A DNA stretch of 64,000 nt, from positions 18,169 to 82,168 of the forward strand of contig JASGJN010000019.1 in assembly GCA_049840735.1 (NCBI GenBank). The letters are read 5' to 3'. A model generated the notes under the pieces. It was not told where the DNA came from and searched no databases. It was given only the letters and a program-made list of their open reading frames with translations. Both the position numbers and the translations under genes were made by a program. The number at the start of each line of letters is the position of its first letter. Within the stretch, counting starts at the first letter, position 1. Origin of the DNA: Anaeromyxobacter sp. (GTDB lineage Bacteria; Myxococcota; Myxococcia; Myxococcales; Anaeromyxobacteraceae). Shown here in pieces: positions 1 through 64,000 of this stretch.

Positions 1-1169
1 CTCGCGCGAATGGTGCGCAACGTCGACCGCGCTGAAGATTTCGCGCAAGAAGCGTTGCTCGCCGCGTTGGAGAAATGGCCGTCGACGGGAATCCCCGAAA
101 ACCCCGGTGCGTGGTTGATGACGACCGCAAAGAACCGCGCGTTCGATGATTCACGGCGGCGCACGTTGACCGACGCGAAGCATGAGGAGTTGCAACACCA
201 GCCTCCCGCGATCATCGGAGATGAACGACGAGGCGATCGGCGATGACGTGCTGCGCTTGATGTTGGTCGCTTGTCACCCGGTGCTCTCGCGTGAATCGCG
301 TGTAGCGCTGACGCTGCGGCTGGTTGCCGGTTTGTCGACGGTCGAAATCGCGCGCGCGTTTCTCAGCACCGAAGTGACGATGGCCCAGCGGTTGGTGCGC
401 GCGAAGCGAACGATTGCCGAAGCGCGTGTGCCCTTCGAAGTGCCGGAAGGCGATGCGCTGCATGCGCGAATTCCTCCGGTGCTCGAGGTCATCTACCTGG
501 TGTTCAACGAGGGTTACTCGGCGACTGCGGGCGATGACTGGCTGCGGCCGGAATTGTGTGACGAAGCGTTACGGCTCGGGCGTGTGCTCGCCGGACTGCT
601 ACCGAATGAACCTGAAGTGCATGGGCTGCTCGCGCTGATGGAACTGCAGTCGTCGCGCTTCAACGCGCGCGTCGATGCCAACGGTGAACCGGTGCTGCTG
701 ATGGATCAGGAGCGCGGGCGCTGGAATCGGCTCTCGATTTCACGCGGGCTGGCGGCGCTTTCGCGCGCGGAGTCGATGAAGCAGCCGTTGGGCCCGTACA
801 CGTTGCAGGCGGCGATCGCGGCGTGTCATGCGCGTGCGAACGTGGCGGCCACACCGATTGGCAGCGCATCGTCGCGCTATACGACGCGCTCGTTGAACTG
901 ACGCAGTCTCCGGTGGTCGAGTCAATCGAGCGGTCGCGGTGTCGATGGCGTTCGGCGCCGCCGAGGCGCTGCCGTTGCTCGATGAACTCGACGAAGTGCT
1001 CAGCGAGTACCACCTGCTGCCGGCAGTGCGCGGTGACCTGCTTCTGAAACTCGGGAAACGTGAAGACGCGCGGCGAGAGTTTCAGCGAGCCGCGGCGATG
1101 GCGACCAACGCACGCGAGAAGTCGTTGTTGATGACGCGCGCCGAGAGCTGTGCGGCGCTCAACGCCTAG
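1..1169 (+). CDS. ECF-type sigma-70 factor with long helical C-terminal extension; 5' partial, frame broken about 3 times
   Basis: The frame is open from nt 1. ORF pieces 10-246, 182-901, 823-1047 and 939-1169 together read as region 2 (AWLMTTAKNRAFD), a region 4 HTH (LSTVEIARAFLSTEVTMAQRLVRAKRTI) and a helical tail (YTLQAAIAACHA, HLLPAVRGDLLLKLG). Frame changes lie near ~210, ~845 and ~930. Confidence 0.7.
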
Positions 1170-1979
1170 TCACCGCGGGTAGATCCTGCCTTCGACGAGT
1201 GCGCCCGACGCGAACTCGCCGCGCCAACGCAGATCGAGATGCACGTTCCACTCGCCGGCGTCGGCAGCGCCTTGGTTGACGCTGTCGACTCTGAAGTTCG
1301 TCCACTCGCCGACGCGCGCGAACACTTCAGGAGGAATGGTGAGTTCTCCGTCGCTCGCTGGCGCGCGGCACTGCGCATCGCCGACCTGGGCAATCACCTC
1401 GTGCCTCCCTCCTGTCCAACGAACGACGAGCGGCGAACCGCGGGTCGCTTCGAAGCCACCGTCTGCAAGCGCCAGCGGCTCGAGCACCGTGATGGGGTCA
1501 GGGCCCACAACGGAGCTGCTCCACGCGGGCACGCCACCATCGACGTCGCTGGCCACGAAGAGCACCGATTCTCCGGTGCTCCACATCGGCTCGCCACTGG
1601 TGGTGAGCGCGAACAACGTGCCGCCATCTGGCCCGTCGAACGGCGGCAGCAGCCGGAAGTACGACGACGGCGACGACACCACGACTTCACTCGCACGCGG
1701 GTACGGGCCGATGGGCTCGAGGAGCTGGCAGGTGACCATCTCGCATGGCCCGAACATCGACCGCGCGCAGACGCGACTCATCTCGGGCCCGTAACTGAGA
1801 AAGCCCGACGTTGCGTGCCCTGGAACGCCGTTGGTGATGACCCACGGGCCGGTTTCCAGCCGCGCTCTCCCGGTGTGCCCGACGTACTCAGCGACCTGCG
1901 TTTGCTCGAGCCCGTCGAACAACACCACAGCCGGGTCGACACAACCTGACAACACCAACGCCCAGATCGCCGCGCGCAT
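1170..1979 (-). CDS. hypothetical lipoprotein
   Basis: Intact 269-aa ORF. The N-terminus MRAAIWALVLSGC has a lipobox-like LSGC. I recognised no family. Confidence 0.55.
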   Translation of the reverse strand: MRAAIWALVLSGCVDPAVVLFDGLEQTQVAEYVGHTGRARLETGPWVITNGVPGHATSGFLSYGPEMSRVCARSMFGPCEMVTCQLLEPIGPYPRASEVVVSSPSSYFRLLPPFDGPDGGTLFALTTSGEPMWSTGESVLFVASDVDGGVPAWSSSVVGPDPITVLEPLALADGGFEATRGSPLVVRWTGGRHEVIAQVGDAQCRAPASDGELTIPPEVFARVGEWTNFRVDSVNQGAADAGEWNVHLDLRWRGEFASGALVEGRIYPR

Positions 1980-1984
1980 GACGG

Positions 1985-2435
1985 CTACGTAGCATCAGCA
2001 CACCAGTCGAGCATCGCGCGCGGCTCTGCGCGTTCATCGACGGCAACGTTCAATGCCGTGAGCCGTTCGAGCAGCGCGTTCGTTTCATCGGCTGGAATCT
2101 TCGAAGGCCCGATGATGCGCCCGCAAGAAGAACGTGCGGCACCCGAACGGGCGCGCTTCGTACACACTGCAGCGTTTGCCGCTCGCATCGAGAAACGGGC
2201 ACGCACCATCTGCACGCGGCGGAGGCAGCGCGCGTTTCTCGCGCTTCAAATGCTCCATCAACACGCGCCATTCACTCGGCCAGAGGTACGGCTGCCGCTT
2301 CGTCACCGAGAGCTGACAACACTCACCCGACGCCGGGCACGAATGACGCACCCACGTCTCGGAGGCCTTTCGCAGCACCGCACGCGTCTCGGTCACCGCG
2401 CGCCGCCATGCGAGTTCGTCTTCAGCTACGGTCAC
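1985..2435 (-). CDS. YkgJ-family cysteine-cluster (zinc/iron-chelating) protein, apparent frameshift near 2125
   Basis: CPASGECCQ and GACPFLDASGKRCSVYEARPFGCRTFF motifs in ORF 2085-2435. The C-terminus continues in ORF 1985-2215 (GRIIGPSKIPADE...). Confidence 0.6.
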
Positions 2436-2465
2436 GCGCCCTCACTACCAAAGGAAGACCTTCGA

Positions 2466-3477
2466 ATGTTGCCGGCCCCTCCCGGAGCACAGTGCGCGAT
2501 TCACAACGGAAACCCCGCGTATGGCGTGTGCGGCCGCTGCGGCAACTTCATGTGCAATGAATGCTCGGTCGACGGCGCACAGGCGAACTGCCCGACGTGC
2601 CGCGAGAAAGAAGCGACGCCGGAATTTCCGTTCGACGAGAACGCGTCGTTCATCGAGCTTTTCAACCACGTGGTCGAACAATTCAAGCGCGACTCCGCGA
2701 TGCCGGTGATCGCCGCGGTCATCAGCTTCGGCATCGCGATGCTCGGCGGCGCGGTGTCGAACATCTTCATGCAGGGAATCCTCACGTCGGCGGGCGCTGA
2801 CGTGAACGACCCGAACATGCTGCGCGAACACCTGACGAAGTTCGCGGTCGCGTTCGGCATCGCCTACATCATCTCGCTGGTGATCCAGACGGCCGCGCAG
2901 TCTGTCGCGCTCGGCGTTGCTCTATCGGATGCTCATCGACATTCTGCATGGCCGCAAAGGCGACCTGTCGCAGATGTTCCGGCAGATCAAAGACGCGCCG
3001 AAGTACATCCTGTTGCAGCTCTCGCTGCTCGGTGTCGGGCTCGGGGTATCGCTCGTGGTGTTGGGCGGAGCAGCGATGCTCATCTTGCGAAGCGTCGGTT
3101 TCGACTGGTCGAACCCGTCGGCGACGCGGCCAGAAGCGTTCCTCACCACCATGCCGATCGCGACCTTCGCCATCGCGATGCTGCTGATCATCGCGTTCAC
3201 CATCGTGCTCCTGCCGGTGACCATCTTCGCGATCCCCGAACTGGTGGTCAGCGGCTGCACGCCGATGGAAGCGGTTCGCCGTTCGCTGCAGCTGGGTGAC
3301 GGTCAGCGCATCCGCATGTTCGGGTACGGCATCATCGCCTTCTTCATCATGCTGCTCGGCTTCTTCGCGTGTTGCGTGGGCGTGCTCGTCGCGTACCCGG
3401 TCGTCTACATGCTGTGGGGCGCGCTGTTCCTCTCGCTGCGCAAGAACGCCGGGTTCCCGAAGTCTGAACTCAAGTGA
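2466..3477 (+). CDS. zinc-ribbon N-terminus fused to a multi-pass membrane protein, apparent frameshift near 2915
   Basis: The sequence from ATG 2466 reads CAIHNGNPAYGVCGRCGNFMCNECS...CPTC. Several hydrophobic helices continue in ORF 2917-3477. Confidence 0.5.
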
Positions 3478-3478
3478 C

Positions 3479-4667
3479 TCAGAGCACGCGCAACACGAAG
3501 CACTTCAGGTAGCGCGTCTCACGGAGCGACAGGAGCACGGGGTGGTCCTTCCCGGCTCCGCGCTTTTCGATGATCTGCACGCGGCGCTTCGCATCGGCCG
3601 CGGCTGAATCGAGCATCTCTTCGAAGCGCTCTTCGTCGATGTGATGCGTGCAGCTCGCGGTGATGAGAATGCCACCCGGGTTGAGCAACTGCATCGCGCG
3701 GAGGTTGATCTCTTTGTACCCGCGCGCCGCTGCTTCGATGGCGCTCTTGTTCTTCGCGAACGACGGGGGATCCAACACGATGGTGTCGAACTTGCGGCCT
3801 TCGTCGAGCGTGTCGCGCAGGAAGTCGAACGCGTTCGCCGCGACCGCCTTCACGTTGGTGAGTGAATTGCGTTTCGCGTTCGCTTCGATGAGCGCGCACG
3901 CAGGCTCGGAGATCTCGACGGCAGTGACGTTCTTCGCCTTGAGCGCGAGCTGCAGCGCGAAACCGCCCGCGTAGCTGAAGCAATCGAGCGCTTCACCGAA
4001 CGCCCACTCGCTCGACATCACGTGATTGTCGCGCTGGTCGAGGAACGCGCCGGTCTTCTGGCCGGTGAGCAGATCGACATCGAGCGTGATGTGGCCTTCG
4101 CGATACGAGACGGGACCGTTGAGCGAACCGTGAAGAATGCCCTTCTCGGGTTCGAGGCCTTCGAGCTTGCGCACGTTTGCGTCGCTGCGATTCACGATCG
4201 CCTTCGGCTTGAACTGCGCGAGCAGCAGCCGCGTGATGGCTTCTTTGCGCTGCTCCGTCGCCTTGTGGAGGAACTGCACCGACAGGTAATCACCGAAACG
4301 ATCGACCACGAGGCCCGGGAGGAGATCTGCCTCGCCGTGCACCACGCGATACGCAGTCTCATCAGGTAACGCGCGCCGGCGAAGCGCATCAGCCGCCGCG
4401 AGACGCGACGCGAAGAACGCATCGTCGATGACCTCGTCGGTCCACGAGAGCCAGCGCAGAGAGAATCTCCGACTCGCGCGAGAAGAACGCCTGCCCGAGC
4501 AGCCAGCCCCGGCCATCTTCGACGCGCACGATTTCGCCGCCCACGAGGTCAGCGGGCTTCTTCTCGAGGTCGGCCTCGTAGATCGACGGGTGGCCGGCCT
4601 TCCAGCGATCGACGCCCTTCTTCGTGATGCGAATCGTCGGTTGAGTCACAACGTCGCAAAACCGCAT
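3479..4667 (-). CDS. rlmI: class I SAM-dependent rRNA m5C methyltransferase, RlmI-like (PUA plus MTase), apparent frameshift near 4465
   Basis: The N-terminal PUA-like part (IRITKKGVDRWKAGHPSIY) is in ORF 4389-5000. The MTase core (LDCFSYAGGFAL, IVLDPPSFAK, ASCTHH) is in ORF 3479-4516. Confidence 0.65.
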
Positions 4668-4745
4668 CGACGCGGGCCTGTCCAGTGTCATCGACGCCGT
4701 GTCGAAGTGATGGCACGCCGAAGTGCTGGCCCGTAACTTCCCCCC

Positions 4746-6280
4746 ATGACGCAAGCCGAGACGAATCCGCTCCGCGCGGGGTTGGTGAGCGAAAGAAAAC
4801 CGGGGCCTTGTGTGGTGGTGATCTTCGGCGCGTCCGGAGACCTCACGAAGCGCAAGCTGGTACCCGCGATCCTTCTCGCTGTTCGAAGAAGGCTCGTTGC
4901 CCGAGTCGTTCGCAGTGCTGGGTTTCGCGCGCAAGGAGCTCGATGACGCGAGCTTCCGCGCCGAAATGAAAGAAGGCTGCGAGAAGTTCGCGCGCCGCAA
5001 ACCGAACGCGGAGACGTGGGCGAAGTTCGAAAAGAAGCTCCACTACATGGAGGGCTCGTACGAAGACGCCGCGAGCTACCGCGCGTTGGACGAGCGTTTG
5101 AAGAAGCTCGACGGCGAGCACGGCACCGGCGGCAATCGCATCTTCTATCTCTCGACGCCGCCTTCGAACTTCGCGCCGGTGGTGAAGCAGCTCGGCGACG
5201 CGAAGCTGGTGTCGCCGGGTCAGCCGAAGCCGTTCCGCCGGGTGATCATCGAGAAGCCGTTCGGCGTTGACCTTGATTCAGCGAAAGCGCTCAACCGTGA
5301 AGTGCTCTCGGTGCTCGACGAGCAGTCGGTGTACCGAATCGATCACTACCTCGGCAAAGAGACGGTGCAGAACCTGATGGTGCTCCGTTTCGCGAACGGT
5401 CTGTTCGAACCGTTGTGGAGCAGCCGCTACGTCGACCACGTTCAAATCACCGGCGCAGAGAGCATCGGCATCGAAGGCCGCGGCGGTTACTTCGAACAGG
5501 CCGGCATTCTGCGCGACATGGTGCAGAACCATCTGTTCCAGGTGCTCGCGATCACCGCGATGGAGCCGCCGGTGTCGATGAGCGCTGACGATCTGCGCGA
5601 TGAAAAAGTGAAGGTGCTGAAGGCGCTGCGGCCAATCCGCCGATGGGCGCTTCGACGACTTCGTGGTGCGCGGGCAGTACTCGAAGGGTTCGGTCTCGGG
5701 CCGTCAGCAGATCGCGTATCGCGAAGAAAAAGGCGTCGACCCGAAGAGCAATCGCGAAACCTACGTCGCGCTGAAGCTGTTCATCGACAACTGGCGCTGG
5801 GCGGGCGTGCCTTTCTACCTGCGCTCCGGGAAGGCGATGCCGAAGAAGGTCACCGAGGTCGCGCTCGTGTTCCGCGAAGCGCCGATGCAGTTGTTCGGCC
5901 GCAGCGGCGGGCAGGGCCCGAACGTGCTCGCGATTCGCATTCAGCCTGACGAAGGCGTGTCGCTGCGTTTCGGCGCGAAGGTGCCGGGCAACACGATGGA
6001 CATTCAGCCGGTGAACATGGAGTTCCGCTACGGCACGTCGTTCGGTGTCGAACCGCCTGAAGCGTACGAACGCCTGCTGCTCGACTGCATGGTCGGCGGC
6101 GACCAGGCGCTGTTCACGCGCGGTGACGAAGTCGAAGCGTCGTGGAAGTTCATCTCGCGCATTCATCAGGCGTGGGAATCGGCAAACACGGAGATTGCGA
6201 AGTACGAGGCCGGCACCGGGGCCCGGAAGAAGCGCAACCGCATGCTCGCGCGCGATGGTCATCAGTGGAGGCACCCGTGA
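4746..6280 (+). CDS. zwf: glucose-6-phosphate dehydrogenase, two apparent frameshifts (~4870, ~5640)
   Basis: [13 protein letters not shown] (NADP site), RIDHYLGKE and [19 protein letters not shown] motifs are split over ORFs 4746-4946, 4897-5949 and 5663-6280. Confidence 0.85.
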
Positions 6281-7190
6281 CCGAAACCGCGGAGCGCTTC
6301 ACGCGACACGAAGCGATTGGCGTCGACGTCGCGGCCATCGAGCGCGAGCTGGCCGCGTTGTGGCGTGAAGCGGCGCACGGCACGACCGCGGTGATGCGCG
6401 CGTGCTCGTGGAATCTGGTGGTAATGACGACTCCGGAGCAGTCGGCGCGCGCGAAGACGCTCGCTGACGTGATGGTCGAGATCGTTCCGTCGCGCACGTT
6501 GATGATCAACGAGCAGAAGACCGGCGACGACCTTCACGCGTACGTGAGCGCGAACTGCCGGTTGCTCCCCGGCGGCGGGAAGATGCTGTGCACCGAGATA
6601 TCACCCTCGAAGCCGCGGGTACGGGTGCTGATGCACTGCCGTCGCTCGTTCGTGCGCTGCTGGTGCCCGACATTTCGACGGCCGTGCTGTGCGCGGGAAT
6701 TCCTCCTGAATGCCCGCTGATTTCTGAGCTGGTCACGCGTTCACGTCGCGTCATCGTCGATTCGCGCGGAGTCGATGTCGAAGGGTTCGAAGCGTTCGGC
6801 CGCCGCGTGATCGATCTCGCGTGGCTGCGCATCGCTCCGTGGCAGCAGGTGCTCATCGCAGCGTGGGATCAGGCGCGCTTCGACGGTGAAGTGAGCGTGC
6901 GTGTTCCCGCGGGTGATGCGAGTGAAGGCCGCTGGCTCGCGACGTGGCTCGGCACGCGTCTGAAGCGTGAGGTGCACGTCGAACACGGTGAAGCCGCCGT
7001 GCTCGTTGGCAAACGTGTCATCGCCCTGCCCTCCTTGCAGCTCGACGATCGCGCGCTCATCACCGCGGCCCTCGCGACCGGCGTGGTGAGTGATGCGTAC
7101 GCACTCGCGCGCGATACGTGGCGCACCTCGGGCCGGCGCGGCATCACCAGCAACTGGGCTGACTTCAAACAGCGCTTCATCGACGCGGCG
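6277..7190 (+). CDS. opcA: OpcA-like G6PDH assembly protein, apparent frameshift near 6596; 3' end lost in the compositional junction
   Basis: The GTG at 6277 overlaps the zwf stop (GTGA). The position directly after zwf and sequences such as ELAALWRE...RACSWNLVV fit OpcA. The gene continues in ORF 6588-7445. Confidence 0.55.
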
Positions 7191-7738
7191 CACACCGCCA
7201 TCACAAGGCGATGGGCGAGGTGCAGTCGAAGATCCCGACCGAGATCCTCCTCACCGAGCGCCGCGAGTACGAGCTCTCGGAGCAGGGGCTCATCGGTCTC
7301 ACCTACAAGAAGGACACGGATAGTGCGTGCTTCTTCTCCGCCAACTCGGCGCAGCGCCCCAAGACCTTCGCCAACACCGCGGAAGGCAAGGCAGCGGAGA
7401 CCAACTTCCGCCTGGGCACGCAGCTCCCGTACATGTTCATCATGACGCGCCTGGCACACTACGTGAAGGTGCTCCAGCGCGAGCAGCTGGGCAGCTGGAA
7501 GGAGCGCGGCCAGCTCGAGCGGGAGCTGAACGCGTGGATGAGTCAGTACGTCGCGGACATGGACGACCCGGCCCCCTCGGTCCGCTCCGCGCGGCCGCTG
7601 CGCCAGGCCGAGGTGAAGGTGGAAGATGTCCCGGGCCAGCCGGGCTGGTATCGTTGTAGCCTGAAAGTGCGCCCGCACTTCAAGTTCATGGGCGCGTCGT
7701 TCACGCTGTCACTGGTGGGCAAGCTCGACAAGGAATGA
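7163..7738 (+). pseudogene. tssC: TssC (VipB, T6SS sheath large subunit) C-terminal fragment only (~175 aa)
   Basis: GEVQSKIPTEILLTERREYELSEQGLIGL...LPYMFIMTRLAHYVKVLQREQLGSWKER...YRCSLKVRPHFKF matches only the last third of TssC. No N-terminal part lies upstream. Confidence 0.8.
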
Positions 7739-7814
7739 AGCGACGCCGCAGGGGCGGCGGACCGGCGCGAGGCTGCGACGGCAACTTTTCCGGACAGTGA
7801 AGTGAGGTGGCGCA

Positions 7815-8300
7815 ATGGCCGAGACAATTCACCTGACGCTGAAGATCAACGGCAACGCGATCAAGGGCGAGAGCACCCAGAACAGCATGGGGCGCGCCGA
7901 CACGATCGAGTGCATCTCCTACGAGCAGTCGGTCCACTCCGCGCGCGAGGCCGCGACCGGCATGGTCACCGGCCGCCGCCAGTTCAGCCCGCTCAAGATC
8001 GTGAAGCGCATCGACAAGAGCTCCCCGCTCCTGCTCAAGGCGCTGAGCCTGAACGAGAAGGTGGAGGGCGTCTTCAAGTTCTACCGCCCGAACCCCACCG
8101 GCGACGGCACCACCGAGATGTTCTACACGGCGGAGATCAAGGAGGGGAACATCGCCTCCGTGAAGCAGCTCGTCCCCACCACCATCCGGCCGGAGACCGC
8201 GGGCGAGCCGCCGCAGGAGGAGATCACGTTCGTGTTCAGGACCATCACCTGGACGTTCTCGAACGGCGGCGTCACCCACACCGACAGCTGGTCCGGGTAG
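7815..8300 (+). CDS. hcp: Hcp (TssD) T6SS tube protein
   Basis: 161-aa ORF with ...IKGES...IECISYEQSV...TGRRQFSPLKIVKRIDKSSPLLLKAL..., a typical Hcp pattern. A GAGGTGG RBS lies upstream. Confidence 0.9.
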   Translation: MAETIHLTLKINGNAIKGESTQNSMGRADTIECISYEQSVHSAREAATGMVTGRRQFSPLKIVKRIDKSSPLLLKALSLNEKVEGVFKFYRPNPTGDGTTEMFYTAEIKEGNIASVKQLVPTTIRPETAGEPPQEEITFVFRTITWTFSNGGVTHTDSWSG

Positions 8301-8386
8301 CGGCGCCTGCGGGGAGGCCCGCGACGCGCCGCGCGCGCGCCGCGGGTCCCTTCCCGCCGGGAGGTCACGTGCCAGGCCGCGGGCTC

Positions 8387-8749
8387 ATGGCCAAGCTGTC
8401 GGGGGCGGGCTCCACGGGGGACATCGAGTCCATCGTGAGCCACCTGCGCGCCCTGCTCAACACGCGGCAGGGGGCGGCGCCGTGCTCGCCCGGCTACGGC
8501 GTGATGGACCTGGCGGACGTGGTGCACGCCTTCCCCTCCGCCGGCCCGCAGCTGGCGCGGGCCATCCGCGCCACCATCCTGGAGTTCGAGCCGCGGCTCC
8601 GGAACGTCAACGTCCGCCACGTGTCGGACGAGCAGGGGCTGGTGCTGCGCTTCGAGATCAGCGGCCAGCTGGCGCAGAGCAAGACCGCCCGGACGCTCCG
8701 CTTCGCGACCACCGTCAGCCCGGGCGGGCGATTCGACGTGGCCGGGTGA
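8387..8749 (+). CDS. tssE: TssE (gp25-like baseplate protein)
   Basis: The ATG at 8387 sits within ORF 7802-8749. SIVSHLRALLNTRQG...GYGVMDL...ILEFEPRL is gp25/TssE-like. An alternative GTG lies at 8369. Confidence 0.85.
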   Translation: MAKLSGAGSTGDIESIVSHLRALLNTRQGAAPCSPGYGVMDLADVVHAFPSAGPQLARAIRATILEFEPRLRNVNVRHVSDEQGLVLRFEISGQLAQSKTARTLRFATTVSPGGRFDVAG

Positions 8750-8756
8750 GCGCGCG

Positions 8757-10504
8757 ATGTTCTCGAAGCACTACCAGTCCGAGCTGCAGTTCCTCCGCGC
8801 CATGGGCAAGGAGTTCGCCGCCGCCTATCCGTCGGCGGCTGGCCTGCTGGCCGATCGCGGCGGGGACCCCGACGTGGAGCGGCTGCTGGAGGGGTTCGCC
8901 TTCCTCTCCGCGCGCGTCCGCGAGCGGCTGGACGACGCCGTCCCCGAGCTGATCCACCACCTGGCGGAGGTGCTGGCGCCGCAGGTGATCCGCCCATCCC
9001 CGCCGCCACCGTGGTCGAGTTCCAGCCGCTGCCCGGCGCGCTGCGCGCCCGGCAGACGGTGCCGGCCGGCGCCGAGCTGGGCTCCGCGCCGGTGGACGGC
9101 GTGAGCTGCCGCTTCCGCACCACCGCGCCGCTCGACCTGGTGCCGGTGACGGTGCAGGACGCGGCCCTCGACCAGGCCATCGGCGCCTCGCCGGCGGTGC
9201 GGCTCTCGCTGCAGTGCCCGGCGGCGGCGCTGCCCACCGTGCTGCACGACGACGGGCTCCGCTTCTTCATCCAGGGCGACCTGCCGCTCGCCTCCACCGT
9301 GCTGCTCTGGCTGGCGCGCCACCTGGCCGACGTCCGGCTCCGGGCCCCCGCCTCCGGCAAGGTGATCTCGCTGGGCGCCCGCGCGGTGCACTTCCCGGGC
9401 TTCGGCCCGGAGCTGCCGCTCCTGCCCTGGCCGGCGCTGGCGCCGGCCGGCTACCGGCCGCTGCTGGAGTTCTTCGCGCTGCCGCAGAAGTTCCTCTTCT
9501 TCGACGTGCGCGGGCTGGGCGCCGCCCGGGCGGCCTTCGCCGAGGAGAAGCTGGAGCTGGTCCTCCAGTTCTCCCGCCCGCCCGAGCTGCCCGGCCGGAT
9601 CGGCCGCGACCTGTTCCGCGTGAACTGCGCCCCGGTGGTGAACCTGTTCTCGGCCACCGGCGATCCCATCCGCGTGACCGCGCCGGGCGAGGAGCACCTG
9701 CTCCGCGCGTCCGGCCTGGAGCCGCGCCAGGCCGAGGTCTACACCGTGGACGCCGTCACCGGCGCGCCGGACGCCGCCGGGCGCCGCCGCGAGTACCCGG
9801 CCTTCGCCAGCTTCGCCCACGGGCTGGCGCGCCCCGGCGCCGGCTACCACCGGGTCCGGCTGCAGCGGTCGGTGCTGGACGACGGGCTCGACACCTGGCT
9901 CACGGTGATGACGCCGCGCGACGGCGGCCCCGGCCCGGCGGAGGAGATCCTCTCCACCGAGCTGACCTGCACCAACCGGTCGCTGGCCGGCCGGCTGAAG
10001 CTGGGCGACGTGAACGTCTCCACCCAGACCTCGCCCACCGTGGCCCGGTTCAGGAACGTCCTCCCCGTCACCTACCCGGCGCGCCCGCCGCTGGGCGGGG
10101 ATCTCCAGTGGCGGCTGCTCTCGCACCTGGCCGCGAGCCGCGCCTCGCTGGGCCGGGTGGAGGTGCTCCGCACGGCGCTGGAGCTCTACAACTTCCCCGC
10201 GCTGGCCGACCAGAACGCCGGGCGCGCCAACCAGCTCCGGGTGGACGGCGTGCGCGAGGTGGAGGCCGTCCCCACCCACCGGCTGGTGCGCGGCGCCTCG
10301 GTCTCCGGGGTCCGCTTCCGGCTGGTGCTGGACGAGCAGCACTTCGCCGGCCCCGGCGACGCCTTCATGTTCGGCGGCGTGCTGGACGCCTTCCTGGGCG
10401 CCCACGCCCCCATGAACACCTTCGTCGAGCTCTCGGTCAGGCTCGAGCCCTCGCTGCGCGAGTACACCTGGGCGCCCCGCAGCGGGGCGAGGCCGCTGCT
10501 GTGA
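8757..10504 (+). CDS. tssF: TssF baseplate protein, apparent -1 frameshift at a C-run near 8995
   Basis: The N-terminus YQSELQFLRAMGKEFAAAYP...LLEGFAFLSARV is in ORF 8757-9104. The gene continues as IPAATVVEFQP... in ORF 9011-10504. The span length is not a multiple of 3. Confidence 0.85.
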
Positions 10505-11559
10505 GCGACGGGCTCCCGCCCGCCCCGGCCACCGCGCCCGGCCCCACGCCGGAGGAGCGCGAGCGCGCCGCGCGCGTCGAGGCCGCACGGCGGCAGGGCT
10601 TCGTGCCGCTGCTGCTCCTGCTGGACCGGCTCTCGCCCGGCGCGCTGGACGTGGGCGGCGAGGCCGCGCCCGAGGCGGAGCGGATCCGCTTCCGCCACGA
10701 TCCCTCGCTGGCCTTCGCCCCCAGCGACGTGGTGGCGGTGAAGGAGCGGTCCGGCCCGGAGGAGGCGCAGCCGCGCTGGGACATCACCACCACCTTCCTG
10801 GGCGTGACCGGCACCGTCTCGCCGCTGCCGCCCTACCTGGCCGAGGAGGTGGCGCAGGAGGATCCGGCGGAGCAGCGCAACCGCGCCTTCCTGGATCTCT
10901 TCCACCACCGCGCCATCTCCTTCCTGGCCCGCGGGCTGCTCGCCTACGACCCCGCGGCGGCCCACGGCGCCGGCTCGCACGACCCCTGGTCGGGGCGGCT
11001 GCTCTCCTGGCTCGGGCTGGACGGCCCGCTCGACGGCGAGGCCGCGGCCGAGCTGGGGCTCTCCGACGCCGCCGCCCGCGCCGTGCTGCTCCGCGCCTCG
11101 GCGCTGCTGGCCGAGCGCGCCCTGACCGCCGACGGCCTGGAAGCGCTCCTCAATGACGCCATGCGCGAGGAGCTGGGGCCGGAGGGGCGCATCACGGTGG
11201 AGCAGTTCGTGGGCGCGTGGCTGCCCATCCCGCCCGACGACCGGACCAGGCTGGGCCAGGTGGCCAGCGGGCTGGGCACCTCCATGGTGCTCGGCTCGCG
11301 CGTCTTCGACCGCAGCTGCAGAATCGACGTGGTGGTGGGGCCGCTCGATCGCGGCGGCTACCAGCACTTCGCGCTGGACCTGTCGGTGCAGGGGCGGCTG
11401 CGGGCGGTGATCGCCCACGTCACGCGCGGTGACGTCGCCTACGACCTCGTCCTGGTGCTGGCGCCCGACGCCGCGCCGCCGGCGCAGCTCGGCGCCGCCC
11501 GGCTCGGGCGCGACGCGTGGCTGGGCCGGCAGGCGGCCCTGGCGCGGGTCCGGGTCTGA
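10501..11559 (+). CDS. tssG: TssG baseplate protein
   Basis: The GTG at 10501 overlaps the tssF stop (GTGA). FVPLLLLLDRL...RIRFRHDPSLAF...LGVTGTVSPLPPYLAEE is TssG-like. Confidence 0.85.
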   Translation: MSDGLPPAPATAPGPTPEERERAARVEAARRQGFVPLLLLLDRLSPGALDVGGEAAPEAERIRFRHDPSLAFAPSDVVAVKERSGPEEAQPRWDITTTFLGVTGTVSPLPPYLAEEVAQEDPAEQRNRAFLDLFHHRAISFLARGLLAYDPAAAHGAGSHDPWSGRLLSWLGLDGPLDGEAAAELGLSDAAARAVLLRASALLAERALTADGLEALLNDAMREELGPEGRITVEQFVGAWLPIPPDDRTRLGQVASGLGTSMVLGSRVFDRSCRIDVVVGPLDRGGYQHFALDLSVQGRLRAVIAHVTRGDVAYDLVLVLAPDAAPPAQLGAARLGRDAWLGRQAALARVRV

Positions 11560-11579
11560 CCAGGCGGGAGCGTTCGCAC

Positions 11580-12626
11580 GTGGGCCACCCCAACCTCGAG
11601 AACCGGACGCCGTACGCCTTCGAGCCCGTCTTCGTCTCCGACGAGGAGGGCCGGCCGCTGCTGGTCGCGGCGGTGAAGGGCACCTGGGACCTGGGCCCGG
11701 CCGTCCCGGCGCTGGCGGAGGAGCAGGCGCCGCTGGAGCTGGCCGGCGTGCCGCACGGCGAGGACCCCGCCAGCTCCAGCTGGAGGTACGAGCCCGAGGG
11801 CGGCTGGCTCAAGCCGGCCACCGACGTGGTGCTGGTGGGCAGCGCCGTCGCCCCGCGGCCGCGCACCGCCGAGCTGCTGGTGGCGCTGCAGGTGGGCGCG
11901 CTGCGCAAGGGCGTGCGGGTGCTGGGGGATCGCGCCTTCTACCGGTCGGTGGCGTCGGTGGGCATGACCGCGCCGGTCCCCTTCGAGCGGATCCCGCTGC
12001 AGTGGGAGCGCGCCTTCGGCGGCTGGGACCGCTCCAGCCCGGACGAGCGGAGGCACACCTGCGAGTTCCGCAACCCGGTCGGCCAGGCCTTCCGCGCCGG
12101 CGGCGCGCGCTTCGAGGACGGCGTCCGCTGCCCCAACCTCGAGGACCCGGCCCGCCCGTTCAAGGGCTGGGGCGACGCCCCGCCGCCGGCCGGCTTCGGC
12201 TTCGTCTCGCCGGACTGGGAGCCGCGGCGCAGGCTGGCCGGCACCTACGACCAGCGCTGGGAGGAGGAGCGGGCGCCGCTCCTGCCGCGCGACTTCTCGC
12301 GCCGCTTCCTCTCCGCGGCCTCCGCCGGGCTGGTGGCACCCGGCTACCTGCGCGGCGACGAGCCGGTGGCCGTGGCCGGGGTGACGGCGCAGGGGGGCCT
12401 GACCTTCAAGCTGCCAGGCTTCGAGCCGCCCAGGGTGAAGGTGATCCGGCGCAACGCCGCCGACGGGACCATCGCCACCCAGCTCGACACCGTCATCATC
12501 GACACCGACGCCATGAAGCTCTTCCTGATCTGGAAGGGCGAGGTGGTGCTGCAGCGCGAGCCGACCGAGGTGCAGTCGCTGGAGATCACGCAGGCCGGCG
12601 GGCCGGCCGCCCGGGACGCGGCGTAG
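11580..12626 (+). CDS. DUF2169-family protein (T6SS spike/PAAR accessory)
   Basis: GTG at 11580 with GGGAG 9 nt upstream. NLENRTPYAF...KPATDVVLVGSAVAP...VLGDRAFY...ERAFGGWD...AGTYDQRWEEERAPLLPRDF matches the DUF2169 pattern. Confidence 0.8.
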   Translation: MGHPNLENRTPYAFEPVFVSDEEGRPLLVAAVKGTWDLGPAVPALAEEQAPLELAGVPHGEDPASSSWRYEPEGGWLKPATDVVLVGSAVAPRPRTAELLVALQVGALRKGVRVLGDRAFYRSVASVGMTAPVPFERIPLQWERAFGGWDRSSPDERRHTCEFRNPVGQAFRAGGARFEDGVRCPNLEDPARPFKGWGDAPPPAGFGFVSPDWEPRRRLAGTYDQRWEEERAPLLPRDFSRRFLSAASAGLVAPGYLRGDEPVAVAGVTAQGGLTFKLPGFEPPRVKVIRRNAADGTIATQLDTVIIDTDAMKLFLIWKGEVVLQREPTEVQSLEITQAGGPAARDAA

Positions 12627-12643
12627 CGAGAGGAGCGAGGACG

Positions 12644-13108
12644 ATGCCTTCCAGCGTGGGCGTGAACAAGCTCTCCATCGTCAACGCCGACACCAACGGC
12701 GTGACGATCGCCTTCCCCGACGTGTGCAAGACCCCGAGCCCCGGCGGCCCGGTGCCCATCCCCTACCCGAACATCGCCAAGTCCTCCGACACGTCCAAGG
12801 GGACCAAGAAGGTGAAGGTGGAGGGAAAGCCGGTCTGCATCCAGGGCTCGACCTTCGCCATGTCCACCGGCGACGAGGCCGGCACCGCCGGCGGCGGCGT
12901 CGCGTCCAACAAGATCAAGGGGCCGGCCGAGTTCGTGAACTACTCCTTCGACGTGCAGCTGGAGGGGAAGGGGGCGGCGCGGTCGTTCGACCTGATGCTG
13001 CACAACCAGAAGAACACGCCGCCCTTCCCGGTGCTGCAGGGGCCGGTGATCGCGATCGGGAAGATGAAGGGCACGGAGAAGTGCCTGGTCTGCGAGAAGG
13101 AGCTCTAG
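12644..13108 (+). CDS. DUF4150 PAAR-like protein, stand-alone (no toxin extension)
   Basis: ATG at 12644 with an AGGAGCGAGG RBS. FPDVCKTPSPGGPVPIPYPNIAKSSD...VKVEGKP...STGDEAGTAGGGV is the DUF4150 signature. The protein is 154 aa and ends CLVCEKEL. Confidence 0.8.
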   Translation: MPSSVGVNKLSIVNADTNGVTIAFPDVCKTPSPGGPVPIPYPNIAKSSDTSKGTKKVKVEGKPVCIQGSTFAMSTGDEAGTAGGGVASNKIKGPAEFVNYSFDVQLEGKGAARSFDLMLHNQKNTPPFPVLQGPVIAIGKMKGTEKCLVCEKEL

Positions 13109-13111
13109 GCC

Positions 13112-13609
13112 ATGGCCCAGCGCGCGCGGAAGCCCGAGGTGCACCTGCTGGAGCGCGCGGCCGCCGCACCGGCGGTGGGCCGCGTGGTGTCGTTCGAGCG
13201 GGGCGTGGTCCGGGTGGAGCACGCCGGCCACACCGGCGGCCCGCTCCGCGCCCGCACCTCGGCGGCGCTGGACGACGCCGCGCTGCAGGCCGCGGCGCAC
13301 GGTCAGCAGGAGGCGCTGCTCGTGTTCGAGGGCGGCGACCCCGCCCGGCCGGTGGTGGTGGCGTTGCTCCGCTCCGAGACGCCGCTCACCGACGCGCTGC
13401 TGGCCGGCCCGCTCCCGCGCGCCGGGAAGACGGCGCGGCTGGACGGGAAGCGGGTGGAGCTGGAAGGGCAGGACGAGGTGGTCCTGAGGTGCGGGAAGGC
13501 CAGCCTCACGCTCCGGCGCGATGGCAAGGTGGTGCTGCGCGGGGTGAACGTGGTGACCCAGGCCGATCAGGTGCACAAGGTCAGGGGTGGAAAGGTGCAG
13601 ATCAACTGA
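13112..13609 (+). CDS. small gp5/VgrG-like protein (OB-fold-like N-terminus plus short beta-helix-like C-terminus; DUF6484-like, tentative)
   Basis: 165 aa. VGRVVSFERGVVRVEH...ALLVFEGGDPARPVVVALL is followed by VELEGQDEVVLRCGKASLTLRRDGKVVLRGVNVVTQADQVHKVRGGKVQIN, which resembles the VgrG/gp5 tip repeat. Confidence 0.5.
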   Translation: MAQRARKPEVHLLERAAAAPAVGRVVSFERGVVRVEHAGHTGGPLRARTSAALDDAALQAAAHGQQEALLVFEGGDPARPVVVALLRSETPLTDALLAGPLPRAGKTARLDGKRVELEGQDEVVLRCGKASLTLRRDGKVVLRGVNVVTQADQVHKVRGGKVQIN

Positions 13610-13634
13610 GGCTCGAGGCACCAGCGAACCAGCC

Positions 13635-14768
13635 ATGGCCCATTCCCAGGGCGCACTCCCGATCACCGGCATCGGCCTCGCGTCGAGCCTCGGCGTCGAT
13701 GCCGTGGGCGCCTGCGCGGCCGCGCGGGCCGGGATCACCCGCGTCTCCGAGGGGGACGGCGCGTTCGTGGTGCTCGACCGCGAGGCCTTCAGCGTGGTCC
13801 CGGTCGCCGGCATGCCGGTGGGCAAGCTCACCACGGGATTCGCCGAGCTGGGGCGCTGGGTGCGCCTCGGCGGGCTGGGGCTGGGAGATCTGCTGCGCCG
13901 CCACCCGCTCACCCCGGCCGAGCTGGCCGAGACGGCGGTCCTGCTGGCGCTCCCGGGCGATCACCTGCTCACCGCCGCGGCCGCGCTCCGCAAGCAGCGA
14001 GGGGCTCCGGCGGAGCCAGGTGGCCCGACCTATCAGGAGCTCGTCCCCTACTATCGCAGCGAGCTGCCCGCCAAGCTGTTCCGCGCGGTGAGCCGGCCGG
14101 CGCCGGCGCATGCCGAGGTCTTCTTCGAGGACGAGCCGGGCTTCCTGCGGGCGCTGGTGCGGGCGCGCCAGCTGCTCGAGGAGCGCAGGGTGAGGCGCTG
14201 CCTGGTGGGCGGCATCGACTCGCTGCTCGAGCGGTCGTGGCTCGACGCAGCGTTCGAGCTGGGGCTCCTCAAGACCGCCACTCGTCCCACCGGGTTCATG
14301 CCCGGCGAAGCGGCCGCGTTCCTGCTGCTCGAGGGGGAGACAGAGGCACGGCGGGCGGAGCGGCCGGTGCTGGCGCGGCTGGAGGGGATCGAGGGGCGGC
14401 CCGAGGCTGAACGCGGGAAGGTGGTCGGCTCGAGAGGACGCGCGCTGGCGGAGCTCATCGGGGCCTCGCTGCGTCAGGCCTCTCGCCCCTGCAGCGGCTT
14501 CTACTGCAATCTCAACGGTGACTCCGGCCGCGCCCAGGAGTGGGGCTTCGCGCTGGTGCGCTTGCCGCAGGAGGCGCACCCGGCCGCCACCTTGCTACCG
14601 ACGCTCTCCTTCGGCGAGACGCGCAGCGCCTTCGGTCCGCTCGCCGCCTGCATGGCCGTCCGCGCCTTCGCGCGCAAGTACGCACCTTCCGACTCGCTCC
14701 TGGTCTGGCTCGCCTCCGAGGCGGGCGGGCGCGGGAGCTTCGTCGTCACGCGGGAGCGCCGAGCATGA
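13635..14768 (+). CDS. beta-ketoacyl-synthase/thiolase-like protein lacking the catalytic triad (copy 1)
   Basis: 377 aa with a KS-like layout (ITGIGLASSLG, VGGIDS, GFMPGEAAAFLLLE, FGETRSAFGPLAA). By-eye alignment puts FFEDEPGF at the A-C-x-S-G site, NLNGDS at HGTGT and GETRSAFG at GHxxGAAG. Confidence 0.7.
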   Translation: MAHSQGALPITGIGLASSLGVDAVGACAAARAGITRVSEGDGAFVVLDREAFSVVPVAGMPVGKLTTGFAELGRWVRLGGLGLGDLLRRHPLTPAELAETAVLLALPGDHLLTAAAALRKQRGAPAEPGGPTYQELVPYYRSELPAKLFRAVSRPAPAHAEVFFEDEPGFLRALVRARQLLEERRVRRCLVGGIDSLLERSWLDAAFELGLLKTATRPTGFMPGEAAAFLLLEGETEARRAERPVLARLEGIEGRPEAERGKVVGSRGRALAELIGASLRQASRPCSGFYCNLNGDSGRAQEWGFALVRLPQEAHPAATLLPTLSFGETRSAFGPLAACMAVRAFARKYAPSDSLLVWLASEAGGRGSFVVTRERRA

Positions 14769-15457
14769 GCGGGAACAGCGAACACACGCCCAAACCCGTC
14801 GAGATGAAGGGCGTGTTCGAGCGGAACGAGGAGTACCGCGACAACTGCCAGGGCGGGTGCAAGGGCGGCTACCACGGGCACCGCTGGGACGCGCACCACA
14901 TCCTGCCCTGCACGTCGTTCTCGGAGGCGAGCGCGTTCGTGCGCCAGTGCCTGGAGGCGACCGACTACGACATCAACAAGACCTACTCCATGTGCGGCCT
15001 CCCCCGGCTGACCGCGTTCATCCTCTACTTCCAGTCGGACAAGAGCATCCCGTTCGTGTTCGACCGGGAGCGGACGGTCACCATGCGCCGGTGGGGGAAG
15101 GTGGCGCAGTACCTCAAGGACCAGGGCAAGCCGGTCGTCTTCCCGGGAGAGCTGCCGGTGCACAACCCAGTGCACTGGGGGCACACCGACTACAACGTCC
15201 AGGTCGCCAAGTCGCTCAAGCAGAACGTGTTCAAGCAGATCATGGTCCGGGCGAGGCAGGAGAAGCACTTCAAGCCAGAGGAGATTCGGGCGCTCCTGGA
15301 AAAGGAGCGGCAGAGCTTCTGGAACCAACTCCAAGAAATCCCGCGCAAGCCCGGCGGGGGTGGGCTGACGGGAATCGAGAACAACCTCAGGCACCGATAT
15401 GACTCCGCCCGCGACGGCTGGTGGAAGCCGATGTGCATGACGGAGACCATCAGCTGA
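14765..15457 (+). CDS. AHH-family (HNH/EndoVII fold) nuclease toxin, copy 1
   Basis: The ATG overlaps the upstream stop (ATGA at 14765-14768). Motifs are RWDAHHILP, DYDINKTYSMCGLP and HWGHTDYN. The protein is 230 aa with no recognisable trafficking domain. Confidence 0.7.
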   Translation: MSGNSEHTPKPVEMKGVFERNEEYRDNCQGGCKGGYHGHRWDAHHILPCTSFSEASAFVRQCLEATDYDINKTYSMCGLPRLTAFILYFQSDKSIPFVFDRERTVTMRRWGKVAQYLKDQGKPVVFPGELPVHNPVHWGHTDYNVQVAKSLKQNVFKQIMVRARQEKHFKPEEIRALLEKERQSFWNQLQEIPRKPGGGGLTGIENNLRHRYDSARDGWWKPMCMTETIS

Positions 15458-15508
15458 AGCACCCATCTCACCCAGCCTCGCCTGAGCGGATCAGCGGCCG
15501 GAGCCTCC

Positions 15509-16091
15509 ATGCCCTTCGTGCAGATCCTCGACGACCTTCGACGCCAAGACGGCCCGTTTCAAATCCGTCAAGGGGTTCGAGGACACGTTCGAGTTCCTGA
15601 TGGGAATCCCGGTAGCCGACCATTTCCCGTCCGATGCCACGTTCGAACGATGAGCGAGGACTTCCCGGACCGGATCGCCTTGCAGGACTTCCTGCCGAAT
15701 GAGGACAGCGTGCTCGTCGTGAGCGAGCGGGTGTTGCGGATCCTGGAGGCGGAGAAGGTTCAGCACCTCGAGTACCTTCCCGTCCGTGTCGTCAACCACA
15801 AGGGGCGCAAGGTCCCGGAGCCGTATTTCATCCTGAACCTCCATCCCTTCGTGGACTGCGTCGATCAGAAGCAGAACCAGGTTCCAGCTGAACGACGTGA
15901 ACCCGGACGTGTGGTACGGCGTCACCGACCTGACCCTCCGGGAGGACGCGGTCCCGGCGGACTACAAGCTCTTCGGCGTTCCTCGGATCCCGGGGCTGGT
16001 CATCGTCGAGCAGGAGCTGGGGGACAAGCTGAGGGGGGCCAAGCTGGAGGGCTTCAGGCTGGTCGAGCTTTCCAAGGCCGAGGAAATCTAG
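15509..16091 (+). CDS. Imm11 (DUF1629)-family immunity protein, copy 1, reading frame broken about 3 times
   Basis: DFPDRIALQDFLPNEDSVLVVSERVLRILEAEKVQHLEYLPV and the C-terminus VWYGVTDLTL...LEGFRLVEL parallel the intact paralogues at 28428 and 30159. Shifts lie near ~15530, ~15645 and ~15880. Confidence 0.6.
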
Positions 16092-16141
16092 TTCGTCGCC
16101 ACCCTCGCGGCCCGCGGTTCAGGCGGGCGCGTCGGACCTTC

Positions 16142-16945
16142 ATGGAACCCATCTCCGAATGCTGTGAAGACCTGGTCGTCCTCCTGAACGCCCACGCCAC
16201 GGCCGCGGACAAGGCGCCGACGGTGGAGGACCGGGTAAGGGCCGCCGACGCCGCCTGCGCCTACTACCAGGGTGTGGGGATCTGCGAGCTGCTGCTGGAC
16301 GCCGAGGTGGATGCCTTCTTCCACCACTTCATCCGCTCGGCGCAGTCGCGCCGGTGGGTGCTGCAGCAGCGCCCTGGCCCTCTGGGCACGGTCCCATCCG
16401 TCTCCGGGATCATGAAGGCCAGCAACACGCGCGGACTGTTCGCGGCCATGGCGGCCGGCCAGTGGCGCCTGGCCGAGGACATCGCGCGCCTGTCCCCCGA
16501 CGCCTGGAGCGCGGCGGACGAGTACGAGGACGACTTCTGCTACGCGTCCTTTCTCCACGGCCACCTGCTCGGCGCCGCGCACGACCAGCTGGACGCGATC
16601 CTGGCGCGGTTCGAGAAGGCGCTGGAGGGCGGCGAGGCGGTCCGGCGGGACCTGTGCCGGGCGCTGCTGGCCAAGGAGGCCAGCGCCCTCCTGGCCGCGT
16701 TCGACGCGCTCATCGCCGAGCGGGACGAGCACCTGGCCAAGCTGCGCCAGGGGCCGATGTGCCGGGACTCGCTCTTCACGCCCTTCGCGTCGGTGTACGT
16801 GGAGGGGCTGGCCTGGCTGGCCCTGCTGGAGCGCGCCGGCGTCGCCACGCCGGCCGAGGTGGACTACTGTCCTGCGCTGGTGCGCACCACGGCCTTCGCG
16901 CCCTTCGTGCCCAGCTCCTTCCCGGGGTTGCCGCTGGAAGGCTGA
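16142..16945 (+). CDS. all-helical putative immunity protein (Imm49-like, tentative), paralogue 1
   Basis: 267 aa. It shares the pattern DEYEDDFCYASFL ... ALEGGEAVRRDLCRALL ... VYVEGLAWLALL with four other ORFs in the island. Confidence 0.5.
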   Translation: MEPISECCEDLVVLLNAHATAADKAPTVEDRVRAADAACAYYQGVGICELLLDAEVDAFFHHFIRSAQSRRWVLQQRPGPLGTVPSVSGIMKASNTRGLFAAMAAGQWRLAEDIARLSPDAWSAADEYEDDFCYASFLHGHLLGAAHDQLDAILARFEKALEGGEAVRRDLCRALLAKEASALLAAFDALIAERDEHLAKLRQGPMCRDSLFTPFASVYVEGLAWLALLERAGVATPAEVDYCPALVRTTAFAPFVPSSFPGLPLEG

Positions 16946-16961
16946 GCGCGCTGGAGGCGAC

Positions 16962-17766
16962 ATGGGTCGGATGTTCGAGGCGGCAGAAGACGTCGAGATC
17001 CTCCTGGCCAGCCACGTGGCCGCGGCTGCGCAGGCCCCGGAGCTGGCGGACCGGCTGACCTCGGCGGACGCGGCCAGCACCTACTACCAGGGCCTCGCCA
17101 TCTGCGAGCTCCTGCTCGAGCGCGACGCGGACGCGTTCTTCCACGACGCCATCCGCAGCGCGCAGTGCCGGCACTGGGTGCTCCGGCACCGGACCGGGCT
17201 TGGCGACCCGGCGCCGCTCGCGGGCATCCTCAAGGCCAGCAACACGCGCGGACTGTTCGCCGCGCTGCTCTCGCGGCAGTGGCGGCTGGCGGCGGCGATC
17301 GCGCAGCACGCGTCGACCGACTGGAGCAAGCGCGACGAGTACGAGGAGGACTTCCTCCACGCCCACTTCCTGCATCGCCGTCTGCTCGGCGCATCGCCCG
17401 GCGAGCTCCAGGAGAATCCTGCGACGCTTCGAGGTGGCGGTGCAGGGCGGCGAGGCGCCGCGGCTCGACCTCTGCCAGGCGCTCCTGGTGCGCGATGCGG
17501 CGGCGGCGGAGCAGGCGTTCGCGGCCCTCATCGTGGAGCGCGGGCAGGAGCTCCAGAAGCAGAAGCGGGCTGGCCTCGACGCCGACAGCCTGTATCTGCC
17601 GTTCTCCCGGGTCTACACGGAAGGGCTGGCCTGGCTGGCGCTGCTCGATGAAGCAAGGATCGGGATCGCGGGTGAGCTGGACTACTGTCCCCAGGCGGCC
17701 CGGGCCGCGGTCTACGCGCCCTTCGTGCCAGGCCCGTTCCCATCGGAGCCGCTCCCGGGGAGCTGA
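16962..17766 (+). CDS. all-helical putative immunity protein (Imm49-like), paralogue 2, frameshift near 17412
   Basis: Tandem to paralogue 1. It carries DEYEEDFLHAHFL, AVQGGEAPRLDLCQALL and VYTEGLAWLALL, split over ORFs 16962-17651 and 17200-17766. Confidence 0.5.
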
Positions 17767-17841
17767 CCCCAGCGACTGCTCCATGCGTGCCACCTTTCGG
17801 GGCCTTGCCCTCACCCGGCCGGCGCGGAACACACTCCGGTC

Positions 17842-18411
17842 ATGACCGACCCCAAGTCCTTCGTCTCCTCCGGGCGTGACCTGGAGGACAGCTTCTTCCT
17901 CCAGGAGGATCGCAAGCTGCTGGAGTGGCAGCGCAAGCTGCGGCAGCAGCAGGAGAGCCGGCAGGCGTTGGCCCAGGCCTCCGGCATCCGCGACGAGAAG
18001 GTGCTCGATCGCCTGGTCGCGCTCGGCGTCCGCCCCGAGAGCCTGGCGCCCCTGGCCCTGTTCCCGATCATCGAGGTGGCCTGGGCGGACGGGAAGCTCG
18101 ACGAGCGCGAGCGCAAGGCGGTGCTGGACGCCGCCGAGGCGCGGGGCTACAAGCCCGGGCAGCTGGAGTACGAGATGCTCCAGAGTTGGCTGCAGCACCG
18201 GCCGTCGCCCAGCATGTTCGAGACCTGGGAGCACTACGTGGCGGGCCTCCTGCCGCAGCTCGGGGCCGACGAGCGCGCGTCACTGCGGGGCGAGCTCCTG
18301 CAGCGGGCCCGCAAGGTCGCCGAGGCCGCCGGCGGGTTCCTGGGCCTTGGCAAGATCTCCGCCAGCGAGGAGGCCGCCATCGCCCGGCTGGAGCGGGCGC
18401 TCGCGGGCTGA
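17842..18411 (+). CDS. TerB-like (tellurite-resistance TerB/DjlA-N-like) domain protein
   Basis: 189 aa. LFPIIEVAWADGKLDERERKAVLDAAEARG...RGELLQRARKVAEAAGG resembles TerB-type helical modules. Confidence 0.45.
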   Translation: MTDPKSFVSSGRDLEDSFFLQEDRKLLEWQRKLRQQQESRQALAQASGIRDEKVLDRLVALGVRPESLAPLALFPIIEVAWADGKLDERERKAVLDAAEARGYKPGQLEYEMLQSWLQHRPSPSMFETWEHYVAGLLPQLGADERASLRGELLQRARKVAEAAGGFLGLGKISASEEAAIARLERALAG

Positions 18412-18441
18412 GCGGGTCTCGTTCCTTTCGCCGCACCGCTG

Positions 18442-18472
18442 CACGGACCGTGGACCGCCTCCACGGTCCGTG
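18442..18472. terminator. perfect 13-bp stem / 5-nt loop hairpin after the TerB-like gene (no U-tract)
   Basis: The arms are cacggaccgtgga (18442-18454) and tccacggtccgtg (18460-18472), with loop ccgcc. Confidence 0.35.
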
Positions 18473-18485
18473 TCATCGTCCCCGC

Positions 18486-18836
18486 GTGCTCTGGGGCCGG
18501 ACGCTCATCTACGCCTTCGTCGAGTTCGTCTGGGTCGGCGCGGTGGTCACCATCGCCTGGCTGCTGATGGCGGCCTACCTCGGGCGCTTCGCCGACAAGC
18601 TGCAGGACCGGCTCGACGAGCGCTGGAGCCGGACGATCTTCGTCGCCTGGTTGACGCTCGGCGTCGGCCTGGGGCTGTGGCTCTACCGGCTGGCGCTGGC
18701 GCGAGACATCGTCGCGAAGGTCGGCATCGAGGCGCCGGAGGTGAGCCGGTACCTCTACACGGCGGGTCTGCTGCCCCCGGTCGCGGCCCTCGCCGTGTTC
18801 ACCTTTTGGGTATCGCGGATCAGGGTCTCCTTCTAG
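18486..18836 (+). CDS. small membrane protein, hypothetical
   Basis: GTG at 18486 in ORF 17925-18836. Three or four hydrophobic segments are present (LIYAFVEFVWVGAVVTIAWLLMAAYL, IFVAWLTLGVGLGLWLY, LLPPVAALAVFTFWV). Confidence 0.4.
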   Translation: MLWGRTLIYAFVEFVWVGAVVTIAWLLMAAYLGRFADKLQDRLDERWSRTIFVAWLTLGVGLGLWLYRLALARDIVAKVGIEAPEVSRYLYTAGLLPPVAALAVFTFWVSRIRVSF

Positions 18837-19071
18837 AGGGAGCTAACCCCTCGTGAAGACACCCGGGGTGACGAGGGGCGGCGCTGCGGCGCAACGGCGC
18901 ACGAGTGTCGGCTTGCCTGGGTGATTTCACCACTGTACCGTCGGTGTAATCCGGATCCGGGCGGTACCCTGCCAGGCTCACCACCACGGTCGCGCGGTTC
19001 GATTGGCCGTGAGAGGCCTGTCTGCTCGCGCGTCGAGGCGGGCTTCGCGCCGGAACCGAGAAGGACCGGCC

Positions 19072-22197
<3,126 letters not shown>

Positions 22198-22211
22198 GAG
22201 GGAAGCCCACC

Positions 22212-23336
22212 ATGTCCGTGCACCCGAGAGCCCTGCTGCCCACCCTGCTCCTGGCCGCGCTCTGCGCCGGGCCCGCCGGCGCGCACGCCGCGTCCCCGCG
22301 CACGGCCCAGGCCGCCCCCGCGCCCGCCAAGGCCGCCACGCCGCCCCTGCCCATGCCGGACAAGCTGCAGGAGCAGCTGGATCCGCCCGGCGCCAAGGAG
22401 AACGTCTGGAGCCGGGGCGTGCCCGAGGCCGAGCGGCAGGCAGCGGAGAAGCTGTTCTACGAGGGGAACGGGCTCATGCGGGAGTCCATCACCCACTCGG
22501 CCATCGCCAAGTACCGCGAGGCGATGAAGCACTGGGACCACCCCAACATCCACTACAACATCTCGGTGGCGCTGATGACGCTCGACCAGCCGGTCGAGAC
22601 GTACAAGCACCTGCAGGACGCCACGAAGTACGGCCCCACGCCGCTGGAGCAGGAGCGCTACGAGCACGCGCTCAACTACCTGGCGCTGCTGCGCCAGCAG
22701 CTGGCCCACGTGCGCGTCACCTGCCCGGTGCCCGGGGCGCAGCTGGACGTGGACGGCAACCCGGTGCTGGTGACGCCCGGCACCTACGAGGCGCTGGTCC
22801 GCGCCGGCCAGCACTCCATCGCGGCGCGCAAGGAGGGCTACGTCTCCAACGAGTCCACGCGCGTCCTGGAGGGCGGCAAGCTCACCGAGATCACGCTGGA
22901 GCTCAAGACCGTGGCCGAGCTGACCGAGACGCAGCGCCGCTTCCCGGTCTGGGTGCCCTGGACCATCGCCGGGACCGGCGTGGCGGTGGCGGCGGTGGGC
23001 GGCGTGTTCCACTACTCCGGCAACCAGAAGATCGACGACGCCAACCAGTACGCGATTGACACCTGCCTCGAGCCCGACGGCTGTCCTGCGGGGGAGCCGG
23101 CGCACGCAGCGGATCTGCGCGAGCAGGGCGAGAAGTACCAGAAGGTCGCCGCAGGCGCCTACGTGGTCGGCGGCGTCGCCATCGGCACGGGCATCGTCAT
23201 GGCCCTCTTCAACGGCACCGAGACGCGGGTGCGCGGCTACGACAACCCGGGCGCGCCGGCGAAGGCGCCCAAGGTCGCCATCTCACCGCTGGTCACCCCC
23301 GACGCTCCCGGCCTCTCGGTGGCCTGGCGCTTCTGA
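22212..23336 (+). CDS. secreted TPR-like plus PEGA-domain protein with C-terminal hydrophobic segments
   Basis: The signal peptide is LLPTLLLAALCAGPAGAHA. The PEGA-like block is VRVTCPVPGAQLDVDGNPVLVTPGTYEALVRAGQHSIAARKEGY. The protein ends ...SVAWRF. Confidence 0.55.
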   Translation: MSVHPRALLPTLLLAALCAGPAGAHAASPRTAQAAPAPAKAATPPLPMPDKLQEQLDPPGAKENVWSRGVPEAERQAAEKLFYEGNGLMRESITHSAIAKYREAMKHWDHPNIHYNISVALMTLDQPVETYKHLQDATKYGPTPLEQERYEHALNYLALLRQQLAHVRVTCPVPGAQLDVDGNPVLVTPGTYEALVRAGQHSIAARKEGYVSNESTRVLEGGKLTEITLELKTVAELTETQRRFPVWVPWTIAGTGVAVAAVGGVFHYSGNQKIDDANQYAIDTCLEPDGCPAGEPAHAADLREQGEKYQKVAAGAYVVGGVAIGTGIVMALFNGTETRVRGYDNPGAPAKAPKVAISPLVTPDAPGLSVAWRF

Positions 23337-23350
23337 CCGGAGGACACCCC

Positions 23351-25207
23351 ATGACCCGCAACCGCGCCCTCCGCGTCCCGACGCTGCTGCTCCTCCTCCT
23401 CGCCGTCGCGCTCGGCGGCCTCGCCTGCAGCAAGGGCGAGGGCACCCTGTGCGCCAGCGGGCGGTTCTGTCCGCCAGGCTCGCAGTGCGCCGTGAGCGAC
23501 GACGCCTGCATCTGGGATGGTTGCGGGGACGGCCACGTGGACGACTCGCCCGACCCGGACCCGGCCCGCGCCGGCAAGCCGCTCGAGGTGTGCGACGACG
23601 GCAACCTCCGGAACGGCGACGGCTGCCGCCTGGACTGCAAGTCGGACGAGACCTGCGGAAACGACGAGGACGACCCGGACGTGGGCGAGGTCTGCGACGA
23701 CGACAACAACGACGACGGCGACGGTTGTAGCGCAGACTGCCGGTCGACGGAGGCCTGCGGGAACACGATCCTCGATCCTGGGGAGGTCTGCGACGGAGGA
23801 CCGAGCGGCATCCCGGACGTGGGGATGGAGCGGGCCTGGTGCAACGACGACTGCACCGCGGCCCGCTGCAACGACGGCAAGGTGAACGAGGCGGCCGGAG
23901 AGCAGTGCGACCGGAACGGCGACGGCGTGCCCGGCAGCAGCGGCCAGTCGGCCACCTGCAACGTGAACTGCACGGCGAGCGTGTGCGGGGACGACTTCAT
24001 CAACCCGCAGGCGCTGGAGGAGTGCGACCGCGGGCCTGGGATGAACAGCGACAGCGGCGACTGCCTGACCAGCTGCAAGGTGAACGTCTGCGGAGACGGG
24101 TACCCCAATGACACGCTGGTGGGGGGGCGTCCGCGGGAGGAGTGCGACGCGGGGAGCGGCAACTCGGACACGGGCGCGTGCACGACGGCTTGCAAGAACG
24201 CCGTCTGCGGCGACGGGCACGTGCAGGCGGGGGTGGAGACCTGCGACGAGGGGTCGGGGAGCGTCTCGGAGAAGACGGCGTGCCCGTACGGGCAGACCAC
24301 CTGCACGGTGTGCAGCGCGTGCCAGACGGTGACGCTCACGGGGCCGTACTGCGGGGACGGCACCCAGCAGAACCCGCCCGAGGCCTGCGATCAGGGTACG
24401 AGCAACGGCGCGACCACGTGCGCGTACCACCAGGATCCGTTCACGTGCCAGAACTGCAACGCGGTGTGCACGGCGTACGTGCCGGTGGCGGCGCCGTACT
24501 GCGGGGACGGGAGCACTAACGGTCCGGAGGCGTGCGACGACGGGAACACGGTGAACGAGAGCTCCTGCGCGTACGGCCAGGCCAGCTGCGAGGGTTGCCG
24601 GAGTGACTGCCTGGCCAAGCTCACGTTGCAGGGGGCGTACTGCGGGGACTTCCACGTGGACTCGGGGGACGGGGAGGTCTGCGACAGCAGCCAGTCGTTC
24701 GCGTGCGGGGTGTGCATTCCCGCGGGTCAGACGGGGGCCTGCACGTTCTATGGGAACGGCACGTCCGGGAGTCAGCTCGCGGCGGCTGAAGGCGCGCTAT
24801 TGGTTTCGGGGCTGGGGTTGGTGGGCGTGACCTTCACGCTTGGAGACGACGTAAACACCTCCCCTTGGACATTCGAGTTCGTGGACGGCGGGCCTGCCCA
24901 GCCAGGGAACGTACCGATCAGCATCACGGGTATGGCGAACACGGGAGACGTGGCAGGCGCCATCCTTGCGGCGCTCCCCGCGACGCTGCGGATTGACGCG
25001 ACCGTGAGCGGGAGCGAGGTGAGGCTGGTGAACCGGGTGACGGGGATCGTTGGCAACCTGCCGATCGAGATCGCGCCGGCAGGGACGACAGCGTTGACGG
25101 GTACGGGGATGGGCGGCGGCCGGGGCTGTGGGGCCGGTCAGGCGTGCTCGCGTGATCGGGACTGCGTGAGCTTGAACTGCCGCCCGAGCCATACCTGCGG
25201 CACGTGA
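23351..25207 (+). CDS. lipoprotein with multiple myxococcal cysteine-rich repeats (DUF4215/TIGR02232-type)
   Basis: The lipobox is LGGLACS. Repeated CGDG...E.CDDGN...GDGC...C units run through most of the 618 aa. Confidence 0.75.
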   Translation: MTRNRALRVPTLLLLLLAVALGGLACSKGEGTLCASGRFCPPGSQCAVSDDACIWDGCGDGHVDDSPDPDPARAGKPLEVCDDGNLRNGDGCRLDCKSDETCGNDEDDPDVGEVCDDDNNDDGDGCSADCRSTEACGNTILDPGEVCDGGPSGIPDVGMERAWCNDDCTAARCNDGKVNEAAGEQCDRNGDGVPGSSGQSATCNVNCTASVCGDDFINPQALEECDRGPGMNSDSGDCLTSCKVNVCGDGYPNDTLVGGRPREECDAGSGNSDTGACTTACKNAVCGDGHVQAGVETCDEGSGSVSEKTACPYGQTTCTVCSACQTVTLTGPYCGDGTQQNPPEACDQGTSNGATTCAYHQDPFTCQNCNAVCTAYVPVAAPYCGDGSTNGPEACDDGNTVNESSCAYGQASCEGCRSDCLAKLTLQGAYCGDFHVDSGDGEVCDSSQSFACGVCIPAGQTGACTFYGNGTSGSQLAAAEGALLVSGLGLVGVTFTLGDDVNTSPWTFEFVDGGPAQPGNVPISITGMANTGDVAGAILAALPATLRIDATVSGSEVRLVNRVTGIVGNLPIEIAPAGTTALTGTGMGGGRGCGAGQACSRDRDCVSLNCRPSHTCGT

Positions 25208-25224
25208 CGTGCCGGTAATCGAAA

Positions 25225-26376
25225 ATGGGAGGTCCAGACATGTCGAGCAGGCAGATCGGGACGGCGGCGGTGATCGGCCTCATGGGGGTGTGGGCCGCGT
25301 GCACCAGCGACGGAGGGGGTGCGAGCCCGACCGTGCTGGTGAGCGGCGGGCATCGCCAGAGCTGCGCGGTGATCGAAGGGCGTGCGTCCTGCTGGGGCAG
25401 GAACGATTACGGGGCTCTGGGTGACGGAACCCACACCAGCCGGAGCATGGCGGCCGGCGTGCTCGGGTTGGATGCCGGCGTGACGCGCATCGGCACGGGC
25501 GGGGACCATGCGTGCGCCGTGCAGGGAGGCGCACTCTTGTGCTGGGGCTCAAACGTCGACGGGCAACTCGGCACCGGCGCGGATACGGAGAGCGTGAGCA
25601 CGCCTGCAGCGGTCGCAGGAATCGGTGAGGTGCAGTCCCTGGCGCTCGGGTGGGACCACACCTGCGTCGTGGATGCGGCCGCCGGGAAGTGCTGGGGCAA
25701 CAACCATGGTGGTCAGCTCGGCATCAGTGGGGTGGGGTTGAGCCGTAGTCCGGTGACCGTCCCCGGGCTGGAAGCCGGGGTGACCGCGATCACGGCGGGA
25801 TATCGCCACAGCTGTGCCGTGGTGAACGGGGCGGCGAAGTGCTGGGGCCTGAACGATCACGGACAGCTCGGAAACGGAAACACCACCAACAGCACCACTC
25901 CTGTCCAGGTCGAAGGGCTCACGAGCGGGGTGACGGCCATCGCTGCAGGCTACGCCCATAGCTGCGCCGTCGTGAGCGGAGCAGTGAAGTGCTGGGGTTG
26001 GAACGGTGAGGGCGGGCTGGGCGATGGGACGCTCACCGAGCGCAGTGCGCCAGTGCAGACGCTGGGGCTGACGAACGGCGTGACGGCAGTAGCCGCAATG
26101 GCAGGCAGCGGGTGTGCGCTGGTGGGTGGAGCCGTGAAGTGTTGGGGCGACAACGAGGACGGATCGGTTGGGGATGGGACGAACGTGAACCGGGTCGAGC
26201 CTGTGCAGGTGGAGGGGCTGGAGAGCGGTGTCAAGGCACTCGCGGCTTACGGCTACACTGCGTGCGCGAACGCATCGGATGTGGTGAAGTGCTGGGGCCT
26301 GAACCAGTTCGGCCAGGTCGGGGACGGCAGCGCGACCAGAAGCCTGAACGCACCCGTTCCCGTCACTGGCTTGTAG
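25225..26376 (+). CDS. RCC1-repeat (beta-propeller) lipoprotein
   Basis: The lipobox is VWAACTS. About seven repeats of H.CAV..G...CWG.N..GQLG.G follow. Confidence 0.8.
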   Translation: MGGPDMSSRQIGTAAVIGLMGVWAACTSDGGGASPTVLVSGGHRQSCAVIEGRASCWGRNDYGALGDGTHTSRSMAAGVLGLDAGVTRIGTGGDHACAVQGGALLCWGSNVDGQLGTGADTESVSTPAAVAGIGEVQSLALGWDHTCVVDAAAGKCWGNNHGGQLGISGVGLSRSPVTVPGLEAGVTAITAGYRHSCAVVNGAAKCWGLNDHGQLGNGNTTNSTTPVQVEGLTSGVTAIAAGYAHSCAVVSGAVKCWGWNGEGGLGDGTLTERSAPVQTLGLTNGVTAVAAMAGSGCALVGGAVKCWGDNEDGSVGDGTNVNRVEPVQVEGLESGVKALAAYGYTACANASDVVKCWGLNQFGQVGDGSATRSLNAPVPVTGL

Positions 26377-26414
26377 GCGGACGCGAGCCATGGAGTCGAT
26401 GGCCGGGTGATCGG

Positions 26415-27506
26415 ATGAGCACGCTCGCGATCCGAGCCATCGGGCTCTCGACCCCGCTCGGCGGCGGGGTGCAGGCGTGCGCCGCGGCCCGTGCCGGGAT
26501 CTCTCGGCCTGGCCCGGCGCCTGACGTGACCGTCATGTTCCCGGGGGACGAGGAGCCGCAGCCGGTCACGGTGCACGCCCACCCGACGGCGACGCAGGGG
26601 TTCACGGGGGCGGGCCGGCTCATCGCGCTGCTGCAGGAGGCGTTGATCGACCTGGTGTACTCGGTGCCCGCGACGACGTGGGCGAGCCGCACGCGGCTGT
26701 TCCTCGCCCTGCCCGATCCGCTCTGGCGCGAGCCGGAGACGCTGGACGAGGGCGAGCGTGAGCTGCCGGCCGAGGAGCGGATCGCTGCGCTCGGGCAGAA
26801 GGTGGTGAAGGGCGTGTGCGCGGCGACCGGGCTGCCGCTCCAGCAGCTCACGCCTTCGTTCCACGGCGGGGACGAGCTGGCCTTCTCGCACGCGCTGGTC
26901 GCCGCAGCGCGCGCCCTGGAGGCCCGGCAGCTCGAGACCGCCCTGGTCTGCGCCGCGGACAGCCTGGTCGGCGCAGACACGCTCGAGCTGTTCGCCGCAG
27001 AGGGGCGGCTCAAGCACGGCGACCAGCCGGTCGGGTTCACTCCCGGCGAGGCGGCCGGCGCGGTGCTCCTGACGGCGCCGGCTCGCGGCCAGGCGTCGTT
27101 CACGGTCGCGCCGCCCGCCATCGCTGTGGACGCGTGGCGCTGGGGTGCCGAGGCCCCCTCCGATGGCCGGAAGCTGGCGGGTTGCTTGGTGAGCGCGGCA
27201 GCCGCGGTCCCACCGAACATGCCGCTCGCGTTGGTCTCGGATTGCGACGGGGAGACCCACCGGGCGCGCGAGCTCGGGCTGGCGCGGGTCCACCTGAAGC
27301 GGCGCCACCCTGGGCTGGCGGAGTCCGAGGTCAGATACCCGGCGCTAGCCTTCGCGCGGACCGGCGTGGCCTCCGGGCTGCTCGGCCTGGCGGCTGCGCG
27401 GCATGCGCTCTGGCGCGAGAAGTCGGCGCCGCGCCACTTCATCGTGGCGAGCAGTGCCGACGACGGGAAGCGGAGCGCCTTCCTGGTGACGAGGACGACG
27501 GCATGA
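26415..27506 (+). CDS. beta-ketoacyl-synthase/thiolase-like protein lacking the catalytic triad (copy 2)
   Basis: 363 aa. It carries IRAIGLSTPLGGGVQACAAARAGIS, LVCAADSLV and GFTPGEAAGAVLL. GGDELAF lies at the Cys site, SDCDGET at the first His motif and FARTGVASG at the second. Confidence 0.7.
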   Translation: MSTLAIRAIGLSTPLGGGVQACAAARAGISRPGPAPDVTVMFPGDEEPQPVTVHAHPTATQGFTGAGRLIALLQEALIDLVYSVPATTWASRTRLFLALPDPLWREPETLDEGERELPAEERIAALGQKVVKGVCAATGLPLQQLTPSFHGGDELAFSHALVAAARALEARQLETALVCAADSLVGADTLELFAAEGRLKHGDQPVGFTPGEAAGAVLLTAPARGQASFTVAPPAIAVDAWRWGAEAPSDGRKLAGCLVSAAAAVPPNMPLALVSDCDGETHRARELGLARVHLKRRHPGLAESEVRYPALAFARTGVASGLLGLAAARHALWREKSAPRHFIVASSADDGKRSAFLVTRTTA

Positions 27507-28411
27507 AGGCCTCCCTTCCCTCCCAGCTCAGGACGCCGGCCCAGATGAACACGGAGTTGGCGCGCCAGCTCAAGGGTGTCCTGACGCTCACGCTGGAGCA
27601 GAACCGGTGGACGCTCCGGGAGCTGGTGCAGAAGCTCCAGGCGCTGCCTTACCCGCCGCCGGAGACGGAGCCCGAGCCGGAGCGGGCGGGCACCGCCAAG
27701 GAGACCCCAGGAGGACACGTCTCCTCCGCCGGGTTCGCCACGGCGGTGCTGGCGAAGGATGCGAGCAAGTACGCGCGGCGCGGGGTCCGGTACATCAAGG
27801 AGCAGATCGGCCGCGGGGTGTACCAGAAGTTCGATCACCTCGACACGATTCGTTCGATCCCGAAGGAGATCATCGAGGACGTCAAGAAGGCGGCGAAGTT
27901 CCCCGGCGGCCCGAAGCACAACTTCAACCTGCGCTTCGGGATGAGCTACCCGTACACCTGGCGGGCGCATCACATCCTGCCGGGGTCGGCGTTCTACTAC
28001 GAACGGAAGAGGGGCCCCTGCTTCAAGCCCGAGCACTTCGCGATCCTGCTGCAGACCGACTACAACGTGAACGGGGGCCACAATATCATCCTGCTGCCGT
28101 TCGAGAATTGGGCCGTGCTCGTGCACGCGCTCGTCCAGCACCCGAGCGATCACCCGACCTACACGCAGGCGGTGATGGAGAGGCTGGCGGAGGTCGCAAG
28201 GAAGATCGACGCTCTCATGAAGGCGAAGAAGCACGATCAGGCAAAGGAGGACTTCCGGAGGGAACTGCTCGAGGCGGAGAGCGACTTCTGGGACCTTCTC
28301 GTCCGGCTCGGGAAGAAGGTGACGGCCGGGCTCATCAGCGGACGGCAGTATCAATCCGATTTCGTGAAGTACGCGACCCAGGGTGGAGAAAGGCAGTCCG
28401 CGCTGAAGTAG
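27503..28411 (+). CDS. AHH-family nuclease toxin, copy 2
   Basis: An ATGA overlap with the upstream gene lies at 27503-27506. Motifs are WRAHHILP, DYNVNGGHNIILLP and HPSDHPTYT. The ~160-aa N-terminal region is unrelated to copy 1. Confidence 0.7.
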   Translation: MKASLPSQLRTPAQMNTELARQLKGVLTLTLEQNRWTLRELVQKLQALPYPPPETEPEPERAGTAKETPGGHVSSAGFATAVLAKDASKYARRGVRYIKEQIGRGVYQKFDHLDTIRSIPKEIIEDVKKAAKFPGGPKHNFNLRFGMSYPYTWRAHHILPGSAFYYERKRGPCFKPEHFAILLQTDYNVNGGHNIILLPFENWAVLVHALVQHPSDHPTYTQAVMERLAEVARKIDALMKAKKHDQAKEDFRRELLEAESDFWDLLVRLGKKVTAGLISGRQYQSDFVKYATQGGERQSALK

Positions 28412-28427
28412 GCGTTGGCTGAACGGT

Positions 28428-29012
28428 ATGAACTACTGGATCATTGCGAGGGATGCACCGGAGGGAGGTCTCATCGACTCCTACCCCGCGGACGGGCCGG
28501 AGGACTTCCTGTGGGATCGCGGAGAGCCGCTCGCGGCAGCCTATCCCCCGAATGCGTGCGTGCAGTTCTCAGACAACTTCCCTGACGCACGACAGCTGGA
28601 GGACTTCCAGCCCAACATCCTGAACGCGCTCATCGTGTCTCCGAAGGCGCAGGAGGTGCTCCAGGGGCTGGAGCTGAAGAACGTCGAGTACCTCCCGGTG
28701 GCGATCCGGGACCATCGGGACGAGGTGATCGCCTCCGACTACGCCTTCGTGAACGTGCTCGGAAGCCAGCCCGCGATCGACATGGAGAGGTCGGTCTACC
28801 GGATGGGCTCGCTCGACAAGACGCAGATAACCCGAATCAAGAACCTCGTGCTCCAGCCTCAGGCCATCGCCCCGGACGCGAAGCTCTTGCGCTGCACCAC
28901 GTACATGACGCTCTTCCTGATCCGCGACGACGTGCGCGAGGCGTTCGAGCGCGCGCAGCTCACCGGCTACCAGCTCATCCAGCCGGACGGCTGGGACGGC
29001 CTCATCATCTGA
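28428..29012 (+). CDS. Imm11 (DUF1629)-family immunity protein, copy 2
   Basis: Intact 194 aa with NFPDARQLEDFQPNILNALIVSPKAQEVLQGLELKNVEYLPV...LTGYQLIQ. Confidence 0.7.
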   Translation: MNYWIIARDAPEGGLIDSYPADGPEDFLWDRGEPLAAAYPPNACVQFSDNFPDARQLEDFQPNILNALIVSPKAQEVLQGLELKNVEYLPVAIRDHRDEVIASDYAFVNVLGSQPAIDMERSVYRMGSLDKTQITRIKNLVLQPQAIAPDAKLLRCTTYMTLFLIRDDVREAFERAQLTGYQLIQPDGWDGLII

Positions 29013-29015
29013 CCC

Positions 29016-29800
29016 ATGGACTTCGACCTCCGGCAGCTGCGGGCAGACGCGATCGACCGGATCCCCACCTCCTGCGCGAGTTCCGCCCCGATGCGCCGCG
29101 GAAGGAGCTGGTGAAGCTGGTGGGGGACCTCGTCCACGGGTTCCACATCCTGGCGGCCGCGGGCCTCGTGGTGGACGGCAGCACGGAGAAGTTCTTCCTG
29201 AACCTGGCGCGGTGCGCGGAGAACGGGCTGCGGCTGCGCAGGCTCCTCGTCGGGCGCGGGGAGGTGCCGCCGCCCGCGTCAGATGACGTGCCGCTCAAGG
29301 CCGCCGTGGCCGCCGCGGACTGGGGCCGGGCCGCGGCCATCGTGGAGCACTCGGCGAAGCAGCGGGACCTGGCGGTCCAGGAGTACGAGGACGAGTTCCT
29401 TTGGGCCCGGGTGCTGCAGCTGCTGACGGTCCCCGGCCCGGACGCCGCCGAGCTCGATGCGGCGCTGGCGCGGCTGGAGGAGCTCGACGCCGCGAGCTAC
29501 GGCGACCGGGTGGCGGTGGCCCGGGCCATCTTCGCCAAGGACCAAGAGGCGCTGGAGCAGGCGGTGGTCGGAGCGTCCCAGGTGTACGCGCTCGCGACCG
29601 AGAAGAAGGCTGCGGCCTTCGGGACCCCGGTCACCAAGTTCGCGCCGCACCGGCACCTCTGGCTGGAGGGGCTGGCCCTGCTCCGGCTCGGGGAGCGGGT
29701 CGGGCCTCAGGTCCGCCAGCAGCTGCGGTACTGCCCGCGGCTGGCGCGGGGGGAGAACACGACCCAGTACGCGGGTGACTACGCCATCCCGGTGGCGTGA
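29016..29800 (+). CDS. all-helical putative immunity protein (Imm49-like), paralogue 3, frameshift at a C-run near 29063
   Basis: The sequence from ATG 29016 reads MDFDLRQLRADAIDRI, then continues in ORF 29111-29800. It carries QEYEDEFLWARVL and HLWLEGLALLRL. Confidence 0.5.
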
Positions 29801-30144
29801 GGGTCGTGGACGCGCCGGAGCAGGGGAACGCGACGAGGTTCCGGCGGCGGCTGGTGATCCTGCAGGCGCCGTGGAACATCAACCGGAAGCAGAACGTGGT
29901 GCTCTTGCCGAGCGAGGAGGCGGTGGCCGCGATCGCGGCCTTGCCGGCGCACTGTCCGTGGGATACGGCGTCGCATCCGCAGTACTCGGATGCGCTCGAG
30001 AGAGAACTGGCTGATGTCAGTCGCGCGCTCGACGAAGCCGCCGATCAAGGCGTACACGACAAGGTGAATGCCGTGAGAGCCGCTCTCGAGAGAACCGAAA
30101 CCCGCCTGCTCGCGCGCATCACGCGGATGCGAGGCGCACTGTGA
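29797..30144 (+). pseudogene. orphan 3' remnant of an AHH toxin gene (AHH motif missing)
   Basis: WNINRKQNVVLLPSEE...HCPWDTASHPQYSD keeps the N..N..LLP and H...H..Y parts of the AHH core. It lacks the upstream AHH and starts at the stop of the preceding gene. Confidence 0.55.
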
Positions 30145-30158
30145 GCCAAGGAGGCGTG

Positions 30159-30743
30159 ATGGCAGACCCCAGCTTCTACCTCAGATCACCTGAGGCGAGA
30201 CCCGAAATGGGGTCTGGTGCAGTCCTGCCGGGGGTCAGCCGGACCTATGACCTCGCCAAAGGGGTGCGGATGGGGAGCAACTTCCCTCCGACCGTCGTGT
30301 TCGAGATAGCCAAGCGGTCCGGCGATGTGTTGACGGACTTCCTGCCCAACACGAATCGGGTGATCATGGCCTCGGAGCGCGTGGCGGAGTTCCTCCGCGC
30401 CGAACTCCCCGCCTCGGATGAAATCGAGTTCTTGCCGTTTGGACTCAAGAACAAGAAGGGCCGCCTCGTCCAGACGCCCAGGTACTGCTTGGTGAACCCG
30501 CTGCGCAAGGTGGAGTGCCTGGATCGCAAGCGCTCGAAGTACGCTGCCGCGGATACGGGCGAGCTCGTCATGATGGACGAGCTGCACCTCGCGGAGGACC
30601 GCATCCCGCCCGACACGAAGCTCTTCCGGCTGGCGGAGCTGCCCACCTGCATCCTGTACCGAGCCGACCTGGTCGAGAAGATCCGCGCGGCGGGGTTCAC
30701 GGGCTTCACGGTGGCGGCCCCCGGCGACAATCTCACGCTCTGA
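30159..30743 (+). CDS. Imm11 (DUF1629)-family immunity protein, copy 3
   Basis: ATG at 30159 with an AAGGAGG RBS 5 nt upstream. The sequence reads DVLTDFLPNTNRVIMASERVAEFLRAELPASDEIEFLPF...FTGFTV. Confidence 0.7.
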   Translation: MADPSFYLRSPEARPEMGSGAVLPGVSRTYDLAKGVRMGSNFPPTVVFEIAKRSGDVLTDFLPNTNRVIMASERVAEFLRAELPASDEIEFLPFGLKNKKGRLVQTPRYCLVNPLRKVECLDRKRSKYAAADTGELVMMDELHLAEDRIPPDTKLFRLAELPTCILYRADLVEKIRAAGFTGFTVAAPGDNLTL

Positions 30744-30767
30744 CCCTGGAGTGGACTTGGAGGCGCC

Positions 30768-31531
30768 ATGAGCCACAGCTCCCTCGCGACGGCGATCGTC
30801 AACATCGAGTACCTGCTCGAGGAGCGGCTGAACGAGGCCAGGCCGGGAGCCCCCGACGCGGCGGCCTGGTTGGAGATCGCCACGCACTTCCGGCGCCTCG
30901 CCTGCGGTGCGATCTTCATGGACCTCGACGCCGATGAGGCTGTCGATCACCTGTACCGCAGTGGCAAGGTCTACCTGGCAGCTGCTCGAGGCGCGCGAGC
31001 GGGCGCCGGTGGATCCCGTACTACCTGACCACCAACTTCGCGGCGCCGTTCCTGGACGCGCTGGCAGCGGGCGCCTGGGACCTGGCCGAGCGGATCGCGC
31101 GGGCCATGCCGACGCAGTGTGATCCAGGGCAGGGCGAGTACCTGGAGGACTTCAGCTACTTCGCCATCCTCCGCTCGCTGCTGCTGTCGCCGGCCGACGA
31201 GGAGGGCCGAGCCAAGTCGCTGGTGGACTTCGAGCAGGCGCTGCAGGGCGGGGAGTCGGCGCGGTTCGAGGTCGCGAAGGCGCTGTGCGCAAAGGATGAG
31301 GCGCAGCTGGCCCGGGCGCTGGCCGGCCGGCAGCAGGCGTGGAAGGAGGCGGCAGCGGAGAGCCGGGATCCATACGACCGGGAGACGACCGGGAAGCTCT
31401 TCCTCGAAGGGGTGGCGATGTGCCGGCTGGCGGGCCGGCTGGGGTTGAAGGTGCCGGCCAGGATTCCGTCGGTCCCCCGTGAACTGCTCCGAGCCCAGCA
31501 CGAGACCTTCCCCGAGGAGTTCGAGATCTGA
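30768..31531 (+). CDS. all-helical putative immunity protein (Imm49-like), paralogue 4, two apparent frameshifts (~30978, ~31012)
   Basis: GEYLEDFSYFAILRSL, ALQGGESARFEVAKALC and LFLEGVAMCRL are split over ORFs 30768-31028, 30907-31122 and 31106-31531. Confidence 0.5.
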
Positions 31532-31618
31532 CGCCAGCAGCTCCGGTACCGCCCGAGGCTGGCGCGGGGGGAGAACAGGACGCAGTACACGGGAGATCAC
31601 GCCATCCCGGTGGCGTGA
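31532..31618 (+). pseudogene. remnant of the 3' end of an Imm49-like gene (paralogue-3 type)
   Basis: The nucleotide stretch cagcagctccggtaccgcccgaggctggcgcggggggagaac...atcccggtggcgtga parallels 29711-29800 (QQLRYCPRLARGENTTQYAGDYAIPVA*). Confidence 0.55.
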
Positions 31619-31639
31619 GGAGCGGGCCGCGGGTTCCCT

Positions 31640-31765
31640 ATCCTGCTGCCGTTCGAGAACTGGGCGGTGCTAGTGCATGCGCTGATCCAGCACCCCAGCG
31701 ATCACCCGACGTACACGCAGGCGGTGATGAAGCGGCTGGGGGAGATCGCGGACGAGATCGACGGT
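31640..31765 (+). pseudogene. remnant of an AHH toxin gene (toxin-2 type, from the LLP motif onward)
   Basis: ILLPFENWAVLVHALIQHPSDHPTYTQAVMKRLGEIADEID closely parallels 28090-28215 of toxin 2 at the nucleotide level. No AHH motif or start codon is present. Confidence 0.6.
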
Positions 31766-31900
31766 CGCGCGTACAGGCCTGCCCAGGTCCGCAGCCGCGG
31801 CCGCCGCCCATTCCCGTCGCGGTCAGCGCCGTGGTCTCTGCCGGCAGGATCTCGATGGGCAGGTTGCCCACGATCCCGCTCGAGTGGTTCCGGAGCCACA
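31765..31900 (-). pseudogene. inverted remnant of the 3' end of a Cys-rich-repeat lipoprotein gene
   Basis: The minus strand reads VGNLPIEILPAETTALTATGMGGGRGCGPGQAC. This parallels GNLPIEIAPAGTTALTGTGMGGGRGCGAGQAC at 25050-25160 on the plus strand. Confidence 0.6.
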
Positions 31901-31918
31901 GGTCAGGAGGGGAGGGTC

Positions 31919-32146
31919 ATGTCGACGTGGCAAAGAGGTGTTGCTGTGGCCATGCTCCTGGGGGCGTGGGCGGGCTGTGCCAGTGACTGGAGCGGGTCGG
32001 GGACGAGCCTGCTCATCAGCGGTGGGCACCGGCAGAGCTGCGGAGCGGTGAACGGCGCGGCGTACTGCTGGGGCAACAACACCTACGGGGCGCTCGGGGA
32101 TGGAACGACAATCACCCGCGGTACGCCGGCGCCGGTCTCCGGGTGA
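31919..32146 (+). pseudogene. N-terminal fragment of an RCC1-repeat lipoprotein gene (75 aa)
   Basis: MSTWQRGVAVAMLLGAWAGCAS...ISGGHRQSCGAVNGAAYCWGNNTYGALGDGT parallels the first ~80 aa of the gene at 25225-26376, then stops. Confidence 0.6.
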
Positions 32147-32283
32147 AGGTCGCCACGGCTCCACCGGCATGTGCCGGTCCATCCCGCGCGAGCATCGACG
32201 TCGGCCGCCGAGTCGCGGTAGCGTCTCCGACGAGCCCTTCGCAGGGAGCGACGCGGCCCACCCGGCGTGAGAGGTGACCCCGC

Positions 32284-33022
32284 ATGATGCGCCCCGACGT
32301 GATCCTCGAGGACGCCCGCTACCTGGCCCAGCAGGCGGAGAAGGCGCTGGCCACGGCGCCTCGGCCGGCGGACCGCGAGCAGCTGCTCTCGGAGCTGTCC
32401 GAGCGCCGCCACGTGGCGGGGGTGGCTGCGCTGCTCGCCACCGGGGACGCCGCGGCCTTCCGGCAGGAGCTGGCCGCGGCCGGCGCGGCGCGGGTGGAGC
32501 TGCTCAGGCTGCCGGCGCAGCTCAGCCGCGCTCCGGGGTACCTGCAGCGCGCCAGCCATCTGGCCCCGTTCTTCGACGCCCTGGTGGCCGGCGCGGACGG
32601 GCTGGCGGCCGAGGTCGCGCGCCTCTCGCCGCCGGCCTGGCGGGAGGACGACGAGTTCGAGGATGACTTCTGGTACGCCCGCTTCCTGGCGGCGGTGGTG
32701 CTGGGTCAGCCGGCCGAGGCCGCCGCCGCGCTGCAGGGGCTGGCCCGCGCCTGCGGCCCGAATCCCACGGCGCGCCACGACCTCTGCGCCGCGCTGCTGG
32801 CCCGCGACGGCGCGGGCTTCGGCAAGGCCCTGCGCCAGCTGGTGGCCGAGCGGCAGTCGGAGCTGCTCGACCTGGACGAGACGCCCCGCCCTGAATCCCG
32901 ATCGCCACTTCGTGGACAAGCAGGTCTTCGTGGAGGGGCTGGCGTGGCTCTGGCTGGGGCGCGAGCTCAGGTTCGAGGCGCCGACGGCCCTGCTGCCGGC
33001 CGCAGCGCGGCGGGCGCAGTAG
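32284..33022 (+). CDS. all-helical putative immunity protein (Imm49-like), paralogue 5, frameshift near 32888
   Basis: DDEFEDDFWYARFL, ARHDLCAALLARD and VFVEGLAWLWLG are present. The C-terminus is in ORF 32663-33022. Confidence 0.5.
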
Positions 33023-33030
33023 CCGCCCGC

Positions 33031-34324
33031 CTACTCCCCGAACCCGCGCCCCGGCAGCCTCCCCGCCAGGCCCCGCGCCGCCGCCAGCTCCTCGCGCTGT
33101 CGCTGCGTGAGCGCGTCCCAGGTCACTGCCGCCTGGCCGCGCGAGCGGATGGCCAGCTCCAGCGCCAGCGCCTCCCGCCGCCGCGCCGGTCCCTCCGACA
33201 GCTCGCGCAGGAGGCCGCCGGCGCTCCAGGGGGCGCCGCGCAGCCAGCGCTGGCCAGGCGCGAGCCGCTGGCGGGCCTCCTGCCACCAAACGGAAACCGC
33301 CTCCGGCGCCGGCGCGGGCAGCTCGGCCTCGGGGCCGTAGCCCGGCTCCGCCCCGTCCTCTTGCTCCGGATCCCAGCGCTCGGGCGCGCCCAGGTGGGCG
33401 GGCGTGAGCGGGAGCCCGGTGATGGCGGCGAAGGCCTCCAGCGCCAGCGGCGCCAGCTTCCCGTCGCGCAAAAGCGGCAGCAGCGCCTCGGCCGCGCTCA
33501 CCTGGCCGCTGAAGCCCAGCGCGAAGGCGGCCGCGGCGGCGTGCTCCGGCTCGCGCAGCGCAGGGGTGAGCGCGGCAGCGGAGCGGGCGTCGCCGGAGAG
33601 CCCCAGCAGCAGCGCCGCGCTGGCGAAGCCCGGCCCGCGGGCGGCCACGGTGGCCTCGCAGGCGGACCAGGCGCCGGGGTGGCCCAACGCCATCCCGCTC
33701 TCCAGCGCCGCCGCCCGCACCTCCGGCTCCTCCGAGCGGTAGCCGCGCTCCAGCGCCAGCGGCGAGAGCCGGCCGCGGAAGGCGCGCGCGAGGCGCAGCG
33801 CCAGCGCCTGCTGGACAGGATCGTCCGCCGCGGCCAGCCCATCCAGCGGGAGCGCGGGATCGACCCCCCGCGCCGCCAGCACCTCCAGCAGGTCCGGCTG
33901 CGCCGCGCCGGCCGCCAGGCCCGCCAGCCGCTGCGCCAGCCCCTCCACCGGCGCGACCGCCAGCCCGCGCCGCAGCGCGCGACGGGGCTCGTCCTCGGCA
34001 GCGGCCAGCGCCTCCAGCACCGCCGGCGTGAAGTCGCCGTCCTCCGAGCAGAGCAGGGCGAAGGCCGCCGCGAAGACCGCGCCCGGCTCGTCCCCGCCCA
34101 GCGCCGGGACCAGCAGCTTCTCCGCCACCGCGGCCCCGCCCAGCACCAGGCCGTCGAGGTGGGCCAGCAGCCGCCCCTCGGGTCCGTCGGCAATCTCCTC
34201 CAGCGTGTACTCGGGCGACCGGAGCGCCTCCTCCCACTGCTGGAAGAGGAAGGCGGCGTCCTCCAGGTGCTCCTCCTGGATGTCCCAGCGGGGCGGGGGT
34301 CGGTTCTGAATCCGTGGCCGTCAC
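33031..34324 (-). CDS. HEAT-repeat protein, TIGR02270-like (tentative); start uncertain, frameshift at a C-run near 34290
   Basis: The frame is open upstream of ORF 33031-34146 (RWDIQEEHLEDAAFLFQQWEEALRSPEYTL...AHLDGLVLGG) but has no in-frame start. A GTG at 34324 lies in the adjacent frame. The protein is Ala/Leu-rich and repeat-like throughout. Confidence 0.5.
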
Positions 34325-34517
34325 AGGCGTCCCTCCGTGTGATGGCGGAGTGTATCCCGGTCTCGTCCGCGCCCCCTCGCCGCGCCCGGCGCCGGACGGG
34401 TTCCTCCCGCCGCGCGGCAGCCGGCCGCAGGCGCAACCCGAGGTCCTGGGCGTTCGCACTTCACGCAGAGCGTTGCGCCTCGCGGCTGAACATCCAACCT
34501 GCTACCGTTCGCGGCCC

Positions 34518-35924
34518 ATGACAGCCATGACTCGTAGTGCCGGCCTGCTGCTCGCCGCGATCTCGGCGCTGGCGGGGACCGCGCACGCGCAGGAGAAGGC
34601 GCCCTCCGGGCAGCTGGGCGTGGTGGCGGTGGCGCCGGCGCCGGGTCCCAACCCGGGCCTGGTGAGCCTGACCGGCGCGCTGCACGGCGCGCTCTCGGCC
34701 CGCACCGCTGCGGTGGTCGACCCCGGGGAGCTGCGCCTGCGCATGGGAGACCTGGGCTCGGTCGCCTCGCTCGAGGAGACCAACCGGGCGTACGAGGCGG
34801 CGCGCGCGGCGGAGCTGAGCGGCAACCCGCTGGCCGCGATCTCCGGGCTCGAGTCCGCCGTCGCCGAGCTGGAGAAGATGACGGAGGGCCCGGAGGTCTT
34901 CACCCAGTGGAAGCGGGCCGTGATCCGGCTGGCCAGGATCGAGTCGCTGCTGGCCGGCCACGAGGAGAAGGCCCGGACCACGCTGGAGAAGCTCTACCGG
35001 GCCGACCCTGACGCCAAGGTGGACGCGGCGGCGCACGGCAGCGACGTGGCGCAGCTGGCCGACTCCATCAAGGCCAAGCTCTCGCGCGCGCCGCGGCGCC
35101 GGCTCACGCTCACCTCCAGCACGCCCGGCGCCCGGTTCTTCGTGAACGGCCGCGAGGTGGGCACCAACGCCGGCGCGCCCGTCCAGACGGTGGTGGTGGC
35201 CGGCACGCACCGGGTGTCGGCCACCGACGGCACGCTGCGCGTCACGCTGCCGGCCGTGGACCTGTCCCGGGACCAGGTGCTGGATCTCGACTTCACCGTC
35301 GCCAGGATGGTCCGGCCCGGGATGGGCCCCGGGCTGGCGATCGACCCGCTCGACAAGGACAGCATCTTCCGCGCCGCGGGCAGCCTCAGGCTCTCGACGC
35401 TGATCACCACCAGCCTGATCCAGGCCGACTCGGCCACCTACCTGGTCGGCTCCGCCTACGACGTGGGCAAGGGGCAGCTGCGCCAGTCAGGCGTCATGCA
35501 CCTGGCCAACTCGGAGGCTCCCCCAGGCGGCATGAACGCGCTGGCCGACTACCTGCTCACCGGGACCCCGGCCGGCGGCGTGAAGAAGTTCGACCCGGCC
35601 AGCACCGACTGGCGGCAGGAGCCGCCCAAGACCAAGCGCAACGTGGCGATCGGCACCGCCATCGGCGGCGTCGCGCTGGGCGCAGTCTCGGTCTGGCAGC
35701 TGCTGGCCTCCAACAGCAGCTACGACAAGGCGAACGGGTACCTGTCCGGCGGGGTCCTGCCGGCGGACGACAGCCCGTACTGGCACTACAAGGAGCAGGG
35801 GGACAAGCAGCGGACGGTCGCCACCGCGACCGGGATCGGCGCCGGCGTCTGCCTCGTCACCTCCGCCGTCACCGGGTACCTGGCCTACAAGCAGTCCGGC
35901 GAGTTCGGGCCGATCCGGTTCTAG
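34518..35924 (+). CDS. secreted PEGA-domain protein with C-terminal hydrophobic segments
   Basis: The signal peptide is LLLAAISALAGTAHA. The PEGA-like block is LTLTSSTPGARFFVNGREVGTNAGAPVQTVVVAGTHRVSA. The protein ends ...GPIRF. Confidence 0.55.
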   Translation: MTAMTRSAGLLLAAISALAGTAHAQEKAPSGQLGVVAVAPAPGPNPGLVSLTGALHGALSARTAAVVDPGELRLRMGDLGSVASLEETNRAYEAARAAELSGNPLAAISGLESAVAELEKMTEGPEVFTQWKRAVIRLARIESLLAGHEEKARTTLEKLYRADPDAKVDAAAHGSDVAQLADSIKAKLSRAPRRRLTLTSSTPGARFFVNGREVGTNAGAPVQTVVVAGTHRVSATDGTLRVTLPAVDLSRDQVLDLDFTVARMVRPGMGPGLAIDPLDKDSIFRAAGSLRLSTLITTSLIQADSATYLVGSAYDVGKGQLRQSGVMHLANSEAPPGGMNALADYLLTGTPAGGVKKFDPASTDWRQEPPKTKRNVAIGTAIGGVALGAVSVWQLLASNSSYDKANGYLSGGVLPADDSPYWHYKEQGDKQRTVATATGIGAGVCLVTSAVTGYLAYKQSGEFGPIRF

Positions 35925-35984
35925 CCGGGCGCCCAGCGCGACCCGGACCGAGCGAGGTCCCTGGCCCGGCGGCGCCGAGCGGCG

Positions 35985-37879
35985 CTACTGCGCCTCGAAG
36001 ATGGCGGGGTAGACCTCGCGCGTCCCGGCGTTCACCTCGACGCGCTTGGCGATGCTGGTGGCGCCGCTCGTGACCCGGACGTCGTACCTGCCCGCCGGCA
36101 CCAGCAGCTCGCAGGGCGCGCGGCCGTAGTCCTGGCCGTTCACCGAGAACCGCCGCGCCAGGCGGCTCGGAGTTGACGGTCAGGATGCCCTTTCCGTCGG
36201 CGGCCGGCGGCAGCGTGAAGGCGTAGAGCTTGTTGCGCGACTCGAAGCGCCGCCCGGCGGCAGGGCGGGCCGGCGCAGGCTCCGGGGGCGGCGCAGGGGC
36301 CACCGGCGCGTTCGCGATCACGGTGGGCGTCCTCGATGGCTGCTTGCGCGGGGCGGGCCTGGTGGGCGCCGCAAGCCCCGCGTCGGCGGGCGCTGCCGCC
36401 GTCGTGCCGGGCGTCGGCGTCTCCGCCTCCGAGGCAGGGGCGCCGGAGCCCTGGGCCACAGTCGCCTGGGCTTCCCCTGGCGCAACCGCCTCGGCGCCGG
36501 GCTGCTGCGCCTGCCCGGGGGCGTCCACCTTCGCAGCAGGCGCCGGGGGCTGGACCTCTTGGACAGGAGCTTCCATCGAGGCCGGGGCGCGGGTCAGCCA
36601 GTAGCCTGCGCCGGCGACCGCGAGCAGGACCGCCGCTGCGGCGCCGACCAGGGGGGCGCGCCGGCTCGCGGGCGCAGGGGCCGGCGCCGCGAGGCTGGCC
36701 TCGCCGGCCCGGAATCCCCGAGGGCTCCCGGAGCGGCTCGGTGGGCCTCGCCGGCGTAGGCGCCCGAACGGCGGCAGGCGTGGGGAGCCGCACCGTCGCG
36801 GGCGTGGCCGGCCGCGGCTCGCGCGAGGCGGGGTGCTCCGGCGTGGGCAGCTGCTGGGTGGAGGACGGCGTCCCCAGCACCACCGTGGCCCTCGGCGCCG
36901 GACCCGCCCCAGGTGCCGGCACCACCAGCTGGCAGCCCAGGAGCAGCGACCGCAGCTCGTCGGCGCTGGCGGGGCGCAGCGTCCGGTCCGTGGAGAGTGT
37001 CTGCAGGACCACCGCCTCCAGGTCCGGCGACACCGCCCCGGGCTCGCGGCGTGCGCTGGGCGGCAGGACCTTCTCGGTGAGGTGCTTGCGCACCATCTCC
37101 ATCGGCGTGCGCGCCTCCAGCGGCAGCCGGCCGGTGATCAGCTCGTAGAGGACGCAGCCAATGGCGTAGAGGTCGCTCCGGGCGTCGAGCGGGTCGCCGC
37201 TCCACTGCTCCGGGCTCATGTAGCCGGGGGTCCCGCAGACCAGCCCGGCCTGGGTGAGCGTGGCGCCCTGATCGCCGGGGAGCTGGATTCTGGCGATCCC
37301 GAAGTCGAGGACCTTGACCAGGTCCTGCTCATGCCGCCGCGCCTCGAGCATCACGTTCTCGGGCTTGAGATCGCGGTGCAGGATGCCGGCGGCGTGGGCC
37401 TCGGCGAGCGCGGAGAGGATCTGCTCGGCGATCCGGACCACCCGCGGCTCGGGCAGCGGGAACTCCTCGGCGATGACGCGGGCCAGGCTCCGGCCGGCCA
37501 CGTACTCCATCACCATGAAGAGCGTCCCGTCCTCCATCTGGCCGAAGTCGGACACGTGCACGACGTTGGGGTGCCGGAGCCGGGAGGCGGCGCGCGCCTC
37601 ACGCTGGAAGCGCTGCACGATCGAGGGATCGGCCAGCAGCGAGCGCTTCAGGATCTTGAGGGCCAGCGGCGCGTCGAGCGTCAGGTGCCGGGCGCGGTAG
37701 ACGTGGCCCATCCCGCCGCCGCCCAGGTAGCCCTCGACGAAGTACGTGCCCTTCACGGTCTGGCCGATGAGCGGATCCGCGCCGGCGTCGGCCGTGCCGC
37801 GCACGACCGGCGTGCCACAGGTCGGGCAGAAGCTCGAGTCGGGCGCGACCTCGCGCTGGCAGTTCGGGCACGGGGACAT
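35985..37879 (-). CDS. Ser/Thr protein kinase with N-terminal zinc ribbon, Pro-rich linker, TM helix and C-terminal PEGA domain; at least 2 frameshifts
   Basis: It carries [46 protein letters not shown] and SPEQ. The TM helix LVGAAAAVLLAVAGAGYWL and the PEGA tail (ILTVNSEPPGAAV / SVNGQDYGRAPCELLVPAGRYDVRV) are in other frames. Shifts lie near ~36700 and ~36150. Confidence 0.8.
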
Positions 37880-38160
37880 GGGGGTGCCGGAGCATAGCAG
37901 AACGGTTCGTGCGGCAGCCCGGACCCGTGCCCACGAGGAGGGAGAGCGGAGCCCGCCGAGGGGAAGCCCTGGCCGCGGCCCCGTGCCGCACGATTCGACC
38001 TCCCGATCCCCAGGCCTGCGCCAGGCCCGGGCTCCACCTGCGGTCACTGCGCGCTTGACCCTTCACTGCCGGTCCGCAACAGTCCCTGCGTCCACCAGCA
38101 GGGCTGCCGAGGCCTCACCACCGCTGATCGCACCGCCCCGGGCGCCGCCCAGGCGAGGAG

Positions 38161-40201
38161 ATGCTGCTCATGTCCCGGATCCTCCACCTGGCGCCCTGCC
38201 TCGCGCTGCTGGCGCTCGCCGGCTGCAAGTCCGTCCAGGAGCCGCTGAGCTGCGAGACCTCCGACCAGTGCCCCTCGGGCTCCACCTGCGAGCGCGGCTA
38301 CTGCCACGAGGGCGTGGGCATCGCCATCGCCTCTCCCACCGGGCCGATCTGGACCAGCGGCGCGGTGGACATCCAGGTCGAGGTGGCGGCCGAGGTCTCC
38401 GCGGTGCGGATCGTGGTGGACGAGGAGGAGCGGGGCCGCGTCTCCGCCCCCTTCCTCTACACGCTGGACACGACCACGCTGGCCGAGGGCCGTCGCGAGG
38501 TCTGGGCCGAGGCCATCGTGAACGGGCAGCGCTTCCCCAGCACCCACCTCGAGGTGAACGTGGACCGGACGAAGCCGCTGCCCCCCACCTTCACCTCGCC
38601 CGCGGCCACCAACCTGCAGCCGGTGCCGCTGCAGGGCACCACGGAGGGCAGCGCGCGCGTCCAGCTCCGGTACGGCGGCGCGCCGGTCGGCGACGCGATC
38701 CAGGCCACGGCCGGCGGCGCGTGGGTCACGACCATGGCCCTCGCCCCCGGCGCGCACGTGTTCGAGGCCACCGCCAGCGATCGCGCGGGGAACACCTCGG
38801 CCCCGGCCAGCTGGACCGTGACCGTGGACCGGACCAGCCCCTCCGTGCTCACCCGGGCGCCCAGCGGCGACTCGGTCCTCTCCCGCACGGCCGTGGTGGT
38901 CACGTTCGACGAGCCCATGCGGCCGGGCAGCGTGACGGCCTCCTCGCTGGTGGTCACGGCCAGCGGCGGCCAGGCGCCCGCGATGGGCGCGCCGGCGCTC
39001 TCGTCGGACGGGCTGACGCTGACCGTCCCGGTGCTGACGGCAGGCACCGTCCCCAACAGCCTCACCGCCACGCTCTCCGGCCTCACCGACCTGGCCGGCA
39101 ACGCGCTCCCGGTGGACAGCTGGTCCTGGGGCACGCCGGAGTGGGTGCCGCTGGGGACGCGGATGTACATCGGCGCGGAGGCCCTCAGCTACGACTGGGC
39201 GCTGCTGCCCAGCGGATCTGCCGTGATGGTCGCCCAGGATGACTACGCCAGCTGCGCCAACAGGGTGCAGCTGTGGTCCGGCGACGCCTGGACGCTGCTG
39301 GCGCCGCCCAGCCACGGCGGCTCGATCTGGTACTGCGGCGGCTCCTCGGTGGCGGCCGACCTGCAGGGCGGGGTCCTGCTGGCGTCGGTCCACCGGATCG
39401 GCGGCGTGGAGCAGCTCTACGTCGATCGCTACCAGGACGGCACCTGGGTGACGCTGGGCGGCGCGCTCAACATGGACGCGACCCACCCCGCGGCCCGGCC
39501 GGTGATCCGCGTGGACAGCGCCGGCACGCCCTTCGTGCTCTGGCGCGACCGTGAGCGGGACCGCCCACCTGTTCGCCTCCAGCTGGAACGGCACGACCTG
39601 GGAGCGCCGGTCGGGGGACGAGAGCGACGGCTTCGACCTGCACGGCGGCGTGACCGACTACGATCTGGGCATGGGACCAGGCGGGCGGGTGTCGGTCCTG
39701 TCCACCAGTGGCGGCAACCCCAAGCTCAACCGGCTCCAGGGGACCTCGACCACGCCCAACCCGCACTACTGGCCTGGCCCCGCGGCCGCCGAGGTCGCGA
39801 TCACGGTGGACGCCTCCGGGTTGGAGCTGGTGGCCGTGACCACCAGCGGTAAGGTCTCCACCTGGCGTCCGATCTGGAGCGGCGCCTCTCCGAGCTGGGC
39901 CCAGATCGGCAATCCCATCGGCACGAGCGCGACCCGCCCCACCCTCGTGTACCGGCCGGCGGCCGTGCAGGGACAGCAGCTGTTCCTCGGATACCTCGAC
40001 TCGCAGCCGCGCGTGTCCGCCTTCGACGGCAACGGCTGGAGCAACGTCGGCGGAGGCCTCGGGCCCATGCAGGGAACCCTGCACTGGGGTGGCCTGTGCC
40101 TGTCCACGAACGCCAGCGGCGGGCTGGCTGCGCTCTGGGGAGAGGTCGGCGTCGGCTCCTATACGTCGCCCACGATGGTCACCAAGGTCTACAACCGCTG
40201 A
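38161..40201 (+). CDS. large lipoprotein with Ig-like domains and a repeat-rich C-terminal region, frameshift near 39548
   Basis: The lipobox is LALLALAGCKS. Bacterial Ig-like blocks are present (TKPLPPTFTSPAATN..., ATASDRAGNTS, VVVTFDEPM). The gene continues in ORF 39551-40201. Confidence 0.55.
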
Positions 40202-40307
40202 GCGGCTGGGCAGCCGCCCCGGGGCGGGGCAGGGTGAGACGAGGCGTGTAGCCCCGTCGCGCGCACCGGCAGCAAGGGACTTCCCCGTCCCTCGCTTTCC
40301 GCGGAAG

Positions 40308-42162
40308 ATGCCCGGAATGTCCCCCCGAGACCCCGGTCCCGATCGGCAGGAACGCCGCGCGCGCGGCGTCACCGCGCGGCTGCTCCAGGGAAAGGGCCGG
40401 GTGGGCGCGCCCCGCTTCGGCCAGGCCTTCACCATCGGCACGGCGCCCTCCTGCGACGTCCAGGTGGACGCCCCCGGCCTTCCGCCGGTCCACGCCGAGG
40501 TGCTGCCGGACGGGATCCTCTGGTGGATCCGCGACCTCTCCGGCGGGCCCGGGACCTTCGTCAACGGCGCCCGCGCGCAGATGGTGCCGCTGCGGGATCG
40601 CGCCGAGGTGGAGCTGGGCAAGGGCGGCCCGCGCCTCGAGCTGGTGGTGCAGAAGGCGGGACGGGGGGAGGAGGACGAGGAGCAGGAGGAGGACGACGAC
40701 GACGAGGAGGCGCCGCAGCCGGCCGCCCCCGCTCGGCCCTCGCCCTTCGACTCCGCGAGCCCTGCGGGCTCGCTACGCTCAGGGCGAACGGATCGGGACC
40801 CCCAGCCGCCGGCAGCTTCGCAGCCCGGCCCGAAGCCGCCCGTCGCGACGCTCATCACCCCCGTCCCGCAGAAGGGCGCACCGCCGCCGGTGAAGACCGA
40901 GCTCCAGCCGGCCCGCCCTGCCACGGGAAAGGGCCAGCCCCCGCCCCCGCGCCCGGACGACGACGATGACGCCCCCACGGTGAAGCGCCCGCCGCGCAAG
41001 GGCGCCGCCGAGCCCGGGCCCAGCGGGAAGCCCGCCACGGAGAAGGACCTGCTGCGCCGCTTCCTGCGCAAGGACGCGCCCGGCGCGGCGGTCGGCCACG
41101 AGACCATGATGTTCCGCAAGGCGCTGGCCACCGCCAAGAAGCGGTCGCTGCTACCCTGGCAGATCCTGGCCTCGGTGGCGCTCACCGCGGCGCTGCTGGC
41201 GGCCGGCGTCATCTACCACCAGCAGCGCAAGCTCACCGAGCTGCGCGCCAGCGCCGAGAAGCTCTTCTACGCCTCCCGCGCCATGGAGGTGGAGGTGGCC
41301 CAGCTCGAGGAGATCGTGCTGGCCCACACCGACCGGAAGGTCCTGCAGGAGCTGCTGGACCGGAAGTCCAGGCACGCCGCGCTGGAGGCCGAGTACGACA
41401 GCTTCGTGCGCGAGCTGGGCGTCTACGCCAAGGCCTCGCGCGACGAGCAGGTGATCATGCGCGTGGCCCGCGCCTTCGGCGAGTGCGGAATCGGCATGCC
41501 GAAGGACTTCGTGGCCCAGGTGCGGATCTACGTGGACCGCTGGCGCACCTCCAACCGGCTGGCCAACGCCCTGAAGCGCTCGGCGGCGCGCGGCTACGGC
41601 CCGGCCATCCAGCGCGTCTTCGTGGAGGCCGGGCTGCCCCAGGCAGTACGTCTACCTGCCGCTGCAGGAGAGCGGCTACGACGACCGCGCGGTGGGCCCG
41701 CCCACCCGCTACGGCCACGCCAAGGGCATGTGGCAGTTCATCTCCGCCACCGCCACGCGCTACGGCCTGCAGATCGGTCCGCTCTACAATCAGCCGGCCT
41801 ACGACCCGCGCGACGACCGGTTCGACTGGCAGAAGGCCACCACCGCGGCCGTGCGCTACATCAAGGAGCTGAACGCCGAGGAGGCCCAGGCCTCCGGGCT
41901 CCTGGTCCTGGCCTCCTACAACTGGGGCGAGACGCACGTCCGGGAGACCATCGAGAGCCTCCCGGCCAACCCGCGGGAGCGGAACTTCTGGCGGCTGCTC
42001 CGTGACCGGCGCGTCCCGAAGGAGACCTACGACTACGTCATGTCGATCTTCTCGGCCGCCGTGATCTGCGAGGATCCGAAGCTTTTCGGCTTCGACCTGA
42101 CCTGCCCCGAGCTGCAGGAGCTGGACGTACGTCCGGCCAGCGGCGCCCCCGCGCGGCAGTGA
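40308..42162 (+). CDS. FHA domain - acidic/Pro-rich linker - TM helix - coiled coil - lytic transglycosylase (SLT) fusion, frameshift near 41645
   Basis: The FHA part is FTIGTAPSCDVQVDAPGLPPVHAEV...IRDLSGGPGTFVNG. The TM helix is ILASVALTAALLAAGVIY. The SLT core is LPLQESGYDDRAV...AKGMWQFISATATRYGL...ASYNWGE. Confidence 0.7.
40743..40791 (+). repeat. REP-like palindromic element embedded in frame inside the FHA-SLT CDS
   Basis: cccttcgactcc-gcgagccc-tgc-gggctcgc-tacgctcagggcgaacgg has the same arms as the intergenic copies at 52775 and 56650. It is translated as PFDSASPAGSLRSGRT. Confidence 0.7.
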
Positions 42163-42317
42163 GCCACAGCCGGCCGGCCCTGGCCCGTCGATCCCCGTCC
42201 TGGGGGTGAAACAGCCGCATGGCCAGACCCCTCGTTTCGAGGGATACTGACCGGACCGGCAGTGCACACAGGATGGGCCCCGGCCACGCGCAGCGCGGCC
42301 GTCGGGAGGGGAACCGC

Positions 42318-44938
42318 ATGCGCGTCGAGGCTCGCTCGCTGGTCCGGAAGCTCACCCCCACCGCCACCCGCGCGCTCGAGGCCTCGGTGGGCCGCGCCGC
42401 CCAGGGCGGCTACTACGAGCTGACGGTGGAGCACCTGCTCTCGTCGCTGCTCGAGCCGGACGAAGGCGACGTCGCGCTGCTGATGCAGGCGCACGGCGCC
42501 AATCGCCGCCGGCTGGCCGGCGCGGTGGAGCGGGTCCTCTCCGCCATGAAGACCGGCAACCCGGGGCGCCCGGTCATCTCGGAGAGCGTCTTCACCTGGC
42601 TGGAGGAGGCCTGGCTGACCGCGTCGGTGGACCTGGGCGCGTCCAAGCTGCGCACCGGCCACCTGCTGCTGCAGCTGGTCGCCAAGCCCGACCGCTACAC
42701 CGGCGACTCCTACGCGGTGCTGGAGGAGCTGGACGAGAAGGCCATGAAGGCCGGGCTGGAGGACCTGCTGGCCGGCAGCCCGGAGGCGCACGAGGCGCTG
42801 GTGGAGGGCGCGGCGGCGCCGGGCGGCGAGGGTGCTCCCGGCAAGCCCGGGCAGGCCGGCGGTGAGGCGCTGGCGCGCTTCGCCACCAACTTCACGCAGC
42901 GCGCCCGCGACGGCAAGATCGACCCCATCTTCGGCCGCCACCGCGAGATCCGCCAGGTGATCGACATCCTGGCCCGCCGCCGCAAGAACAACCCCATCAT
43001 CGTGGGCGAGCCGGGCGTGGGGAAGACCGCGCTGGTCGAGGGGCTGGCGATCGCCATCGCCGCGGGCGACGTGCCGGACGCGCTGAAGGAGGTCGAGCTG
43101 CTGGGGCTCGACCTGGGGCTGCTCCAGGCCGGCGCCAGCGTGCGCGGCGAGTTCGAGAACCGGCTCAAGGCGGTCATCTCGGAGGTGAAGGCCTCGGCCC
43201 GGCCCATCATCCTCTTCATCGACGAGGCCCACACCATGATCGGCGCCGGCGGCACGGCCGGCGGCAGCGACGCGGCCAACCTGCTCAAGCCGGCGCTGGC
43301 GCGCGGCGAGCTGCGGACCATCGCGGCCACCACCTGGAGCGAGTACAAGAAGTACTTCGAGAAGGACGCCGCCCTGGAGCGGCGCTTCCAGCCGGTCAAG
43401 GTGGACGAGCCCTCCGACGAGGACGCGGTGGTGATGCTGCGCGGCCTGCGCGCCGCCTACGAGGCGGCGCACGGGGTGGTGATCCGCGACGAGGCCATCA
43501 CCGCCGCCGTGACCCTGTCCCGCCGCTACCTCTCCGGCCGGCAGCTGCCGGACAAGGCGGTGGACCTGCTCGACACCGCCGCCGCCCGCGTCAAGATCGC
43601 CCTGGCCGCCCGGCCGGAGGCGCTGGTGGCGGCGCAGGAGGAGATCGCCGCCCTGGAGCGGGCCCGCGCCGCGGTGACCCGCGACGTGACCGACGGCCAG
43701 CGCAAGGAGGACGGCGCGGTGGCCGACCTCGACGCCCGCCTGGCGGCGGCGCGCGACCGCGTGGCGGGGCTGGAGACGCGGCTGGGCGCGGAGCGCGCGG
43801 CGGTGGAGGCCCTGCGCGCGGCGCGGGCCGCGCTGGCCGAGGGGAAGGGCGACCGGGCCGCGGTGGACGCGGCGGCGGAGGCGCTGGCCAAGCTGCAGGG
43901 CGAGCGCCCGCTGCTCCACGCCGAGGTGGACGCCGACGCGGTGGCCCGCGTGATCGAGGCCTGGACCGGCGTGCCGGCGGGCAAGATGCGCTCGGGGCAG
44001 ATCCAGGCGGTGCTGGAGGTCGAGCAGCGGCTCACCGAGCGCGTGAAGGGGCAGCCGGAGGCGGTGAAGGCGGTGGCCGAGGCGCTGCGCATCTCGCACG
44101 CCGGCATCCGCAACCCGGGCGCGCCGGTGGGCGTGCTGCTCTTCGTGGGCCCCAGCGGCGTGGGCAAGACCGAGACCGCGGTGGCGCTGGCCGACCTGCT
44201 CTACGGCGGCGAGCGGTTCATGACCCAGATCGCCATGAGCGAGTTCCAGGAGAAGCACTCGGTCTCGCGGCTGATCGGCTCGCCCCCGGGCTACGTCGGC
44301 TACGGCGAGGGCGGCCGGCTCACCGAGGCGGTGCGGCAGCGCCCGTACTCGGTGGTGCTGCTGGACGAGTGCGAGAAGGCCGACCTGGAGGTGATGAACC
44401 TCTTCTACCAGGTGTTCGACAAGGGCACCCTCACCGACGGTGAGGGGCGCGAGGTGGACTTCAAGAACACCCTGGTGATCCTCACCTCCAACCTGGCCAC
44501 CGACCTGATCATGGCGGCCTTCGACGACGAGGAGAAGCCCACCGCCGAGCAGGTGGCGGCCGCCATCCGGCCCATCCTCTCCAAGCACTTCAAGCCGGCG
44601 CTGCTGGCCCGCATGACCATCGTCCCCTTCGCGCCGCTGCCGAAGGACGTGCTGAAGGGAGATCGTCCAGCTCAAGCTGGGCGCGCTGGCGAAGCGGCTC
44701 ACCGCCAGCCACGGCATCCAGGCCGCCTTCGCGCCGGAGCTGGTGGACCACCTGGCCGGCCGCTGCCAGGACCCGGGAGACCGGCGCCCGCAACGTGGAC
44801 CACGTGCTGCGCGGCGGGCTCATGTCCGACCTCGCCCGCGCGCTGCTGGAGCGGATGGCCTCCGGCACCCCCGCCGCCCGCGTGGCGGTGGCGGTGGACG
44901 CCCAGGGCGCCTTCCAGATCACCTTCGACGAGGCCTGA
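42318..44938 (+). CDS. clpV: ClpV (TssH) AAA+ ATPase, two apparent +1 frameshifts near the 3' end (~44658, ~44777)
   Basis: The Clp N-domain is followed by Walker A motifs GEPGVGKTA and GPSGVGKTE. Other matches are RFQPVKVDEPS and SRLIGSPPGYVGYGEGG. The tail EIVQLKLGALAKRL... / ETGARNVDHVLRGG...FDEA* is in the two other frames. Confidence 0.9.
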
Positions 44939-44941
44939 GCC

Positions 44942-46465
44942 ATGCTCGCCCTGCACGTCCGTGTCCAGGAGCTCGACGGCGGCGGGACCCACGAGACCTA
45001 CGCGTTCCACCGCTCGCCGGTGCGCGTGGGGCGGGGCGAGCTGAACGACCTGCGGCTTGACTATCCGTACGTCTCGAACTGGCACGGGCTGATCCAGTTC
45101 GACGACGAGGGGATCCGCTTCGTGGACCTGGGGTCCACCAACGGCTCGTTCCTGGACGGCGTGCGGCTGGACAAGAACGTCCAGGCCACCATCCAGCCCA
45201 GCCACGAGCTCCTGCTGGGCCGGCTGCAGCTGGTGCTGAGCCGCGAGAGCGCCGAGGCGCACGCGCCGGCGCCGCCGGCCCCGCCGCACTCGGTGACGAT
45301 GTTCGCCCGGCGCGTGGCGCTGGACCAGGCCGTGGCCGGCGCCCTCTCCGGCCGGCTGGAGAAGCTGGCCCGCGAGGAGGCGGGCGCGCCTGCCCTCCCG
45401 GTCGAGCCGGCGGCTCCGCACGTCGAGGCCGCGCACGCGCCGGCGCCGCACCTCCCGGCGCCCCCGCCTCCATCTCCGCTCCCGCCCCCGCCGCCTGCGC
45501 CGGTGGCCGACAGCCCGGCCCTGCTGGCCGCACTGGACACCGCCTCCTGGCAGCTGGGCGTGCTGCACGACGCCTGCAAGCAGGCCGACGAGAACTTCAC
45601 GGCGGCGCTGGACCAGGCCATCGCCTTCCTGAGCGAGCCGGAGCAGGCCCGCGCCCGGGTGCTCGCGGCCGAGCGCTTCCCGAACGCGCCGGGCCAGCCC
45701 GCCGCCGCCGCGCCGCCGGCCTGGGCGGCCCCGGCTCCGGTGGTTCCGGATCAGGCGGCCCCGCCCCGCTCGGACTCCGTTCGCGGTGAGCCTGTCGAAC
45801 CGCGAACGGGGGCTGAATGGGGCCCAGGACGGCCCCCCGACGACAGCCCCGGCGCCGCCACCGCGCTGCTGCGCGTCTTCGCCGAGGCCTACCTCGGGCC
45901 GGAGGCCGCCCCGCGCACGCCCGAGGCCCAGCAGGCGCTGCTCTCGGTGCTGGCCGAGGTGCTGGAGACGGCGGCGCGCGGCTACCTCGAGCTGCGCAGC
46001 GGCTACGAGCAGTTCGCCCGCGAGATCGGCATCCGCCTGCCGCGCAGCGAGGGGGCCATCGGCAAGATCACCGACGCCAACCAGCTGGTGACCTGGCTGC
46101 TCCAGCCCACCGACGGCGAGCCGCGCGCCCACCAGCTGGGCAGCGCCTTCGCGGATCTCATGATCCACCAGGTGGGCCTGCTGAACGGCGTGCAGGCCGG
46201 CGGCCGCGCCCTGCTGGACCGCCTGTCGCCCGGCGCGCTGACGCGCGAGGTGGAGAAGAAGGGCGGCTTCGGCATCGGCCTCCGCCCGCTTCGCGAGGCG
46301 GCGCTGTGGCGGGCGCTGGAGGAGAAGTTCCAGGAGCTGACAGAGGAGGACAACGCCGTCACCGACGTCCTCTTCGGCAAGGAGTTCGCGCGGGCCTACG
46401 CGGCCCTGACCGGCCGCCGCCCCACCGGCGACAGCGACCCGCGCCTCGACCAGAAGCGGCGCTGA
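44942..46465 (+). CDS. tagH: TagH-like T6SS-associated FHA-domain protein
   Basis: The N-terminal FHA is VRVGRGELNDLRLDYPYVSNWHGLIQFDDEGIRFVDLGSTNGSF. A Pro/Ala linker follows. The conserved C-terminal part is LAEVLETAARGYLELRSGYEQFAREIGI...FADLMIHQVGLLNG. Confidence 0.75.
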   Translation: MLALHVRVQELDGGGTHETYAFHRSPVRVGRGELNDLRLDYPYVSNWHGLIQFDDEGIRFVDLGSTNGSFLDGVRLDKNVQATIQPSHELLLGRLQLVLSRESAEAHAPAPPAPPHSVTMFARRVALDQAVAGALSGRLEKLAREEAGAPALPVEPAAPHVEAAHAPAPHLPAPPPPSPLPPPPPAPVADSPALLAALDTASWQLGVLHDACKQADENFTAALDQAIAFLSEPEQARARVLAAERFPNAPGQPAAAAPPAWAAPAPVVPDQAAPPRSDSVRGEPVEPRTGAEWGPGRPPDDSPGAATALLRVFAEAYLGPEAAPRTPEAQQALLSVLAEVLETAARGYLELRSGYEQFAREIGIRLPRSEGAIGKITDANQLVTWLLQPTDGEPRAHQLGSAFADLMIHQVGLLNGVQAGGRALLDRLSPGALTREVEKKGGFGIGLRPLREAALWRALEEKFQELTEEDNAVTDVLFGKEFARAYAALTGRRPTGDSDPRLDQKRR

Positions 46466-46485
46466 GCGCCCCCCGGAGACCCACC

Positions 46486-47433
46486 ATGAACCGTTCCTCG
46501 CGCTCCGCCGCGCCCGCCCTCGCGGCGCTCGCCCTGGCCCTGCCCGCCTGCGCCCCCACCAGCCCGCACCCCTGGTCCTACGAGGGCATCTGCTCCGTCG
46601 ACGTGGACATGGGCCAGGCCGCCGACGCGGCCGCCTGGCGACGCCTGGTGCTGGGTGACCGCTCCCACCGCGGCGTGCGGGACTGCACCGGCACGCCGGT
46701 GGTGTGGGAGGGCCCGGTGCTCCAGTGCGGCGACGCCGAGGTCACCCGCGCCGCGCTGCCGGCCCGCCCCGCCTCGGAAGGCGGCGAGGACGTGGTGGTC
46801 AGCGACGTGGACCCCTCGCACAAGCTGGTCTGGGTGCTCACCGACTTCCTGGCCACCGGCGACGCGCTGGGGCCGGTGGCGCTGGTCGAGATCCGCAACC
46901 GCATGATCCGCGTCGAGGCCATCGGCACGCTGCGCGCCTACCGGAGCGCCAAGCTGCGCCTGGTCCACTCCGGCGGCGCGGTGGTGCTGGTGGCGGAGGG
47001 GCAGGGCTGCGCCGGCGCCGGCCCGTCCACCTGCGGGCGCGCGGCGCGCCTGATGGCGCTCTCCGGCGCGCGCTTCCAGCAGAGCCAGCTGGTGGACGCC
47101 GGCGGCAGCTGCCTGGGCGCGGGCTGGGTGCAGCTGCAGCGCGAGGAGTACGAGGGCGGCACCGGCGGGCGCGAGCGCGTCTTCCGCCTCGACGCCTCGG
47201 TGGCCGGCGCCCCGGACGGCCTGAAGCTGACCGAGCTGGTCACCGTCCACGACCGCGACCCGCGCCGCCCCGAGGCGCCGGAGAAGCTGGTGCGCCGGGC
47301 CGAGTCCACCGCCGTCTACCGCGTGAACGGCGCCAACCTGGCCGGCGAGGCCGGCCCGCTCTGGGCCCGCATGGCCCCCGCCCCGGCGCCCGCCGCGCCG
47401 GTGCCGGTGCCGGCGCGCGGCCGCCGGAACTGA
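46486..47433 (+). CDS. hypothetical lipoprotein downstream of tagH
   Basis: The lipobox is LALALPACAP. The ORF is an intact 315 aa. I recognised no family. Confidence 0.5.
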   Translation: MNRSSRSAAPALAALALALPACAPTSPHPWSYEGICSVDVDMGQAADAAAWRRLVLGDRSHRGVRDCTGTPVVWEGPVLQCGDAEVTRAALPARPASEGGEDVVVSDVDPSHKLVWVLTDFLATGDALGPVALVEIRNRMIRVEAIGTLRAYRSAKLRLVHSGGAVVLVAEGQGCAGAGPSTCGRAARLMALSGARFQQSQLVDAGGSCLGAGWVQLQREEYEGGTGGRERVFRLDASVAGAPDGLKLTELVTVHDRDPRRPEAPEKLVRRAESTAVYRVNGANLAGEAGPLWARMAPAPAPAAPVPVPARGRRN

Positions 47434-47539
47434 GCGGGGTCCGGCTGCCCTCCGACTTCGCCGTGCCATCGGGACAAGCGGGACGGGGGGTGGGCCGATC
47501 CCGGTCCCGAGCGCGGCTTCCCCTTGGCGACGCGGTAGA

Positions 47540-49590
47540 GCGGCGGCGCGATCGCACCGGAGGGGACGGCACTGCGGGCCTTGCGAAGGATCCGTTCGGG
47601 CTGAGCGTAGCGGCCGCGAGGCGGCCGCGGAGTCGAAGCCCAAGGTTGCCACCGGGATCCGCAGGCGTTCGGTCCCCGTTCATCCTTCGACTCCGGGCCC
47701 GGTCCACCGGATCCTGCCGAGCCGAGGCCGGGCCCCTACGCTCAGGACGAACGGATGTGGGACCGCGATCGCACCGGAGAGGACGGCACTGCGGGCCTTG
47801 CGAAGGATCCGTTCGGGCTGAGCGTAGCGGCCGCGTAGCGGCCGCGGAGTCGAAGCCCAAGGTTGCCACCGGGATCCGCAGGCGTTCGGTCCCCGTTCAT
47901 CCTTCGACTTCGGGCCCGGTCCACCGGATCCTGCCGAGCCGAGGCCGGGCCCTACGCTCAGGACGAACGGGATGGGGACCGCGATCGCACCGGTGGGGAA
48001 CGGCACTGCGGGCCTTGCGAAGGATCCGTTCGGGCTGAGCGTAGCGGCCGCGAGGCGGCCGCGGAGTCGAAGCCCAGGGCTTGCCACCGGGAGCCGCAGG
48101 CGTTCGGTCCCCGTTCATCCTTCGACTCCGGGCCCGGCCCACCGGATCCTGCCGAGCCGAGGCCGGGCCCTACGCTCAGGACGAACGGGATGGGGACCGC
48201 AATCGCACCGGAGGGGACGGCACTGCGGGCCTTGCGAAGGATCCGTTCGGGCTGAGCGTAGCGGCCGCGTAGCGGCCGCGGAGTCGAAGCCCAAGGTTGC
48301 CACCGGGATCCGCAGGCGTTCGGTCCCCGTTCATCCTTCGACTTCGGGCCCGGTCCACCGGATCCTGCCGAGCCGAGGCCGGGCCCTACGCTCAGGACGA
48401 ACGGGATGGGGACCGCGATCGCACCGGTGGGGAACGGCACTGCGGGCCTTGCGAAGGATCCGTTCGGGCTGAGCGTAGCGGCCGCGAGGCGGCCGCGGAG
48501 TCGAAGCCCAGGGCTTGCCACCGGGAGCCGCAGGCGTTCGGTCCCCGTTCATCCTTCGACTCCGGGCCTGGTCCACCGGATCCTGCCCGAGCCGAGTCCG
48601 GGCCCTACGCTCAGGACGAACGGGATGGGGACCGCAATCGCACCGGAGGGGACGGCACTGCGGGCCTTGCGAAGGATCCGTTCGGGCTGAGCGTAGCGGC
48701 CGCGAAGCGGCCGCGGAGTGGAAGCCCAGGGCTTGCCACCGGGATTCGCAGGCGTTCGGTCCCCGTTCATCCTTCGACTCCGGGCCCGGCCCACCGGATC
48801 CTGCCGAGCCGAGGCCGGGCCCTACGCTCAGGACGAACGGATGGGGACCGCGATCGCACCGGAGGAGACGGCACTGCGGGCCTTGCGAAGGATCCGTTCG
48901 GGCTGAGCGTAGCGGCCGCGAGGCGGCCGCGGAGTCGAAGCCCAAGGTTGCCACCGGGATCCGCAGGCGTTCGGTCCCCGTTCATCCTTCGACTCCGGGC
49001 CCGGTCCACCGGATCCTGCCGAGCCGAGGCCGGGCCCTACGCTCAGGACGAACGGGGATGGGGGACCGCGATCGCACCGGAGGGGACGGCACTGCGGGCC
49101 TTGCGAAGGATCCGTTCGGGCTGAGCGTAGCGGCCGCGAAGCGGCCGCGGAGTCGAAGCCCAGGGCTTGCCACCGGGAGCCGCAGGCGTTCGGTCCCCGT
49201 TCATCCTTCGACTCCGGGCCTGGTCCACCGGATCCTGCCGAGCCGAGGCCGGGCCCTACGCTCAGGACGAACGGGATGGGGACCGCGATCGCACCGGAGA
49301 TGCTCGCGGCGCAGCCAATCCGTTCGGGCTGAGCGTAGCGGCCGCGTAGCGGCCGCGGAGTCGAAGCCCAGGGCTTGCCACCGGGATCCGCAGGCGTTCG
49401 GTCCCCGTTCATCCTTCGACTTCGGGCCCGGTCCACCGGATCCTGCCGAGCCGAGGCCGGGCCCTACGCTCAGGACGAACGGGATGGGGACCGCGATCGC
49501 ACCAGTGGGGACGGCACTGCGGGCCTTGCGAAGGATCCGTTCGGGCTGAGCGTAGCGGCCGCGAGGCGGCCGCGGAGTCGAAGCCCAGGC
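47540..49590. repeat. tandem array (~9.5 copies) of a ~217-bp composite unit built from two REP-like palindromic elements in opposite orientation (BIME-like)
   Basis: The marker gcgggccttg recurs at 47575, 47791, 48008, 48225, 48442, 48660, 48876 and 49094 (spacing 216-218), and again at ~49519 (425 bp later, i.e. two units). Each unit holds one ccttcgactcc...ctacgctcaggacgaacgg element and one inverted ccgttcgggctgagcgtag-gcggccgc...gcggccgc-ggagtcgaagcc element. Confidence 0.9.
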
Positions 49591-49620
49591 GCGGGGTGGT
49601 CCTCGCGAGCGGCCCCACCC

Positions 49621-50440
49621 TCACGCCCACGGCCGCAGCCGCTCCAGCTCCTCGCGGATGGCCTGATCGTCCGGCGCGGCCTTGTGGGCGTCCTCGAGCC
49701 GCGCCACGGCCAGGCCGATGCGGCCGGCGGCGAGGTGGTCGAGCGCCTCGGCGTAGAGCTTCTGCGCCGCGGGCGAGCGCCCTGGCGCGCGATCGGGCAG
49801 CTCGCGCCCGAGCGCGTCGGCAGCGGCGGCGATCTCGGCGCGATCGAAGATGGCGCGCCAGGCGCCGGGGCCGGGCGAGCGGGTCGGATCCAGCACCACC
49901 TGCCGGCGCGACACCAGCGCGAAGAGCGCCCCCACGGCGCGCTGCGGGCCCGGGCCGAAGGACTTCACCAGCGCCTCCACCGTCACGCCGCTGCCGATGC
50001 GGCGCAGCAGCGCCAGCTCCTCCGGCGCGAAGTCCACCAGGTAGCGGGGCGGCTCACCCAGGTAGACGCGCGAGCGGGCCGGCAGCCGCTCCGGGACGCG
50101 GCGCACCGCGCCGGCCGCCACGGCGTCGGCGGCCAGCAGCGCCTCGAACCAGCCGCGGTCGGTGGCGCCGGGGGTGAAGCGGATGCCCAGCCGCGAGGGC
50201 GACTGCGCGCGCGACCAGATCACCTTCCCGTGGGCGCGGATGGCGCGGCCCGGCGTCGAGAATCTCCAGGCTCACCTCGCGCCCGGGCTCGATCAGCCGC
50301 GGCGTCACCAGCTGGCACCCGCTGGGCCCGAGGTCCTCCGTCTCCGCCGCCCAGGACGAGAACCGGTGGCGGACCTGGACCGCATAGCGGGCCGGGAGGC
50401 GCGGGGCGCGCCTGGGGTTGAGGACGTCGGTGACGTTCAA
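49621..50440 (-). CDS. PilZ-domain protein with helical C-terminal part, frameshift near 50235; start uncertain
   Basis: NPRRAPRLPARY and EDLGPSGCQL (PilZ RxxxR / DxSxxG motifs) are in ORF 50054-50515. The gene continues as KVIWSRAQSPSRLGIRF in ORF 49621-50223. A candidate TTG lies at 50440 with GAGG upstream. Confidence 0.5.
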
Positions 50441-50632
50441 GATCGGGGACCTCTGCTGCGGGGGCCGGTGTGTATGCCAGGAACCTACTTGTCCTGGCAA
50501 CAGGGGACGCGCCAACGCTCAACCGGGGCGCTCGAGCCACCAACCCGTGCTGATGGTGAGGAATTCCACTGCGAGCGGAATGAGACCTGTCCGTTGCGTC
50601 GCAGCGGGGGCCCGAAGCGCTAGGCTGGGGCC

Positions 50633-51753
50633 ATGGTGTCCCATCCTTCCCCGCACCGGATCGCCGACGGCGAGGTGCTGGTCTACCGGCTCTTCGACGT
50701 GGCCGACGCGGTGGATCTGGCCCGCGCCGAGGGGCTGGTGACCGCGCCCAGCTCGCGCCTGCGCCTGGAGGGCGTCCAGTCCTCCTCCGCCCTCGAGTTC
50801 CCGCGCCCGCCCATCCAGATCCGCGTGGGCCGCCGCAGCGTGCCGCTCTCGGGCGGCGCGCGCGAGGTCGAGGCGGTGGCGCGGGTCTTCGATTTCGGCG
50901 TGATCTCGATCTGTTACCGCCTGCCGGTGGCCGCCGGGACGGCGCTCGAGGCGCTGGTGCCGCTGGCCGAGGAGCTGTTCGTGGCGCCCGCCCCGGCGCT
51001 GGACGCCGAGGCGCGCCGCGAGGCCGAGGCGGTGGCCGCGGCGCTGGCGCCGGCCCTGGAGCGGCCGCACAGCTGGGAAGGGCTGGAGGGCTACCAGGTG
51101 GTGCTGGTGCGGCGCTGGGAGGGCGGGCCGGTCGCCGCCACCGACCTCCTGGCGGGGGCCCCCATCCCCGCGCTGCTGCTGGGCGAGACCAGCCACGTGG
51201 CCCTGTCGGCGGCGGAGCGGCAGGACGTCCTCTCCCACCACTGGTCCTACCTGGAGGACGACCTGGCGGTGGTGCACTGGAACAGCGCCCTGGTGGTCGA
51301 GCCTTCGGGGGTGGAGGACATCCCGCACCTGCTCGAGTTCGCGACCGCGCACCTGCTGGAGCTGCGCTACTACGACGCCCTGCTCGACGGGGCGCTGCAC
51401 CGGCTCTACGACGACATGGAGCGGGGCGGCAGCCCGGTGCTCGACATCCTGACGCGCCGTTACCGGGGGCTGCAGCGCCGCACCGCCGCGCTGCTGCTGG
51501 AGCTCTCCGAGATGACGGAAAGGCTGGAAAATGCGGTGAAAATCGTGGGCGACCTGTACCTGGCCCGCGTCTACCAGGGGGCCGTCCGGCGCTTCCGGCT
51601 GCCCGCGTGGCAGGAACCGTGCTGCGCAAGCAGCGGCTCGTCGCCGAGGTCAACGACCTGACCGGCGACGCGGCCGACGTGAGCCGCTCGGAGCTCCTGG
51701 AGATGGCCATCATCCTGCTGATCGTATTCGAGCTGGTGGCCGCCCTCCGGTGA
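50633..51753 (+). CDS. RMD1/DUF155-family protein, frameshift near 51618
   Basis: VLVYRLFDVADAVDL...VFDFGVISICY...LAVVHWNSALVV...LLELRYYDALLD...IVGDLYLARVY fits DUF155. The C-terminal TM tail (LLEMAIILLIVFELVAALR*) is in another frame. Confidence 0.6.
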
Positions 51754-51848
51754 CGGACAGTGTGAGGATGAATCCCCCTGGGGCGCAACGATTCCGGGAG
51801 GCGATCGTCACGGCAGGCCCGTTTCAGGGTGATCCGTGCGGTCGAAAG

Positions 51849-51877
51849 TTGACGCCGGGATCCGGAAGCGATATCAG
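51849..51877 (+). promoter_or_regulatory. candidate sigma-70-type promoter for the HU gene
   Basis: TTGACG (51849-51854), then a 17-nt spacer, then TATCAG (51872-51877), ~57 nt upstream of the ATG at 51934. Confidence 0.3.
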
Positions 51878-51933
51878 CAAACCACTCGCCGCGTCACAAA
51901 ACCCTTGCGGCGGTAGGAGCGGGAGGCTTTCAC

Positions 51934-52221
51934 ATGACGCAGGCTCAGTTCTTCCAGGCGGTGGCCGAGGGCTCGCAGCTTTCGAAGGCCCAGGTTCGCG
52001 CGGTGTTCGCGGCGGTCGAGGAGGTCGTCACCAAGAAGCTGAAGGCCGAGGGAAGATCCCCCTGGGCGGCCTCGGCGCGGTGAAGCTGGTGGACCGCAAG
52101 GCCCGCATCGGCCGCAACCCGGCCACGGGCGAGCAGATCAAGATCCCGGCCCGCACCGCGATCGAGAATCGCGCCGGCGAAGGCCCTGAAGGACCTGTTC
52201 AACAAGAAGGCGAAGAAGTAA
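51934..52221 (+). CDS. hup: HU/IHF-family nucleoid protein, two apparent frameshifts (~52053, ~52168)
   Basis: ATG at 51934 with a GGGAGG RBS. The sequence reads MTQAQFFQAVAEGSQLSKAQVRAVFAAVEEVVTKKLKAEG / IPLGGLGAVKLVDRKARIGRNPATGEQIKIPARTAI / APAKALKDLFNKKAKK* across three frames. Confidence 0.8.
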
Positions 52222-52271
52222 CAGCGCCCTTGCTTGAGCGCGGCGGGGCCTCGCGCCCCGCCATTGCTTCG

Positions 52272-52308
52272 ACGCCCGCCGGCCCATCGCCGGCGGGCGT
52301 TTTACATT
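52272..52308 (+). terminator. rho-independent-type terminator after the HU gene
   Basis: A perfect 12-bp stem acgcccgccggc / gccggcgggcgt (52272-52283 and 52289-52300) has loop ccatc and is followed by tttacatt. Confidence 0.6.
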
Positions 52309-52328
52309 CGTGGCGTCCCGGAGGCCGC

Positions 52329-52760
52329 ATGCCGCTCGTGGTGATCCCCGCCGACACGCCCGCGCTGCGCGCGCAGGCCATGGCCCTGCGCCTCGAGGTC
52401 TTCGTGGGCGAGCAGCAGGTGCCCGCGGAGCTGGAGCAGGACGAGCTGGACGCGGTCGCCTTCCACGCCATCGCGCTGGAGGACGGCCGCTGCGTGGGCA
52501 CCGGGCGGCTGGTCGAGCAGGCGGGCGGGGTGGGGCGGGTGGGGCGCATGGCCGTGGCCGCCACGCACCGCGGCGCCGGCGTGGGCGGGCGCGTGCTGGC
52601 GCTGCTGGAGCAGCAGGCGCGCGCCTCGGGGCTGGGCGGGATCGAGCTGCACGCGCAGGTGCACGCCGAGGCCTTCTACGCGCGCCACGGCTACCGCCCG
52701 CACGGCGAGCGGTTCGAGGAGGCCGGGATCGAGCACGTGATCATGCGGAAGGCGCTGTAG
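52329..52760 (+). CDS. GNAT-family N-acetyltransferase
   Basis: 143 aa. GRVGRMAVAATHRGAGVGGRVLALLE...FYARHGY is the acetyl-CoA-binding motif A region. Confidence 0.75.
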   Translation: MPLVVIPADTPALRAQAMALRLEVFVGEQQVPAELEQDELDAVAFHAIALEDGRCVGTGRLVEQAGGVGRVGRMAVAATHRGAGVGGRVLALLEQQARASGLGGIELHAQVHAEAFYARHGYRPHGERFEEAGIEHVIMRKAL

Positions 52761-52774
52761 GGCGCGATCCCTGC

Positions 52775-52823
52775 CCTTCGACTCCGCCGCCGCTTCGCGG
52801 CGGCTACGCTCAGGGCGAACGGG
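52775..52823 (+). repeat. solitary REP-like palindromic element (forward)
   Basis: The element reads cccttcgactcc-gccgccgc-ttcg-gcggcggc-tacgctcagggcgaacgg. Confidence 0.7.
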
Positions 52824-52845
52824 TGCCGTGGGCTTTGCGGGCCCG

Positions 52846-53016
52846 AGCGAGCCCGCCTGGCCGAGCGAGCCCGCCCGGCCTGAGCGAGCCTGCCTGGCCC
52901 GAGCGAGCCCGCCCGGCCTGAGCGAGCCTGCCTGGCCCGAGCGAGCCCGCCCGGCCTGAGCGAGCCCGCCTGGCCCGAGCGAGCCCGCCTGGCCCGAGCG
53001 AGCCCGCCCGGCCTGA
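52846..53016. repeat. ~19-bp microsatellite, about 9 copies (GAGCGAGCCYGCCYGGCCY)
   Basis: Direct reading of 52841-53020 shows it. The unit length is not a multiple of 3, and the unit resembles the ggcctgagcg arm of the adjacent REP-like element. Confidence 0.85.
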
Positions 53017-53023
53017 GCGTGAA

Positions 53024-53076
53024 CCCGTTCGGCCTGAGCGTAGGGCGCGCGACCAGCGCGCCCGGAGTCGAAGGCC
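53024..53076 (-). repeat. solitary REP-like palindromic element (inverted)
   Basis: cccgttcggcctgagcgtag-ggcgcgcg-accag-cgcgccc-ggagtcgaagg is the reverse complement of the cttcgactcc...ctacgctcagg.cgaacgg architecture. Confidence 0.7.
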
Positions 53077-53096
53077 AGGAGATCGAACGGCAGGGC

Positions 53097-53828
53097 TCAG
53101 CCCACGTGCAGCAGCGCCCGCACCGTGCTCATGATGTCGGCGAACTGCACCGGCTTCTGCAGGTAGACGTCCACGCCCACCTCGATGGCCCGGGCGCGCG
53201 CGTCGGGGCCGCCGGCCGAGATGACCATCACCGGCAGGTCGGCCAGCGCCGCGTCGGCGCGCATCTGCTCCACCAGCGTGAAGCCGTCCATGACCGGCAT
53301 GTACAGGTCGGTCATGATCAGGTCGGGCTTGGGCGAGCTGGCCAGGCGCTGCAGCGCCTCGTGGCCGTCGTGCGCGAACTCCACGTTCACGCGCGCGCCG
53401 CCCTTCTCGCGGAGCTTCTTGAGCGCGTACTCGTACATCTCGAGCACGTGCACGTTGTCCTCGACCACCAGCACGGTGAAGTCGCGCTTGGCCGGCCCGG
53501 GCGCCCGGGAGTTGTCCACGAGCGACGCCAGGCGCGCCTGGTGGCCCGGGTCGAGCACCCGGACCGCGACCCCGGGGGGGCCCTCGGCCGCGGAGGTCCG
53601 GACGCGGACCACCTCGACCTCGACCTCGACCGGATCGAGCAGGCCAGGGAAGCTGACGACCAGGGGGACGCGCTGCCCCACCTGGAGGTCGCGCTCGGTG
53701 CGGATGAACAGACCGCTGGCGGACAGGTTCTCGGTGGCGTCCCGGACAGCGGCCGGAAGCCCCGGGTAGTCGACCCGGAGGATCAGGGGGACGCGTGCGT
53801 CGCGACGCTTCTCTTTGCCGTGCTCCAT
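53097..53828 (-). CDS. PilZ domain - CheY-like receiver two-domain protein
   Basis: The PilZ motifs are KRRDARVPL and ENLSASGLFI. The receiver reads VLVVEDNVHVLEMY...DLIMTDLYMPVMDG...VMVISA...KP. Confidence 0.75.
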   Translation of the reverse strand: MEHGKEKRRDARVPLILRVDYPGLPAAVRDATENLSASGLFIRTERDLQVGQRVPLVVSFPGLLDPVEVEVEVVRVRTSAAEGPPGVAVRVLDPGHQARLASLVDNSRAPGPAKRDFTVLVVEDNVHVLEMYEYALKKLREKGGARVNVEFAHDGHEALQRLASSPKPDLIMTDLYMPVMDGFTLVEQMRADAALADLPVMVISAGGPDARARAIEVGVDVYLQKPVQFADIMSTVRALLHVG

Positions 53829-53935
53829 GCGGGTGAAGGGAATATATCGCGGCGCGGAGGCGGGCGGTTCTCCTTGACAGTCCTACACCCCCTCACTAGC
53901 CTGCCCCGGCATTTGGCCAGGCATCTCAGACCTTT

Positions 53936-54451
53936 ATGACCAATCCAGGTGCTGTGAGCGCGGCAGGCGACCTGCCGCGCGAGAAGGTCGAGCACTTCGA
54001 CCGCGAGCTGGCCGGCATCCTCCAGCGCTATCCGCCGGACCGGAAGGCCGCCGCCATGATCCCAGCCCTGCGGCTGGGGCAGGAGCTGTTCGGCCACGTG
54101 TCACCGGGCGTGCAGGCCCTGGCGGCCGACCGGCTGGGCGTCTCGCCGGCCCGCGCGGAGGAGGTCGCGACCTTCTACGTGATGTTCCACACCGAGCCGG
54201 TGGGGCGGCACGTGGTCGAGGTCTGCACCAACATCTCCTGCTGCCTCTCCGGCGCCGAGCGGCTCTGGGAGCACCTCAGCCGCAAGCTGGAGGTGAAGAA
54301 CGGCGGCACCACCGCCGACGGGCGGATCACGCTGCGCGAGGTCGAGTGCCTGGGGTCCTGCGGCACCGCCCCGGCCATGCTGATCGACGAGGAGATGCAC
54401 GAGCGGCTCTCGCTGGATCAGGTCGACCGGATCGTCGGGGGGCTCGAGTGA
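53936..54451 (+). CDS. nuoE: NADH-quinone oxidoreductase subunit E
   Basis: The sequence reads ATFYVMFHTEPVGRHVVEVCTNISCCLSGAE...ECLGSCGTAPAMLID (2Fe-2S cysteines). Confidence 0.9.
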   Translation: MTNPGAVSAAGDLPREKVEHFDRELAGILQRYPPDRKAAAMIPALRLGQELFGHVSPGVQALAADRLGVSPARAEEVATFYVMFHTEPVGRHVVEVCTNISCCLSGAERLWEHLSRKLEVKNGGTTADGRITLREVECLGSCGTAPAMLIDEEMHERLSLDQVDRIVGGLE

Positions 54452-55770
54452 GCGACACCCTCATCATCACCCGCCGCTGGGGCAAGCCGGACTCCGCCGC
54501 GCTCGAGACCTACCGCGCCGACGGCGGCTACCAGGCGCTGGAGAAGGCGCTGGGCATGGCGCCGGGCGCCGTCGTGGACGAGGTCAAGGCGTCCAACCTG
54601 CGCGGCCGCGGCGGCGCCGGCTTCGCCACCGGCCTCAAGTGGACCTTCCTGCCCAAGGACGTCCGGCCCCGTTACCTGACGGTGAACGCCGACGAGTCCG
54701 AGCCCGGCACGTTCAAGGACCGCTACATCATCGAGCACGACCCCCACCTGTTGATCGAGGGGATCGCCATCACCTGCGTCGCGCTCGACATCCACCGCGC
54801 CTACGTCTACATCCGCGGCGAGTTCGCCAAGCAGGCCCGCATCCTGGAGCAGGCGCTCGAGGAGGCCCGGGCGGCCGGCATCATCGGGGCCAAGGTGCTG
54901 GGGCGCGACTTCGACCTCGAGGTGCACGTGCACCGCGGCGCAGGCGCGTACATCTGCGGCGAGGAGTCGGCGCTGCTCGAGTCACTGGAGGGGAAGAAGG
55001 GCTACCCCCGGCTCAAGCCGCCCTTCCCGGCCGTGGTCGGGCTCTGGGGCAAGCCGACCATCATCAACAACGTCGAGACCATCGCCAACATCCCCTGGAT
55101 CGTGGCCAACGGCGGCGCGGCCTTCGCGGCGCTGGGCACCGGCAAGTCCGGCGGCACGCGCCTCTTCTGCGTCTCGGGCCACGTGAACCGGCCCGGCGTC
55201 TACGAGAAGCCGGTCCACTACAACCTGAAGAAGCTGATCATGGAGGACTGCGGCGGGATCGTGGGCGGCCGGAAGGTGAAGGCCGTGATCCCGGGCGGCT
55301 CCTCCGCGCCGATCCTCGCGGCGCACGAGATCGACGTCTCCATGGAGTTCGACGCGCTCAAGGCGGCCGGCACCATGGCCGGCTCGGGCGGCATCATCGT
55401 CTTCGACGAGTCCACCTGCATGGTCCGGGCGCTGGCCCGCGTGGCCAAGTTCTACGCCGAGGAGAGCTGCGGCCAGTGCACCCCCTGCCGCGAGGGCACC
55501 TCGTGGATGGAGGGCGTGCTGGAGCGGCTCGAGCACGGCCACGCCAGCGAGGCCGACGTGGCCAAGCTGGACCAGCTGGCCAGCAGCATCATGGGCATGA
55601 CCATCTGCGCCCTGGGCGACGCCGCCGCCATGCCGGTCCAGTCGTTCCTGAAGAAGTTCCGCGACGAGTTCGTGCAGCACGCCCGCGAGCGCCGCTGCCC
55701 GCACGGCGACAGCGCCTGGGGGCTGGAGCAGGCCTCGCGCCAGGCGCAGGTCGGGGCGATCGTCTACTGA
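54448..55770 (+). CDS. nuoF: NADH-quinone oxidoreductase subunit F
   Basis: The GTG at 54448 overlaps the nuoE stop. It carries GRGGAGFATGLKW, NADESEPGTFKDR and ESCGQCTPCREG. Confidence 0.9.
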   Translation: MSDTLIITRRWGKPDSAALETYRADGGYQALEKALGMAPGAVVDEVKASNLRGRGGAGFATGLKWTFLPKDVRPRYLTVNADESEPGTFKDRYIIEHDPHLLIEGIAITCVALDIHRAYVYIRGEFAKQARILEQALEEARAAGIIGAKVLGRDFDLEVHVHRGAGAYICGEESALLESLEGKKGYPRLKPPFPAVVGLWGKPTIINNVETIANIPWIVANGGAAFAALGTGKSGGTRLFCVSGHVNRPGVYEKPVHYNLKKLIMEDCGGIVGGRKVKAVIPGGSSAPILAAHEIDVSMEFDALKAAGTMAGSGGIIVFDESTCMVRALARVAKFYAEESCGQCTPCREGTSWMEGVLERLEHGHASEADVAKLDQLASSIMGMTICALGDAAAMPVQSFLKKFRDEFVQHARERRCPHGDSAWGLEQASRQAQVGAIVY

Positions 55771-55799
55771 TTGGTCTCCGCCGCAGGGGAGGTTCCAGC

Positions 55800-56306
55800 G
55801 TGAGCGTCACACCGGAGCAGGTCACCTTCTGGATCTTCGCCGTCCCCCTCGTGGCCACGGCCGCCGGGGTGGTGGCCGCGCGCAGCCCCGTCTACGCCGC
55901 CATGAACCTGGTGGCCGCGTTCTTCTTCATGGCGGGCATCTACGTGCTGCTGGTGGCCCACCTGATCGCCTTCATGCAGATCCTGGTCTACGCCGGCGCG
56001 GTGATGGTGCTCTTCCTCTTCGTGATCATGCTGCTCTCGCTGGGCAACGAGCACCTGGAGAAGGAGCGCCACCGGGCCATGCAGTGGGCGGGCGCGGTCG
56101 GCGCCATCATGCTGGTGACGGTCATCGCCGTGGCCATCGCCGACGTGCAGACGGGCGAGCCGGCCCAGCTGCCGGCCGACTTCGGCGAGGTGAAGGCGGT
56201 GGGCTGGGTGCTGTACACGAAGTACCTGCTCCCCTTCGAGGCCACCAGCCTGCTGCTGCTGGCCGCCATCGTGGGCGCCGTGGTCGTCGCCAAGGAGCGG
56301 ATCTGA
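55800..56306 (+). CDS. nuoJ: NADH-quinone oxidoreductase subunit J
   Basis: GTG at 55800 with an AGGGGAGG RBS. The sequence reads MNLVAAFFFMAGIYVLLVAHLIAFMQILVYAGAVMVLFLFVIMLL. Confidence 0.85.
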   Translation: MSVTPEQVTFWIFAVPLVATAAGVVAARSPVYAAMNLVAAFFFMAGIYVLLVAHLIAFMQILVYAGAVMVLFLFVIMLLSLGNEHLEKERHRAMQWAGAVGAIMLVTVIAVAIADVQTGEPAQLPADFGEVKAVGWVLYTKYLLPFEATSLLLLAAIVGAVVVAKERI

Positions 56307-56307
56307 C

Positions 56308-56610
56308 ATGGTACCGCTCGACCACTACCTGCTGCTGGCCGCCATCCTGTTCGGCATCGGCTTGCTGGGCGTGCTGCTGAAGCGCAACGCGCTCATCGTG
56401 ATGATGAGCGTGGAGCTGATGCTCAACGCCGCCAACCTCACCTTCCTGGCCTTCGCGCGCCAGCACGCCGACCTGGGCGGCCACGCCATCGCCTTCTTCG
56501 TGATCGCGGTGGCGGCGGCCGAGGCGGCGGTGGGCCTGGCGGTGGTGATCGCCATCTACCGGACCCGCGGCGCGGTCAACGTGGACGAGGTCCGGGCCCT
56601 GCGCGAGTAG
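56308..56610 (+). CDS. nuoK: NADH-quinone oxidoreductase subunit K
   Basis: 100 aa with LLLAAILFGIGLLGVLLKRNALIVMMSVELMLNAANLTFLAF. Confidence 0.9.
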   Translation: MVPLDHYLLLAAILFGIGLLGVLLKRNALIVMMSVELMLNAANLTFLAFARQHADLGGHAIAFFVIAVAAAEAAVGLAVVIAIYRTRGAVNVDEVRALRE

Positions 56611-56649
56611 CACACCGGAGCCCTTGGCGCGCCGCGGCGACTGCGCCTG

Positions 56650-56698
56650 CCCTTCGACTCCGCCGCCGCAGGGCGGCGGCTACGCTCAGGGCGACCGG
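56650..56698 (+). repeat. solitary REP-like palindromic element after nuoK
   Basis: The element reads cccttcgactcc-gccgccgc-aggg-cggcggc-tacgctcagggcgaccgg. Confidence 0.7.
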
Positions 56699-56797
56699 AT
56701 GGCGAGCGGCGGGGATGGCCGACCGCGGCATCGCGTCCGGGGACGGGCCCGATGATTGCCGCGCGCCCGGCGGGTGCGGCGGGGTAAGCTCGGGCCA

Positions 56798-57720
56798 ATG
56801 CTCGCGCGCTGCGCCAGGTGTCAGGGCGACTTCACGACCGATAGCTTCGGGCTCCAGCGGTGTCCTCACTGCGGGTCGGAGCTCCTGCTGGCCGACCCCA
56901 ACGCCCCGGCCGCGCCGCCGCCCGGCGACGCGACCGCGCCGGATCAGGGCAGCCCGCCGCCCGGCGGCTCGCCTCCCCGGGCTGGGTCCCGCCGTCCGTC
57001 CCGCCGCCGCCGCCGCCGCCCGCGCTCGAGCAGCTGCCGGCACCGTTCGCCGACCGCACCCGGCTGGGCTTCTTCCCCTCGTTCTGGGAGACCCTCAAGC
57101 TGATCGTCAGCCGCCCGACCGAGTTCTTCGGGCGGGTGCGGATCGACCAGTCCGGCTCGGCCATCCTCTTCGCGGCGCTGTCCATCACGGCGGGCGCGCT
57201 CTTCGAGACGCTCTACGCGCTGCTCCAGCAGCAGGGGATGCTCGCCGCCCTGCAGCAGTTCTCCCAGCAGTACGGGCTGAGCCCGGAGCAGGTGAGCACC
57301 TTCGAGCACCTGATCCGGGCGCAGGGCTTCCTGATGCTGCCGGTGACGGTCGCGGTCCACCTGGTGGCGCTGTTCGCGAGCGCCGGCGTCTTCCACCTCT
57401 GCCTGATGCTCTTCCGCGGCGCCAACCGCGGCTTCGACGCCACGCTCACCGTGGTCGCCTACGCGTTCGGGCTGCACCTGCTGATGGTGGTCCCGTTCTG
57501 CGGATCGACGGTCGCCCTGGTCTGGGAGGTGGTGGTGGTGATCATCGGCCTGGGCGCCGCCCACCGCTGCGGCACCGGCAAGGCGGCGGGCGCGGTGCTC
57601 ACGCCGCTGCTGCTGGGCATCTGCTGCCTGTGCACCTGCCTGTTCGCGATGATCATGGCCGCTGCCAGCGCGGTGGGCCAGGTGCTCCACGGCGCCAACC
57701 CCGGCTCCGTGAACATGTGA
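56798..57720 (+). CDS. zinc-ribbon plus Pro-rich linker plus Yip1-like multi-pass membrane protein, frameshift near 56975
   Basis: MLARCARCQGDF...CPHCGSEL is in ORF 56756-57103. The membrane part (FFPSFWETLKLIVSRPTEFF..., 5 hydrophobic helices) is in ORF 56860-57720. Confidence 0.55.
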
Positions 57721-57727
57721 GGGGGCG

Positions 57728-58123
57728 ATGATCCGCTGGGAGCGCACGCGCGGGTTCGGGTTCACGGAGGTCTACGCGTGCATCGCGGGGCTCTCCTTCC
57801 TGGTCGCGCGCTTCGTCCCGGTGCTCTCGCTCCACTTCCCGTGCCCGCTCAAGACGCTGGCCCATACGCCCTGCGCCACCTGCGGGATGACGCACGCGTT
57901 CGTCTACCTGGCGCACGGGCGCGTGCTCGACGCGCTCGCCTGGAGCCCGCTGGGCGCGCTGCTGGCGGGGCTGGCCTGGACCTTCGCGCTGGCCGACGCG
58001 GTCCGCCTCGCGGCCGGCTGGCCGCTGCCCGTCCCTGACCAGCGCCTGGTCCGCCCGCTGGTGGTGGCGGGCCTGGCGGCGATGCTGGTCAACTGGGCCT
58101 ACCTGGTGGTGAGGAACGCATGA
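57728..58123 (+). CDS. DUF2752-family membrane protein
   Basis: The sequence reads FPCPLKTLAHTPCATCGMTHAF, followed by hydrophobic helices. Confidence 0.6.
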   Translation: MIRWERTRGFGFTEVYACIAGLSFLVARFVPVLSLHFPCPLKTLAHTPCATCGMTHAFVYLAHGRVLDALAWSPLGALLAGLAWTFALADAVRLAAGWPLPVPDQRLVRPLVVAGLAAMLVNWAYLVVRNA

Positions 58124-58737
58124 GCACCAACGTCCTGGGCGCGCTGCTGGTGGCCTTCGGCTACCTCTGCGGCTCCATCCCCTTCGGCGTGGTGCTGGGC
58201 CGGCTGGTGGCCGGCGTGGATCCGCGCACCATGGGCTCCGGCAACATCGGCGCCACCAACGTGGCCCGCGCGGGCGGCAAGAAGCTGGGCGCGGTGGTGC
58301 TGCTGCTGGACGCGCTCAAGGCGCTGCTGCCCATCCTGCTCGCCCGCTGGCTGCTGTCCGGCGCCGCCCCGGCGGAGGCGGAGGCCTGGACCATGGGCGT
58401 GGCGGTGGCGGCGTTCGTGGGCCACCTCTTCCCGGTCTGGATCGGCTTCAAGGGCGGCAAGGGCGTGGCCACCGGGCTGGGCATCTTCCTGGTGCTGGCC
58501 CCCTGGGCGGCGCTGGCGGGCGTGGTGGCCTACGCGGCGGTCTACCTGGCGACGCGCACCTCGTCGCTGGGCTCGCTCACGGGCACGGCGGTCTGCTGCG
58601 CGGGCACCTTCCTGCTGCTGGGCGCCAGCCGCCCAGCCCCCTGGGCTGGCCTGGTCATCGCGCTCCTGGTCGTGCTCCGCCACCGCGAGAACATCCGGCG
58701 GCTGGTGATGGGCGAAGAGAAGAAGATGCGGCTCTAG
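58120..58737 (+). CDS. plsY: glycerol-3-phosphate acyltransferase PlsY
   Basis: The start overlaps the upstream stop (ATGA). It carries GYLCGSIPFG, GSGNIGATNV, FKGGKGVATG and HRENIRRL. Confidence 0.9.
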   Translation: MSTNVLGALLVAFGYLCGSIPFGVVLGRLVAGVDPRTMGSGNIGATNVARAGGKKLGAVVLLLDALKALLPILLARWLLSGAAPAEAEAWTMGVAVAAFVGHLFPVWIGFKGGKGVATGLGIFLVLAPWAALAGVVAYAAVYLATRTSSLGSLTGTAVCCAGTFLLLGASRPAPWAGLVIALLVVLRHRENIRRLVMGEEKKMRL

Positions 58738-58976
58738 GGGTCGCGTCCTTCCGCATTACCCTTTCGGCCCCGCGGGGGCGCTCCCGGCCCTGTCCGATCC
58801 ACCCCCTTGACCGCTCGCCCGGCTTGTCGGTACTTTGTCTCAGTCGCTGAGACATGGTTGCAACACGGCGGTCCGGGCTGGGCGCCGGGCAACCAGCAAA
58901 AACAACAAGGACGGAGACGGGATGGGGCGCAAGTCACCCGATTCGCTGGATACCCTTGTCCGGGTACCAACTGGCC

Positions 58977-60216
58977 ATGAGTCGCAACAGCGGTGGCGGT
59001 CAGGCGCGGCAGCAGGCCTCGCGGCGGTGGCCCTGGCCTGCTCCGGCGGCGGTGAGCCGGTCGTGGCCGCGCCGGTGCCGCTCTCGCCGATGGCGGCCCT
59101 GGGCGAGCAGAATCTTCAACGACGAGGCGCTGTCCGCCTCGGGGCAGATGGCCTGCGCCTCCTGCCACGACTCGGAGAGCTTCGGCGCGCCGCCCAACGA
59201 CCTGCCGGTGCAGCTGGGCGGGCCGGGGCTCGATCAGGCGGGCACGCGGCAGTCGCCGTCGATCCGCTACCTGTCCTTCAACACGGCCTTCTTCTTCGAC
59301 GGCGAGGGCACGCCCACGGGCGGCTTCTTCTGGGATGGGCGCGCGGCGTCGCTGGCCGACCAGGCCAAGCAGCCGTTCCTGAACCCGGTCGAGATGGCCA
59401 ACGCCGACGCGGCCGACGTGGTGGCCAAGGTGGCGGTGGCGCCCTACGCCGAGGCCTTCCGGCAGCTCTTCGGCGAGGACGTCTTCGACGACGTGGACGG
59501 CGCCTACGAGCGCATCGCCCTGGCGCTGCAGCAGTACCAGCGCGAGGACGCCGACCTGCGCGCCTTCACCAGCAAGTACGACGCCTTCCTCCGCGGGCAG
59601 GCGCAGCTGACGCCGCAGGAGCGGCGCGGGCTGGCGCTGTTCAACTCGCCCACCAAGGGCAACTGCGCGGGTTGCCACCCCTCCGGCCGCGGGGCGGACG
59701 GGGCCATGCCGCTCTTCACCGACTTCACCTACGACAACCTGGGCGTCCCGCGGAACCCCGCCATCCCTGCCAACCAGGACCCGGACCACTTCGACCTGGG
59801 GCTCTGCGCCCGCGTGAACGGGGACCTGGCCGGGCGCCCGGACCTGTGCGGCGCCTTCAAGGTGCCCTCGCTCCGCAACGTGGCGCAGCGGAAGGTCCTC
59901 TTCCACAACGGCCGGTTCACCACGCTGCGCGACGCCCTGACCTTCTACGTCCAGCGCGACACCAACCCGGAGAAGTTCTACCCGGTGGGCGAGGACGGCC
60001 AGGTGCGGAAGTTCGACGACCTGCCGGCGGAGTACCACCGCTACGTCAACACCACCGAGGCCCCCTACAACCGCCGGCCCGGCGACGCCCCGGCGCTCTC
60101 CGACGCCGAGAATCGACGACGTGATCGCCTTCCTCCAGACCCTCGACGACGGCTGGATCCCGCCCGCCGTCGAGCCCGACGCCGCCTCCCTCCTCGCCGC
60201 CGAAGGACAGCCATGA
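58977..60216 (+). CDS. di-haem cytochrome c peroxidase / MauG-family protein, about 3 apparent frameshifts (~58990, ~59108, ~60108)
   Basis: Two CxxCH sites (CASCH, CAGCH) are present, with FFWDGRAASLADQAKQPFLNPVEM and FKVPSLRNV. The lipoprotein-like signal (AAGLAAVALAC) and the C-terminus (DDVIAFLQTL) are in other frames. Confidence 0.75.
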
Positions 60217-61436
60217 TCCGCACCCCGCGCCGCTCCCTGCTCACCCTCGTGCTCGCCCTCGCCGCCGCCGTGATCCTGGCGCTGCCGCTGGCGCCGCACG
60301 CCGACGACGCGGTCCCCGCCGCGCCACCGCCGGCGCCCGCGCCCGCGCCCGCGACCCCGCCGGACGCGCCGCCGCCTCCGCCGCCCGCGGCCACCGGCCC
60401 GACGCTCTCCAGCTACGCCGAGATCAACTTCAACCGGCCGCGCAACCGCTCCGAGGCCACCATCGACCTGCGCCGGTTCGTGCTGGGCTACGCCCACCGC
60501 TTCAGCGAGACCACCCGCGTGGTGGCCGAGCTCGAGGTGGAGCACGCGGTCACCTCCGCCGACGACGCGGGCGAGGTGGCGATGGAGCAGGCGTACGTCG
60601 AGCACCAGTTCTCGCCCACCTGGGCGGGCCGGGCCGGCCTGGTGCTGATGCCGCTGGGGTTCATCAACGAGAGCCACGAGCCGACCGCCTACTTCGGCGT
60701 GGAGCGGAACTTCGTGGAGCAGGCCATCATCCCGACCACCTGGCGCGAGGGGGCGGTGCAGGCCATCGCCGCCTTCGGGAGCGGGCTCACCGTGCAGGGC
60801 GGCGTCGCCACCAGCTTCGACCTGTCCGCCTGGGACGCCACCTCGACCGACGGCGCCGAGTCGCCGCTGGGCTCCATCCACCAGGAGCTGATGATCGCCA
60901 AGGCCGGCTCGCTCTCCGGCTTCCTGGCGGTGGACTGGCGCGGCGTGCCGGGGCTCCGGCTCGGGGCCGCGGCGTACGGCGGCAACGCCACCCACGGCCA
61001 GCCCAACGTGCCCAAGGCCGGGGTGCTGCTCTGGGACGCGCACGCCCGCTGGACCCCGGGCCGCTTCGACCTCTCCGCCGTCTACGCCATGGGCGCCATC
61101 TCCAACACCGCCGAGCTCAACGCCACCCTGATCGGCAACCCGACGCTGGTGCCGGAGCGGTTCGACGGCTGGTACGGCCAGGCCGGCTACAAGCTCTGGG
61201 CCTCCGGGGACATGGCGCTCTGGCCCTTCGTCCGCTACGAGCAGTTCAACACCGGCCGCAGCTACGCCGACCTGGGCGACGGCCTCACCCCGGCCGCGCG
61301 CCCGACCGAGGCGGTGCTGACGCTGGGCGCCAACTACGAGCTGACCCGCGGCGTGGTGGTGAAGGTGGACGTGCAGAAGTTCCGCGAGGACGACGACCGG
61401 AGCCGGTTCGACGTCGGCCTGGGCTGGAGCCTCTGA
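60213..61436 (+). CDS. putative outer-membrane beta-barrel (porin-like) protein
   Basis: The ATG overlaps the upstream stop (ATGA). A signal peptide and a Pro/Ala linker are followed by an alternating hydrophobic pattern throughout (FVLGYAHRF, VVAELEVEH, LTLGANYEL, VVVKVDVQ). Confidence 0.45.
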   Translation: MIRTPRRSLLTLVLALAAAVILALPLAPHADDAVPAAPPPAPAPAPATPPDAPPPPPPAATGPTLSSYAEINFNRPRNRSEATIDLRRFVLGYAHRFSETTRVVAELEVEHAVTSADDAGEVAMEQAYVEHQFSPTWAGRAGLVLMPLGFINESHEPTAYFGVERNFVEQAIIPTTWREGAVQAIAAFGSGLTVQGGVATSFDLSAWDATSTDGAESPLGSIHQELMIAKAGSLSGFLAVDWRGVPGLRLGAAAYGGNATHGQPNVPKAGVLLWDAHARWTPGRFDLSAVYAMGAISNTAELNATLIGNPTLVPERFDGWYGQAGYKLWASGDMALWPFVRYEQFNTGRSYADLGDGLTPAARPTEAVLTLGANYELTRGVVVKVDVQKFREDDDRSRFDVGLGWSL

Positions 61437-61996
61437 TGCGGCGGCCGTCGGGCCTGGTCTTCGCGCTGGCGGCGCCGGCGGCGCTGCTCGCGCCGGCGCA
61501 CGCCTACGGCGTGGAGTACCAGACCGCGGACCAGGCCCAGCGGGCGCTCTTCCCGGAGGCGGACGCGTTCGAGGAGAAGCTCGTGGCCGTGGACGCGGGG
61601 CTGCGCGCCACGCTGGAGGCCAGGCTGGGCGGCCCGCTGCGCGCCGAGCGCTGGCGCGTGCGGGTGGCGCGCAGGCAGGGCGCGGCGGTGGGCGTGGTGG
61701 TGGTGGACGACGTGATCGGCAAGTTCGACTGGATCACCTACGCCGCCGCGCTGGGCGCCGACGGCGCGGTGCGCGGGGTGGAGATCCTGGCCTACCGCGA
61801 GAGCCACGGCGGCGAGGTGCGGCTGCCGCGCTGGCGCAAGCAGTTCCAGGGCAAGACCGCCGCGGCGCCGCTGCGGGTGGGCGAGGACATCGCCAACATC
61901 AGCGGCGCCACGCTCTCGGCCCAGCACGTCACCGACGGCGTGCGCCGCATCGTGGTCACGGTGGCGGCGCTGCGGCAGGCGGGGGCGCTGCCGTGA
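61436..61996 (+). CDS. secreted FMN-binding-domain protein (flavinylation substrate type)
   Basis: A signal peptide is present. EDIANISGATLSAQHV matches the D..(S/T)GA(T/S) flavinylation motif of FMN_bind domains. Confidence 0.65.
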   Translation: MRRPSGLVFALAAPAALLAPAHAYGVEYQTADQAQRALFPEADAFEEKLVAVDAGLRATLEARLGGPLRAERWRVRVARRQGAAVGVVVVDDVIGKFDWITYAAALGADGAVRGVEILAYRESHGGEVRLPRWRKQFQGKTAAAPLRVGEDIANISGATLSAQHVTDGVRRIVVTVAALRQAGALP

Positions 61997-62829
61997 GGCG
62001 GGCGGCGGTGCCGCACCTGTACACGCTGGCGCTGCCGGCGGGCCCACGCCCGCGCGCGCTGGAGCCTTCCGCCCCGCTCCGCCGCGCCCGCCCCGCGCTG
62101 GGCACGCTGGTGGAGCTGGGCTATCGCCCCGGCGCCGGCCGGGCCGGGGCCGCCGAGGCGGCGCTGGGCGCGGCCTGGCGCGCCATCGCCGAGGTGGAGC
62201 GCGCGCTCTCGCGCTTCGACCCCGCCAGCGAGCTCTCCCGCTTCAACGCCGCGCCGGCTGGCGCGGTCCTGCCCATCGGCGCGGACGCCGCCACCGTGCT
62301 GCGCGCCGCGGCCCACCTCCAGCGCGAGAGCGGTGGGCTCTTCGACGTGTCGCTGGGCACCGGCCCGCGCGCCTGGGCGGTCGAGGCCGCCCCGCGCGGC
62401 GACCACCTGATCAAGCGGACCTCCGAGGTCCGGCTCGACCTGGGCGGCATCGCCAAGGGGCACGCCGTCGACCGGGCCTTCGAGGTGCTCTCGGCCCACG
62501 CAGGCCCGGACGGCGCCTGCTGGGTCAACGCGGGCGGTGATCTCCGCGTGCGCGGCGCGTGCCTCCCGGTGGAGCTGCGGGACGAGCAGGGCGGTGGCAC
62601 CTGGCCCTGGCTGGTGCTGGAGGACGGCGCGCTGGCCACCAGCCACCTCGCCCCCGGCGCGCGCTCGGCGCTGGCCGGCGGTCCGCCCGTGGCGCCGTGG
62701 GTGAGCGTCCTCGCCCCGCGCGGCCTGTGGGCCGACGCGCTCACCAAGGTGGTGGCGGCCACCGGCGAGGCGGAGCACCCGCTGCTCGTGGCCCTGGGCG
62801 CCTGCGCCTGGATCCACGGGGCGCGCTGA
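61993..62829 (+). CDS. apbE: FAD:protein FMN transferase ApbE
   Basis: The GTG overlaps the upstream stop. It carries LSRFDPASELSRFN, GGLFDVS, DLGGIAKGHAVD, VNAGGDL and ADALTK. Confidence 0.8.
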   Translation: MRRAAVPHLYTLALPAGPRPRALEPSAPLRRARPALGTLVELGYRPGAGRAGAAEAALGAAWRAIAEVERALSRFDPASELSRFNAAPAGAVLPIGADAATVLRAAAHLQRESGGLFDVSLGTGPRAWAVEAAPRGDHLIKRTSEVRLDLGGIAKGHAVDRAFEVLSAHAGPDGACWVNAGGDLRVRGACLPVELRDEQGGGTWPWLVLEDGALATSHLAPGARSALAGGPPVAPWVSVLAPRGLWADALTKVVAATGEAEHPLLVALGACAWIHGAR

Positions 62830-62831
62830 GC

Positions 62832-63794
62832 TCACCGCCGCGGGAAGGCGCGCTCGACCGCGTCGGCCGGCGCCAGCCCGCGGCGGGCGGCGTCGCGGGC
62901 CGCCTCGGCGGGATCGTCGAACCGGACCAGCCCGTCGTAGCGCGCGGCCGGCTCGGCCAGCGCCGTGGCCCGGCGCACGTAGGCGGCCAGCACGCGGCCG
63001 GGGTGGGCGCGGGAGAAGGCGGAGAAGATCTCCGGGTCGTGCTCGCCGGAGTCGCCCACCAGCACGAACGGCTGCGTGAACCGCTCCGCCAGCCGCGCCA
63101 GCACCGGCTCCTTGTAGCCGGAGAGCGTGCCCGGCCCGAGGTTGCGCAGGTAGAGCGACGCCGGCGGGAACCCGTGGCGCGCCAGGAAGCGGCGGATGCG
63201 CCGGGTGAGCTGCACCGGCGAGCCGGACACGATGGCGAGCGGCGGCGCGGGCTGGGCGGCGGACAGGCAGCGGTAGAAGGCGGCCATCCCCTCCACCACC
63301 GGCTGGGTCCGCGCGTCGAGCAGGAAGACCGTGCGGAGCATGGCGCGCAGGCTGGTGACGTGGGTGTGGGCCAGCGTGTCGTCCAGGTCGGAGACCAGCA
63401 GGAACGGCGCCTCGGGCGGCACCACCCGCACCACCGCCACGCCGCTCGCGCCCGGCACCGAGACCCGCGCCTGGAGCGGCCCCGCCGGGAAGGGCTGCCC
63501 GGGCGGCGCCGGGATGGCCACCTCGAACTCGCCGTCGTGGCCGGAGCGGGCCGTCACCGTCTGGCCCAGCAGCGTCACCTCCACCGGCGCGTCCTCCCAG
63601 TTGCGCGCCGCCAGCGTGCGGGTGGTGCGCAGGTAGGCCGGCCCGTGCCGCCCCTGGCGCTCGCGCTGGACGCGGCCGAAGACCCAGGCCAGGTCCGGCC
63701 GGGCCAGCGAGGGCGGGAGGATCAGCGCCGGGCCGTCGCGGAGGACCGCGCTGCGGAGCGAGGCGAGGAAGGCGGCGAGGGGAGCGGGGGGCAC
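62832..63794 (-). CDS. App1/DUF2183-family (phosphatidate-phosphatase-like, HAD-type) protein
   Basis: It carries LLVSDLDDTL, IVSGSPVQL, GFPPASLYLR and VLVGDSGEHDPEIF. Confidence 0.7.
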   Translation of the reverse strand: MPPAPLAAFLASLRSAVLRDGPALILPPSLARPDLAWVFGRVQRERQGRHGPAYLRTTRTLAARNWEDAPVEVTLLGQTVTARSGHDGEFEVAIPAPPGQPFPAGPLQARVSVPGASGVAVVRVVPPEAPFLLVSDLDDTLAHTHVTSLRAMLRTVFLLDARTQPVVEGMAAFYRCLSAAQPAPPLAIVSGSPVQLTRRIRRFLARHGFPPASLYLRNLGPGTLSGYKEPVLARLAERFTQPFVLVGDSGEHDPEIFSAFSRAHPGRVLAAYVRRATALAEPAARYDGLVRFDDPAEAARDAARRGLAPADAVERAFPRR

Positions 63795-63841
63795 GGGGCC
63801 GGGATTGTACGCGGAGCGGCGCCGGGACGGACCCTGAAGCG

Positions 63842-63871
63842 CCGCGCGCGGCCTCGAGGGGCCGCGCGCGG
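63842..63871 (-). terminator. GC-rich 12-bp perfect hairpin downstream of the OmpA-like gene (no U-tract)
   Basis: The arms are ccgcgcgcggcc (63842-63853) and ggccgcgcgcgg (63860-63871), with loop tcgagg. Confidence 0.3.
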
Positions 63872-63894
63872 ATGCTGCCAGGGATGCGCCGTGG

Positions 63895-64000
63895 CTAGGT
63901 CGCGTTCGGCACGTCGATGTGCAGCTCGACGCGGCGGTTCTTGGAGCGGCCGGAGGAGGTGCCGTTGTCGGCGACCGGCTTCACCTCGCCCATGCCCAGC
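63895..64000 (-). CDS. OmpA-family peptidoglycan-binding protein, C-terminal end only (runs out of the window)
   Basis: The minus strand reads LGMGEVKPVADNGTSSGRSKNRRVELHIDVPNAT*. The GR..NRRVE motif is OmpA_C-like. Confidence 0.6.
   Translation of the reverse strand, partial: LGMGEVKPVADNGTSSGRSKNRRVELHIDVPNAT

What the first reader, a model, noticed from the sequence alone, without database searches (positions are those of the whole stretch)
11580..13609. DUF2169, stand-alone DUF4150 PAAR-like protein and a 165-aa gp5/VgrG-like mini-spike directly after tssG, with no VgrG in view
Seen in sequence:
- Three tightly packed genes follow tssG.
- The DUF4150 protein is only 154 aa, with no toxin extension.
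- The next ORF combines an OB-fold-like N-terminus (VGRVVSF..LLVFEGGDPARPVVVALL) with a short repeat typical of VgrG/gp5 tips (LRCGKASLTLRRDGKVVLRGVNVV..VRGGKVQIN).

Established knowledge:
- DUF4150 caps VgrG like PAAR does. DUF2169 accompanies such proteins.
- In Tse7 of P. aeruginosa the nuclease is fused to the DUF4150 domain.

Inference:
- Here the system looks split: a cap without toxin, and toxins encoded separately.
- The mini-spike could extend or replace a VgrG tip. That is not a described arrangement as far as I know.
Basis: partly seen in the sequence, partly recalled or inferred. Interest (0 to 1): 0.65.

Follow-up and report, generated by a model that had tools for sequence, protein, structure and literature searches.

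The report
T6SS spike-cap loading module (Tvp)
The three genes after tssG, plus the next gene, form a recently described helper set that loads a sharp cap protein onto the type VI secretion spike; the 165-aa protein is a cut-down copy of the spike used as a stand-in, so this is a real but already known kind of system.

Summary
Three genes follow tssG:
- 11580-12626: single-domain DUF2169 protein (TvpA).
- 12644-13108: 154-aa stand-alone DUF4150/"PIPY" PAAR-like cap.
- 13112-13609: 165-aa DUF6484 protein.
No vgrG lies anywhere in the 64-kb window.

The 165-aa protein is a minimised VgrG. Residues 24-88 align with the VgrG OB-fold. Its last 60 residues align end-to-end with the last 60 residues of VgrG. 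Its predicted fold matches contractile-injection spikes.

The next gene (13635-14768) is a PRK06147/thiolase-like protein. The four genes match the "Class II Tvp" set (TvpA, PAAR, TvpC, TvpD) of Monlezun et al. (bioRxiv 2026) and synteny type A of Sachar et al. (JBC 2025). There, TvpC is proposed to be a VgrG mimic that holds the chaperoned PAAR in a pre-complex until the real VgrG takes over.

PAAR-less AHH-type nuclease toxins with Imm11 genes follow each of two TvpD paralogues. The claim that this is undescribed does not hold.

Local peculiarities are the gene order TvpA-PAAR-TvpC-TvpD, an invariant C-terminal CxxC tail on the PAAR, and no adjacent vgrG. All three recur in Myxococcota relatives.

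Verdict: new member of a known kind, modest interest.

The parts
7211..7738 (+). tssC, C-terminal fragment only (175 aa)
   Evidence: Pfam VipB_2 E 8.4e-45. The VipB match covers only profile positions 246-301. The upstream sequence is unrelated and has lower GC.
7815..8300 (+). hcp
   Evidence: PF05638, E 1.9e-24.
8300..8749 (+). tssE (gp25-like); start codon not fixed
   Evidence: PF04965, E 1.5e-16.
8757..10504 (+). tssF
   Evidence: PF05947, E 5.6e-104.
10501..11559 (+). tssG; start approximate
   Evidence: PF06996, E 4.5e-71.
11580..12626 (+). tvpA: single-domain DUF2169 chaperone of the PAAR-like cap (348 aa)
   Evidence: PF09937, E 1.4e-84. Matches the solved DUF2169 structure 8vth at E 8.4e-19 over residues 15-321. 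No pentapeptide-repeat extension.
12644..13108 (+). Stand-alone DUF4150/PIPY PAAR-like cap (154 aa) with a 28-aa C-terminal tail ending in CxxC
   Evidence: PF13665, E 4.6e-42, residues 20-126. PIPY motif read directly (PVPIPYPN). C28, C65, C147 and C150 are invariant in 35 homologues. Matches the N-terminal PAAR-like domain of the Rhs effector 8qjc at E 3.9e-15.
13112..13609 (+). tvpC: DUF6484 mini-VgrG (165 aa) with disordered basic N-terminus, OB-fold (about residues 21-88) and a C-terminal copy of the VgrG tip (about residues 106-165)
   Evidence: Pfam match; AF2 model; Foldseek against PDB and viral structures; hhalign of C-terminal and N-terminal parts; tblastn; C-terminal identity matrix.
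13635..14768 (+). tvpD: PRK06147 / thiolase-like accessory protein (377 aa)
   Evidence: NCBIfam NF004798, E 1.4e-41, 142.8 bits, below the equivalog cut-off of 342. Orthologues occupy the same position in relatives.
14765..15457 (+). PAAR-less AHH-type nuclease toxin candidate (230 aa); its start overlaps the tvpD stop by 4 nt
   Evidence: WDAHHILP motif. Pfam AHH E 0.012, below the cut-off. A 52%-identical orthologue follows tvpD in L009. Paralogous cassette toxins pass the AHH cut-off.
15509..16091 (+). Imm11 immunity gene, broken by frameshifts
   Evidence: PF07791, E 1.6e-9. The intact L009 orthologue matches the window in alternating reading frames.
16142..16945 (+). Imm49-family gene, followed by a paralogue-like ORF at 16962-17651
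   Evidence: PF15575, E 1.7e-8.
26424..27506 (+). Second tvpD paralogue (start approximate)
   Evidence: tblastn 32% identity over query residues 8-373, E 1.6e-17.
27503..28411 (+). Second AHH nuclease toxin (302 aa); its start overlaps the tvpD2 stop
   Evidence: PF14412, E 1.7e-10, 41.3 bits against a cut-off of 22.3.
28407..29012 (+). Imm11 gene of the second cassette
   Evidence: PF07791, E 5.3e-6.
42219..45044 (+). clpV (tssH)
   Evidence: AAA_2 E 1.7e-54, AAA_lid_9, Clp_N. 79% identical to the Anaeromyxobacter MAG locus L010.
44942..46465 (+). tagH / fha
   Evidence: T6SS_FHA_C E 4.6e-16 and FHA E 3.7e-11.

Best explanation

Proposed mechanism:
1. TvpA shields the hydrophobic face of the cap.
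2. TvpC forms a trimer. It keeps only the OB-fold and the last ~60 residues of a VgrG, so it offers the same blunt tip on which the cap sits.
3. This gives a pre-complex of TvpC, cap, TvpA and TvpD.
4. The cap is then handed to a full-length VgrG encoded outside the window. That VgrG is predicted to be of the type ending ...LKGSKISxN.
5. TvpC is left behind in the cell.
6. The toxins are separate AHH-type nucleases, each encoded right after a TvpD paralogue and followed by an Imm11 gene. They probably ride on the cap or spike with TvpD's help.

Shown here: the family memberships, the collinear homology of TvpC to VgrG, and the gene neighbourhoods.

[quoted passage not shown] The pre-complex and hand-over were demonstrated only for the Class III (DUF3540) TvpC of Serratia marcescens and are modelled for Class II.

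Inferred: the hand-over in this organism and the role of TvpD in toxin loading.
For: Family matches:
- Pfam matches for all three genes above the gathering score.
- PRK06147 homology of the fourth gene, E 1.4e-41.
- TvpA matches the solved DUF2169 structure 8vth, E 8.4e-19.

TvpC is a minimised VgrG:
- hhalign of a 40-sequence TvpC profile against a 14-sequence VgrG profile aligns TvpC 106-165 with VgrG 696-755 of 755, ending exactly at both C-termini (35% identity, E 9.6e-6).
- TvpC 24-88 aligns with the VgrG OB-fold at 391-463 (E 5e-5).
- tblastn of a VgrG against the window hits only tvpC significantly (VgrG 700-755, 37.5% identity, E 1.3e-7).
- With C-termini in register and no gaps, the last 56 residues are 16-39% identical to one VgrG type and 0-12% to the other VgrG type or types.
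- The AF2 model gives pLDDT above 90 for the OB-fold and a disordered residue 1-20.
- Foldseek top hits are PVC/AFP central spikes, the 175-aa R2 pyocin spike 4s37, VgrS and VgrG1 (E 4e-6 to 1e-3). Viral hits include small phage gp5/Vgr OB-fold baseplate proteins.

The family is large and uniform:
- 3775 cluster representatives at E <= 1e-3; the best 150 listed are mostly about 140-200 aa.

Synteny:
- PAAR lies immediately upstream of TvpC in 26 of 38 related loci.
- At least 10 loci have TvpA-PAAR-TvpC contiguous.
- Two vgrG genes lie directly beside the module in close relatives.

Literature:
- Class II definition and the PA0096 model.
- Synteny type A and the requirement for DUF2169.
- PRK06147 proposed as an adaptor.

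Toxins:
- AHH and Imm11 Pfam hits.
- 4-nt overlaps between tvpD stop and toxin start.
Against: - No trimer or complex model could be computed here. The C-terminal strands of the monomer model have low confidence (pLDDT 48-77).
- The hand-over model is experimental only for Class III TvpC (DUF3540). For DUF6484 proteins it rests on AlphaFold models, plus Sachar et al.'s report that P. mirabilis transposon mutants of each pef-cluster gene lose killing.
- The cognate VgrG was not seen, and the T6SS cluster in the window is cut within tssC.
- No cognate-specific co-variation between TvpC and the neighbouring VgrG tail was visible.
- TvpD-toxin adjacency is not universal. In L016 the AHH toxin follows TvpC directly, and TvpD is followed by an Imm49-like gene.
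- The first toxin's AHH match is below the Pfam cut-off, and its neighbouring Imm11 gene is frameshifted.
Confidence: 0.7

Rival explanations
1. TvpC is a true, secreted mini-spike. Like P2 gpV or the R2 pyocin spike, it would carry the cap at the tip of the tube, either on a separate hub or stacked on VgrG. It would then replace or extend VgrG.
For: It has the size and fold class of stand-alone phage and pyocin spikes (4s37, about 175 aa, E 2e-5; small phage gp5-like proteins). No vgrG is in the window.
Against: - It has no gp27-like module to dock on Hcp.
- No stand-alone Phage_GPD hub gene was found in the window.
- Close relatives with the same module carry two full-length vgrG genes next to it.
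- In S. marcescens, the TvpC complex and the VgrG1 complex are mutually exclusive.
Confidence: 0.1
2. TvpC is a holding or decoy partner. It binds the cap-chaperone complex to keep it soluble, or to limit or time spike assembly, without acting as a template for transfer to VgrG.
For: The tip mimicry would serve equally well for sequestration. Nothing here addresses transfer.
Against: Sachar et al. report that in P. mirabilis type A clusters transposon inactivation of each cluster gene abolishes killing. In S. marcescens the Tvp proteins are essential for the VgrG1-Paar1 assembly. Both argue for a positive assembly role.
Confidence: 0.12
3. The 165-aa ORF is a decayed VgrG fragment with no function of its own.
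For: It matches only two short stretches of VgrG. The window carries other broken genes (tssC, zwf, Imm11).
Against: - The family has 3775 cluster representatives; the best 150 listed are mostly about 140-200 aa.
- 22 columns are invariant in 40 homologues.
- Third-position GC is 0.95, typical of expressed genes here.
- Its place next to the PAAR gene is conserved in 26 of 38 loci.
Confidence: 0.02

Closest known systems
Class II Tvp system of Pseudomonas aeruginosa H1-T6SS: vgrG1b cluster PA0095-PA0099 (PA0096 = DUF6484 TvpC, PA0097 = DUF2169 TvpA, PA0098 = PRK06147 TvpD, PA0099 = Tse7). Equivalent to synteny type A of Sachar et al.; also the Proteus mirabilis pef operon and V. parahaemolyticus VP1395-VP1399.
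   Same: The same four protein families occur together. TvpC is a short OB-fold plus very short beta-prism protein without a gp27 module. TvpA is single-domain, with no pentapeptide repeats.
   Different: - Gene order here is TvpA-PAAR-TvpC-TvpD, not vgrG-TvpC-TvpA-TvpD-PAAR.
- The cap is not fused to its toxin, whereas Tse7 and PefD/PefE-type effectors are fused.
- Toxins are separate AHH-type proteins, each after a TvpD paralogue.
- There is no adjacent vgrG.
- The cap has a C-terminal CxxC tail.
- By Sachar's rule (the gene directly downstream of DUF2169) the locus would be typed B, although it holds the type A accessory genes.
Class III Tvp system of Serratia marcescens Db10 (TvpAB, TvpB, TvpC = DUF3540, Paar1)
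   Same: The DUF4150 cap is stand-alone with no effector domain. A VgrG-like TvpC lacks the gp27 module. This is the only system in which the pre-complex and replacement by VgrG were shown experimentally.
   Different: TvpC here is DUF6484, not DUF3540, and much shorter. There are no pentapeptide-repeat proteins. A TvpD is present.
Stand-alone central spikes of contractile injection systems (P2 gpV, R2 pyocin spike PA0616 / PDB 4s37, Pvc8/Afp8)
   Same: An OB-fold followed by a trimeric beta-structure in a protein of about 170 aa. These are the best Foldseek matches.
   Different: Those proteins are the working spike and are ejected. TvpC is proposed to stay in the cell as a template. Only a monomer model was compared (TM about 0.3).
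VgrG of Myxococcota relatives (the type ending ...LKGSKISxN)
   Same: The OB-fold segment and the last ~56-60 residues are homologous and collinear. Both proteins end at the same ...K(I/V)x(Q/I)N C-terminus.
   Different: TvpC lacks residues corresponding to about 1-385 (gp27 module) and about 465-695 (most of the beta-prism).

Membership tests
TvpC, Class II (DUF6484 family, PA0096-like) | Pfam PF20093 match above the gathering score | tested here: met
   51.7 bits against a cut-off of 27.6, E 1.5e-13, residues 22-86.
TvpC, Class II (DUF6484 family, PA0096-like) | OB-fold plus very short beta-prism; no gp27 module; unstructured N-terminal tail | tested here: met
   - The protein is 165 aa.
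- AF2 gives the OB-fold at residues 21-88 with pLDDT above 90. Residues 1-20 average pLDDT 49-61, with residues 1-3 and 7-14 below 50. C-terminal strands have low confidence.
- hhalign places it on the VgrG OB-fold and on the VgrG tip.
- Foldseek matches spikes.
TvpC, Class II (DUF6484 family, PA0096-like) | Forms a trimer that binds PAAR at its tip | not testable with these tools
   Only monomer prediction is offered.
TvpC, Class II (DUF6484 family, PA0096-like) | Is replaced by VgrG in the mature complex and is not secreted | not testable with these tools
   This needs experiments. It has been shown only for the Class III TvpC.
Class II Tvp system / synteny type A | Co-occurrence of DUF2169, DUF4150, DUF6484 and PRK06147/thiolase-like genes | tested here: met
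   All four lie in a row at 11580-14768.
Class II Tvp system / synteny type A | Gene directly downstream of DUF2169 is thiolase-like (Sachar's typing rule); vgrG adjacent | tested here: not met
   The downstream gene is DUF4150, and the thiolase-like gene is third. No vgrG is in the window. Composition fits the class; order does not.
Class II Tvp system / synteny type A | Armadillo-like repeat protein (IPR006911) in the cluster | not tested
   No InterPro scan was available. All-alpha Imm49-family genes follow the cassette, but equivalence was not examined.
TvpA (single-domain DUF2169 chaperone) | PF09937 over the full length, no pentapeptide-repeat extension, similarity to the solved DUF2169 structure | tested here: met
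   E 1.4e-84, profile positions 1-294 of 294. 8vth at E 8.4e-19. 348 aa.
DUF4150 / PIPY PAAR-like cap | PF13665 match and the P(I/V)P(Y/F) motif | tested here: met
   E 4.6e-42. PIPY read at residues 38-41, invariant in 35 homologues.
TvpD (PRK06147) | NCBIfam NF004798 equivalog score | tested here: inconclusive
   It is the best NCBIfam hit at E 1.4e-41, but 142.8 bits is below the cut-off of 342. It is a homologue but not an equivalog by NCBI's threshold. Its position next to the module is conserved.
AHH nuclease toxins (PF14412) | Pfam match above the gathering score | tested here: inconclusive
   The first toxin (14765-15457) scores 16 bits against a cut-off of 22.3, but has the AHH motif. 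The second toxin (27503-28411) scores 41.3 bits and meets the cut-off.
TvpC, Class III (DUF3540) | DUF3540 domain, long beta-prism | tested here: not met
   No DUF3540 hit at E <= 0.1. The protein is only 165 aa.

The most novel reading that the evidence does not exclude
In this myxobacterial version, one toxin-less cap serves several interchangeable PAAR-less AHH nucleases. Each TvpD paralogue would be the private adaptor of the toxin encoded right behind it. The cap's invariant C-terminal CxxC tail, absent from the 124-126-aa caps of the Pseudomonas-order loci, would be the docking or metal-binding element that replaces the covalent cap-toxin link of Tse7. That would make TvpD an effector adaptor rather than only a PAAR co-chaperone.
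Probability: 0.25. Interest if true: 0.5.

Novelty: new member of a known kind. Interest (0 to 1): 0.3.

Why it matters
DUF6484 proteins have only just been proposed as VgrG stand-ins, and for Class II that rests on structure predictions. This locus adds plain sequence evidence for the idea: TvpC is collinear with VgrG and ends in the same C-terminal tip.

It also shows that the module is common in Myxococcota in a split form, with cap and toxin as separate genes and toxins paired with TvpD paralogues. That form could be a convenient system for separating the roles of TvpA, TvpC and TvpD.

It does not change the picture of how type VI secretion works.

Tried and rejected
- AF2 model of the PAAR from 35 close homologues failed (mean pLDDT 36). 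Nothing can be said about how the CxxC tail packs.
- Looking up the window's own 165-aa protein in the contig index found nothing.
- An exact 40-mer scan of metagenome contigs found nothing.
- No sequencing run holds the tssC junction; the share of words was at most 0.05. So the rest of the 110-kb contig, the location of vgrG and the reality of the tssC truncation could not be checked.
- A PDB sequence search with TvpD gave only spurious 'Pizza' designer-protein hits to its first 37 residues and weak KS II hits (E 0.24). The state of the thiolase catalytic residues was not determined.
- A search for cognate-specific similarity between each TvpC tail and its neighbouring VgrG tail showed no excess over non-cognate pairs.
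- Rfam gathering scan of the window: no hits.
- The idea that toxin N-terminal Cys pairs match the cap's CxxC tail was dropped. The second toxin type has no such pair.
- Strict TvpD-toxin adjacency was rejected as a rule after L016.
Full report
**What is there**

The window is very GC-rich (72-78% after about 8 kb). A type VI secretion sub-cluster runs on the + strand:
- a C-terminal fragment of tssC (7211-7738)
- hcp (7815-8300)
- tssE (about 8300-8749)
- tssF (8757-10504)
- tssG (to 11559)

Three genes follow tssG with gaps of 20, 17 and 3 nt. All three match Pfam above the gathering score:
- 11580-12626, 348 aa: DUF2169 (E 1.4e-84).
- 12644-13108, 154 aa: Tox-PAAR-like / DUF4150 (E 4.6e-42, residues 20-126).
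- 13112-13609, 165 aa: DUF6484 (E 1.5e-13, residues 22-86).

The next gene (13635-14768) belongs to the same unit. Its best NCBIfam match is PRK06147, a thiolase-like '3-oxoacyl-ACP synthase' (E 1.4e-41, below the equivalog cut-off).

**The 165-aa protein is a minimised VgrG**

Homologues and family size:
- 353 homologues were found; the 120 best listed all carry PF20093, and most are 162-173 aa (range 130-184). The closest is 73% identical.
- A profile search over 1.84 billion cluster representatives found 3775 at E <= 1e-3; the best 150 listed are mostly about 140-200 aa.

Structure:
- The AF2 monomer model has a confident OB-fold (residues 21-88, pLDDT above 90).
- Its N-terminus is disordered and basic.
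- Its C-terminal strands have low confidence, as expected for a strand-swapped trimer modelled alone.
- Foldseek against the PDB returns only central spikes at the top: PVC and AFP spikes, the 175-aa R2 pyocin spike, VgrS and VgrG1 (E 4e-6 to 1e-3).
- Foldseek against viral models returns small phage gp5/Vgr OB-fold baseplate proteins.

Sequence comparison with VgrG proteins taken from related loci:
- Profile-profile comparison aligns TvpC residues 106-165 with the last 60 residues of VgrG (696-755 of 755). Identity is 35%, E 9.6e-6, and the alignment ends at both C-termini.
- TvpC residues 24-88 align with the VgrG OB-fold at 391-463 (E 5e-5).
- With C-termini in register and no gaps, the last 56 residues are 16-39% identical to the VgrG type ending ...LKGSKISxN. 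They are 0-12% identical to the other VgrG type or types.
- The protein thus keeps the OB-fold and the very tip of a VgrG. It lacks the gp27 module and most of the prism.

**No vgrG in the window**

In a tblastn with two VgrG proteins, the only significant match was tvpC itself; all other matches had E >= 0.15. Pfam scans of the other main ORFs found none.

The window also lacks tssA, tssB, tssJ, tssK, tssL and tssM. clpV (42219-45044) and tagH (44942-46465) lie about 30 kb downstream.

In a relative (L001), tssJ, tssK, tssL, tssM and two vgrG genes sit directly beside the same DUF2169-PAAR-DUF6484 module. The missing genes are therefore probably in another sub-cluster. This is an inference.

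**Relatives**

A scan of one genome per species returned 38 loci, nearly all Myxococcota. The best were Anaeromyxobacter/Anaeromyxobacteraceae-type MAGs, at 66-68% identity.

Gene neighbourhoods by tblastn:
- The PAAR gene lies immediately upstream of tvpC in 26 of 38 loci.
- TvpA-PAAR-TvpC is contiguous in at least 10 loci, mostly with tvpD next.
- 14 loci have vgrG within the fetched flanks. In several close relatives two vgrG genes lie directly upstream of tvpA on the opposite strand (for example L001 and L004-L008).
- 10 loci with full 10-kb flanks have no vgrG.
- Four loci, from Desulfobacteria and Smithella MAGs and two MAGs labelled only Deltaproteobacteria or Pseudomonadota, show the Pseudomonas order TvpC-TvpA-TvpD-PAAR, preceded by vgrG in at least one (L029). 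Their caps are also stand-alone, at 124-179 aa.

So a toxin-less cap, this gene order and a missing neighbouring vgrG are all ordinary within this lineage.

**What is known**

- Sachar et al. (J Biol Chem 2025, PMC11883445) defined three DUF2169 syntenies. Type A holds DUF6484, thiolase-like and armadillo-like genes. They showed that DUF2169 is required for delivery of DUF4150 ('PIPY') effectors in P. aeruginosa and V. parahaemolyticus.
- Liu et al. (2020, PMC7714669) proposed PRK06147 as an adaptor, from its adjacency to PAAR and effector genes.
- Monlezun, Earl and Coulthurst (bioRxiv 2026, 10.64898/2026.02.23.707444) named these proteins Tvp. [quoted passage not shown] P. aeruginosa PA0096-PA0099 is the model. 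They state that Myxococcota sequences fit their classes.

The four genes here meet the composition of Class II.

**How it most likely works**

1. TvpA covers the hydrophobic face of the cap. This is established for the family.
2. A TvpC trimer presents a VgrG-like tip on which the cap sits. Homology is shown here; the complex is modelled in the literature for Class II.
3. TvpD joins as a second chaperone or adaptor.
4. The cap is transferred to a full-length VgrG encoded elsewhere, and TvpC stays in the cell. This is inferred from the Class III experiments.

**Toxins**

- The gene overlapping the tvpD stop (14765-15457) has a WDAHHILP motif and a sub-threshold AHH match.
- A second tvpD paralogue (26424-27506) is followed in the same overlapping way by a clear AHH nuclease (27503-28411, E 1.7e-10) and an Imm11 gene.
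- In relatives, tvpD is followed by an AHH-type protein in several loci: Pfam-confirmed in L008, L014 and L026, and by motif or sequence similarity in L001, L002, L007, L009 and L022.
- In Vitiosangium (L016), however, the AHH toxin and Imm11 follow tvpC directly, and tvpD is followed by an Imm49-like gene.
- The split cap/toxin design is therefore well supported. A specific TvpD-toxin pairing is only suggested.

**Extra detail on the cap**

- All 153-156-aa Myxococcota caps carry a 28-aa tail after the PAAR-like domain, ending in an invariant CxxC.
- With C28 and C65, this gives four invariant cysteines.
- The 124-126-aa caps of the other gene order lack the tail.
- Its role is unknown. The AF2 model of the cap failed.

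**Caveats**

- Only monomer models could be made.
- The cognate VgrG was not seen.
- The left 7.2 kb of the window has 63-65% GC, holds frameshifted zwf and opcA-like genes, and abuts a tssC cut to its last 175 codons.
- The Imm11 gene behind the first toxin is read in alternating frames relative to its intact orthologue.
- These may be real decay, a rearrangement or assembly errors. No reads or second assembly could be found to decide.

**Verdict**

This is a real, correctly observed feature and a well-conserved myxobacterial member of the recently described Class II Tvp spike-cap loading system. It differs in gene order and has a split cap/toxin design. Novelty is low to moderate. Its main value is sequence-level support for the VgrG-mimic idea and a lead on TvpD and the cap's CxxC tail.

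Noticed in passing
window 47547-49589: A 217-nt tandem repeat of 9.5 copies, 94% matching. Each unit carries 26-30-nt inverted-repeat arms. The region has no codon periodicity and no Rfam match, and it lies downstream of tagH.
   Followed up: partly
window 1-7200 and 7211-7738: The left end has 63-65% GC, against 72-78% elsewhere. zwf (4897-6280) is frameshifted near 5650 and the opcA-like ORF (about 6142-7200) is broken. tssC starts abruptly with only its last 175 codons. This may be a rearrangement, a foreign segment or an assembly chimera.
   Followed up: partly
window 15509-16091: The Imm11 immunity gene behind the first AHH-like toxin is split over alternating reading frames, with at least 2-3 frameshifts relative to its intact 193-aa orthologue in L009. 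The toxin gene itself is intact.
   Followed up: yes
window 13027-13108 (PAAR residues 127-154): The stand-alone cap has a conserved 28-aa C-terminal tail ending in an invariant CxxC. C28, C65, C147 and C150 are invariant in 35 homologues. This suggests a four-cysteine metal site or a docking element. The tail is absent from the 124-126-aa caps of loci with the Pseudomonas gene order.
   Followed up: partly
window 26424-29012: A second cassette of tvpD paralogue, AHH nuclease and Imm11 lies 12 kb downstream of the first. It is preceded by a 618-aa protein with no Pfam match (23351-25207) and an RCC1-repeat protein (25225-26376).
   Followed up: partly
window 17700-39900: About 30 kb between the tvp module and clpV is an island. 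It holds extra Imm11/Imm49-family genes (30015-30743, 30938-31531, and the start of 32278-34521), a kinase fused to an nSTAND1 NTPase (18925-22197), a second Ser/Thr kinase with a zinc ribbon (36140-38062, minus strand), and Ig-like and FHA proteins.
   Followed up: no
L001 3730-8284 and other loci: Relatives carry two divergent VgrG types side by side. Only the type ending ...LKGSKISxN resembles the TvpC tail. Precomputed Pfam lists a faint DUF6484 hit on the VgrG products, listed beside Phage_base_V.
   Followed up: partly

Follow-up and report, generated by a model that had tools for sequence, protein, structure and literature searches.

Proteins of the PRK06147/TvpD family are the least understood part of DUF4150-PAAR spikes, and the role assigned to them derives from their genomic surroundings, a single AlphaFold model and older transposon data. 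In the searched passages of Liu et al. (2020), PRK06147 is proposed as a novel T6SS adaptor; its genes adjoin those for PAAR and VgrG and lie directly upstream of toxins, most commonly Tox-GHH2 (54.5%) and AHH (23.6%), whilst many of those effectors carry no PAAR fusion, and PRK06147 and an effector make up the whole of some clusters (PMC7714669). A 'thiolase-like' gene was subsequently listed as a defining gene of DUF2169 synteny type A by Sachar et al. (2025), who cite P. mirabilis transposon data in which every gene of the pef cluster was needed for killing (PMC11883445). Monlezun, Earl and Coulthurst (EMBO J, 2026) named PA0098 TvpD and modelled it as a PAAR-domain co-chaperone, their AlphaFold2 model of PA0096-PA0097-PA0098-Tse7(PAAR) seating PA0098 against the PAAR domain whilst the toxin domain projects away from it (PMC13373197). 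On the cargo side, M. xanthus MXAN_0050/MXAN_0049 represent AHH nuclease-immunity pairs that the T6SS delivers by means of single-domain PAAR proteins; for this pair the toxin was shown to be a DNase and to be neutralised by its neighbouring immunity protein, in a paper that does not address a KS-like gene (PMC12077131).

The window analysed here, a 64 kb stretch of DNA from an Anaeromyxobacter MAG, carries genes in the order DUF2169-PAAR-DUF6484-KS-AHH, the gene after the ketosynthase (KS)-like gene being a toxin without a PAAR domain. The genes of this region are as follows.

11517..12626, + strand: DUF2169 protein, a TvpA-type PAAR chaperone (Pfam DUF2169, E 1.6e-84)
12644..13108, + strand: small DUF4150/Tox-PAAR-like spike tip protein, 154 aa, with no toxin extension (Pfam Tox-PAAR-like, E 5.1e-42)
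13112..13609, + strand: DUF6484 protein, a short mimic of VgrG of the TvpC type, from Class II Tvp systems (Pfam DUF6484, E 1.5e-13; role from PMC13373197)
13635..14768, + strand: predicted KS-fold pseudoenzyme, 377 aa, a divergent PRK06147/TvpD-family member (NCBIfam, profile against PDB, AF2, Foldseek)
14765..15457, + strand: predicted stand-alone AHH-type (HNH/EndoVII) nuclease toxin, 230 aa, ATGA-coupled (hhalign, AF2)
15509..16091, + strand: Imm11 immunity gene, broken by some three frameshifts of a single base each (near 15536, 15650 and 15880)
16142..16945, + strand: Imm49-family gene, the last of the four genes constant to the cassette (Pfam Imm49, E 1.7e-08)
16962..17766, + strand: second Imm49 paralogue, frameshifted

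The DUF2169 protein is 51% identical to that of a Nitrospira locus (L045), in an alignment starting at 11580, and the true start of its gene is probably near 11577. At that locus the same genes lie within a complete T6SS cluster, adjoining VgrG; together with DUF2169, DUF4150 and DUF6484 directly upstream of the KS-like gene, this bears out the spike-accessory context proposed in the initial annotation. The DUF6484 gene between the PAAR and KS-like genes was absent from that description.

The locus shares with PA0098 of the P. aeruginosa vgrG1b-tse7 cluster its NCBIfam model and its DUF2169/TvpA, DUF6484/TvpC and DUF4150 PAAR partners, and both KS-like genes lie immediately upstream of a toxin-bearing gene. 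The order differs, PA0096-99 running DUF6484-DUF2169-KS-PAAR::toxin as against DUF2169-PAAR-DUF6484-KS in the window, where vgrG is not adjacent. Class II Tvp proteins have been described with PAAR-toxin fusions such as Tse7 and Tox-GHH2 (PMC13373197), whereas the window has a small PAAR protein and a separate, coupled AHH ORF. Amongst the loci compared, the classical order was confined to distant relatives (L026, L036, L037, L039 and L042). The DUF6484, DUF2169, thiolase-like and ARM/HEAT-like families are all shared with synteny type A and the pef cluster, but PefE is an effector that itself contains DUF4150 (PMC11883445), and the HEAT-like gene of the window, in contrast to the pef arrangement, lies some 19 kb off:

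33133..34287, - strand: HEAT/ARM-like repeat protein (tblastn 41.5% to a 438-aa protein of locus L044; weak HEAT_2 match)

A homologue of this protein sits between the DUF2169 and KS-like genes in Pyxidicoccus, and its family is the one fused to KS-like proteins elsewhere. HEAT/ARM-like repeats were the sole fusion partner of KS-like proteins among the best 150 representatives, in which no fusion to PAAR, DUF2169, DUF6484 or AHH was found. With M. xanthus, likened by description, the locus has in common a stand-alone AHH DNase (here predicted), a cognate immunity gene, a small PAAR encoded separately and, per genome, several loci that are paralogous (PMC12077131).

A 377-aa ORF runs from the ATG at 13635 to a TGA at 14766-14768, and the NCBI annotation gives the protein the same length. 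Every motif that had been quoted for this ORF and for the toxin ORF was found. Its best NCBIfam match was PRK06147 (NF004798 PRK06147.1, E 1.4e-41, 142.8 bits), by which PA0098 is defined, with the runner-up at E 1.2e-05. As the score lies under the equivalog cut-off of 342 bits, the protein is by sequence a divergent PRK06147 subfamily member and not an equivalog. The family comprises 2625 cluster representatives at E <= 1e-30, so this is not a chance ORF. Pfam ketoacyl-synt (PF00109) matched at E 0.06 (13.4 bits, under the cut-off of 20.8) and the C-terminal ketoacyl-synt domain of Pfam gave no match, whilst a profile of 41 homologues matched solved KS structures in the PDB (E 2e-13). The AlphaFold2 model (pLDDT 93.8, pTM 0.93) matched KS/CLF and FabF structures in Foldseek with a TM of about 0.7 and E of about 1e-18, 1tqy and 6kxd (KS/CLF) being among the top matches. 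In these, the KSbeta/CLF of type II PKS is paralogous to KS, lacks the nucleophilic Cys, acts through protein-protein contacts and partners an active KS in polyketide synthesis; unlike CLF, the KS-like gene has no KS, ACP or PKS genes around it.

The initial annotation had placed a Glu at the catalytic Cys position by eye, and had read both catalytic His motifs as replaced. Profile alignment agreed on each point. Aligning the 41-homologue profile with human mitochondrial KAS set E167 (14133-14135) opposite the catalytic Cys, the residue following that Cys falling in the column following E167, and alignment with S. pneumoniae FabF set N294 opposite the His of AHGTS and E328 opposite the His of the GH motif. 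We then took a census of the triad across 229 family sequences. The nucleophilic Cys was present in 0/229; its column held mainly H (95), Q (44) and E (25), that of the first His was N in 209/229, and that of the second was E (109) or D (98) in 207/229. The classical-order relatives L026, L036 and L039 likewise lack the triad. The pseudoenzyme reading therefore holds, in that an intact Cys-His-His triad was looked for and was absent on a KS fold, and by these alignments the family has lost KS chemistry. TsmK (AsaB) of the Acinetobacter T6SS, a 'pseudo-ketoacyl synthase' that stabilises the TssM/TssL membrane complex, is, likened by description, another T6SS accessory with a KS fold and no KS catalysis; it keeps one catalytic His and is largely confined to Acinetobacter, whereas the window protein has no triad (PMC10564176). 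Taken with its gene context, the 377-aa protein is very probably a TvpD-family pseudoenzyme and T6SS accessory protein.

As the PRK06147 match puts it in the family of PA0098, for which an adaptor role was proposed in 2020 and the name TvpD given in 2026, its earlier presentation as a candidate new adaptor does not stand. The family-level adaptor idea is already published, and our finding mainly re-discovers it; Liu et al. (2020) drew the same conclusion by the same route, from gene neighbourhood. In the searched passages of that paper catalytic residues are not discussed (the word 'catalytic' occurs 0 times) and the four-gene KS-like/AHH/Imm11/Imm49 block is not described (PMC7714669). What is added here is the census of 0/229 Cys, the toxin split from PAAR, the four-gene block and cassettes without spike genes.

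The ATG of the toxin gene at 14765 shares the sequence ATGA (14765-14768) with the KS-like stop and opens the 230-aa ORF that ends at 15457, confirming the overlap reported previously. PGAP called a 217-aa toxin starting at M14. The start at 14765 is favoured because 39 homologues align from M1 (which is at least 90% conserved), a GGGAG lies 8 nt upstream of it with none ahead of M14, and the same 4-nt overlap occurs in 9 other cassettes. The AHH motif occupies residues 43-45, with an insert of roughly 40 aa and a conserved GWWKPxCM tail, and A43, H44, H45, N71, G78, P80, H133, H140 and Y143 were invariant or nearly so in 40 toxin sequences. Its identification as an AHH nuclease stands on the AHH, N...LP and H..H..Y motifs, which align with those of Pfam-positive AHH cassette toxins, and on hhalign to those toxins (97.8%, E 6.8e-13). 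The Pfam AHH model PF14412 itself fell short (E 0.012, 16 bits, cut-off 22.3) and at E <= 0.01 matched just 1/40 close homologues. The AF2 model of the toxin (pLDDT 91.7) gave no fold match in Foldseek against the PDB. GC content falls across the KS-like/toxin boundary from 73-75% to 63-64%, a hint, counting against the adaptor role proposed below, that toxin-immunity modules are swapped whilst the KS-like gene stays in place.

The window holds a second cassette, spanning 26415-29800, and a set of orphan modules.

26415..27506, + strand: second KS-like paralogue (KS2), 28% identical to the first
27503..28411, + strand: second AHH toxin, 302 aa, with the AHH domain at residues 147-245 (Pfam AHH, E 1.7e-10, 41.3 bits)
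28428-29012, + strand: intact Imm11 (Pfam Imm11, E 5.5e-06)
29111-29800, + strand: Imm49-like gene (HMM and tblastn)
about 29860-30129, + strand: orphan AHH C-terminal fragment without the AHH motif
30141-30743, + strand: orphan intact Imm11
31019-31489 and 32395-33013, + strand: orphan Imm49 fragments

The second toxin scores above the Pfam gathering threshold, and its start overlaps the stop of KS2 by another ATGA. An ORF at 27607-28422 was tried as this toxin and rejected as the wrong frame. No PAAR, DUF2169 or DUF6484 gene was found within 8 kb of KS2, and the two KS-like/AHH cassettes of the window share one PAAR set.

Conservation was counted in 33 well-flanked loci, from a scan built on 14 closer KS-like sequences, so that the sample is biased towards this clade. 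An AHH gene lay directly downstream of the KS-like gene in 24/33, and in nearly all loci the KS-like stop and the toxin start overlapped by 4 nt or were separated by a gap of <=40 nt. At L005, L006 and L012, which speak against this linkage, no AHH gene comes directly after the KS-like gene. Imm11 and Imm49 followed in 24/24 AHH-type loci, which come from several phyla; this bears out the tight coupling of the KS-like gene to an AHH toxin with Imm11, as first suggested from the window. Spike genes were more loosely placed. PAAR was immediately upstream in just 10/24 and within 8 kb in 20/24, DUF2169 was within that range in 18/24 and DUF6484 in 14/24, whilst 4/24, including the second window cassette, had none of the spike genes in the range. 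Toxin and PAAR are separate proteins in this clade, and it is the toxin that the KS-like gene accompanies. KS-like subclades matched toxin subtypes, the first KS-like protein grouping with those of GWWKPxCMS-tail toxins and KS2 with those of L031 and the 300-aa toxins, a match that could reflect plain linkage of neighbouring genes.

We therefore propose, at a probability of about one half, that the KS-like protein is a TvpD-family pseudo-KS, an accessory of DUF4150-PAAR spikes of the Class II Tvp/synteny type A kind, which binds and docks the split AHH toxin. Binding of the toxin itself, as a direct adaptor, is possible at slightly less than even odds. The pseudo-KS, co-produced with the toxin by way of the ATGA coupling, would hold it and, with DUF2169, would dock it onto a PAAR tip presumed to have been assembled first on a DUF6484 trimer. 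A VgrG whose gene lies elsewhere would receive the loaded cap; once the T6SS has fired, the AHH nuclease would cut target DNA, and kin would be protected by Imm11 and possibly also by Imm49. In this scheme the roles of TvpA, TvpC and TvpD, and the T6SS- and PAAR-dependent delivery of MXAN_0050, are taken from the literature. More tentatively, the TvpD-type pseudo-KS of this clade may have turned from a PAAR co-chaperone into a cargo-specific adaptor, each paralogue serving its own AHH subtype and plugging it onto one highly conserved small PAAR, possibly with a segment of the toxin (e.g., the GWWKPxCM tail) in the remodelled pocket of the former active site. If so, adaptor, toxin, Imm11 and Imm49 would form a portable cassette by which one and the same spike could be fitted with different nucleases in turn.

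The KS-like protein could instead be a pure PAAR co-chaperone, as in the published TvpD model, which with DUF2169 just covers the DUF4150 PAAR tip whilst the pre-complex forms on DUF6484 and never touches the AHH toxin; the toxin would bind PAAR or VgrG directly or through a factor such as the HEAT-like protein. We consider this rather unlikely. It agrees with the published placement of PA0098 on the PAAR domain, away from the protruding toxin domain (PMC13373197), and with the adjacency of the two genes, PAAR standing immediately before the KS-like gene in 10/24 AHH-type loci and immediately after it in 5 classical ones. It also agrees with the weak pairwise-identity correlation of KS-like protein and toxin (rho 0.05-0.22, for the full toxin, for its N-terminal part and for AHH plus C-terminal part alike), by which co-evolution of the two is unsupported, at identities that are saturated near 30%. 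However, a PAAR co-chaperone would not be expected to sit in four KS-like and toxin cassettes with no PAAR, DUF2169 or DUF6484 gene within 8 kb, nor to occur as two divergent paralogues beside one PAAR in the window. Mean identity across loci was 32% for the KS-like protein, close to that of toxin and immunity proteins (28-39%), as against 72% for PAAR, and translational coupling joins the KS-like gene to the toxin, not to PAAR. On balance the synteny data, which bear on this indirectly, lean towards a toxin-proximal adaptor role over PAAR capping alone.

In this organism the locus might also be inactive or in decay, a remnant with KS-like and AHH genes intact in a system that no longer fires or needs immunity. 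Imm11, named previously as the next gene, was recovered by family (PF07791, E 9.5e-10 on the middle piece) but not as an ORF: it is spread over three frames, and no full-length intact Imm11 ORF directly follows the first toxin. The frameshift in the second Imm49 paralogue points the same way, as do a tssC reduced to its last 175 aa and abutting opcA, a tssF frameshifted near 8994, and the finding of neither a vgrG in the 64 kb window nor a clpV adjoining the T6SS cluster there. The system may thus be inactive in this MAG. On the other hand, the housekeeping gene zwf is frameshifted too, which points to MAG assembly indel errors rather than gene decay; the KS-like, AHH, PAAR, DUF2169 and DUF6484 genes are all intact, and vgrG and other core genes may lie beyond the window. 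We judge decay unlikely, and it would concern activity in this strain and not the role of the protein family.

A separate function for the KS-like protein, in a pairing with Imm49, is very improbable; it would be a second secreted effector or a ligand binder acting through its remodelled pocket (H60, K213, N294, E/D328). Identities of KS-like protein and Imm49 covaried (rho 0.44-0.48) about as strongly as those of AHH and Imm11 (0.40-0.44), Imm49 is present in every AHH-type cassette, and the polar residues of the former active site are strongly conserved. Such a correlation can come from linkage, however, and in the orphan modules an AHH C-terminal fragment, Imm11 and Imm49 persist with no KS-like gene beside them, tying Imm49 to the toxin; moreover, classical TvpD loci are without Imm49, and the KS-like protein has no visible toxin-like feature. 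Lastly, an active condensing enzyme or decarboxylase making a lipid or polyketide, for which only its fold and an inherited '3-oxoacyl-ACP synthase' label speak, was rejected on the triad census, both His being replaced family-wide whilst KSQ-type decarboxylases keep both; nor do ACP, acyltransferase, KR or DH genes occur in the labelled neighbourhoods of KS-like genes.

The separation of PAAR and toxin in these loci makes it testable whether the pseudo-ketosynthase follows the spike or the cargo, and we lean towards its following the cargo. If this is true, the KS-like gene would reliably mark T6SS cargo toxins of the stand-alone kind in Myxococcota, Nitrospira, Planctomycetota and Bacteroidota, and would plainly show an enzyme fold put to new use in an adaptor.

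The reading frame of the KS-like protein runs from an ATG at 13635 to a TGA at 14766–14768 (377 aa), and its product is identical to hypothetical protein QM767_15910 of an Anaeromyxobacter MAG. As the AHH toxin downstream (toxin 1) opens with the ATG at 14765 and ends at 15457 (230 aa), the two genes share the ATGA that the initial annotation had described, and all of the motifs it quoted were found in the sequence. PGAP places the toxin start at M14, giving 217 aa. The coupled start at 14765 is better supported, because the alignments of 39 homologues begin at M1, a GGGAG lies 8 nt 5' of the start, and an identical 4-nt overlap is also present in the window's second cassette and in the related loci L001, L002, L003, L010, L018, L043, L044 and L045. 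In nearly all loci the distance from KS-like stop to toxin start is between -8 and +40 nt. The gene neighborhood first proposed (DUF2169, DUF4150, AHH and Imm11) stands, with the addition of a DUF6484 gene at 13112–13609 that had been overlooked.

Features of the window around the two toxin cassettes
Upstream of the DUF2169 gene: tssC fragment (last 175 aa only), hcp, tssE, tssF, tssG
11517–12626: DUF2169
12644–13108: DUF4150 PAAR, 154 aa, without a toxin extension
13112–13609: DUF6484
13635–14768: KS-like protein
14765–15457: AHH toxin (toxin 1)
15509–16091: Imm11, about three frameshifts
16142–16945: Imm49
16962–17766: second Imm49, frameshifted
26415–27506: second KS-like protein (KS2)
27503–28411: AHH toxin 2, ATGA overlap at 27503–27506, above the Pfam AHH threshold
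28428–29012: Imm11, intact
29111–29800: Imm49-like
~29860–33013: orphan modules, with a C-terminal piece of an AHH toxin, in which the AHH motif is missing, and its own Imm11 and Imm49 copies
33133–34287, minus strand: HEAT-like gene

The second cassette and the orphan modules (26415–33013) form a typical polymorphic-toxin displacement array. Between the toxin cassettes lie genes for a Ser/Thr kinase-nSTAND1 NTPase fusion (1064 aa) and an RCC1-repeat protein (19003–22197 and 25225–26376), as well as a 618-aa ORF (23351–25207) with no Pfam match.

Beside the intact toxin 1 gene, Imm11 is read in three frames, with single-base indels near 15536, 15650 and 15880, the first two of which cancel each other out; no indel of the three coincides with a long homopolymer. 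Frameshifts were also seen in zwf (4897–6280), in tssF (8757–10504, where the frame shifts near 8994) and in the second Imm49. As zwf is a housekeeping gene, its interruption is better explained by indel errors in the assembly than by decay. Together, these frameshifts suggest roughly one indel per 1–2 kb in this MAG assembly, making pseudogene calls in the window unsafe. The TssC remnant (6588–7738 region; VipB positions 255–301 plus VipB_2) directly follows an opcA-like gene, and could reflect either a truncated T6SS cluster or misassembly. The T6SS cluster in the window lacks tssA, tssB, the tssC N-terminus, clpV and vgrG, and no vgrG homolog was detectable anywhere in the 64 kb. Given the tssC truncation beside opcA and the missing vgrG, the T6SS of this organism is possibly incomplete.

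The match of the KS-like protein to Pfam ketoacyl-synt (E = 0.06, under threshold) is not convincing by itself, but deeper evidence clearly supports a KS fold. Solved KS structures were matched at E = 2e-13 by a profile built on 41 homologues, and the confident AlphaFold2 model (pLDDT 93.8, pTM 0.93) had KS/chain-length-factor pairs and FabF enzymes as its best PDB matches (TM ~0.7). Against human mitochondrial KAS, the residue following the catalytic Cys aligned with the column following E167; against Streptococcus pneumoniae FabF, the AHGTS and GH histidines fell on N294 and E328. The by-eye placement of Glu/Asn/Glu at the Cys/His/His positions was thus reproduced, and no intact Cys-His-His triad emerged. 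Across 229 family sequences, the nucleophile position held no Cys in any (His 95, Gln 44, Glu 25), the first His position was Asn in 209, and the second was Glu (109) or Asp (98). The replacing residues are themselves conserved. The proposal of a pseudoenzyme is confirmed and extends to the whole family. This census, which includes relatives with the classical gene order (L026, L036 and L039, all H/N/D), indicates at the level of sequence that the loss of KS chemistry is ancient and family-wide.

By far the best NCBIfam model for the protein was PRK06147 (E = 1.4e-41, score below the equivalog cut-off), which defines PA0098 of P. aeruginosa. Liu et al., 2020 (PMC7714669) drew on gene neighborhoods to propose that PRK06147 is a novel T6SS adaptor; the toxin families they list most often downstream of it are Tox-GHH2 (54.5%) and AHH (23.6%). 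Thiolase-like, DUF6484 and armadillo-like proteins are hallmarks of DUF2169 synteny type A (Sachar et al., 2025; PMC11883445), and P. mirabilis transposon data cited there show that killing requires each pef cluster gene. PA0098 was named TvpD by Monlezun et al., 2026 (PMC13373197), whose AlphaFold2 model has TvpD and DUF2169/TvpA forming a groove around the Tse7 PAAR domain on a DUF6484/TvpC trimer. A separate pseudo-ketoacyl synthase, TsmK, belongs to the Acinetobacter T6SS membrane complex (PMC10564176). The adaptor that had been claimed as new is therefore already described; we firmly assign the KS-like protein as a TvpD-family pseudo-ketosynthase of the Class II Tvp/synteny type A spike module. 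Since the word "catalytic" does not occur in PMC7714669, PMC11883445 or PMC13373197, the explicit triad census may be a small addition to the literature.

Toxin 1 itself scored under threshold with Pfam AHH (E = 0.012), a model matched by only 1/40 of its close homologues. In its homologue alignment the AHH, N..LP and H..H..Y motifs show little or no variation, and its profile matched those of the Pfam-AHH-positive cassette toxins (97.8% probability, E = 6.8e-13), relative to which the subfamily carries an insert of ~40 residues. The predicted structure was confident (pLDDT 91.7), and a structure search found no PDB counterpart. The toxin carries no PAAR, Rhs or MIX module at its N-terminus; the AHH motif begins at residue 43. 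Members of the subfamily share a strongly conserved tail at the C-terminus that is not part of the nuclease core, GWWKP(M/L)CMS...P.SPSL, in which W219, W220, P222 and M225 are invariant (residues ~212–230, nt 15400–15457). The window's toxin stops 8–10 residues short and lacks the terminal SPSL. In more distant cassette toxins the tail survives as W-Y-x-P-F-S-M, and it is possibly a recognition motif.

A one-genome-per-species scan gave 43 loci, mostly in Myxococcota, with others in Rhodothermales/Bacteroidota, Planctomycetota, Methylococcaceae and betaproteobacterial MAGs; two loci with Pfam-labelled genes, from Pyxidicoccus and Nitrospira, were added. Annotation used HMMs grown from the window's own proteins. 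In this sample, biased towards the window's clade because the search patterns derived from close homologues, an AHH gene directly followed 24/33 KS-like genes with enough flanking DNA, with Imm11 and Imm49 next in all 24. PAAR lay directly upstream of the KS-like gene in 10/24 and no more than 8 kb away in 20/24, with DUF2169 (18/24) and DUF6484 (14/24) within 8 kb; all three were absent from that range in 4/24, including the window's second cassette. In five loci the gene order was the classical one, in which PAAR immediately follows the KS-like gene. Two myxobacterial-type cassettes (L001 and L010) lie 45 kb apart on BNCN01000005.1, labelled "Comamonas sp. KCTC 72670"; their proteins share 53% identity with the window's and cluster with Myxococcaceae sequences, and the organism label looks doubtful.

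The published TvpD model (PMC13373197) puts the KS-like protein on PAAR. In loci that encode PAAR and toxin separately, it is the toxin gene that the KS-like gene accompanies, to which it is coupled and with which it has been duplicated. It also diversifies as much as the toxin: mean pairwise identity falls from 72% (PAAR) through 48% (DUF2169) and 32% (KS-like) to 28% (AHH). This favors the KS-like protein as a candidate toxin-proximal adaptor, which would dock on the PAAR/DUF2169 cap as well. Clustering of KS-like sequences recovers the toxin subtypes: that of the first cassette groups with partners of GWWKPxCMS-tail toxins, and KS2 with L031 and 300-aa toxins. However, linkage alone can produce matching subclades, and KS-like and toxin identities correlate weakly (rho 0.05–0.22). 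Imm49 identity covaries with KS-like (rho 0.44–0.48) about as well as AHH does with Imm11, and Imm49 could be either a second immunity protein or a KS-like partner. Like the weak correlation between KS-like and toxin, the GC profile speaks against a toxin-proximal role: GC falls exactly at the KS-like/toxin junction, from 73–75% to 63–64%. Toxin and Imm11 genes (14800–16000, 27400–29200) have 62–67% GC, compared to 72–78% in the KS-like genes and flanks; the GC of the window is 72–78%. Together with the orphan modules, this drop suggests exchange of toxin-immunity units independently of the KS-like gene.

In some homologues (P0106, P0112, P0127, P0135, P0142, P0178 and P0204; 816–843 aa) a HEAT/ARM-like repeat region is naturally fused to the N-terminal side of the KS-like domain. 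These fusions, the stand-alone HEAT-like gene that Pyxidicoccus carries between its DUF2169 and KS-like genes, and the position of the window's copy hint that the two proteins work together. For the TvpD family, two points are mildly new: a cassette form of four genes with a split effector, and evidence of the KS-like gene tracking the cargo and not the spike.

Follow-up and report, generated by a model that had tools for sequence, protein, structure and literature searches.

The window analysed here, a 64-kb stretch of Anaeromyxobacter sp. DNA, contains an auxiliary effector cassette of a type VI secretion system (T6SS). Spike accessory genes and two toxin cassettes lie together between TssF and ClpV/Fha. 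On the forward strand, the gene of a DUF2169 (TvpA-type) chaperone (11517..12626; Pfam PF09937, 1.6e-84) is followed by that of a stand-alone DUF4150 PAAR-like spike tip of 154 aa (12644..13108; Pfam Tox-PAAR-like, 5.2e-42), each present in a single copy in the window, and by a DUF6484 (TvpC-type) gene (13112..13609; Pfam PF20093, 1.5e-13). The end of the cassette array is marked by a HEAT-repeat T6SS accessory gene of the TIGR02270 family on the reverse strand (33034..34320; NCBIfam TIGR02270, 253 bits against a cutoff of 206.8), in the same relative position as in the related loci L004 and L010. No VgrG-like ORF was found in the 64 kb with an HMM that detects VgrG in related loci, and such a gene may lie elsewhere in the genome.

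Against one each of the DUF2169, PAAR-like, DUF6484 and TIGR02270 genes, the window holds two pairs of a ketosynthase-like (KS-like) gene and an AHH toxin gene, all on the forward strand. The first pair consists of KS1 (377 aa; 13635..14768) and AHH1 (230 aa; 14765..15457), which overlap at an ATGA. The second consists of KS2 (363 aa; 26415..27506) and AHH2 (302 aa; 27503..28411), with an ATGA common to both ORFs at 27503-27506. An intact Imm11 (DUF1629) gene of 194 aa (28428..29012, forward; Pfam PF07791, 26.3 bits against a cutoff of 22.1) starts 17 nt 3' of the AHH2 stop codon and has the same length as the Myxococcus xanthus immunity gene MXAN_0049. These ORFs, their coupling, the KS-like and toxin motifs and the intact Imm11 had been described in an earlier note on this DNA, and a check of the sequence bore out every one of them. 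The cassette has a fourth member, an Imm49-like gene of 229 aa (29111..29800, forward), which had no match in Pfam and was recognized with an iterative HMM; this HMM, seeded with the 29111-29800 protein, recovers Pfam-annotated Imm49 genes in related loci. In copy 1, the Imm11 gene (15509..16088, forward; Pfam Imm11 on the N-terminal part, matches in two frames) has a frameshift near 15870, and two to three Imm49-like genes or remnants follow at 16220..17766 on the same strand (Pfam Imm49, 1.6e-8; HMM).

Copy 2 is trailed by a series of orphan modules on the forward strand. An AHH C-terminal remnant without the AHH motif (29797..30144; tblastn to AHH2 residues 181-248, AHH HMM positions 122-221 only) precedes an orphan Imm11 gene (30141..30743; Pfam Imm11, 9.5e-11) and a frameshifted Imm49-like gene (30768..31531), whose N- and C-terminal parts lie in two frames and whose Pfam Imm49 match covers 31106-31528. 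Further downstream are a remnant of an AHH2-like toxin C-terminus (31640..31807; 67% identity to AHH2 residues 196-253) and another Imm49-like remnant (32284..32850; Imm49 HMM 3e-39, ORF from 32278). Truncated toxin C-termini, each with immunity genes after it, thus lie 3' of a full-length toxin gene, as is characteristic of polymorphic toxins. A scan for promoters and terminators between 23 and 32.5 kb gave nothing useful.

KS2 is a diverged member of the PRK06147/PA0098/TvpD family, to which belong PA0098 of Pseudomonas aeruginosa and the "thiolase-like" gene of DUF2169 synteny type A, called TvpD in Class II Tvp systems. It matches NCBIfam NF004798 (PRK06147) at E=1.5e-32 and 113 bits, residues 1-359 against model positions 3-342, and KS1 matches the same model at E=1.4e-41 and 143 bits. 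Both scores are below the curated NCBI equivalog cutoff of 342 bits, so the two proteins are diverged PRK06147 relatives rather than equivalogs; canonical Rhizobiaceae members of the family score merely 202-226 bits. Used alone, KS2 had no significant match among Pfam and PDB sequences, and its assignment required the family profile and NCBIfam. The AF2 model of KS2 (pLDDT 92.6) retrieved KS, CLF and FabF structures in Foldseek (E~1e-16, TM ~0.72), and the PRK06147 family profile matched FabF structures at E=3.5e-11. Among the top structural matches, 1tqy and 6kxf_B are KSβ chain-length factors of type II polyketide synthases, which lack the active-site Cys as KS2 does; however, chain-length factors have an active KS as their partner in polyketide clusters, and there is no such partner or cluster here.

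KS2 is a pseudo-enzyme, with the ketosynthase fold kept and the catalytic triad lost. Among its motifs GGDELAF, SDCDGET and FARTGVASG, the first had been read as placing Asp-Glu at the nucleophile position, and profile alignment to Thermus thermophilus FabF (1j3n) confirms this: the catalytic Cys column, which corresponds to the 'H' of the family's G-H-A-G-G, holds Glu154 in KS2, with Asp153 just before it. The two catalytic His columns hold Cys277 and Val, so that KS2 has neither the Cys nor the two His (or His/Asn) of an active beta-ketoacyl-ACP synthase. Across the family sequences examined, the Cys column is occupied by His, Glu, Pro or Arg and never by Cys, and the catalytic His positions are not conserved. 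The conserved G-H motif of PRK06147 reads D-E in both KS1 and KS2. We considered whether the Asp-Glu shared at the former Cys site might point to one partner for both copies and rejected this as weak, since the site is variable in the clade and Gly-Glu is frequent among KS1 relatives.

AHH2 is an AHH-family HNH/EndoVII nuclease toxin by its match to Pfam AHH PF14412 (E=1.7e-10, 41.3 bits against a cutoff of 22.3) and carries the motifs WRAHHILP, DYNVNGGHNIILLP and HPSDHPTYT. It is encoded by a separate gene, without a PAAR-like match. AHH1 matches Pfam AHH below threshold (E=0.012). Across 37 toxins, H156, H157, P199 and H217 (AHH2 numbering) never vary and N194 and H213 hardly do; both AHH1 and AHH2 retain every invariant residue. 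The AHH motif stands at residue 43 in AHH1 and at residues 155-157 in AHH2, which has a region of about 145 aa N-terminal to it. The description of the locus as a second, diverged copy of the same pair holds well: the KS-like proteins show 31% identity over 217 aligned residues (E=8e-15), and the toxins can be aligned over a 54-residue AHH core alone, also at 31% identity. A single-sequence AF2 model of AHH2 was not usable (pLDDT 39). The toxin genes of the cassettes have lower GC3.

The closest described counterparts are the kin-discrimination loci Toxin1-4/Imm1-4 of M. xanthus DK1622 (MXAN_0050/0049 and paralogues; PMC12077131), whose cassettes have the same layout. They comprise DUF4150 (154 aa), DUF6484 and TIGR02270 genes, a gene of 354-385 aa directly upstream of the toxin, an AHH toxin of 258-302 aa and, after it, DUF1629/Imm11 (about 194 aa) and Imm49-like genes. 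In M. xanthus, the AHH toxins act as DNases, DUF1629/Imm11 neutralises them, and they depend on the T6SS, on the cognate DUF4150 PAAR and on their own N-terminal region (Wang 2025 PMC12077131). By analogy with these homologues, AHH2 is probably a DNase toxin with Imm11 as its immunity protein; an Imm49-like gene is their constant companion. M. xanthus differs in having its own PAAR in each locus, whereas copy 2 here has no PAAR nearby.

The PRK06147/TvpD systems share several features with this locus: KS-like proteins that are about 350-380 aa long, fold as ketosynthases and lack the catalytic Cys, as KS2 does; T6SS loci with DUF2169, DUF6484, DUF4150 PAAR-like and HEAT/TIGR02270 genes; and a KS-like gene upstream of nuclease toxins including AHH. 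The gene set of Class II Tvp systems (DUF2169, DUF6484, PRK06147 and DUF4150 PAAR) is present within 11517-14768, but the PAAR-effector fusion of that class is absent, and the HMM detected no vgrG, adjacent or otherwise, in the 64-kb window. In the TvpD reference systems a PAAR-toxin fusion such as Tse7 or PefE lies downstream, whereas here the 154-aa PAAR-like protein stands alone and the toxin has no PAAR. The gene order is also unlike that of the reference systems, copy 1 running DUF2169, PAAR-like, DUF6484, KS and toxin, and copy 2 being without the first three.

Related loci were surveyed in a sample of 46, mostly from Myxococcota, with counts based on 41 or 42 cassettes. About 40 of the 46 loci have the cassette of KS, AHH, Imm11 and Imm49-like genes. 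KS2 homologues lie within T6SS loci, adjoining DUF2169, PAAR-like and DUF6484 genes, and KS-like genes occur as several diverged copies per genome, each with a toxin-immunity cassette and often distant from the core genes. The earlier note had held that gene order and coupling are conserved beyond chance, and the survey agrees: in 35 of 41 cassettes the toxin gene comes immediately after the KS-like gene, and this adjacency is a conserved, non-chance arrangement. Nine of these 35 junctions are 4-bp overlaps, two are other short overlaps and 24 are gaps of 0-30 nt. In the other six cassettes, the KS-like gene comes after the toxin and Imm11, or an Imm49-like gene stands between KS and toxin. 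More than half of the cassettes (25/42) are linked to DUF2169/PAAR-like genes. The remaining 17, copy 2 included, have KS and toxin without PAAR-like or DUF2169 genes within 8 kb, three of the 17 being at a contig end. In the window, KS1 is linked to DUF2169 and PAAR-like genes directly, and copy 2 is 13 kb from them in the same T6SS locus.

Why should a pseudo-ketosynthase stay beside a toxin gene? The idea of an adaptor with its cargo, put forward in the earlier note, is not new: a T6SS adaptor role has been suggested for PRK06147, and 23.6% of the toxins downstream of it are AHH (Liu 2020 PMC7714669). Since the literature already casts the family in the role of adaptor or co-chaperone of the T6SS, adaptor plus cargo is the leading reading here, and we give a slightly better than even chance to an explanation in which KS2 loads AHH2 onto the spike of this auxiliary cassette. 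KS2 would bind its own toxin, most likely at the variable N-terminal region, and pass it to the PAAR-like tip, the stand-alone DUF4150 protein, with DUF2169 holding this tip and DUF6484 and VgrG templating it. The toxin would then be exported on the spike while KS2 is retained in the cell, and the ATGA overlap may provide for joint production of adaptor and cargo. Copy 2, without spike genes of its own, would presumably use the single DUF2169/PAAR-like/DUF6484/TIGR02270 set of the locus. It is not assured that two toxins can share a single PAAR-like protein, since each M. xanthus toxin needs its own PAAR. Two KS/toxin pairs beside a single spike set fit a cargo-specific adaptor role, without proving it.

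Established T6SS adaptors and chaperones offer a parallel. Genes of the DUF4123 (Tap/Tec) and DUF1795 (Eag) types lie directly upstream of the cognate effector, as the KS-like genes do; their products are not secreted, and they belong to auxiliary clusters with several diverged copies per genome. Their folds, however, are unrelated to that of the KS-like proteins, and they are backed by direct binding and genetic evidence, whereas the KS-like family has transposon data from Proteus mirabilis and structural models. In P. mirabilis, killing by the type A cluster requires every gene (Sachar 2025 PMC11883445).

A functional, co-evolving pair would be expected to leave a trace in the phylogenies of its two members, and here the earlier claim of co-evolution found no support specific to KS and toxin. 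Across 42 cassettes, KS similarity correlates with that of the toxin N-terminus at r=0.34 and of the toxin core at r=0.38, compared with r=0.46 for Imm11 and r=0.65, the best value, for Imm49-like. When Imm49-like similarity is controlled for, the correlation between KS and toxin N-terminus is gone (partial r=0.06, p=0.1), and in the ancestry-controlled analysis KS tracks Imm49-like at r=0.53-0.60. Toxin-core similarity tracks Imm11, and the KS-toxin pair is not singled out. In copy 1, the nearest relatives of KS1 are found in different loci from those of the toxin and immunity genes. The charge of KS-like proteins shows no consistent complementarity to that of the toxin N-termini.

These results leave room for a doubtful but serious alternative, in which KS2 is a co-chaperone of the DUF4150 tip only and makes no contact with the toxin, which would attach unaided to the PAAR-like protein or VgrG through its N-terminus, and adjacency reflects operon history and inheritance of whole cassettes. 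A published model makes TvpD/PA0098 a co-chaperone of this kind for the PAAR-like spike tip (Monlezun 2026 PMC13373197); in the AlphaFold model, the PAAR domain sits in a groove made by PA0098 and DUF2169 while the toxin domain faces away (Monlezun 2026 PMC13373197), an arrangement that speaks against the adaptor reading, as TvpD contacts the PAAR domain and not the toxin domain. The alternative also agrees with the lack of covariation between KS and toxin N-terminus after ancestry control, with the permuted gene order in six of 41 cassettes, and with M. xanthus specificity residing at least partly in the PAAR. In addition, HEAT(TIGR02270)-KS fusions tie KS to the accessory genes that stay constant and not to the toxin. 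On the other hand, 17 of 42 cassettes hold KS with a toxin and no PAAR-like gene nearby, and the window doubles KS and toxin but not PAAR-like, DUF2169 or DUF6484. Two KS copies that are just 31% identical are hard to explain with a single PAAR-like protein.

It is very unlikely that the second pair is a decaying duplicate without function. The adjoining orphan modules are truncated or frameshifted and copy 2 has no PAAR-like, DUF2169 or DUF6484 gene of its own, but KS2, AHH2 and Imm11 are full-length with starts that agree with those of homologues, every invariant toxin residue has been kept, and the same 'orphan' architecture is intact in 16 other cassettes. The prospects are slimmer still for KS2 as a stabiliser of the T6SS membrane complex with no role in effector loading, in the manner of TsmK (AsaB) of Acinetobacter, a ketosynthase-fold pseudo-enzyme in T6SS like KS2 that is needed for membrane-complex assembly (PMC10564176). 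TsmK is described as membrane-associated, largely Acinetobacter-specific and encoded in single copy in the core cluster with no tie to toxins, whereas KS-like genes are multiple, diverged, tied to toxin cassettes and often distant from core genes, and the genes with which the family is associated are DUF2169 and PAAR rather than TssM/TssL. It is hardly credible that KS2 works as a condensing enzyme or acyltransferase, be it in the synthesis or modification of a lipid or polyketide or in acylation of the toxin: the ketosynthase fold and the database name '3-oxoacyl-ACP synthase' invite it, but the Cys and His sites described above argue against it, and the window has no ACP, fatty-acid or polyketide genes beside the cassette.

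If the cargo-adaptor explanation is taken further, the dead ketosynthase may, quite tentatively, be regarded as the cargo selector of a modular spike of Myxococcota type, in which one accessory set would serve several KS-like adaptors, each with a different PAAR-less AHH toxin. Imm49-like, which covaries with the KS-like protein and not with the toxin, would then be a co-adaptor instead of an immunity protein.

The locus reveals no new kind of system. PRK06147/TvpD is a large family, with about 3,300 representative clusters (E<=1e-30), and among the least understood of the T6SS accessory families. With one spike set and two diverged KS/toxin pairs, the window is a compact natural test of cargo choice versus PAAR-like chaperoning. 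In M. xanthus, the homologous loci lend themselves to genetics, with colony boundaries as a simple read-out. Searching with an alignment of 36 KS-like sequences from Myxococcota returned only 22 proteins, with no M. xanthus entry among them. [quoted passage not shown] MxC21-1 and NMCA1; the cluster was found via members of a profile match, and the DK1622 protein is not among the members listed. In DK1622 locus 2, the upstream gene, MXAN_RS06320, and the toxin gene overlap by 4 bp.

The ketosynthase-like gene KS2 (26415-27506, plus strand, 363 aa) and the AHH nuclease toxin gene AHH2 (27503-28411, plus strand, 302 aa; Pfam AHH PF14412, 1.7e-10) share an ATGA stop-start overlap at 27503-27506, and an Imm11 gene (28428-29012, plus strand, 194 aa; Pfam PF07791 above the gathering score) follows, so that coordinates and Pfam matches agree with the layout described in the earlier note. 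The other pair of which it spoke, KS1 (13635-14768) and AHH1 (14765-15457), lies on the plus strand at 13635-15457 and is likewise joined by ATGA. KS1 and KS2 are 31% identical over 217 aligned residues, and the toxins have, as claimed, only the AHH core in common: AHH1 and AHH2 can be aligned solely across its 54 residues, and the motif starts at residue 43 in the former and residue 155 in the latter. The Imm11 gene after AHH1 (15509-16088) is frameshifted near 15870, yet AHH1 retains all invariant nuclease residues; the frameshift reflects either an assembly error, cross-immunity through another Imm11, or an inactive AHH1.

For the KS-like protein, Pfam returned ketosynthase matches below threshold only, and a single-sequence PDB search gave no match. 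NCBIfam NF004798/PRK06147 takes in both copies (KS2 1.5e-32 over its full length, KS1 1.4e-41), both scores being under the equivalog cutoff, and a profile built from 61 family sequences finds FabF structures at 3.5e-11. The AlphaFold2 model of KS2 is confident (pLDDT 92.6, pTM 0.93), and among PDB entries it most closely resembles KS/chain-length-factor pairs and FabF (E about 1e-16, TM about 0.72). Aligned with FabF, the family has the His of its G-H-A-G-G in the column of the catalytic Cys, and KS1 and KS2 both read Asp-Glu there, which bears out the earlier reading of the nucleophile position; the catalytic His positions of KS2 hold Cys277 and Val, neither position being conserved across the family. 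Because the catalytic Cys and both His positions are substituted, KS2 is predicted from sequence and model to be a pseudo-enzyme with a ketosynthase fold. Asp-Glu occupies residues 153-154 of KS2 and their KS1 equivalent, whereas the family has Gly-His, which the closest relatives of KS2 retain; since the position varies within the clade, the shared Asp-Glu may be a coincidence. An exhaustive profile search shows a large family: 12,076 representative clusters match at E<=1e-3, of which 3,347 reach E<=1e-30.

The T6SS locus in the window is split, with core genes on either side of both cassette regions: TssC (7163-7738), Hcp (7806-8300) and TssF (8750-10504) upstream, and ClpV (42210-45044) and Fha (44939-46465) further downstream. 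The upstream part spans 7163-11430, and ClpV/Fha (42210-46465) lie about 30 kb downstream of it. The first cassette region contains DUF2169 (11517-12626), a stand-alone DUF4150 PAAR-like gene (12644-13108, 154 aa) and DUF6484 (13112-13609), then KS1, AHH1, the frameshifted Imm11 and Imm49-like genes. The second comprises KS2, AHH2, Imm11, Imm49-like and two decayed toxin-tip/immunity modules, and its array is closed by TIGR02270, a HEAT-repeat T6SS accessory gene (33034-34320, minus strand). DUF2169, PAAR-like, DUF6484 and TIGR02270 genes occur once each in the window and KS-like/toxin pairs twice; no VgrG was detected within the 64 kb. Between the cassettes, about 8 kb (19003-26376) encode a 1064-aa fusion of a Ser/Thr kinase with an nSTAND1 (STAND) NTPase, a protein with a PEGA domain, another of 618 aa that carries myxobacterial cysteine-rich repeats, and one with RCC1 repeats, whose gene ends 38 nt upstream of KS2.

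The KS2/AHH2 pair belongs to a cassette type already known, and the adaptor-plus-cargo idea has been published as a hypothesis: Liu et al. (2020, PMC7714669), arguing from gene neighbourhoods, put PRK06147 forward as a fourth class of T6SS adaptor. In that study, 74% of 407 homologues adjoin DUF2169, the downstream toxins are chiefly Tox-GHH2 (54.5%) and AHH (23.6%), and many clusters consist of PRK06147 and effector alone. DUF2169 'synteny type A' combines DUF6484, thiolase-like and armadillo-like repeat genes, and no gene of the cluster in P. mirabilis is dispensable for killing (Sachar et al. 2025, PMC11883445). PA0098 was named TvpD by Monlezun et al. (2026, PMC13373197), in whose model it and DUF2169 surround the Tse7 PAAR domain, and who associated Class I and II systems with PAAR-effector fusions; the sole structural departure from their Class II description is that here the toxin has a gene of its own and is not joined to the PAAR-like protein, which is stand-alone. 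In M. xanthus, DUF1629/Imm11 proteins neutralise four homologous AHH toxins, all of them DNases; each toxin requires its own DUF4150 PAAR, and the toxins' 40-70 variable N-terminal residues are required for the kin-discrimination phenotype and dispensable for nuclease activity (Wang et al. 2025, PMC12077131). Data set S2 of that study places a 'hypothetical' gene of 354-385 aa immediately 5' of each toxin, overlapping it by 4 bp at locus 2. A KS-profile match, P0239 (1.9e-88; 40% identity to KS2), heads a cluster at >=90% identity that includes the proteins encoded at locus 2 in two further Myxococcus strains, the DK1622 protein itself being absent among the members listed. A different pseudo-ketosynthase, TsmK, serves the T6SS of Acinetobacter, where it acts on the membrane complex.

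Scanning species-representative genomes yielded 46 loci, mostly from Myxococcota (Archangium, Myxococcus, Corallococcus, Pyxidicoccus, Sorangium and Anaeromyxobacteraceae) with a few from other phyla; the top match to KS2 reached no more than 46% identity. Iterative HMMs showed that the KS-like/AHH-type toxin/Imm11/Imm49-like cassette recurs across them. In 35 of 41 cassettes, the KS-like gene has the toxin immediately 3' of it (4-bp overlap in 9, other short overlaps in 2, gaps of 0-30 nt in 24); in the remainder, toxin and Imm11 precede KS (n=5) or the Imm49-like gene intervenes between KS and toxin (n=1). PAAR-like or DUF2169 genes are found within 8 kb of 25 of the 42 cassettes and are absent from that range in 17, including copy 2 and three at a contig end. 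Toxin N-termini tend to be longer where spike genes are not nearby (median motif position 137 vs 82; Mann-Whitney p=0.015), and H156, H157, P199 and H217 are retained in 37/37 aligned toxins. TIGR02270 holds the same position in L004 and L010 as in the window, and a TIGR02270-like HEAT domain is fused to the KS-like domain in L023, L028, L029, L035 and L016. The L016 ORF (6633-9710, Myxococcus eversor; 1026 aa) also runs into an AHH domain, with a KS match ending about 45 residues early; for this read-through, an indel artefact or a pseudogene is more probable than a true fusion.

The earlier note argued that KS-like protein and toxin co-evolve, and suggested a co-phylogeny comparison as the check. 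Among 42 cassettes compared by normalised local-alignment scores, KS similarity correlates with that of the toxin N-terminus (Mantel 0.34), toxin core (0.38), Imm11 (0.46) and Imm49-like protein (0.65; p=0.001 throughout). With Imm49-like controlled, the correlation between KS and toxin N-terminus is 0.06 and not significant in these 42 cassettes, scores being noisy for such short, variable N-termini. Controlling for any of the other parts leaves KS and Imm49-like correlated at 0.53-0.60, and controlling for KS leaves toxin core and Imm11 at 0.43, which divides the cassette into two separate modules, KS plus Imm49-like and toxin core plus Imm11. For copy 2, the nearest loci are identical for all four parts (L004, L010, L007), which indicates that the cassette was inherited whole; for copy 1, they are L017, L027 and L037 for KS1, and L039, L044, L041 and L030 for toxin and immunity genes. 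Correlations and nearest loci therefore speak for linked inheritance, not for specific KS-toxin co-evolution. It is the KS-like protein, not the toxin, with which the Imm49-like gene covaries (partial r=0.53-0.60); this gene, at 29111-29800 in the window, is present in nearly every cassette (L004-L048), and its product may be an accessory factor instead of an immunity protein.

Most likely, the pseudo-ketosynthase is an accessory factor, itself not secreted, that would couple the PAAR-less AHH toxin to the DUF4150/DUF2169/DUF6484/VgrG spike assembly, probably via the toxin's N-terminal region. The main rival is that it chaperones the PAAR-like tip only. Against cargo specificity stand the contact of TvpD with the PAAR domain in the published model, the requirement of each M. 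xanthus toxin for its own PAAR, the lack of toxin-specific covariation in KS, and a changed order of the genes in 6 of 41 cassettes. Evidence for cargo specificity is that KS-like protein and toxin were duplicated jointly while the other accessories stayed single, and that other genomes, too, have cassettes in which KS stays with the toxin and no spike genes are nearby. The interpretation given in the earlier note is partly supported. Many short-N-terminus toxins start with an M-x(2-5)-[ED]-H-[VIF]-like motif, and long-N-terminus relatives of AHH2 have an 'H..S..P..AVLAK..Y..RG' stretch in common; from the alignment, both are candidate recognition elements.

The decayed-module array at 29797-32850 is typical of polymorphic-toxin loci: Imm11 is intact in it, two AHH C-termini are truncated (one of them 67% identical to AHH2 residues 196-253), and the Imm49-like genes are either frameshifted or truncated. 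GC content at 24000-32000 is down to 0.68-0.69 from about 0.73-0.78 on either side, and GC skew is strongly positive, consistent with acquired DNA.

Follow-up and report, generated by a model that had tools for sequence, protein, structure and literature searches.

Within the 64,000-nt stretch of DNA analyzed here (the window), a 2.04-kb tandem array fills the gap between two converging genes, with stop codons at 47433 and 49621, at the edge of a T6SS cluster. NuoF is 82 to 87% identical to Anaeromyxobacter and Anaeromyxobacteraceae proteins, in agreement with the description of the genome as myxobacterium-like in the sequence-only reading that preceded this work. In synteny comparisons, either tssJ, K, L, and M or a plain spacer of 300 bp came after homologs of the upstream lipoprotein gene, and relatives with the nuo-side block carried purF at the array's position, with neither a T6SS cluster nor an array.

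Tandem Repeats Finder (TRF) resolved a repeat with a period of 217 and 9.5 copies (94% matches; score, 3645), matching the earlier count of about 9.5 head-to-tail copies. Unit alignment gave spacings between successive forward elements of 217, 217, 217, 217, 218, 216, 218, 208, and 217 bp. The previously proposed period of 216 to 218 bp holds for most units but fails at the 208-bp step, where unit 8 (u8), which the earlier reading did not single out, is 9 bp shorter than the others and has a divergent spacer. As that reading had described, each unit holds one forward and one inverted copy of a hairpin element and two spacers. Orientation alternates strictly along the array (10 forward and 9 inverted copies; nine doublets plus one REP), the conservation of spacer A (~43 nt) and of spacer B (~54 nt) extends to every unit, and two REP variants alternate, REP(+) with stem GCGGCCGC and REP(-) with stem GGGCCCGG, so that every unit carries two elements with different stems, head-to-head. 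Each of these features—alternation, conserved linkers, and two REP variants—is that of a BIME. Both array ends are the same REP(+) module, the last of which stops 35 nt short of the minus-strand gene's stop codon, in the orientation of other gene-proximal copies. Site counts in the array were 23 for GGATCC and 20 for GCGGCCGC.

Substitution variants recur between units, namely, loops GAG, GTA, and GAA, TCC or TTC, and two forms of spacer A. Units u2 and u4 are identical (0 differences), only 4 positions distinguish u3 from u5, and an exact 354-bp internal repeat lies at an offset of 434, which bears out both the pair of spacer variants and the higher-order repeat of 434 bp noticed earlier. In addition, u1 resembles u7 and u2 resembles u9. 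Coordinates of all features are given in Table 1.

Table 1. Array components, flanking genes, and dispersed element copies, with positions in the window
Feature	Position	Strand	Basis
Upstream gene, 315-aa lipoprotein-like protein, last of the T6SS cluster, after ClpV and TagH	46486..47433	+	
Downstream converging gene, homolog of a relative's 270-aa PilZ-domain protein, frameshifted near 50255	49621..50428	-	
Whole array, 9.5 x 217-bp unit, 10 forward + 9 inverted REP-like elements	47547..49589		TRF, unit alignment
Duplicated two-unit block of 434 bp (u2u3 = u4u5), with exact 354-bp repeat	47809..48677		Unit alignment
Spacer B of unit 8, divergent, 9 bp shorter	49295..49319		Unit alignment
REP(+) 1: CCGTTCGGGCTGAGC-GTA-GCGGCCGC-GAG-GCGGCCGC-GGAGTCGAAGCC, GTAG strand +	47592..47640	+	
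REP(-) 1: CCTTCGACTCC-GGGCCCGG..25-nt loop..CCGGGCCC-CTACGCTCAGGACGAACGG, GTAG strand -	47684..47754	-	
REP(+) 2, loop GTA	47809..47857	+	
REP(-) 2	47901..47970	-	
REP(+) 3	48026..48074	+	
REP(-) 3	48119..48188	-	
REP(+) 4	48243..48291	+	
REP(-) 4	48335..48404	-	
REP(+) 5	48460..48508	+	
REP(-) 5	48553..48623	-	
REP(+) 6, loop GAA, GGAGTGGAAG variant	48678..48726	+	
REP(-) 6	48771..48840	-	
REP(+) 7	48894..48942	+	
REP(-) 7	48986..49055	-	
REP(+) 8	49112..49160	+	
REP(-) 8	49205..49274	-	
REP(+) 9	49320..49368	+	
REP(-) 9	49413..49482	-	
REP(+) 10, terminal copy	49537..49585	+	Unit alignment
Single copy, stem GCGAGCCC, in frame inside FHA-domain gene	40735..40793	-	
Single copy, stem GCCGCCGC, 13 nt past GNAT gene stop codon	52766..52824	-	
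Single copy, stem GGGCGCGC, ~20 nt past stop codon of minus-strand PilZ-response-regulator gene	53023..53083	+	
Single copy, stem GCCGCCGC, loop AGG	56642..56700	-	
Diverged dispersed copy, 53.8 bits, closing pair C-G to G-C	19335..19399	+	
Possible decayed copy just past the upstream gene's stop codon, weak (16.7 bits, E 0.04)	47440..47483	+	

The array is noncoding, since its GC content is flat across all three codon positions (0.69 to 0.77, compared to 0.95 to 1.0 at third positions of the flanking genes) and 3 does not divide its period of 217. An Rfam scan of 46.5 to 50.5 kb at E values up to 1 returned chance matches only (nhaA-II and mir-4436), and a tRNA/tmRNA search, prompted by the T-arm likeness of GTTCGACTCC, returned none. 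No sigma-70 promoter or intrinsic terminator consensus was found in the array.

The element is laid out as CCGTTCG-NN-CTGAGC-GTAG-[GC hairpin]-GGAGTCGAAG, or more fully as [CCGTTC]G-N1N2-C / TGAGCGTA / GC-rich hairpin / GGAGTCGAA / G-N2'N1'-C. REP palindromes are bordered at one end by the tetranucleotide GTAG (or CGTC), and the arrangement GAGC-GTAG-stem is present in 19 of 19 array copies and in the four best dispersed copies. Alignment column C39, which precedes TAC, is invariant; the collection scan for the element held TAC fixed and left the G free. Stem-loops with stems of 5 to 11 bp, as in REPs, occur in most of 126 aligned copies, yet a shared stem, as in a REP family, does not, with 64 distinct stems among the 126. 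Conserved instead are 8- to 9-nt motifs flanking the hairpin (CTGAGCGTA / GGAGTCGAA) and a 4-bp closing helix, which covaries strongly, as does the hairpin. Pairing within the hairpin reaches 96.7%, and 6 of its 8 pairs show double-sided changes; in 114 of 126 copies, the closing dinucleotide forms Watson-Crick pairs; and the covariation score of 0.357 compares to 0.098 for shuffles (0 of 500 reached 0.357) and 0.05 to 0.07 for slid controls. Judged from this pairing, the compensatory changes, and covariation above both kinds of control, the structure of the element is under selection.

Hairpins on the GTAG strand have loops of the G..A (GNA) type in 39 triloops, versus 0 of the complementary type. 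Mismatches (3 G.T versus 7 A.C) are too few to decide which strand folds. Pairing between the flanks of REP(+) and REP(-) gives a predicted four-way junction when one strand of the doublet folds by itself (z-scores, -3.4 to -4.1), and since the two central stems are not mutually complementary, the fold would be a heterodimer and not one long hairpin.

Copies of the element are not confined to the array. At up to 3 mismatches, the window contains 24 occurrences of the flank 19-mer, compared to 0.18 expected by chance, and 19 of these occurrences are in the array. Five solid dispersed copies, with four different stems, lie in the 62 kb outside the array (four extragenic and one in frame within a gene), and no copy found there has a partner on the other side of spacer A. 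Beyond the window, other genomes yielded over 86 loci with the element, with several loci each among the matches listed, and the same flanks are present in Anaeromyxobacter, Rhodanobacteraceae, Binatia, and other GC-rich bacteria. Anaeromyxobacter oryzae has head-to-head doublets of the element, and A. oryzisoli has a direct array of five copies. One orthologous Rhodanobacteraceae locus retains the element, with compensatory changes in the stem, although the flanks have diverged. All 5 gene-proximal copies in the window have the same orientation with respect to the upstream gene, and across loci, 69 flanks are co-oriented versus 42 anti-oriented; in gene-proximal copies, the GTAG strand is opposite to the strand present in mRNAs. 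The element belongs with dispersed GTAG-tagged palindromic elements. As a replicating unit of the REPIN kind, the doublet was not found dispersed in metagenomes, the window, or plasmids: the invariant spacer-A 28-mer had 0 matches in the metagenome collection, and viral contigs and plasmids contained neither an element copy nor a match to the two-unit block. Literature searches with the element's sequence words and spurious translations returned primer coincidences only and no relevant paper, and nothing relevant on Anaeromyxobacter with REP or RAYT was found among the papers searched.

Classical REP systems are defined by their link to a transposase, with a cognate RAYT (TnpAREP) gene flanked by the REPs, and have families with a common stem sequence. 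The absence of a RAYT gene from the window, asserted earlier, was confirmed by tblastn at an E value of 1e-3 with 151 probes (E. coli TnpAREP, verified as identical to PDB 4ER8, and 150 diverse RAYT representatives). Pfam is unfit to exclude RAYTs, since it did not detect E. coli TnpAREP at E 0.001. The same 151 probes gave no tblastn match in 88 element-bearing loci, and conversely, none of 80 metagenomic RAYT loci had the element within 2.5 kb. Recurrent families of neighboring open reading frames (ORFs) at 86 element loci reflected only synteny among related Rhodanobacteraceae and included no transposase-like family. A word-indexed homolog search for RAYT retrieved enterobacterial RAYTs only.

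The array invites comparison with three known systems. Like E. coli BIMEs of the BIME-2 type, with their alternating Y and Z2 REPs, it has alternating orientation, two alternating REP variants, conserved linker motifs, a copy number that varies through local reiteration, and a location at gene 3' ends. Unlike those BIMEs, which are not known to exceed about 12 REPs, it has an unrelated element sequence, longer linkers, and 19 REPs. In Pseudomonas fluorescens SBW25, tandem REPIN clusters and ordered GI-GIII REP arrays comprise up to 4 REPINs over ~700 bp or up to about 12 REPs (Bertels and Rainey 2011, PMC3116915). Common to the SBW25 clusters and the present array are an extragenic location, a near-identical REP doublet repeated in tandem with its flanking sequence, and alternation of two REP types with two constant spacings (112 and 72 bp in SBW25, PMC3116915; spacers of ~43 and ~54 bp here). 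The present array is larger than those of SBW25, at nine doublets plus one REP. It further differs in its unrelated doublet stems, which predict a four-way junction in place of the single long hairpin of a REPIN, in the lack of dispersed copies of the doublet and of a RAYT in the sequences searched here, and in its host, a member of the Myxococcota.

The third system is the GTAG-tagged REP superfamily, whose REP dimers are described by Di Nocera et al. 2013 (PMC3733652) as "reiterated in tandem" with flanking DNA and as occurring in HH, TT, and HT forms. GTAG REPs resemble our element in that GTAG abuts a GC-rich stem of 6 to 10 bp with a 3- to 4-nt loop, some copies lie inside ORFs or beside stop codons, and some families are common to distant phyla; they differ in that the present family conserves the hairpin flanks and closing helix and not the stem. 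Looked for by its sequence words in the papers searched, the element could not be matched to one of the 24 published GTAG REP families. The "unusual size" attributed to the array in the sequence-only reading is relative, given the tandem arrays of up to about 12 REPs (PMC3116915) and the tandemly reiterated REP dimers (PMC3733652) already on record.

Taken together, the BIME-like layout recognized at the outset was upheld, the array being built of GTAG-tagged GC-rich hairpins, mostly extragenic, in alternating orientation with two conserved linkers, and we consider it probable that the array is a noncoding BIME-like (tandem-REPIN-like) cluster in which a REP doublet and two spacers were amplified in place about nine times. 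Downstream of the PilZ-like gene, the starting point may have been a REP(+)-REP(-)-REP(+) trimer, in which the two REP(+) copies, lying in direct orientation, would have undergone unequal homologous exchange or replication slippage that made the 217-bp repeat and expanded it; later exchanges would have duplicated the two-unit block. The identity of u2 and u4, the likenesses of u3 to u5, u1 to u7, and u2 to u9, the 354-bp repeat, and the shared REP(+) ends all fit such amplification by unequal exchange. The outcome would be a dense row of 19 stable predicted hairpins between two converging transcription units. If active, by analogy with REPs and with BIMEs, which are linked to the binding of IHF, DNA gyrase, or Pol I and to effects on mRNA stability, it would most likely serve the converging transcripts as a passive barrier or a protector of their 3' ends, or else provide a site for supercoiling or protein binding; equally, the array may be neutral selfish or slippage DNA. 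Such a cluster would widen the range over which REP, BIME, and REPIN clusters are known, adding the Myxococcota and a larger size with high regularity, and it would be a hypervariable (VNTR) marker and a likely recombination hotspot beside the T6SS cluster.

A more ambitious and rather doubtful reading is that the element represents an undescribed cross-phylum family of structured nucleic acids and not an ordinary RAYT-mobilized REP, kept by purifying selection at orthologous loci and served by a conserved host factor, for which the array would be a 19-site platform. Members may be marked by two invariant loop motifs (CUUCGACUCC / UACGCUCAG, or their complement), the covarying 4-bp closing helix, a freely covarying apical hairpin, and G..A loop caps. 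If so, the 2-kb array would act as a high-density sponge or organizer bordering the T6SS cluster. The element family is of wider interest than the array, as it reverses textbook REP conservation, with loop motifs fixed across phyla and stems free but paired. If a conserved binding partner, rather than a transposase, explains this pattern, it would bear on the long-standing question of what REP-like elements are for.

The copy number comes from a single assembly. A reading in which the unit is real but its 9.5 copies are an inflated number, misassembled from a shorter array, is unlikely. Reads of 150 nt cannot resolve the exact 354-bp repeat, three neighboring genes within 10 kb are frameshifted relative to their homologs, so that indels in the assembly are possible, and several of the differences in unit length come from a single nucleotide gained or lost in a run of C or G. 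However, long-read assemblies typically contain many indels, and a distance of 2 kb is within the span of long reads. The array is also interior to a 110.7-kb contig, and its units are nonidentical, forming an ordered, nonperiodic series of variants with a unique divergent spacer in unit 8, which is not what a collapsed or looped assembly graph would produce. No sequencing runs matching the array or its 10-kb flank were found; a single run matching the left flank gave short GC-rich chance matches only and nothing across the array.

We hold it similarly improbable that the array is a functional RNA locus, with units transcribed into a four-way-junction RNA that acts as a multi-copy structured RNA or as a sponge for a factor binding the loop motifs, the element family then being an RNA motif and not a DNA-level REP. 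Conservation of the motifs across phyla, covarying helices, the compensatory stem changes at the retained Rhodanobacteraceae site, the orientation bias (5 of 5 in the window; 69 versus 42 across loci), and the significant fold z-scores are consistent with such a locus. Against this, no Rfam family or promoter or terminator consensus was found in the array, relatives have no related array at its position, and alternation of the elements would leave at most half of them in the preferred sense on any transcript. The G..A triloops (39 versus 0) also lie on the GTAG strand, which is opposite to the mRNA strand.

Two further readings have next to no likelihood. The long ORFs through the array (e.g., 48515-49549) might encode a repeat protein, as open frames of 130 to 344 codons run on both strands, but this reading is refuted by codon-position composition: no frame shows a third-position GC rise, 217 is indivisible by 3, there is no significant Pfam match, and open frames on two strands are expected at 72% GC, all in keeping with their earlier dismissal as repeat translations. 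CRISPRs have direct repeats with unique spacers between them, usually with cas genes. A CRISPR-like or integron-cassette-like array, which palindromic repeats and regular spacing might recall, is refuted by the unit alignment, in which both spacers are repeated and near-identical in every unit and the repeats alternate in orientation; neither cas nor integrase genes are nearby, and the spacers hold no ORF cassettes. For annotation, the false ORFs that traverse the array call for caution.

A second small array nearby, at 52840-53040, is a reiterated REP flank, which suggests that REP-linked slippage is recurrent in the source genome.

The array is probably an amplified cluster of REP doublets whose function is incidental or structural. 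Tandem Repeats Finder, run on the region, returned a single dominant repeat (47547..49589; period 217, 9.5 copies, 94% matches, 2% indels, score 3645), as the sequence-only reading had proposed. With units anchored on the invariant 19-mer CCGTTCGGGCTGAGCGTAG, we located ten forward elements, REP(+), at spacings of 217, 217, 217, 217, 218, 216, 218, 208, and 217, and nine inverted ones, REP(-), between them, one of each per unit as described earlier. At up to three mismatches, the window contains this flank 19-mer 24 times (0.18 expected by chance), and 19 of the 24 occurrences lie in the array. The array begins 45 nt ahead of its first REP(+), and its end lies 4 nt past the last one. Units 2 and 4 show no difference, 4 positions separate units 3 and 5, and a 354-bp exact repeat recurs at an offset of 434, so that the proposed 434-bp higher-order block is real (47809-48242 = 48243-48677). 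Unit 8 has a spacer with an unrelated stretch, 9 bp shorter (49295-49319), that had been missed. The array contains 23 GGATCC and 20 GCGGCCGC palindromes, both of which had been ascribed to the unit, together with 16 GGGCCC and 8 GCGATCGC. Rare-cutter palindromes are dense in these 2 kb, which hold 20 of the 38 NotI, 23 of the 48 BamHI, and 8 of the 13 GCGATCGC sites of the window.

Positions of the features discussed in the text
Feature	Position	Strand	Detail
Forward elements (ten), starts	47592, 47809, 48026, 48243, 48460, 48678, 48894, 49112, 49320, 49537	+
Inverted elements (nine), between forward ones	first 47684-47754, last 49413-49482	-
Dispersed single copy	40735-40793		pattern search / covariance model
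Dispersed single copy	52766-52824		pattern search / covariance model
Dispersed single copy	53023-53083		pattern search / covariance model
Dispersed single copy	56642-56700		pattern search / covariance model
Diverged copy	19335-19399		pattern search / covariance model
Possible decayed remnant	47440-47483		right after upstream gene's stop codon; pattern search / covariance model
Small 19/38-bp tandem array	52840-53040		~9.5 or 5.3 copies; GNAT / PilZ-response-regulator intergenic gap
ClpV	42219-45044		precedes lipoprotein-like gene
TagH (T6SS FHA protein)	44942-46465		precedes lipoprotein-like gene
Upstream gene	46486-47433	+	315-aa lipoprotein-like protein, no Pfam family
Downstream gene	stop codon 49621-49623	-	homologue of a relative's 270-aa PilZ-domain protein
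FHA-SLT frame split	near 41620		single 612-aa protein in a relative
PilZ-like gene frame split	near 50255		270-aa homologue intact
MJ0711_N-like gene frame split	near 51620		homologue a single ORF

Because the upstream gene is on the plus strand and the downstream gene on the minus strand, the 2187-bp gap that the array fills lies between two 3' ends; the PilZ-like gene's stop codon is 31 nt from the array end. The placement downstream of T6SS genes was correct, with the lipoprotein-like gene following ClpV and TagH and with TssF, DUF2169, a STAND kinase, and other T6SS-linked genes farther upstream. The genome was also rightly called myxobacterium-like, as NuoF (54346-55770) shares 82 to 87% identity with proteins from Anaeromyxobacter and Anaeromyxobacteraceae. 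The window comes from a contig of 110,734 bp. Rightward from the PilZ-like gene follow MJ0711_N-like, HU, GNAT, PilZ-response regulator, nuoE, and nuoF genes, an order common to Anaeromyxobacter sp. Fw109-5 and a metagenomic relative, both of which have purF in place of the window's T6SS cluster and array. No relative of the upstream lipoprotein exceeded 60% identity; where relatives have the lipoprotein gene, the next genes are tssJ, K, L, and M, or else an ordinary spacer of 300 bp follows. Synteny thus breaks at the array, which is not conserved at the orthologous position of either side.

Three genes within 10 kb are split between frames while their homologues are intact, which suggests indel errors of a long-read assembly (more likely) or pseudogenes. 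If the assembly is indeed long read, the 2-kb array span is plausible. Inflation of the copy number by assembly seems unlikely overall. Single-base differences in unit length (216, 218 bp; C or G runs), if indel errors, are untrustworthy; recurrent substitution variants among units are probably real. The array is non-coding. GC at third codon positions is 0.95 to 1.0 in real genes of the window (DNA 72 to 78% GC) and flat, at 0.69 to 0.77, across all three positions inside the array, the period of 217 is not divisible by three, and the long ORFs through the array had no significant Pfam match, so that a coding reading is negligible and these ORFs are mere repeat translations, as first supposed. 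CRISPR and integron readings are likewise negligible.

Both elements of a unit are of the same kind in opposite orientation, with the structure CCGTTCG-NN-CTGAGC-GTA-[G...stem-loop...C]-GGAGTCGAAG on the GTAG strand. Further single copies in the window, located with a pattern search and with an unfiltered run of a covariance model trained on 23 copies, carry quite different stems. Among 126 copies there are 64 distinct stems, which differ while pairing is kept, and in 114 of these copies the NN of CAG-NN-CGAAC can form Watson-Crick pairs with the dinucleotide directly 5' of CTTCGAC, with at least seven combinations. Pairing in the apical hairpin reaches 96.7% over 23 equally long copies, six of its eight pairs show double-sided changes, and the closing helix has compensatory changes too. 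The covariation score of 0.357 compares with 0.098 in shuffles (0 of 500 reached it) and with 0.05 to 0.07 when partners were slid by 1 to 3 columns. Since stems and NN lie outside the search pattern, this covariation is not circular, and the structure of the element is under selection. Six Rhodanobacteraceae genomes share an orthologous locus at which the element keeps perfect motifs, with compensatory stem changes (GCTCGC/GCGAGC versus GCTTGC/GCAAGC), while the adjacent spacer diverges. The element there lies ~40 nt upstream of an ATG (MNYQSGFGNEF...); one of the six genomes has another upstream gene, yet the element still accompanies the same downstream gene. The diverged copy at 19335-19399 has G-C (GTGG...CCAT) where the closing pair is otherwise always C-G, which supports the closing helix further.

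Loops on the GTAG strand are overwhelmingly of the form G..A (GCA, 19; GAA, 12; GTA, 5; GGA, 3; plus GCCA, GATA, and GTCA), and the complementary T..C type never occurs on that strand in the 126 copies. C-GNA-G triloops, such as that of d(GCGAAGC), form exceptionally stable DNA mini-hairpins. Together these would favor a single-stranded DNA fold of the GTAG strand; mismatch counts (G.T versus A.C, 3 versus 7) do not decide the folding strand.

When one genome per species was scanned with the element flanks alone, stem unspecified, at least 86 loci matched. The matches listed include Anaeromyxobacter, Anaeromyxobacteraceae, other Myxococcota, Binatia, Betaproteobacteria, Rhodanobacteraceae (Rhodanobacter, Fulvimonas, Dyella, Frateuria, and Dokdonella), one Nitrospirales MAG, and one Thermoanaerobaculia MAG. 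Among 2.9 million viral contigs none carried the element, and no plasmid matched the 434-bp two-unit block. Anaeromyxobacter oryzisoli SG63 has five direct, head-to-tail copies at ~87-bp spacing (locus L033, 1935-2396), a different architecture from the same element family. Binatia and Anaeromyxobacteraceae MAGs (L005, L032, L047, L017, and L044) contain composite copies, in which an element part (GCTTCGC-TACGCTCAGGATGAACGG...) is nested or partly duplicated at the hairpin position; their minimal hairpin, GCTTCGC, is complementary to the mini-hairpin d(GCGAAGC). In Fw109-5 (L170, 8594-8629), the gap orthologous to the window's GNAT / PilZ-response-regulator gap, where the window has full REPs, holds a hairpin-less relative, CCGAGC-CTG-TCGAAGGG, within the inverted repeat CACCGCTCCCC...GGGAGGGCGGTG; possibly the apical hairpin was inserted into a motif that is simpler and older. 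The 40735-40793 copy lies in frame within the T6SS cluster's FHA-domain gene; it occupies a linker that is acidic and rich in proline, where it translates as ...PFDSASPAGSLRSGRT... and third-position GC drops from 0.97 to 0.80.

The comparison with BIMEs made in the sequence-only reading is supported at the structural level. In Pseudomonas fluorescens SBW25, the largest tandem REPIN cluster has four REPINs and an extra REP in >700 bp, and ordered arrays of two REP types with alternating spacings and 12 elements are described too (PMC3116915); the GTAG-tagged REP superfamily was defined by Di Nocera and colleagues (PMC3733652). The array, whose size and regularity were stressed earlier, is therefore of a known kind, but larger and very regular. 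Three points set it apart from known REP clusters: the motifs adjoining the hairpin are conserved and the stems are not, its doublet is a heterodimer, and this doublet was not found dispersed. RAYTs are the transposases of classical REP systems. E. coli TnpAREP (identical to PDB 4ER8) was itself not recognized by Pfam at E 0.001, so Pfam silence is uninformative on RAYTs. With this protein and 150 diverse RAYT representatives as probes, tblastn gave no match at E 1e-3 in the window, as previously stated, or in 88 element loci, and none of 80 metagenome RAYT loci found with a profile of GC-rich RAYTs had the element within 2.5 kb. These negatives, covering the window, the 88 element loci, and the 80 RAYT loci, are compatible with a cognate RAYT elsewhere in carrier genomes. 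The residual novelty is the element family, with cross-phylum conservation, structural constraint, and no demonstrated transposase partner.

Relative to the gene that each one follows, the gene-proximal copies in the window, 13 to 40 nt after stop codons, share a single orientation (5/5); the bias is weaker in other genomes (69 co-oriented versus 42 anti-oriented flanks). Such a bias would be compatible with reported REP roles (3'-end protection, termination, and translation-coupled effects) and equally with replication-strand bias. No one sense-specific role can apply to all array copies, because orientations alternate inside the array. Between the converging transcription units, the array most likely persists as a spacer rich in hairpins and prone to recombination.

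Each unit has REP(+) followed by REP(-), with GTAG ends outside, a layout termed head-to-head (PMC3733652); A. oryzae has similar head-to-head heterodimers. Since the flanks of REP(+) and REP(-) are complementary, a single strand of the doublet folds into a four-way junction, predicted to comprise an outer stem of CCGTTCG..CTGAGCGTA flanks, two private hairpins, and a GGAGTCGAAG/CTTCGACTCC stem closed by the 43-nt spacer. Predicted folds have -59.5 kcal/mol (z -3.4) as DNA, -108.6 kcal/mol (z -3.5) as RNA, and -111.6 kcal/mol (z -4.1) as RNA of the opposite strand. A dedicated RNA locus is improbable. An amplified doublet cluster would most simply descend from a REP(+)-REP(-)-REP(+) trimer in which unequal recombination or slippage between the two direct copies was followed by expansion. 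The likeness among units (2 identical to 4, 3 close to 5, 1 to 7, and 2 to 9) fits repeated unequal exchange, and local amplification is the most likely origin of the array. REP-linked slippage recurs in the five-copy A. oryzisoli array and in the small array at 52840-53040, which lies between two converging REPs and whose unit GGCC(T/C)GAGCGAGCCCGCC(T/C) reiterates part of the REP flank GGCCTGAGCG.
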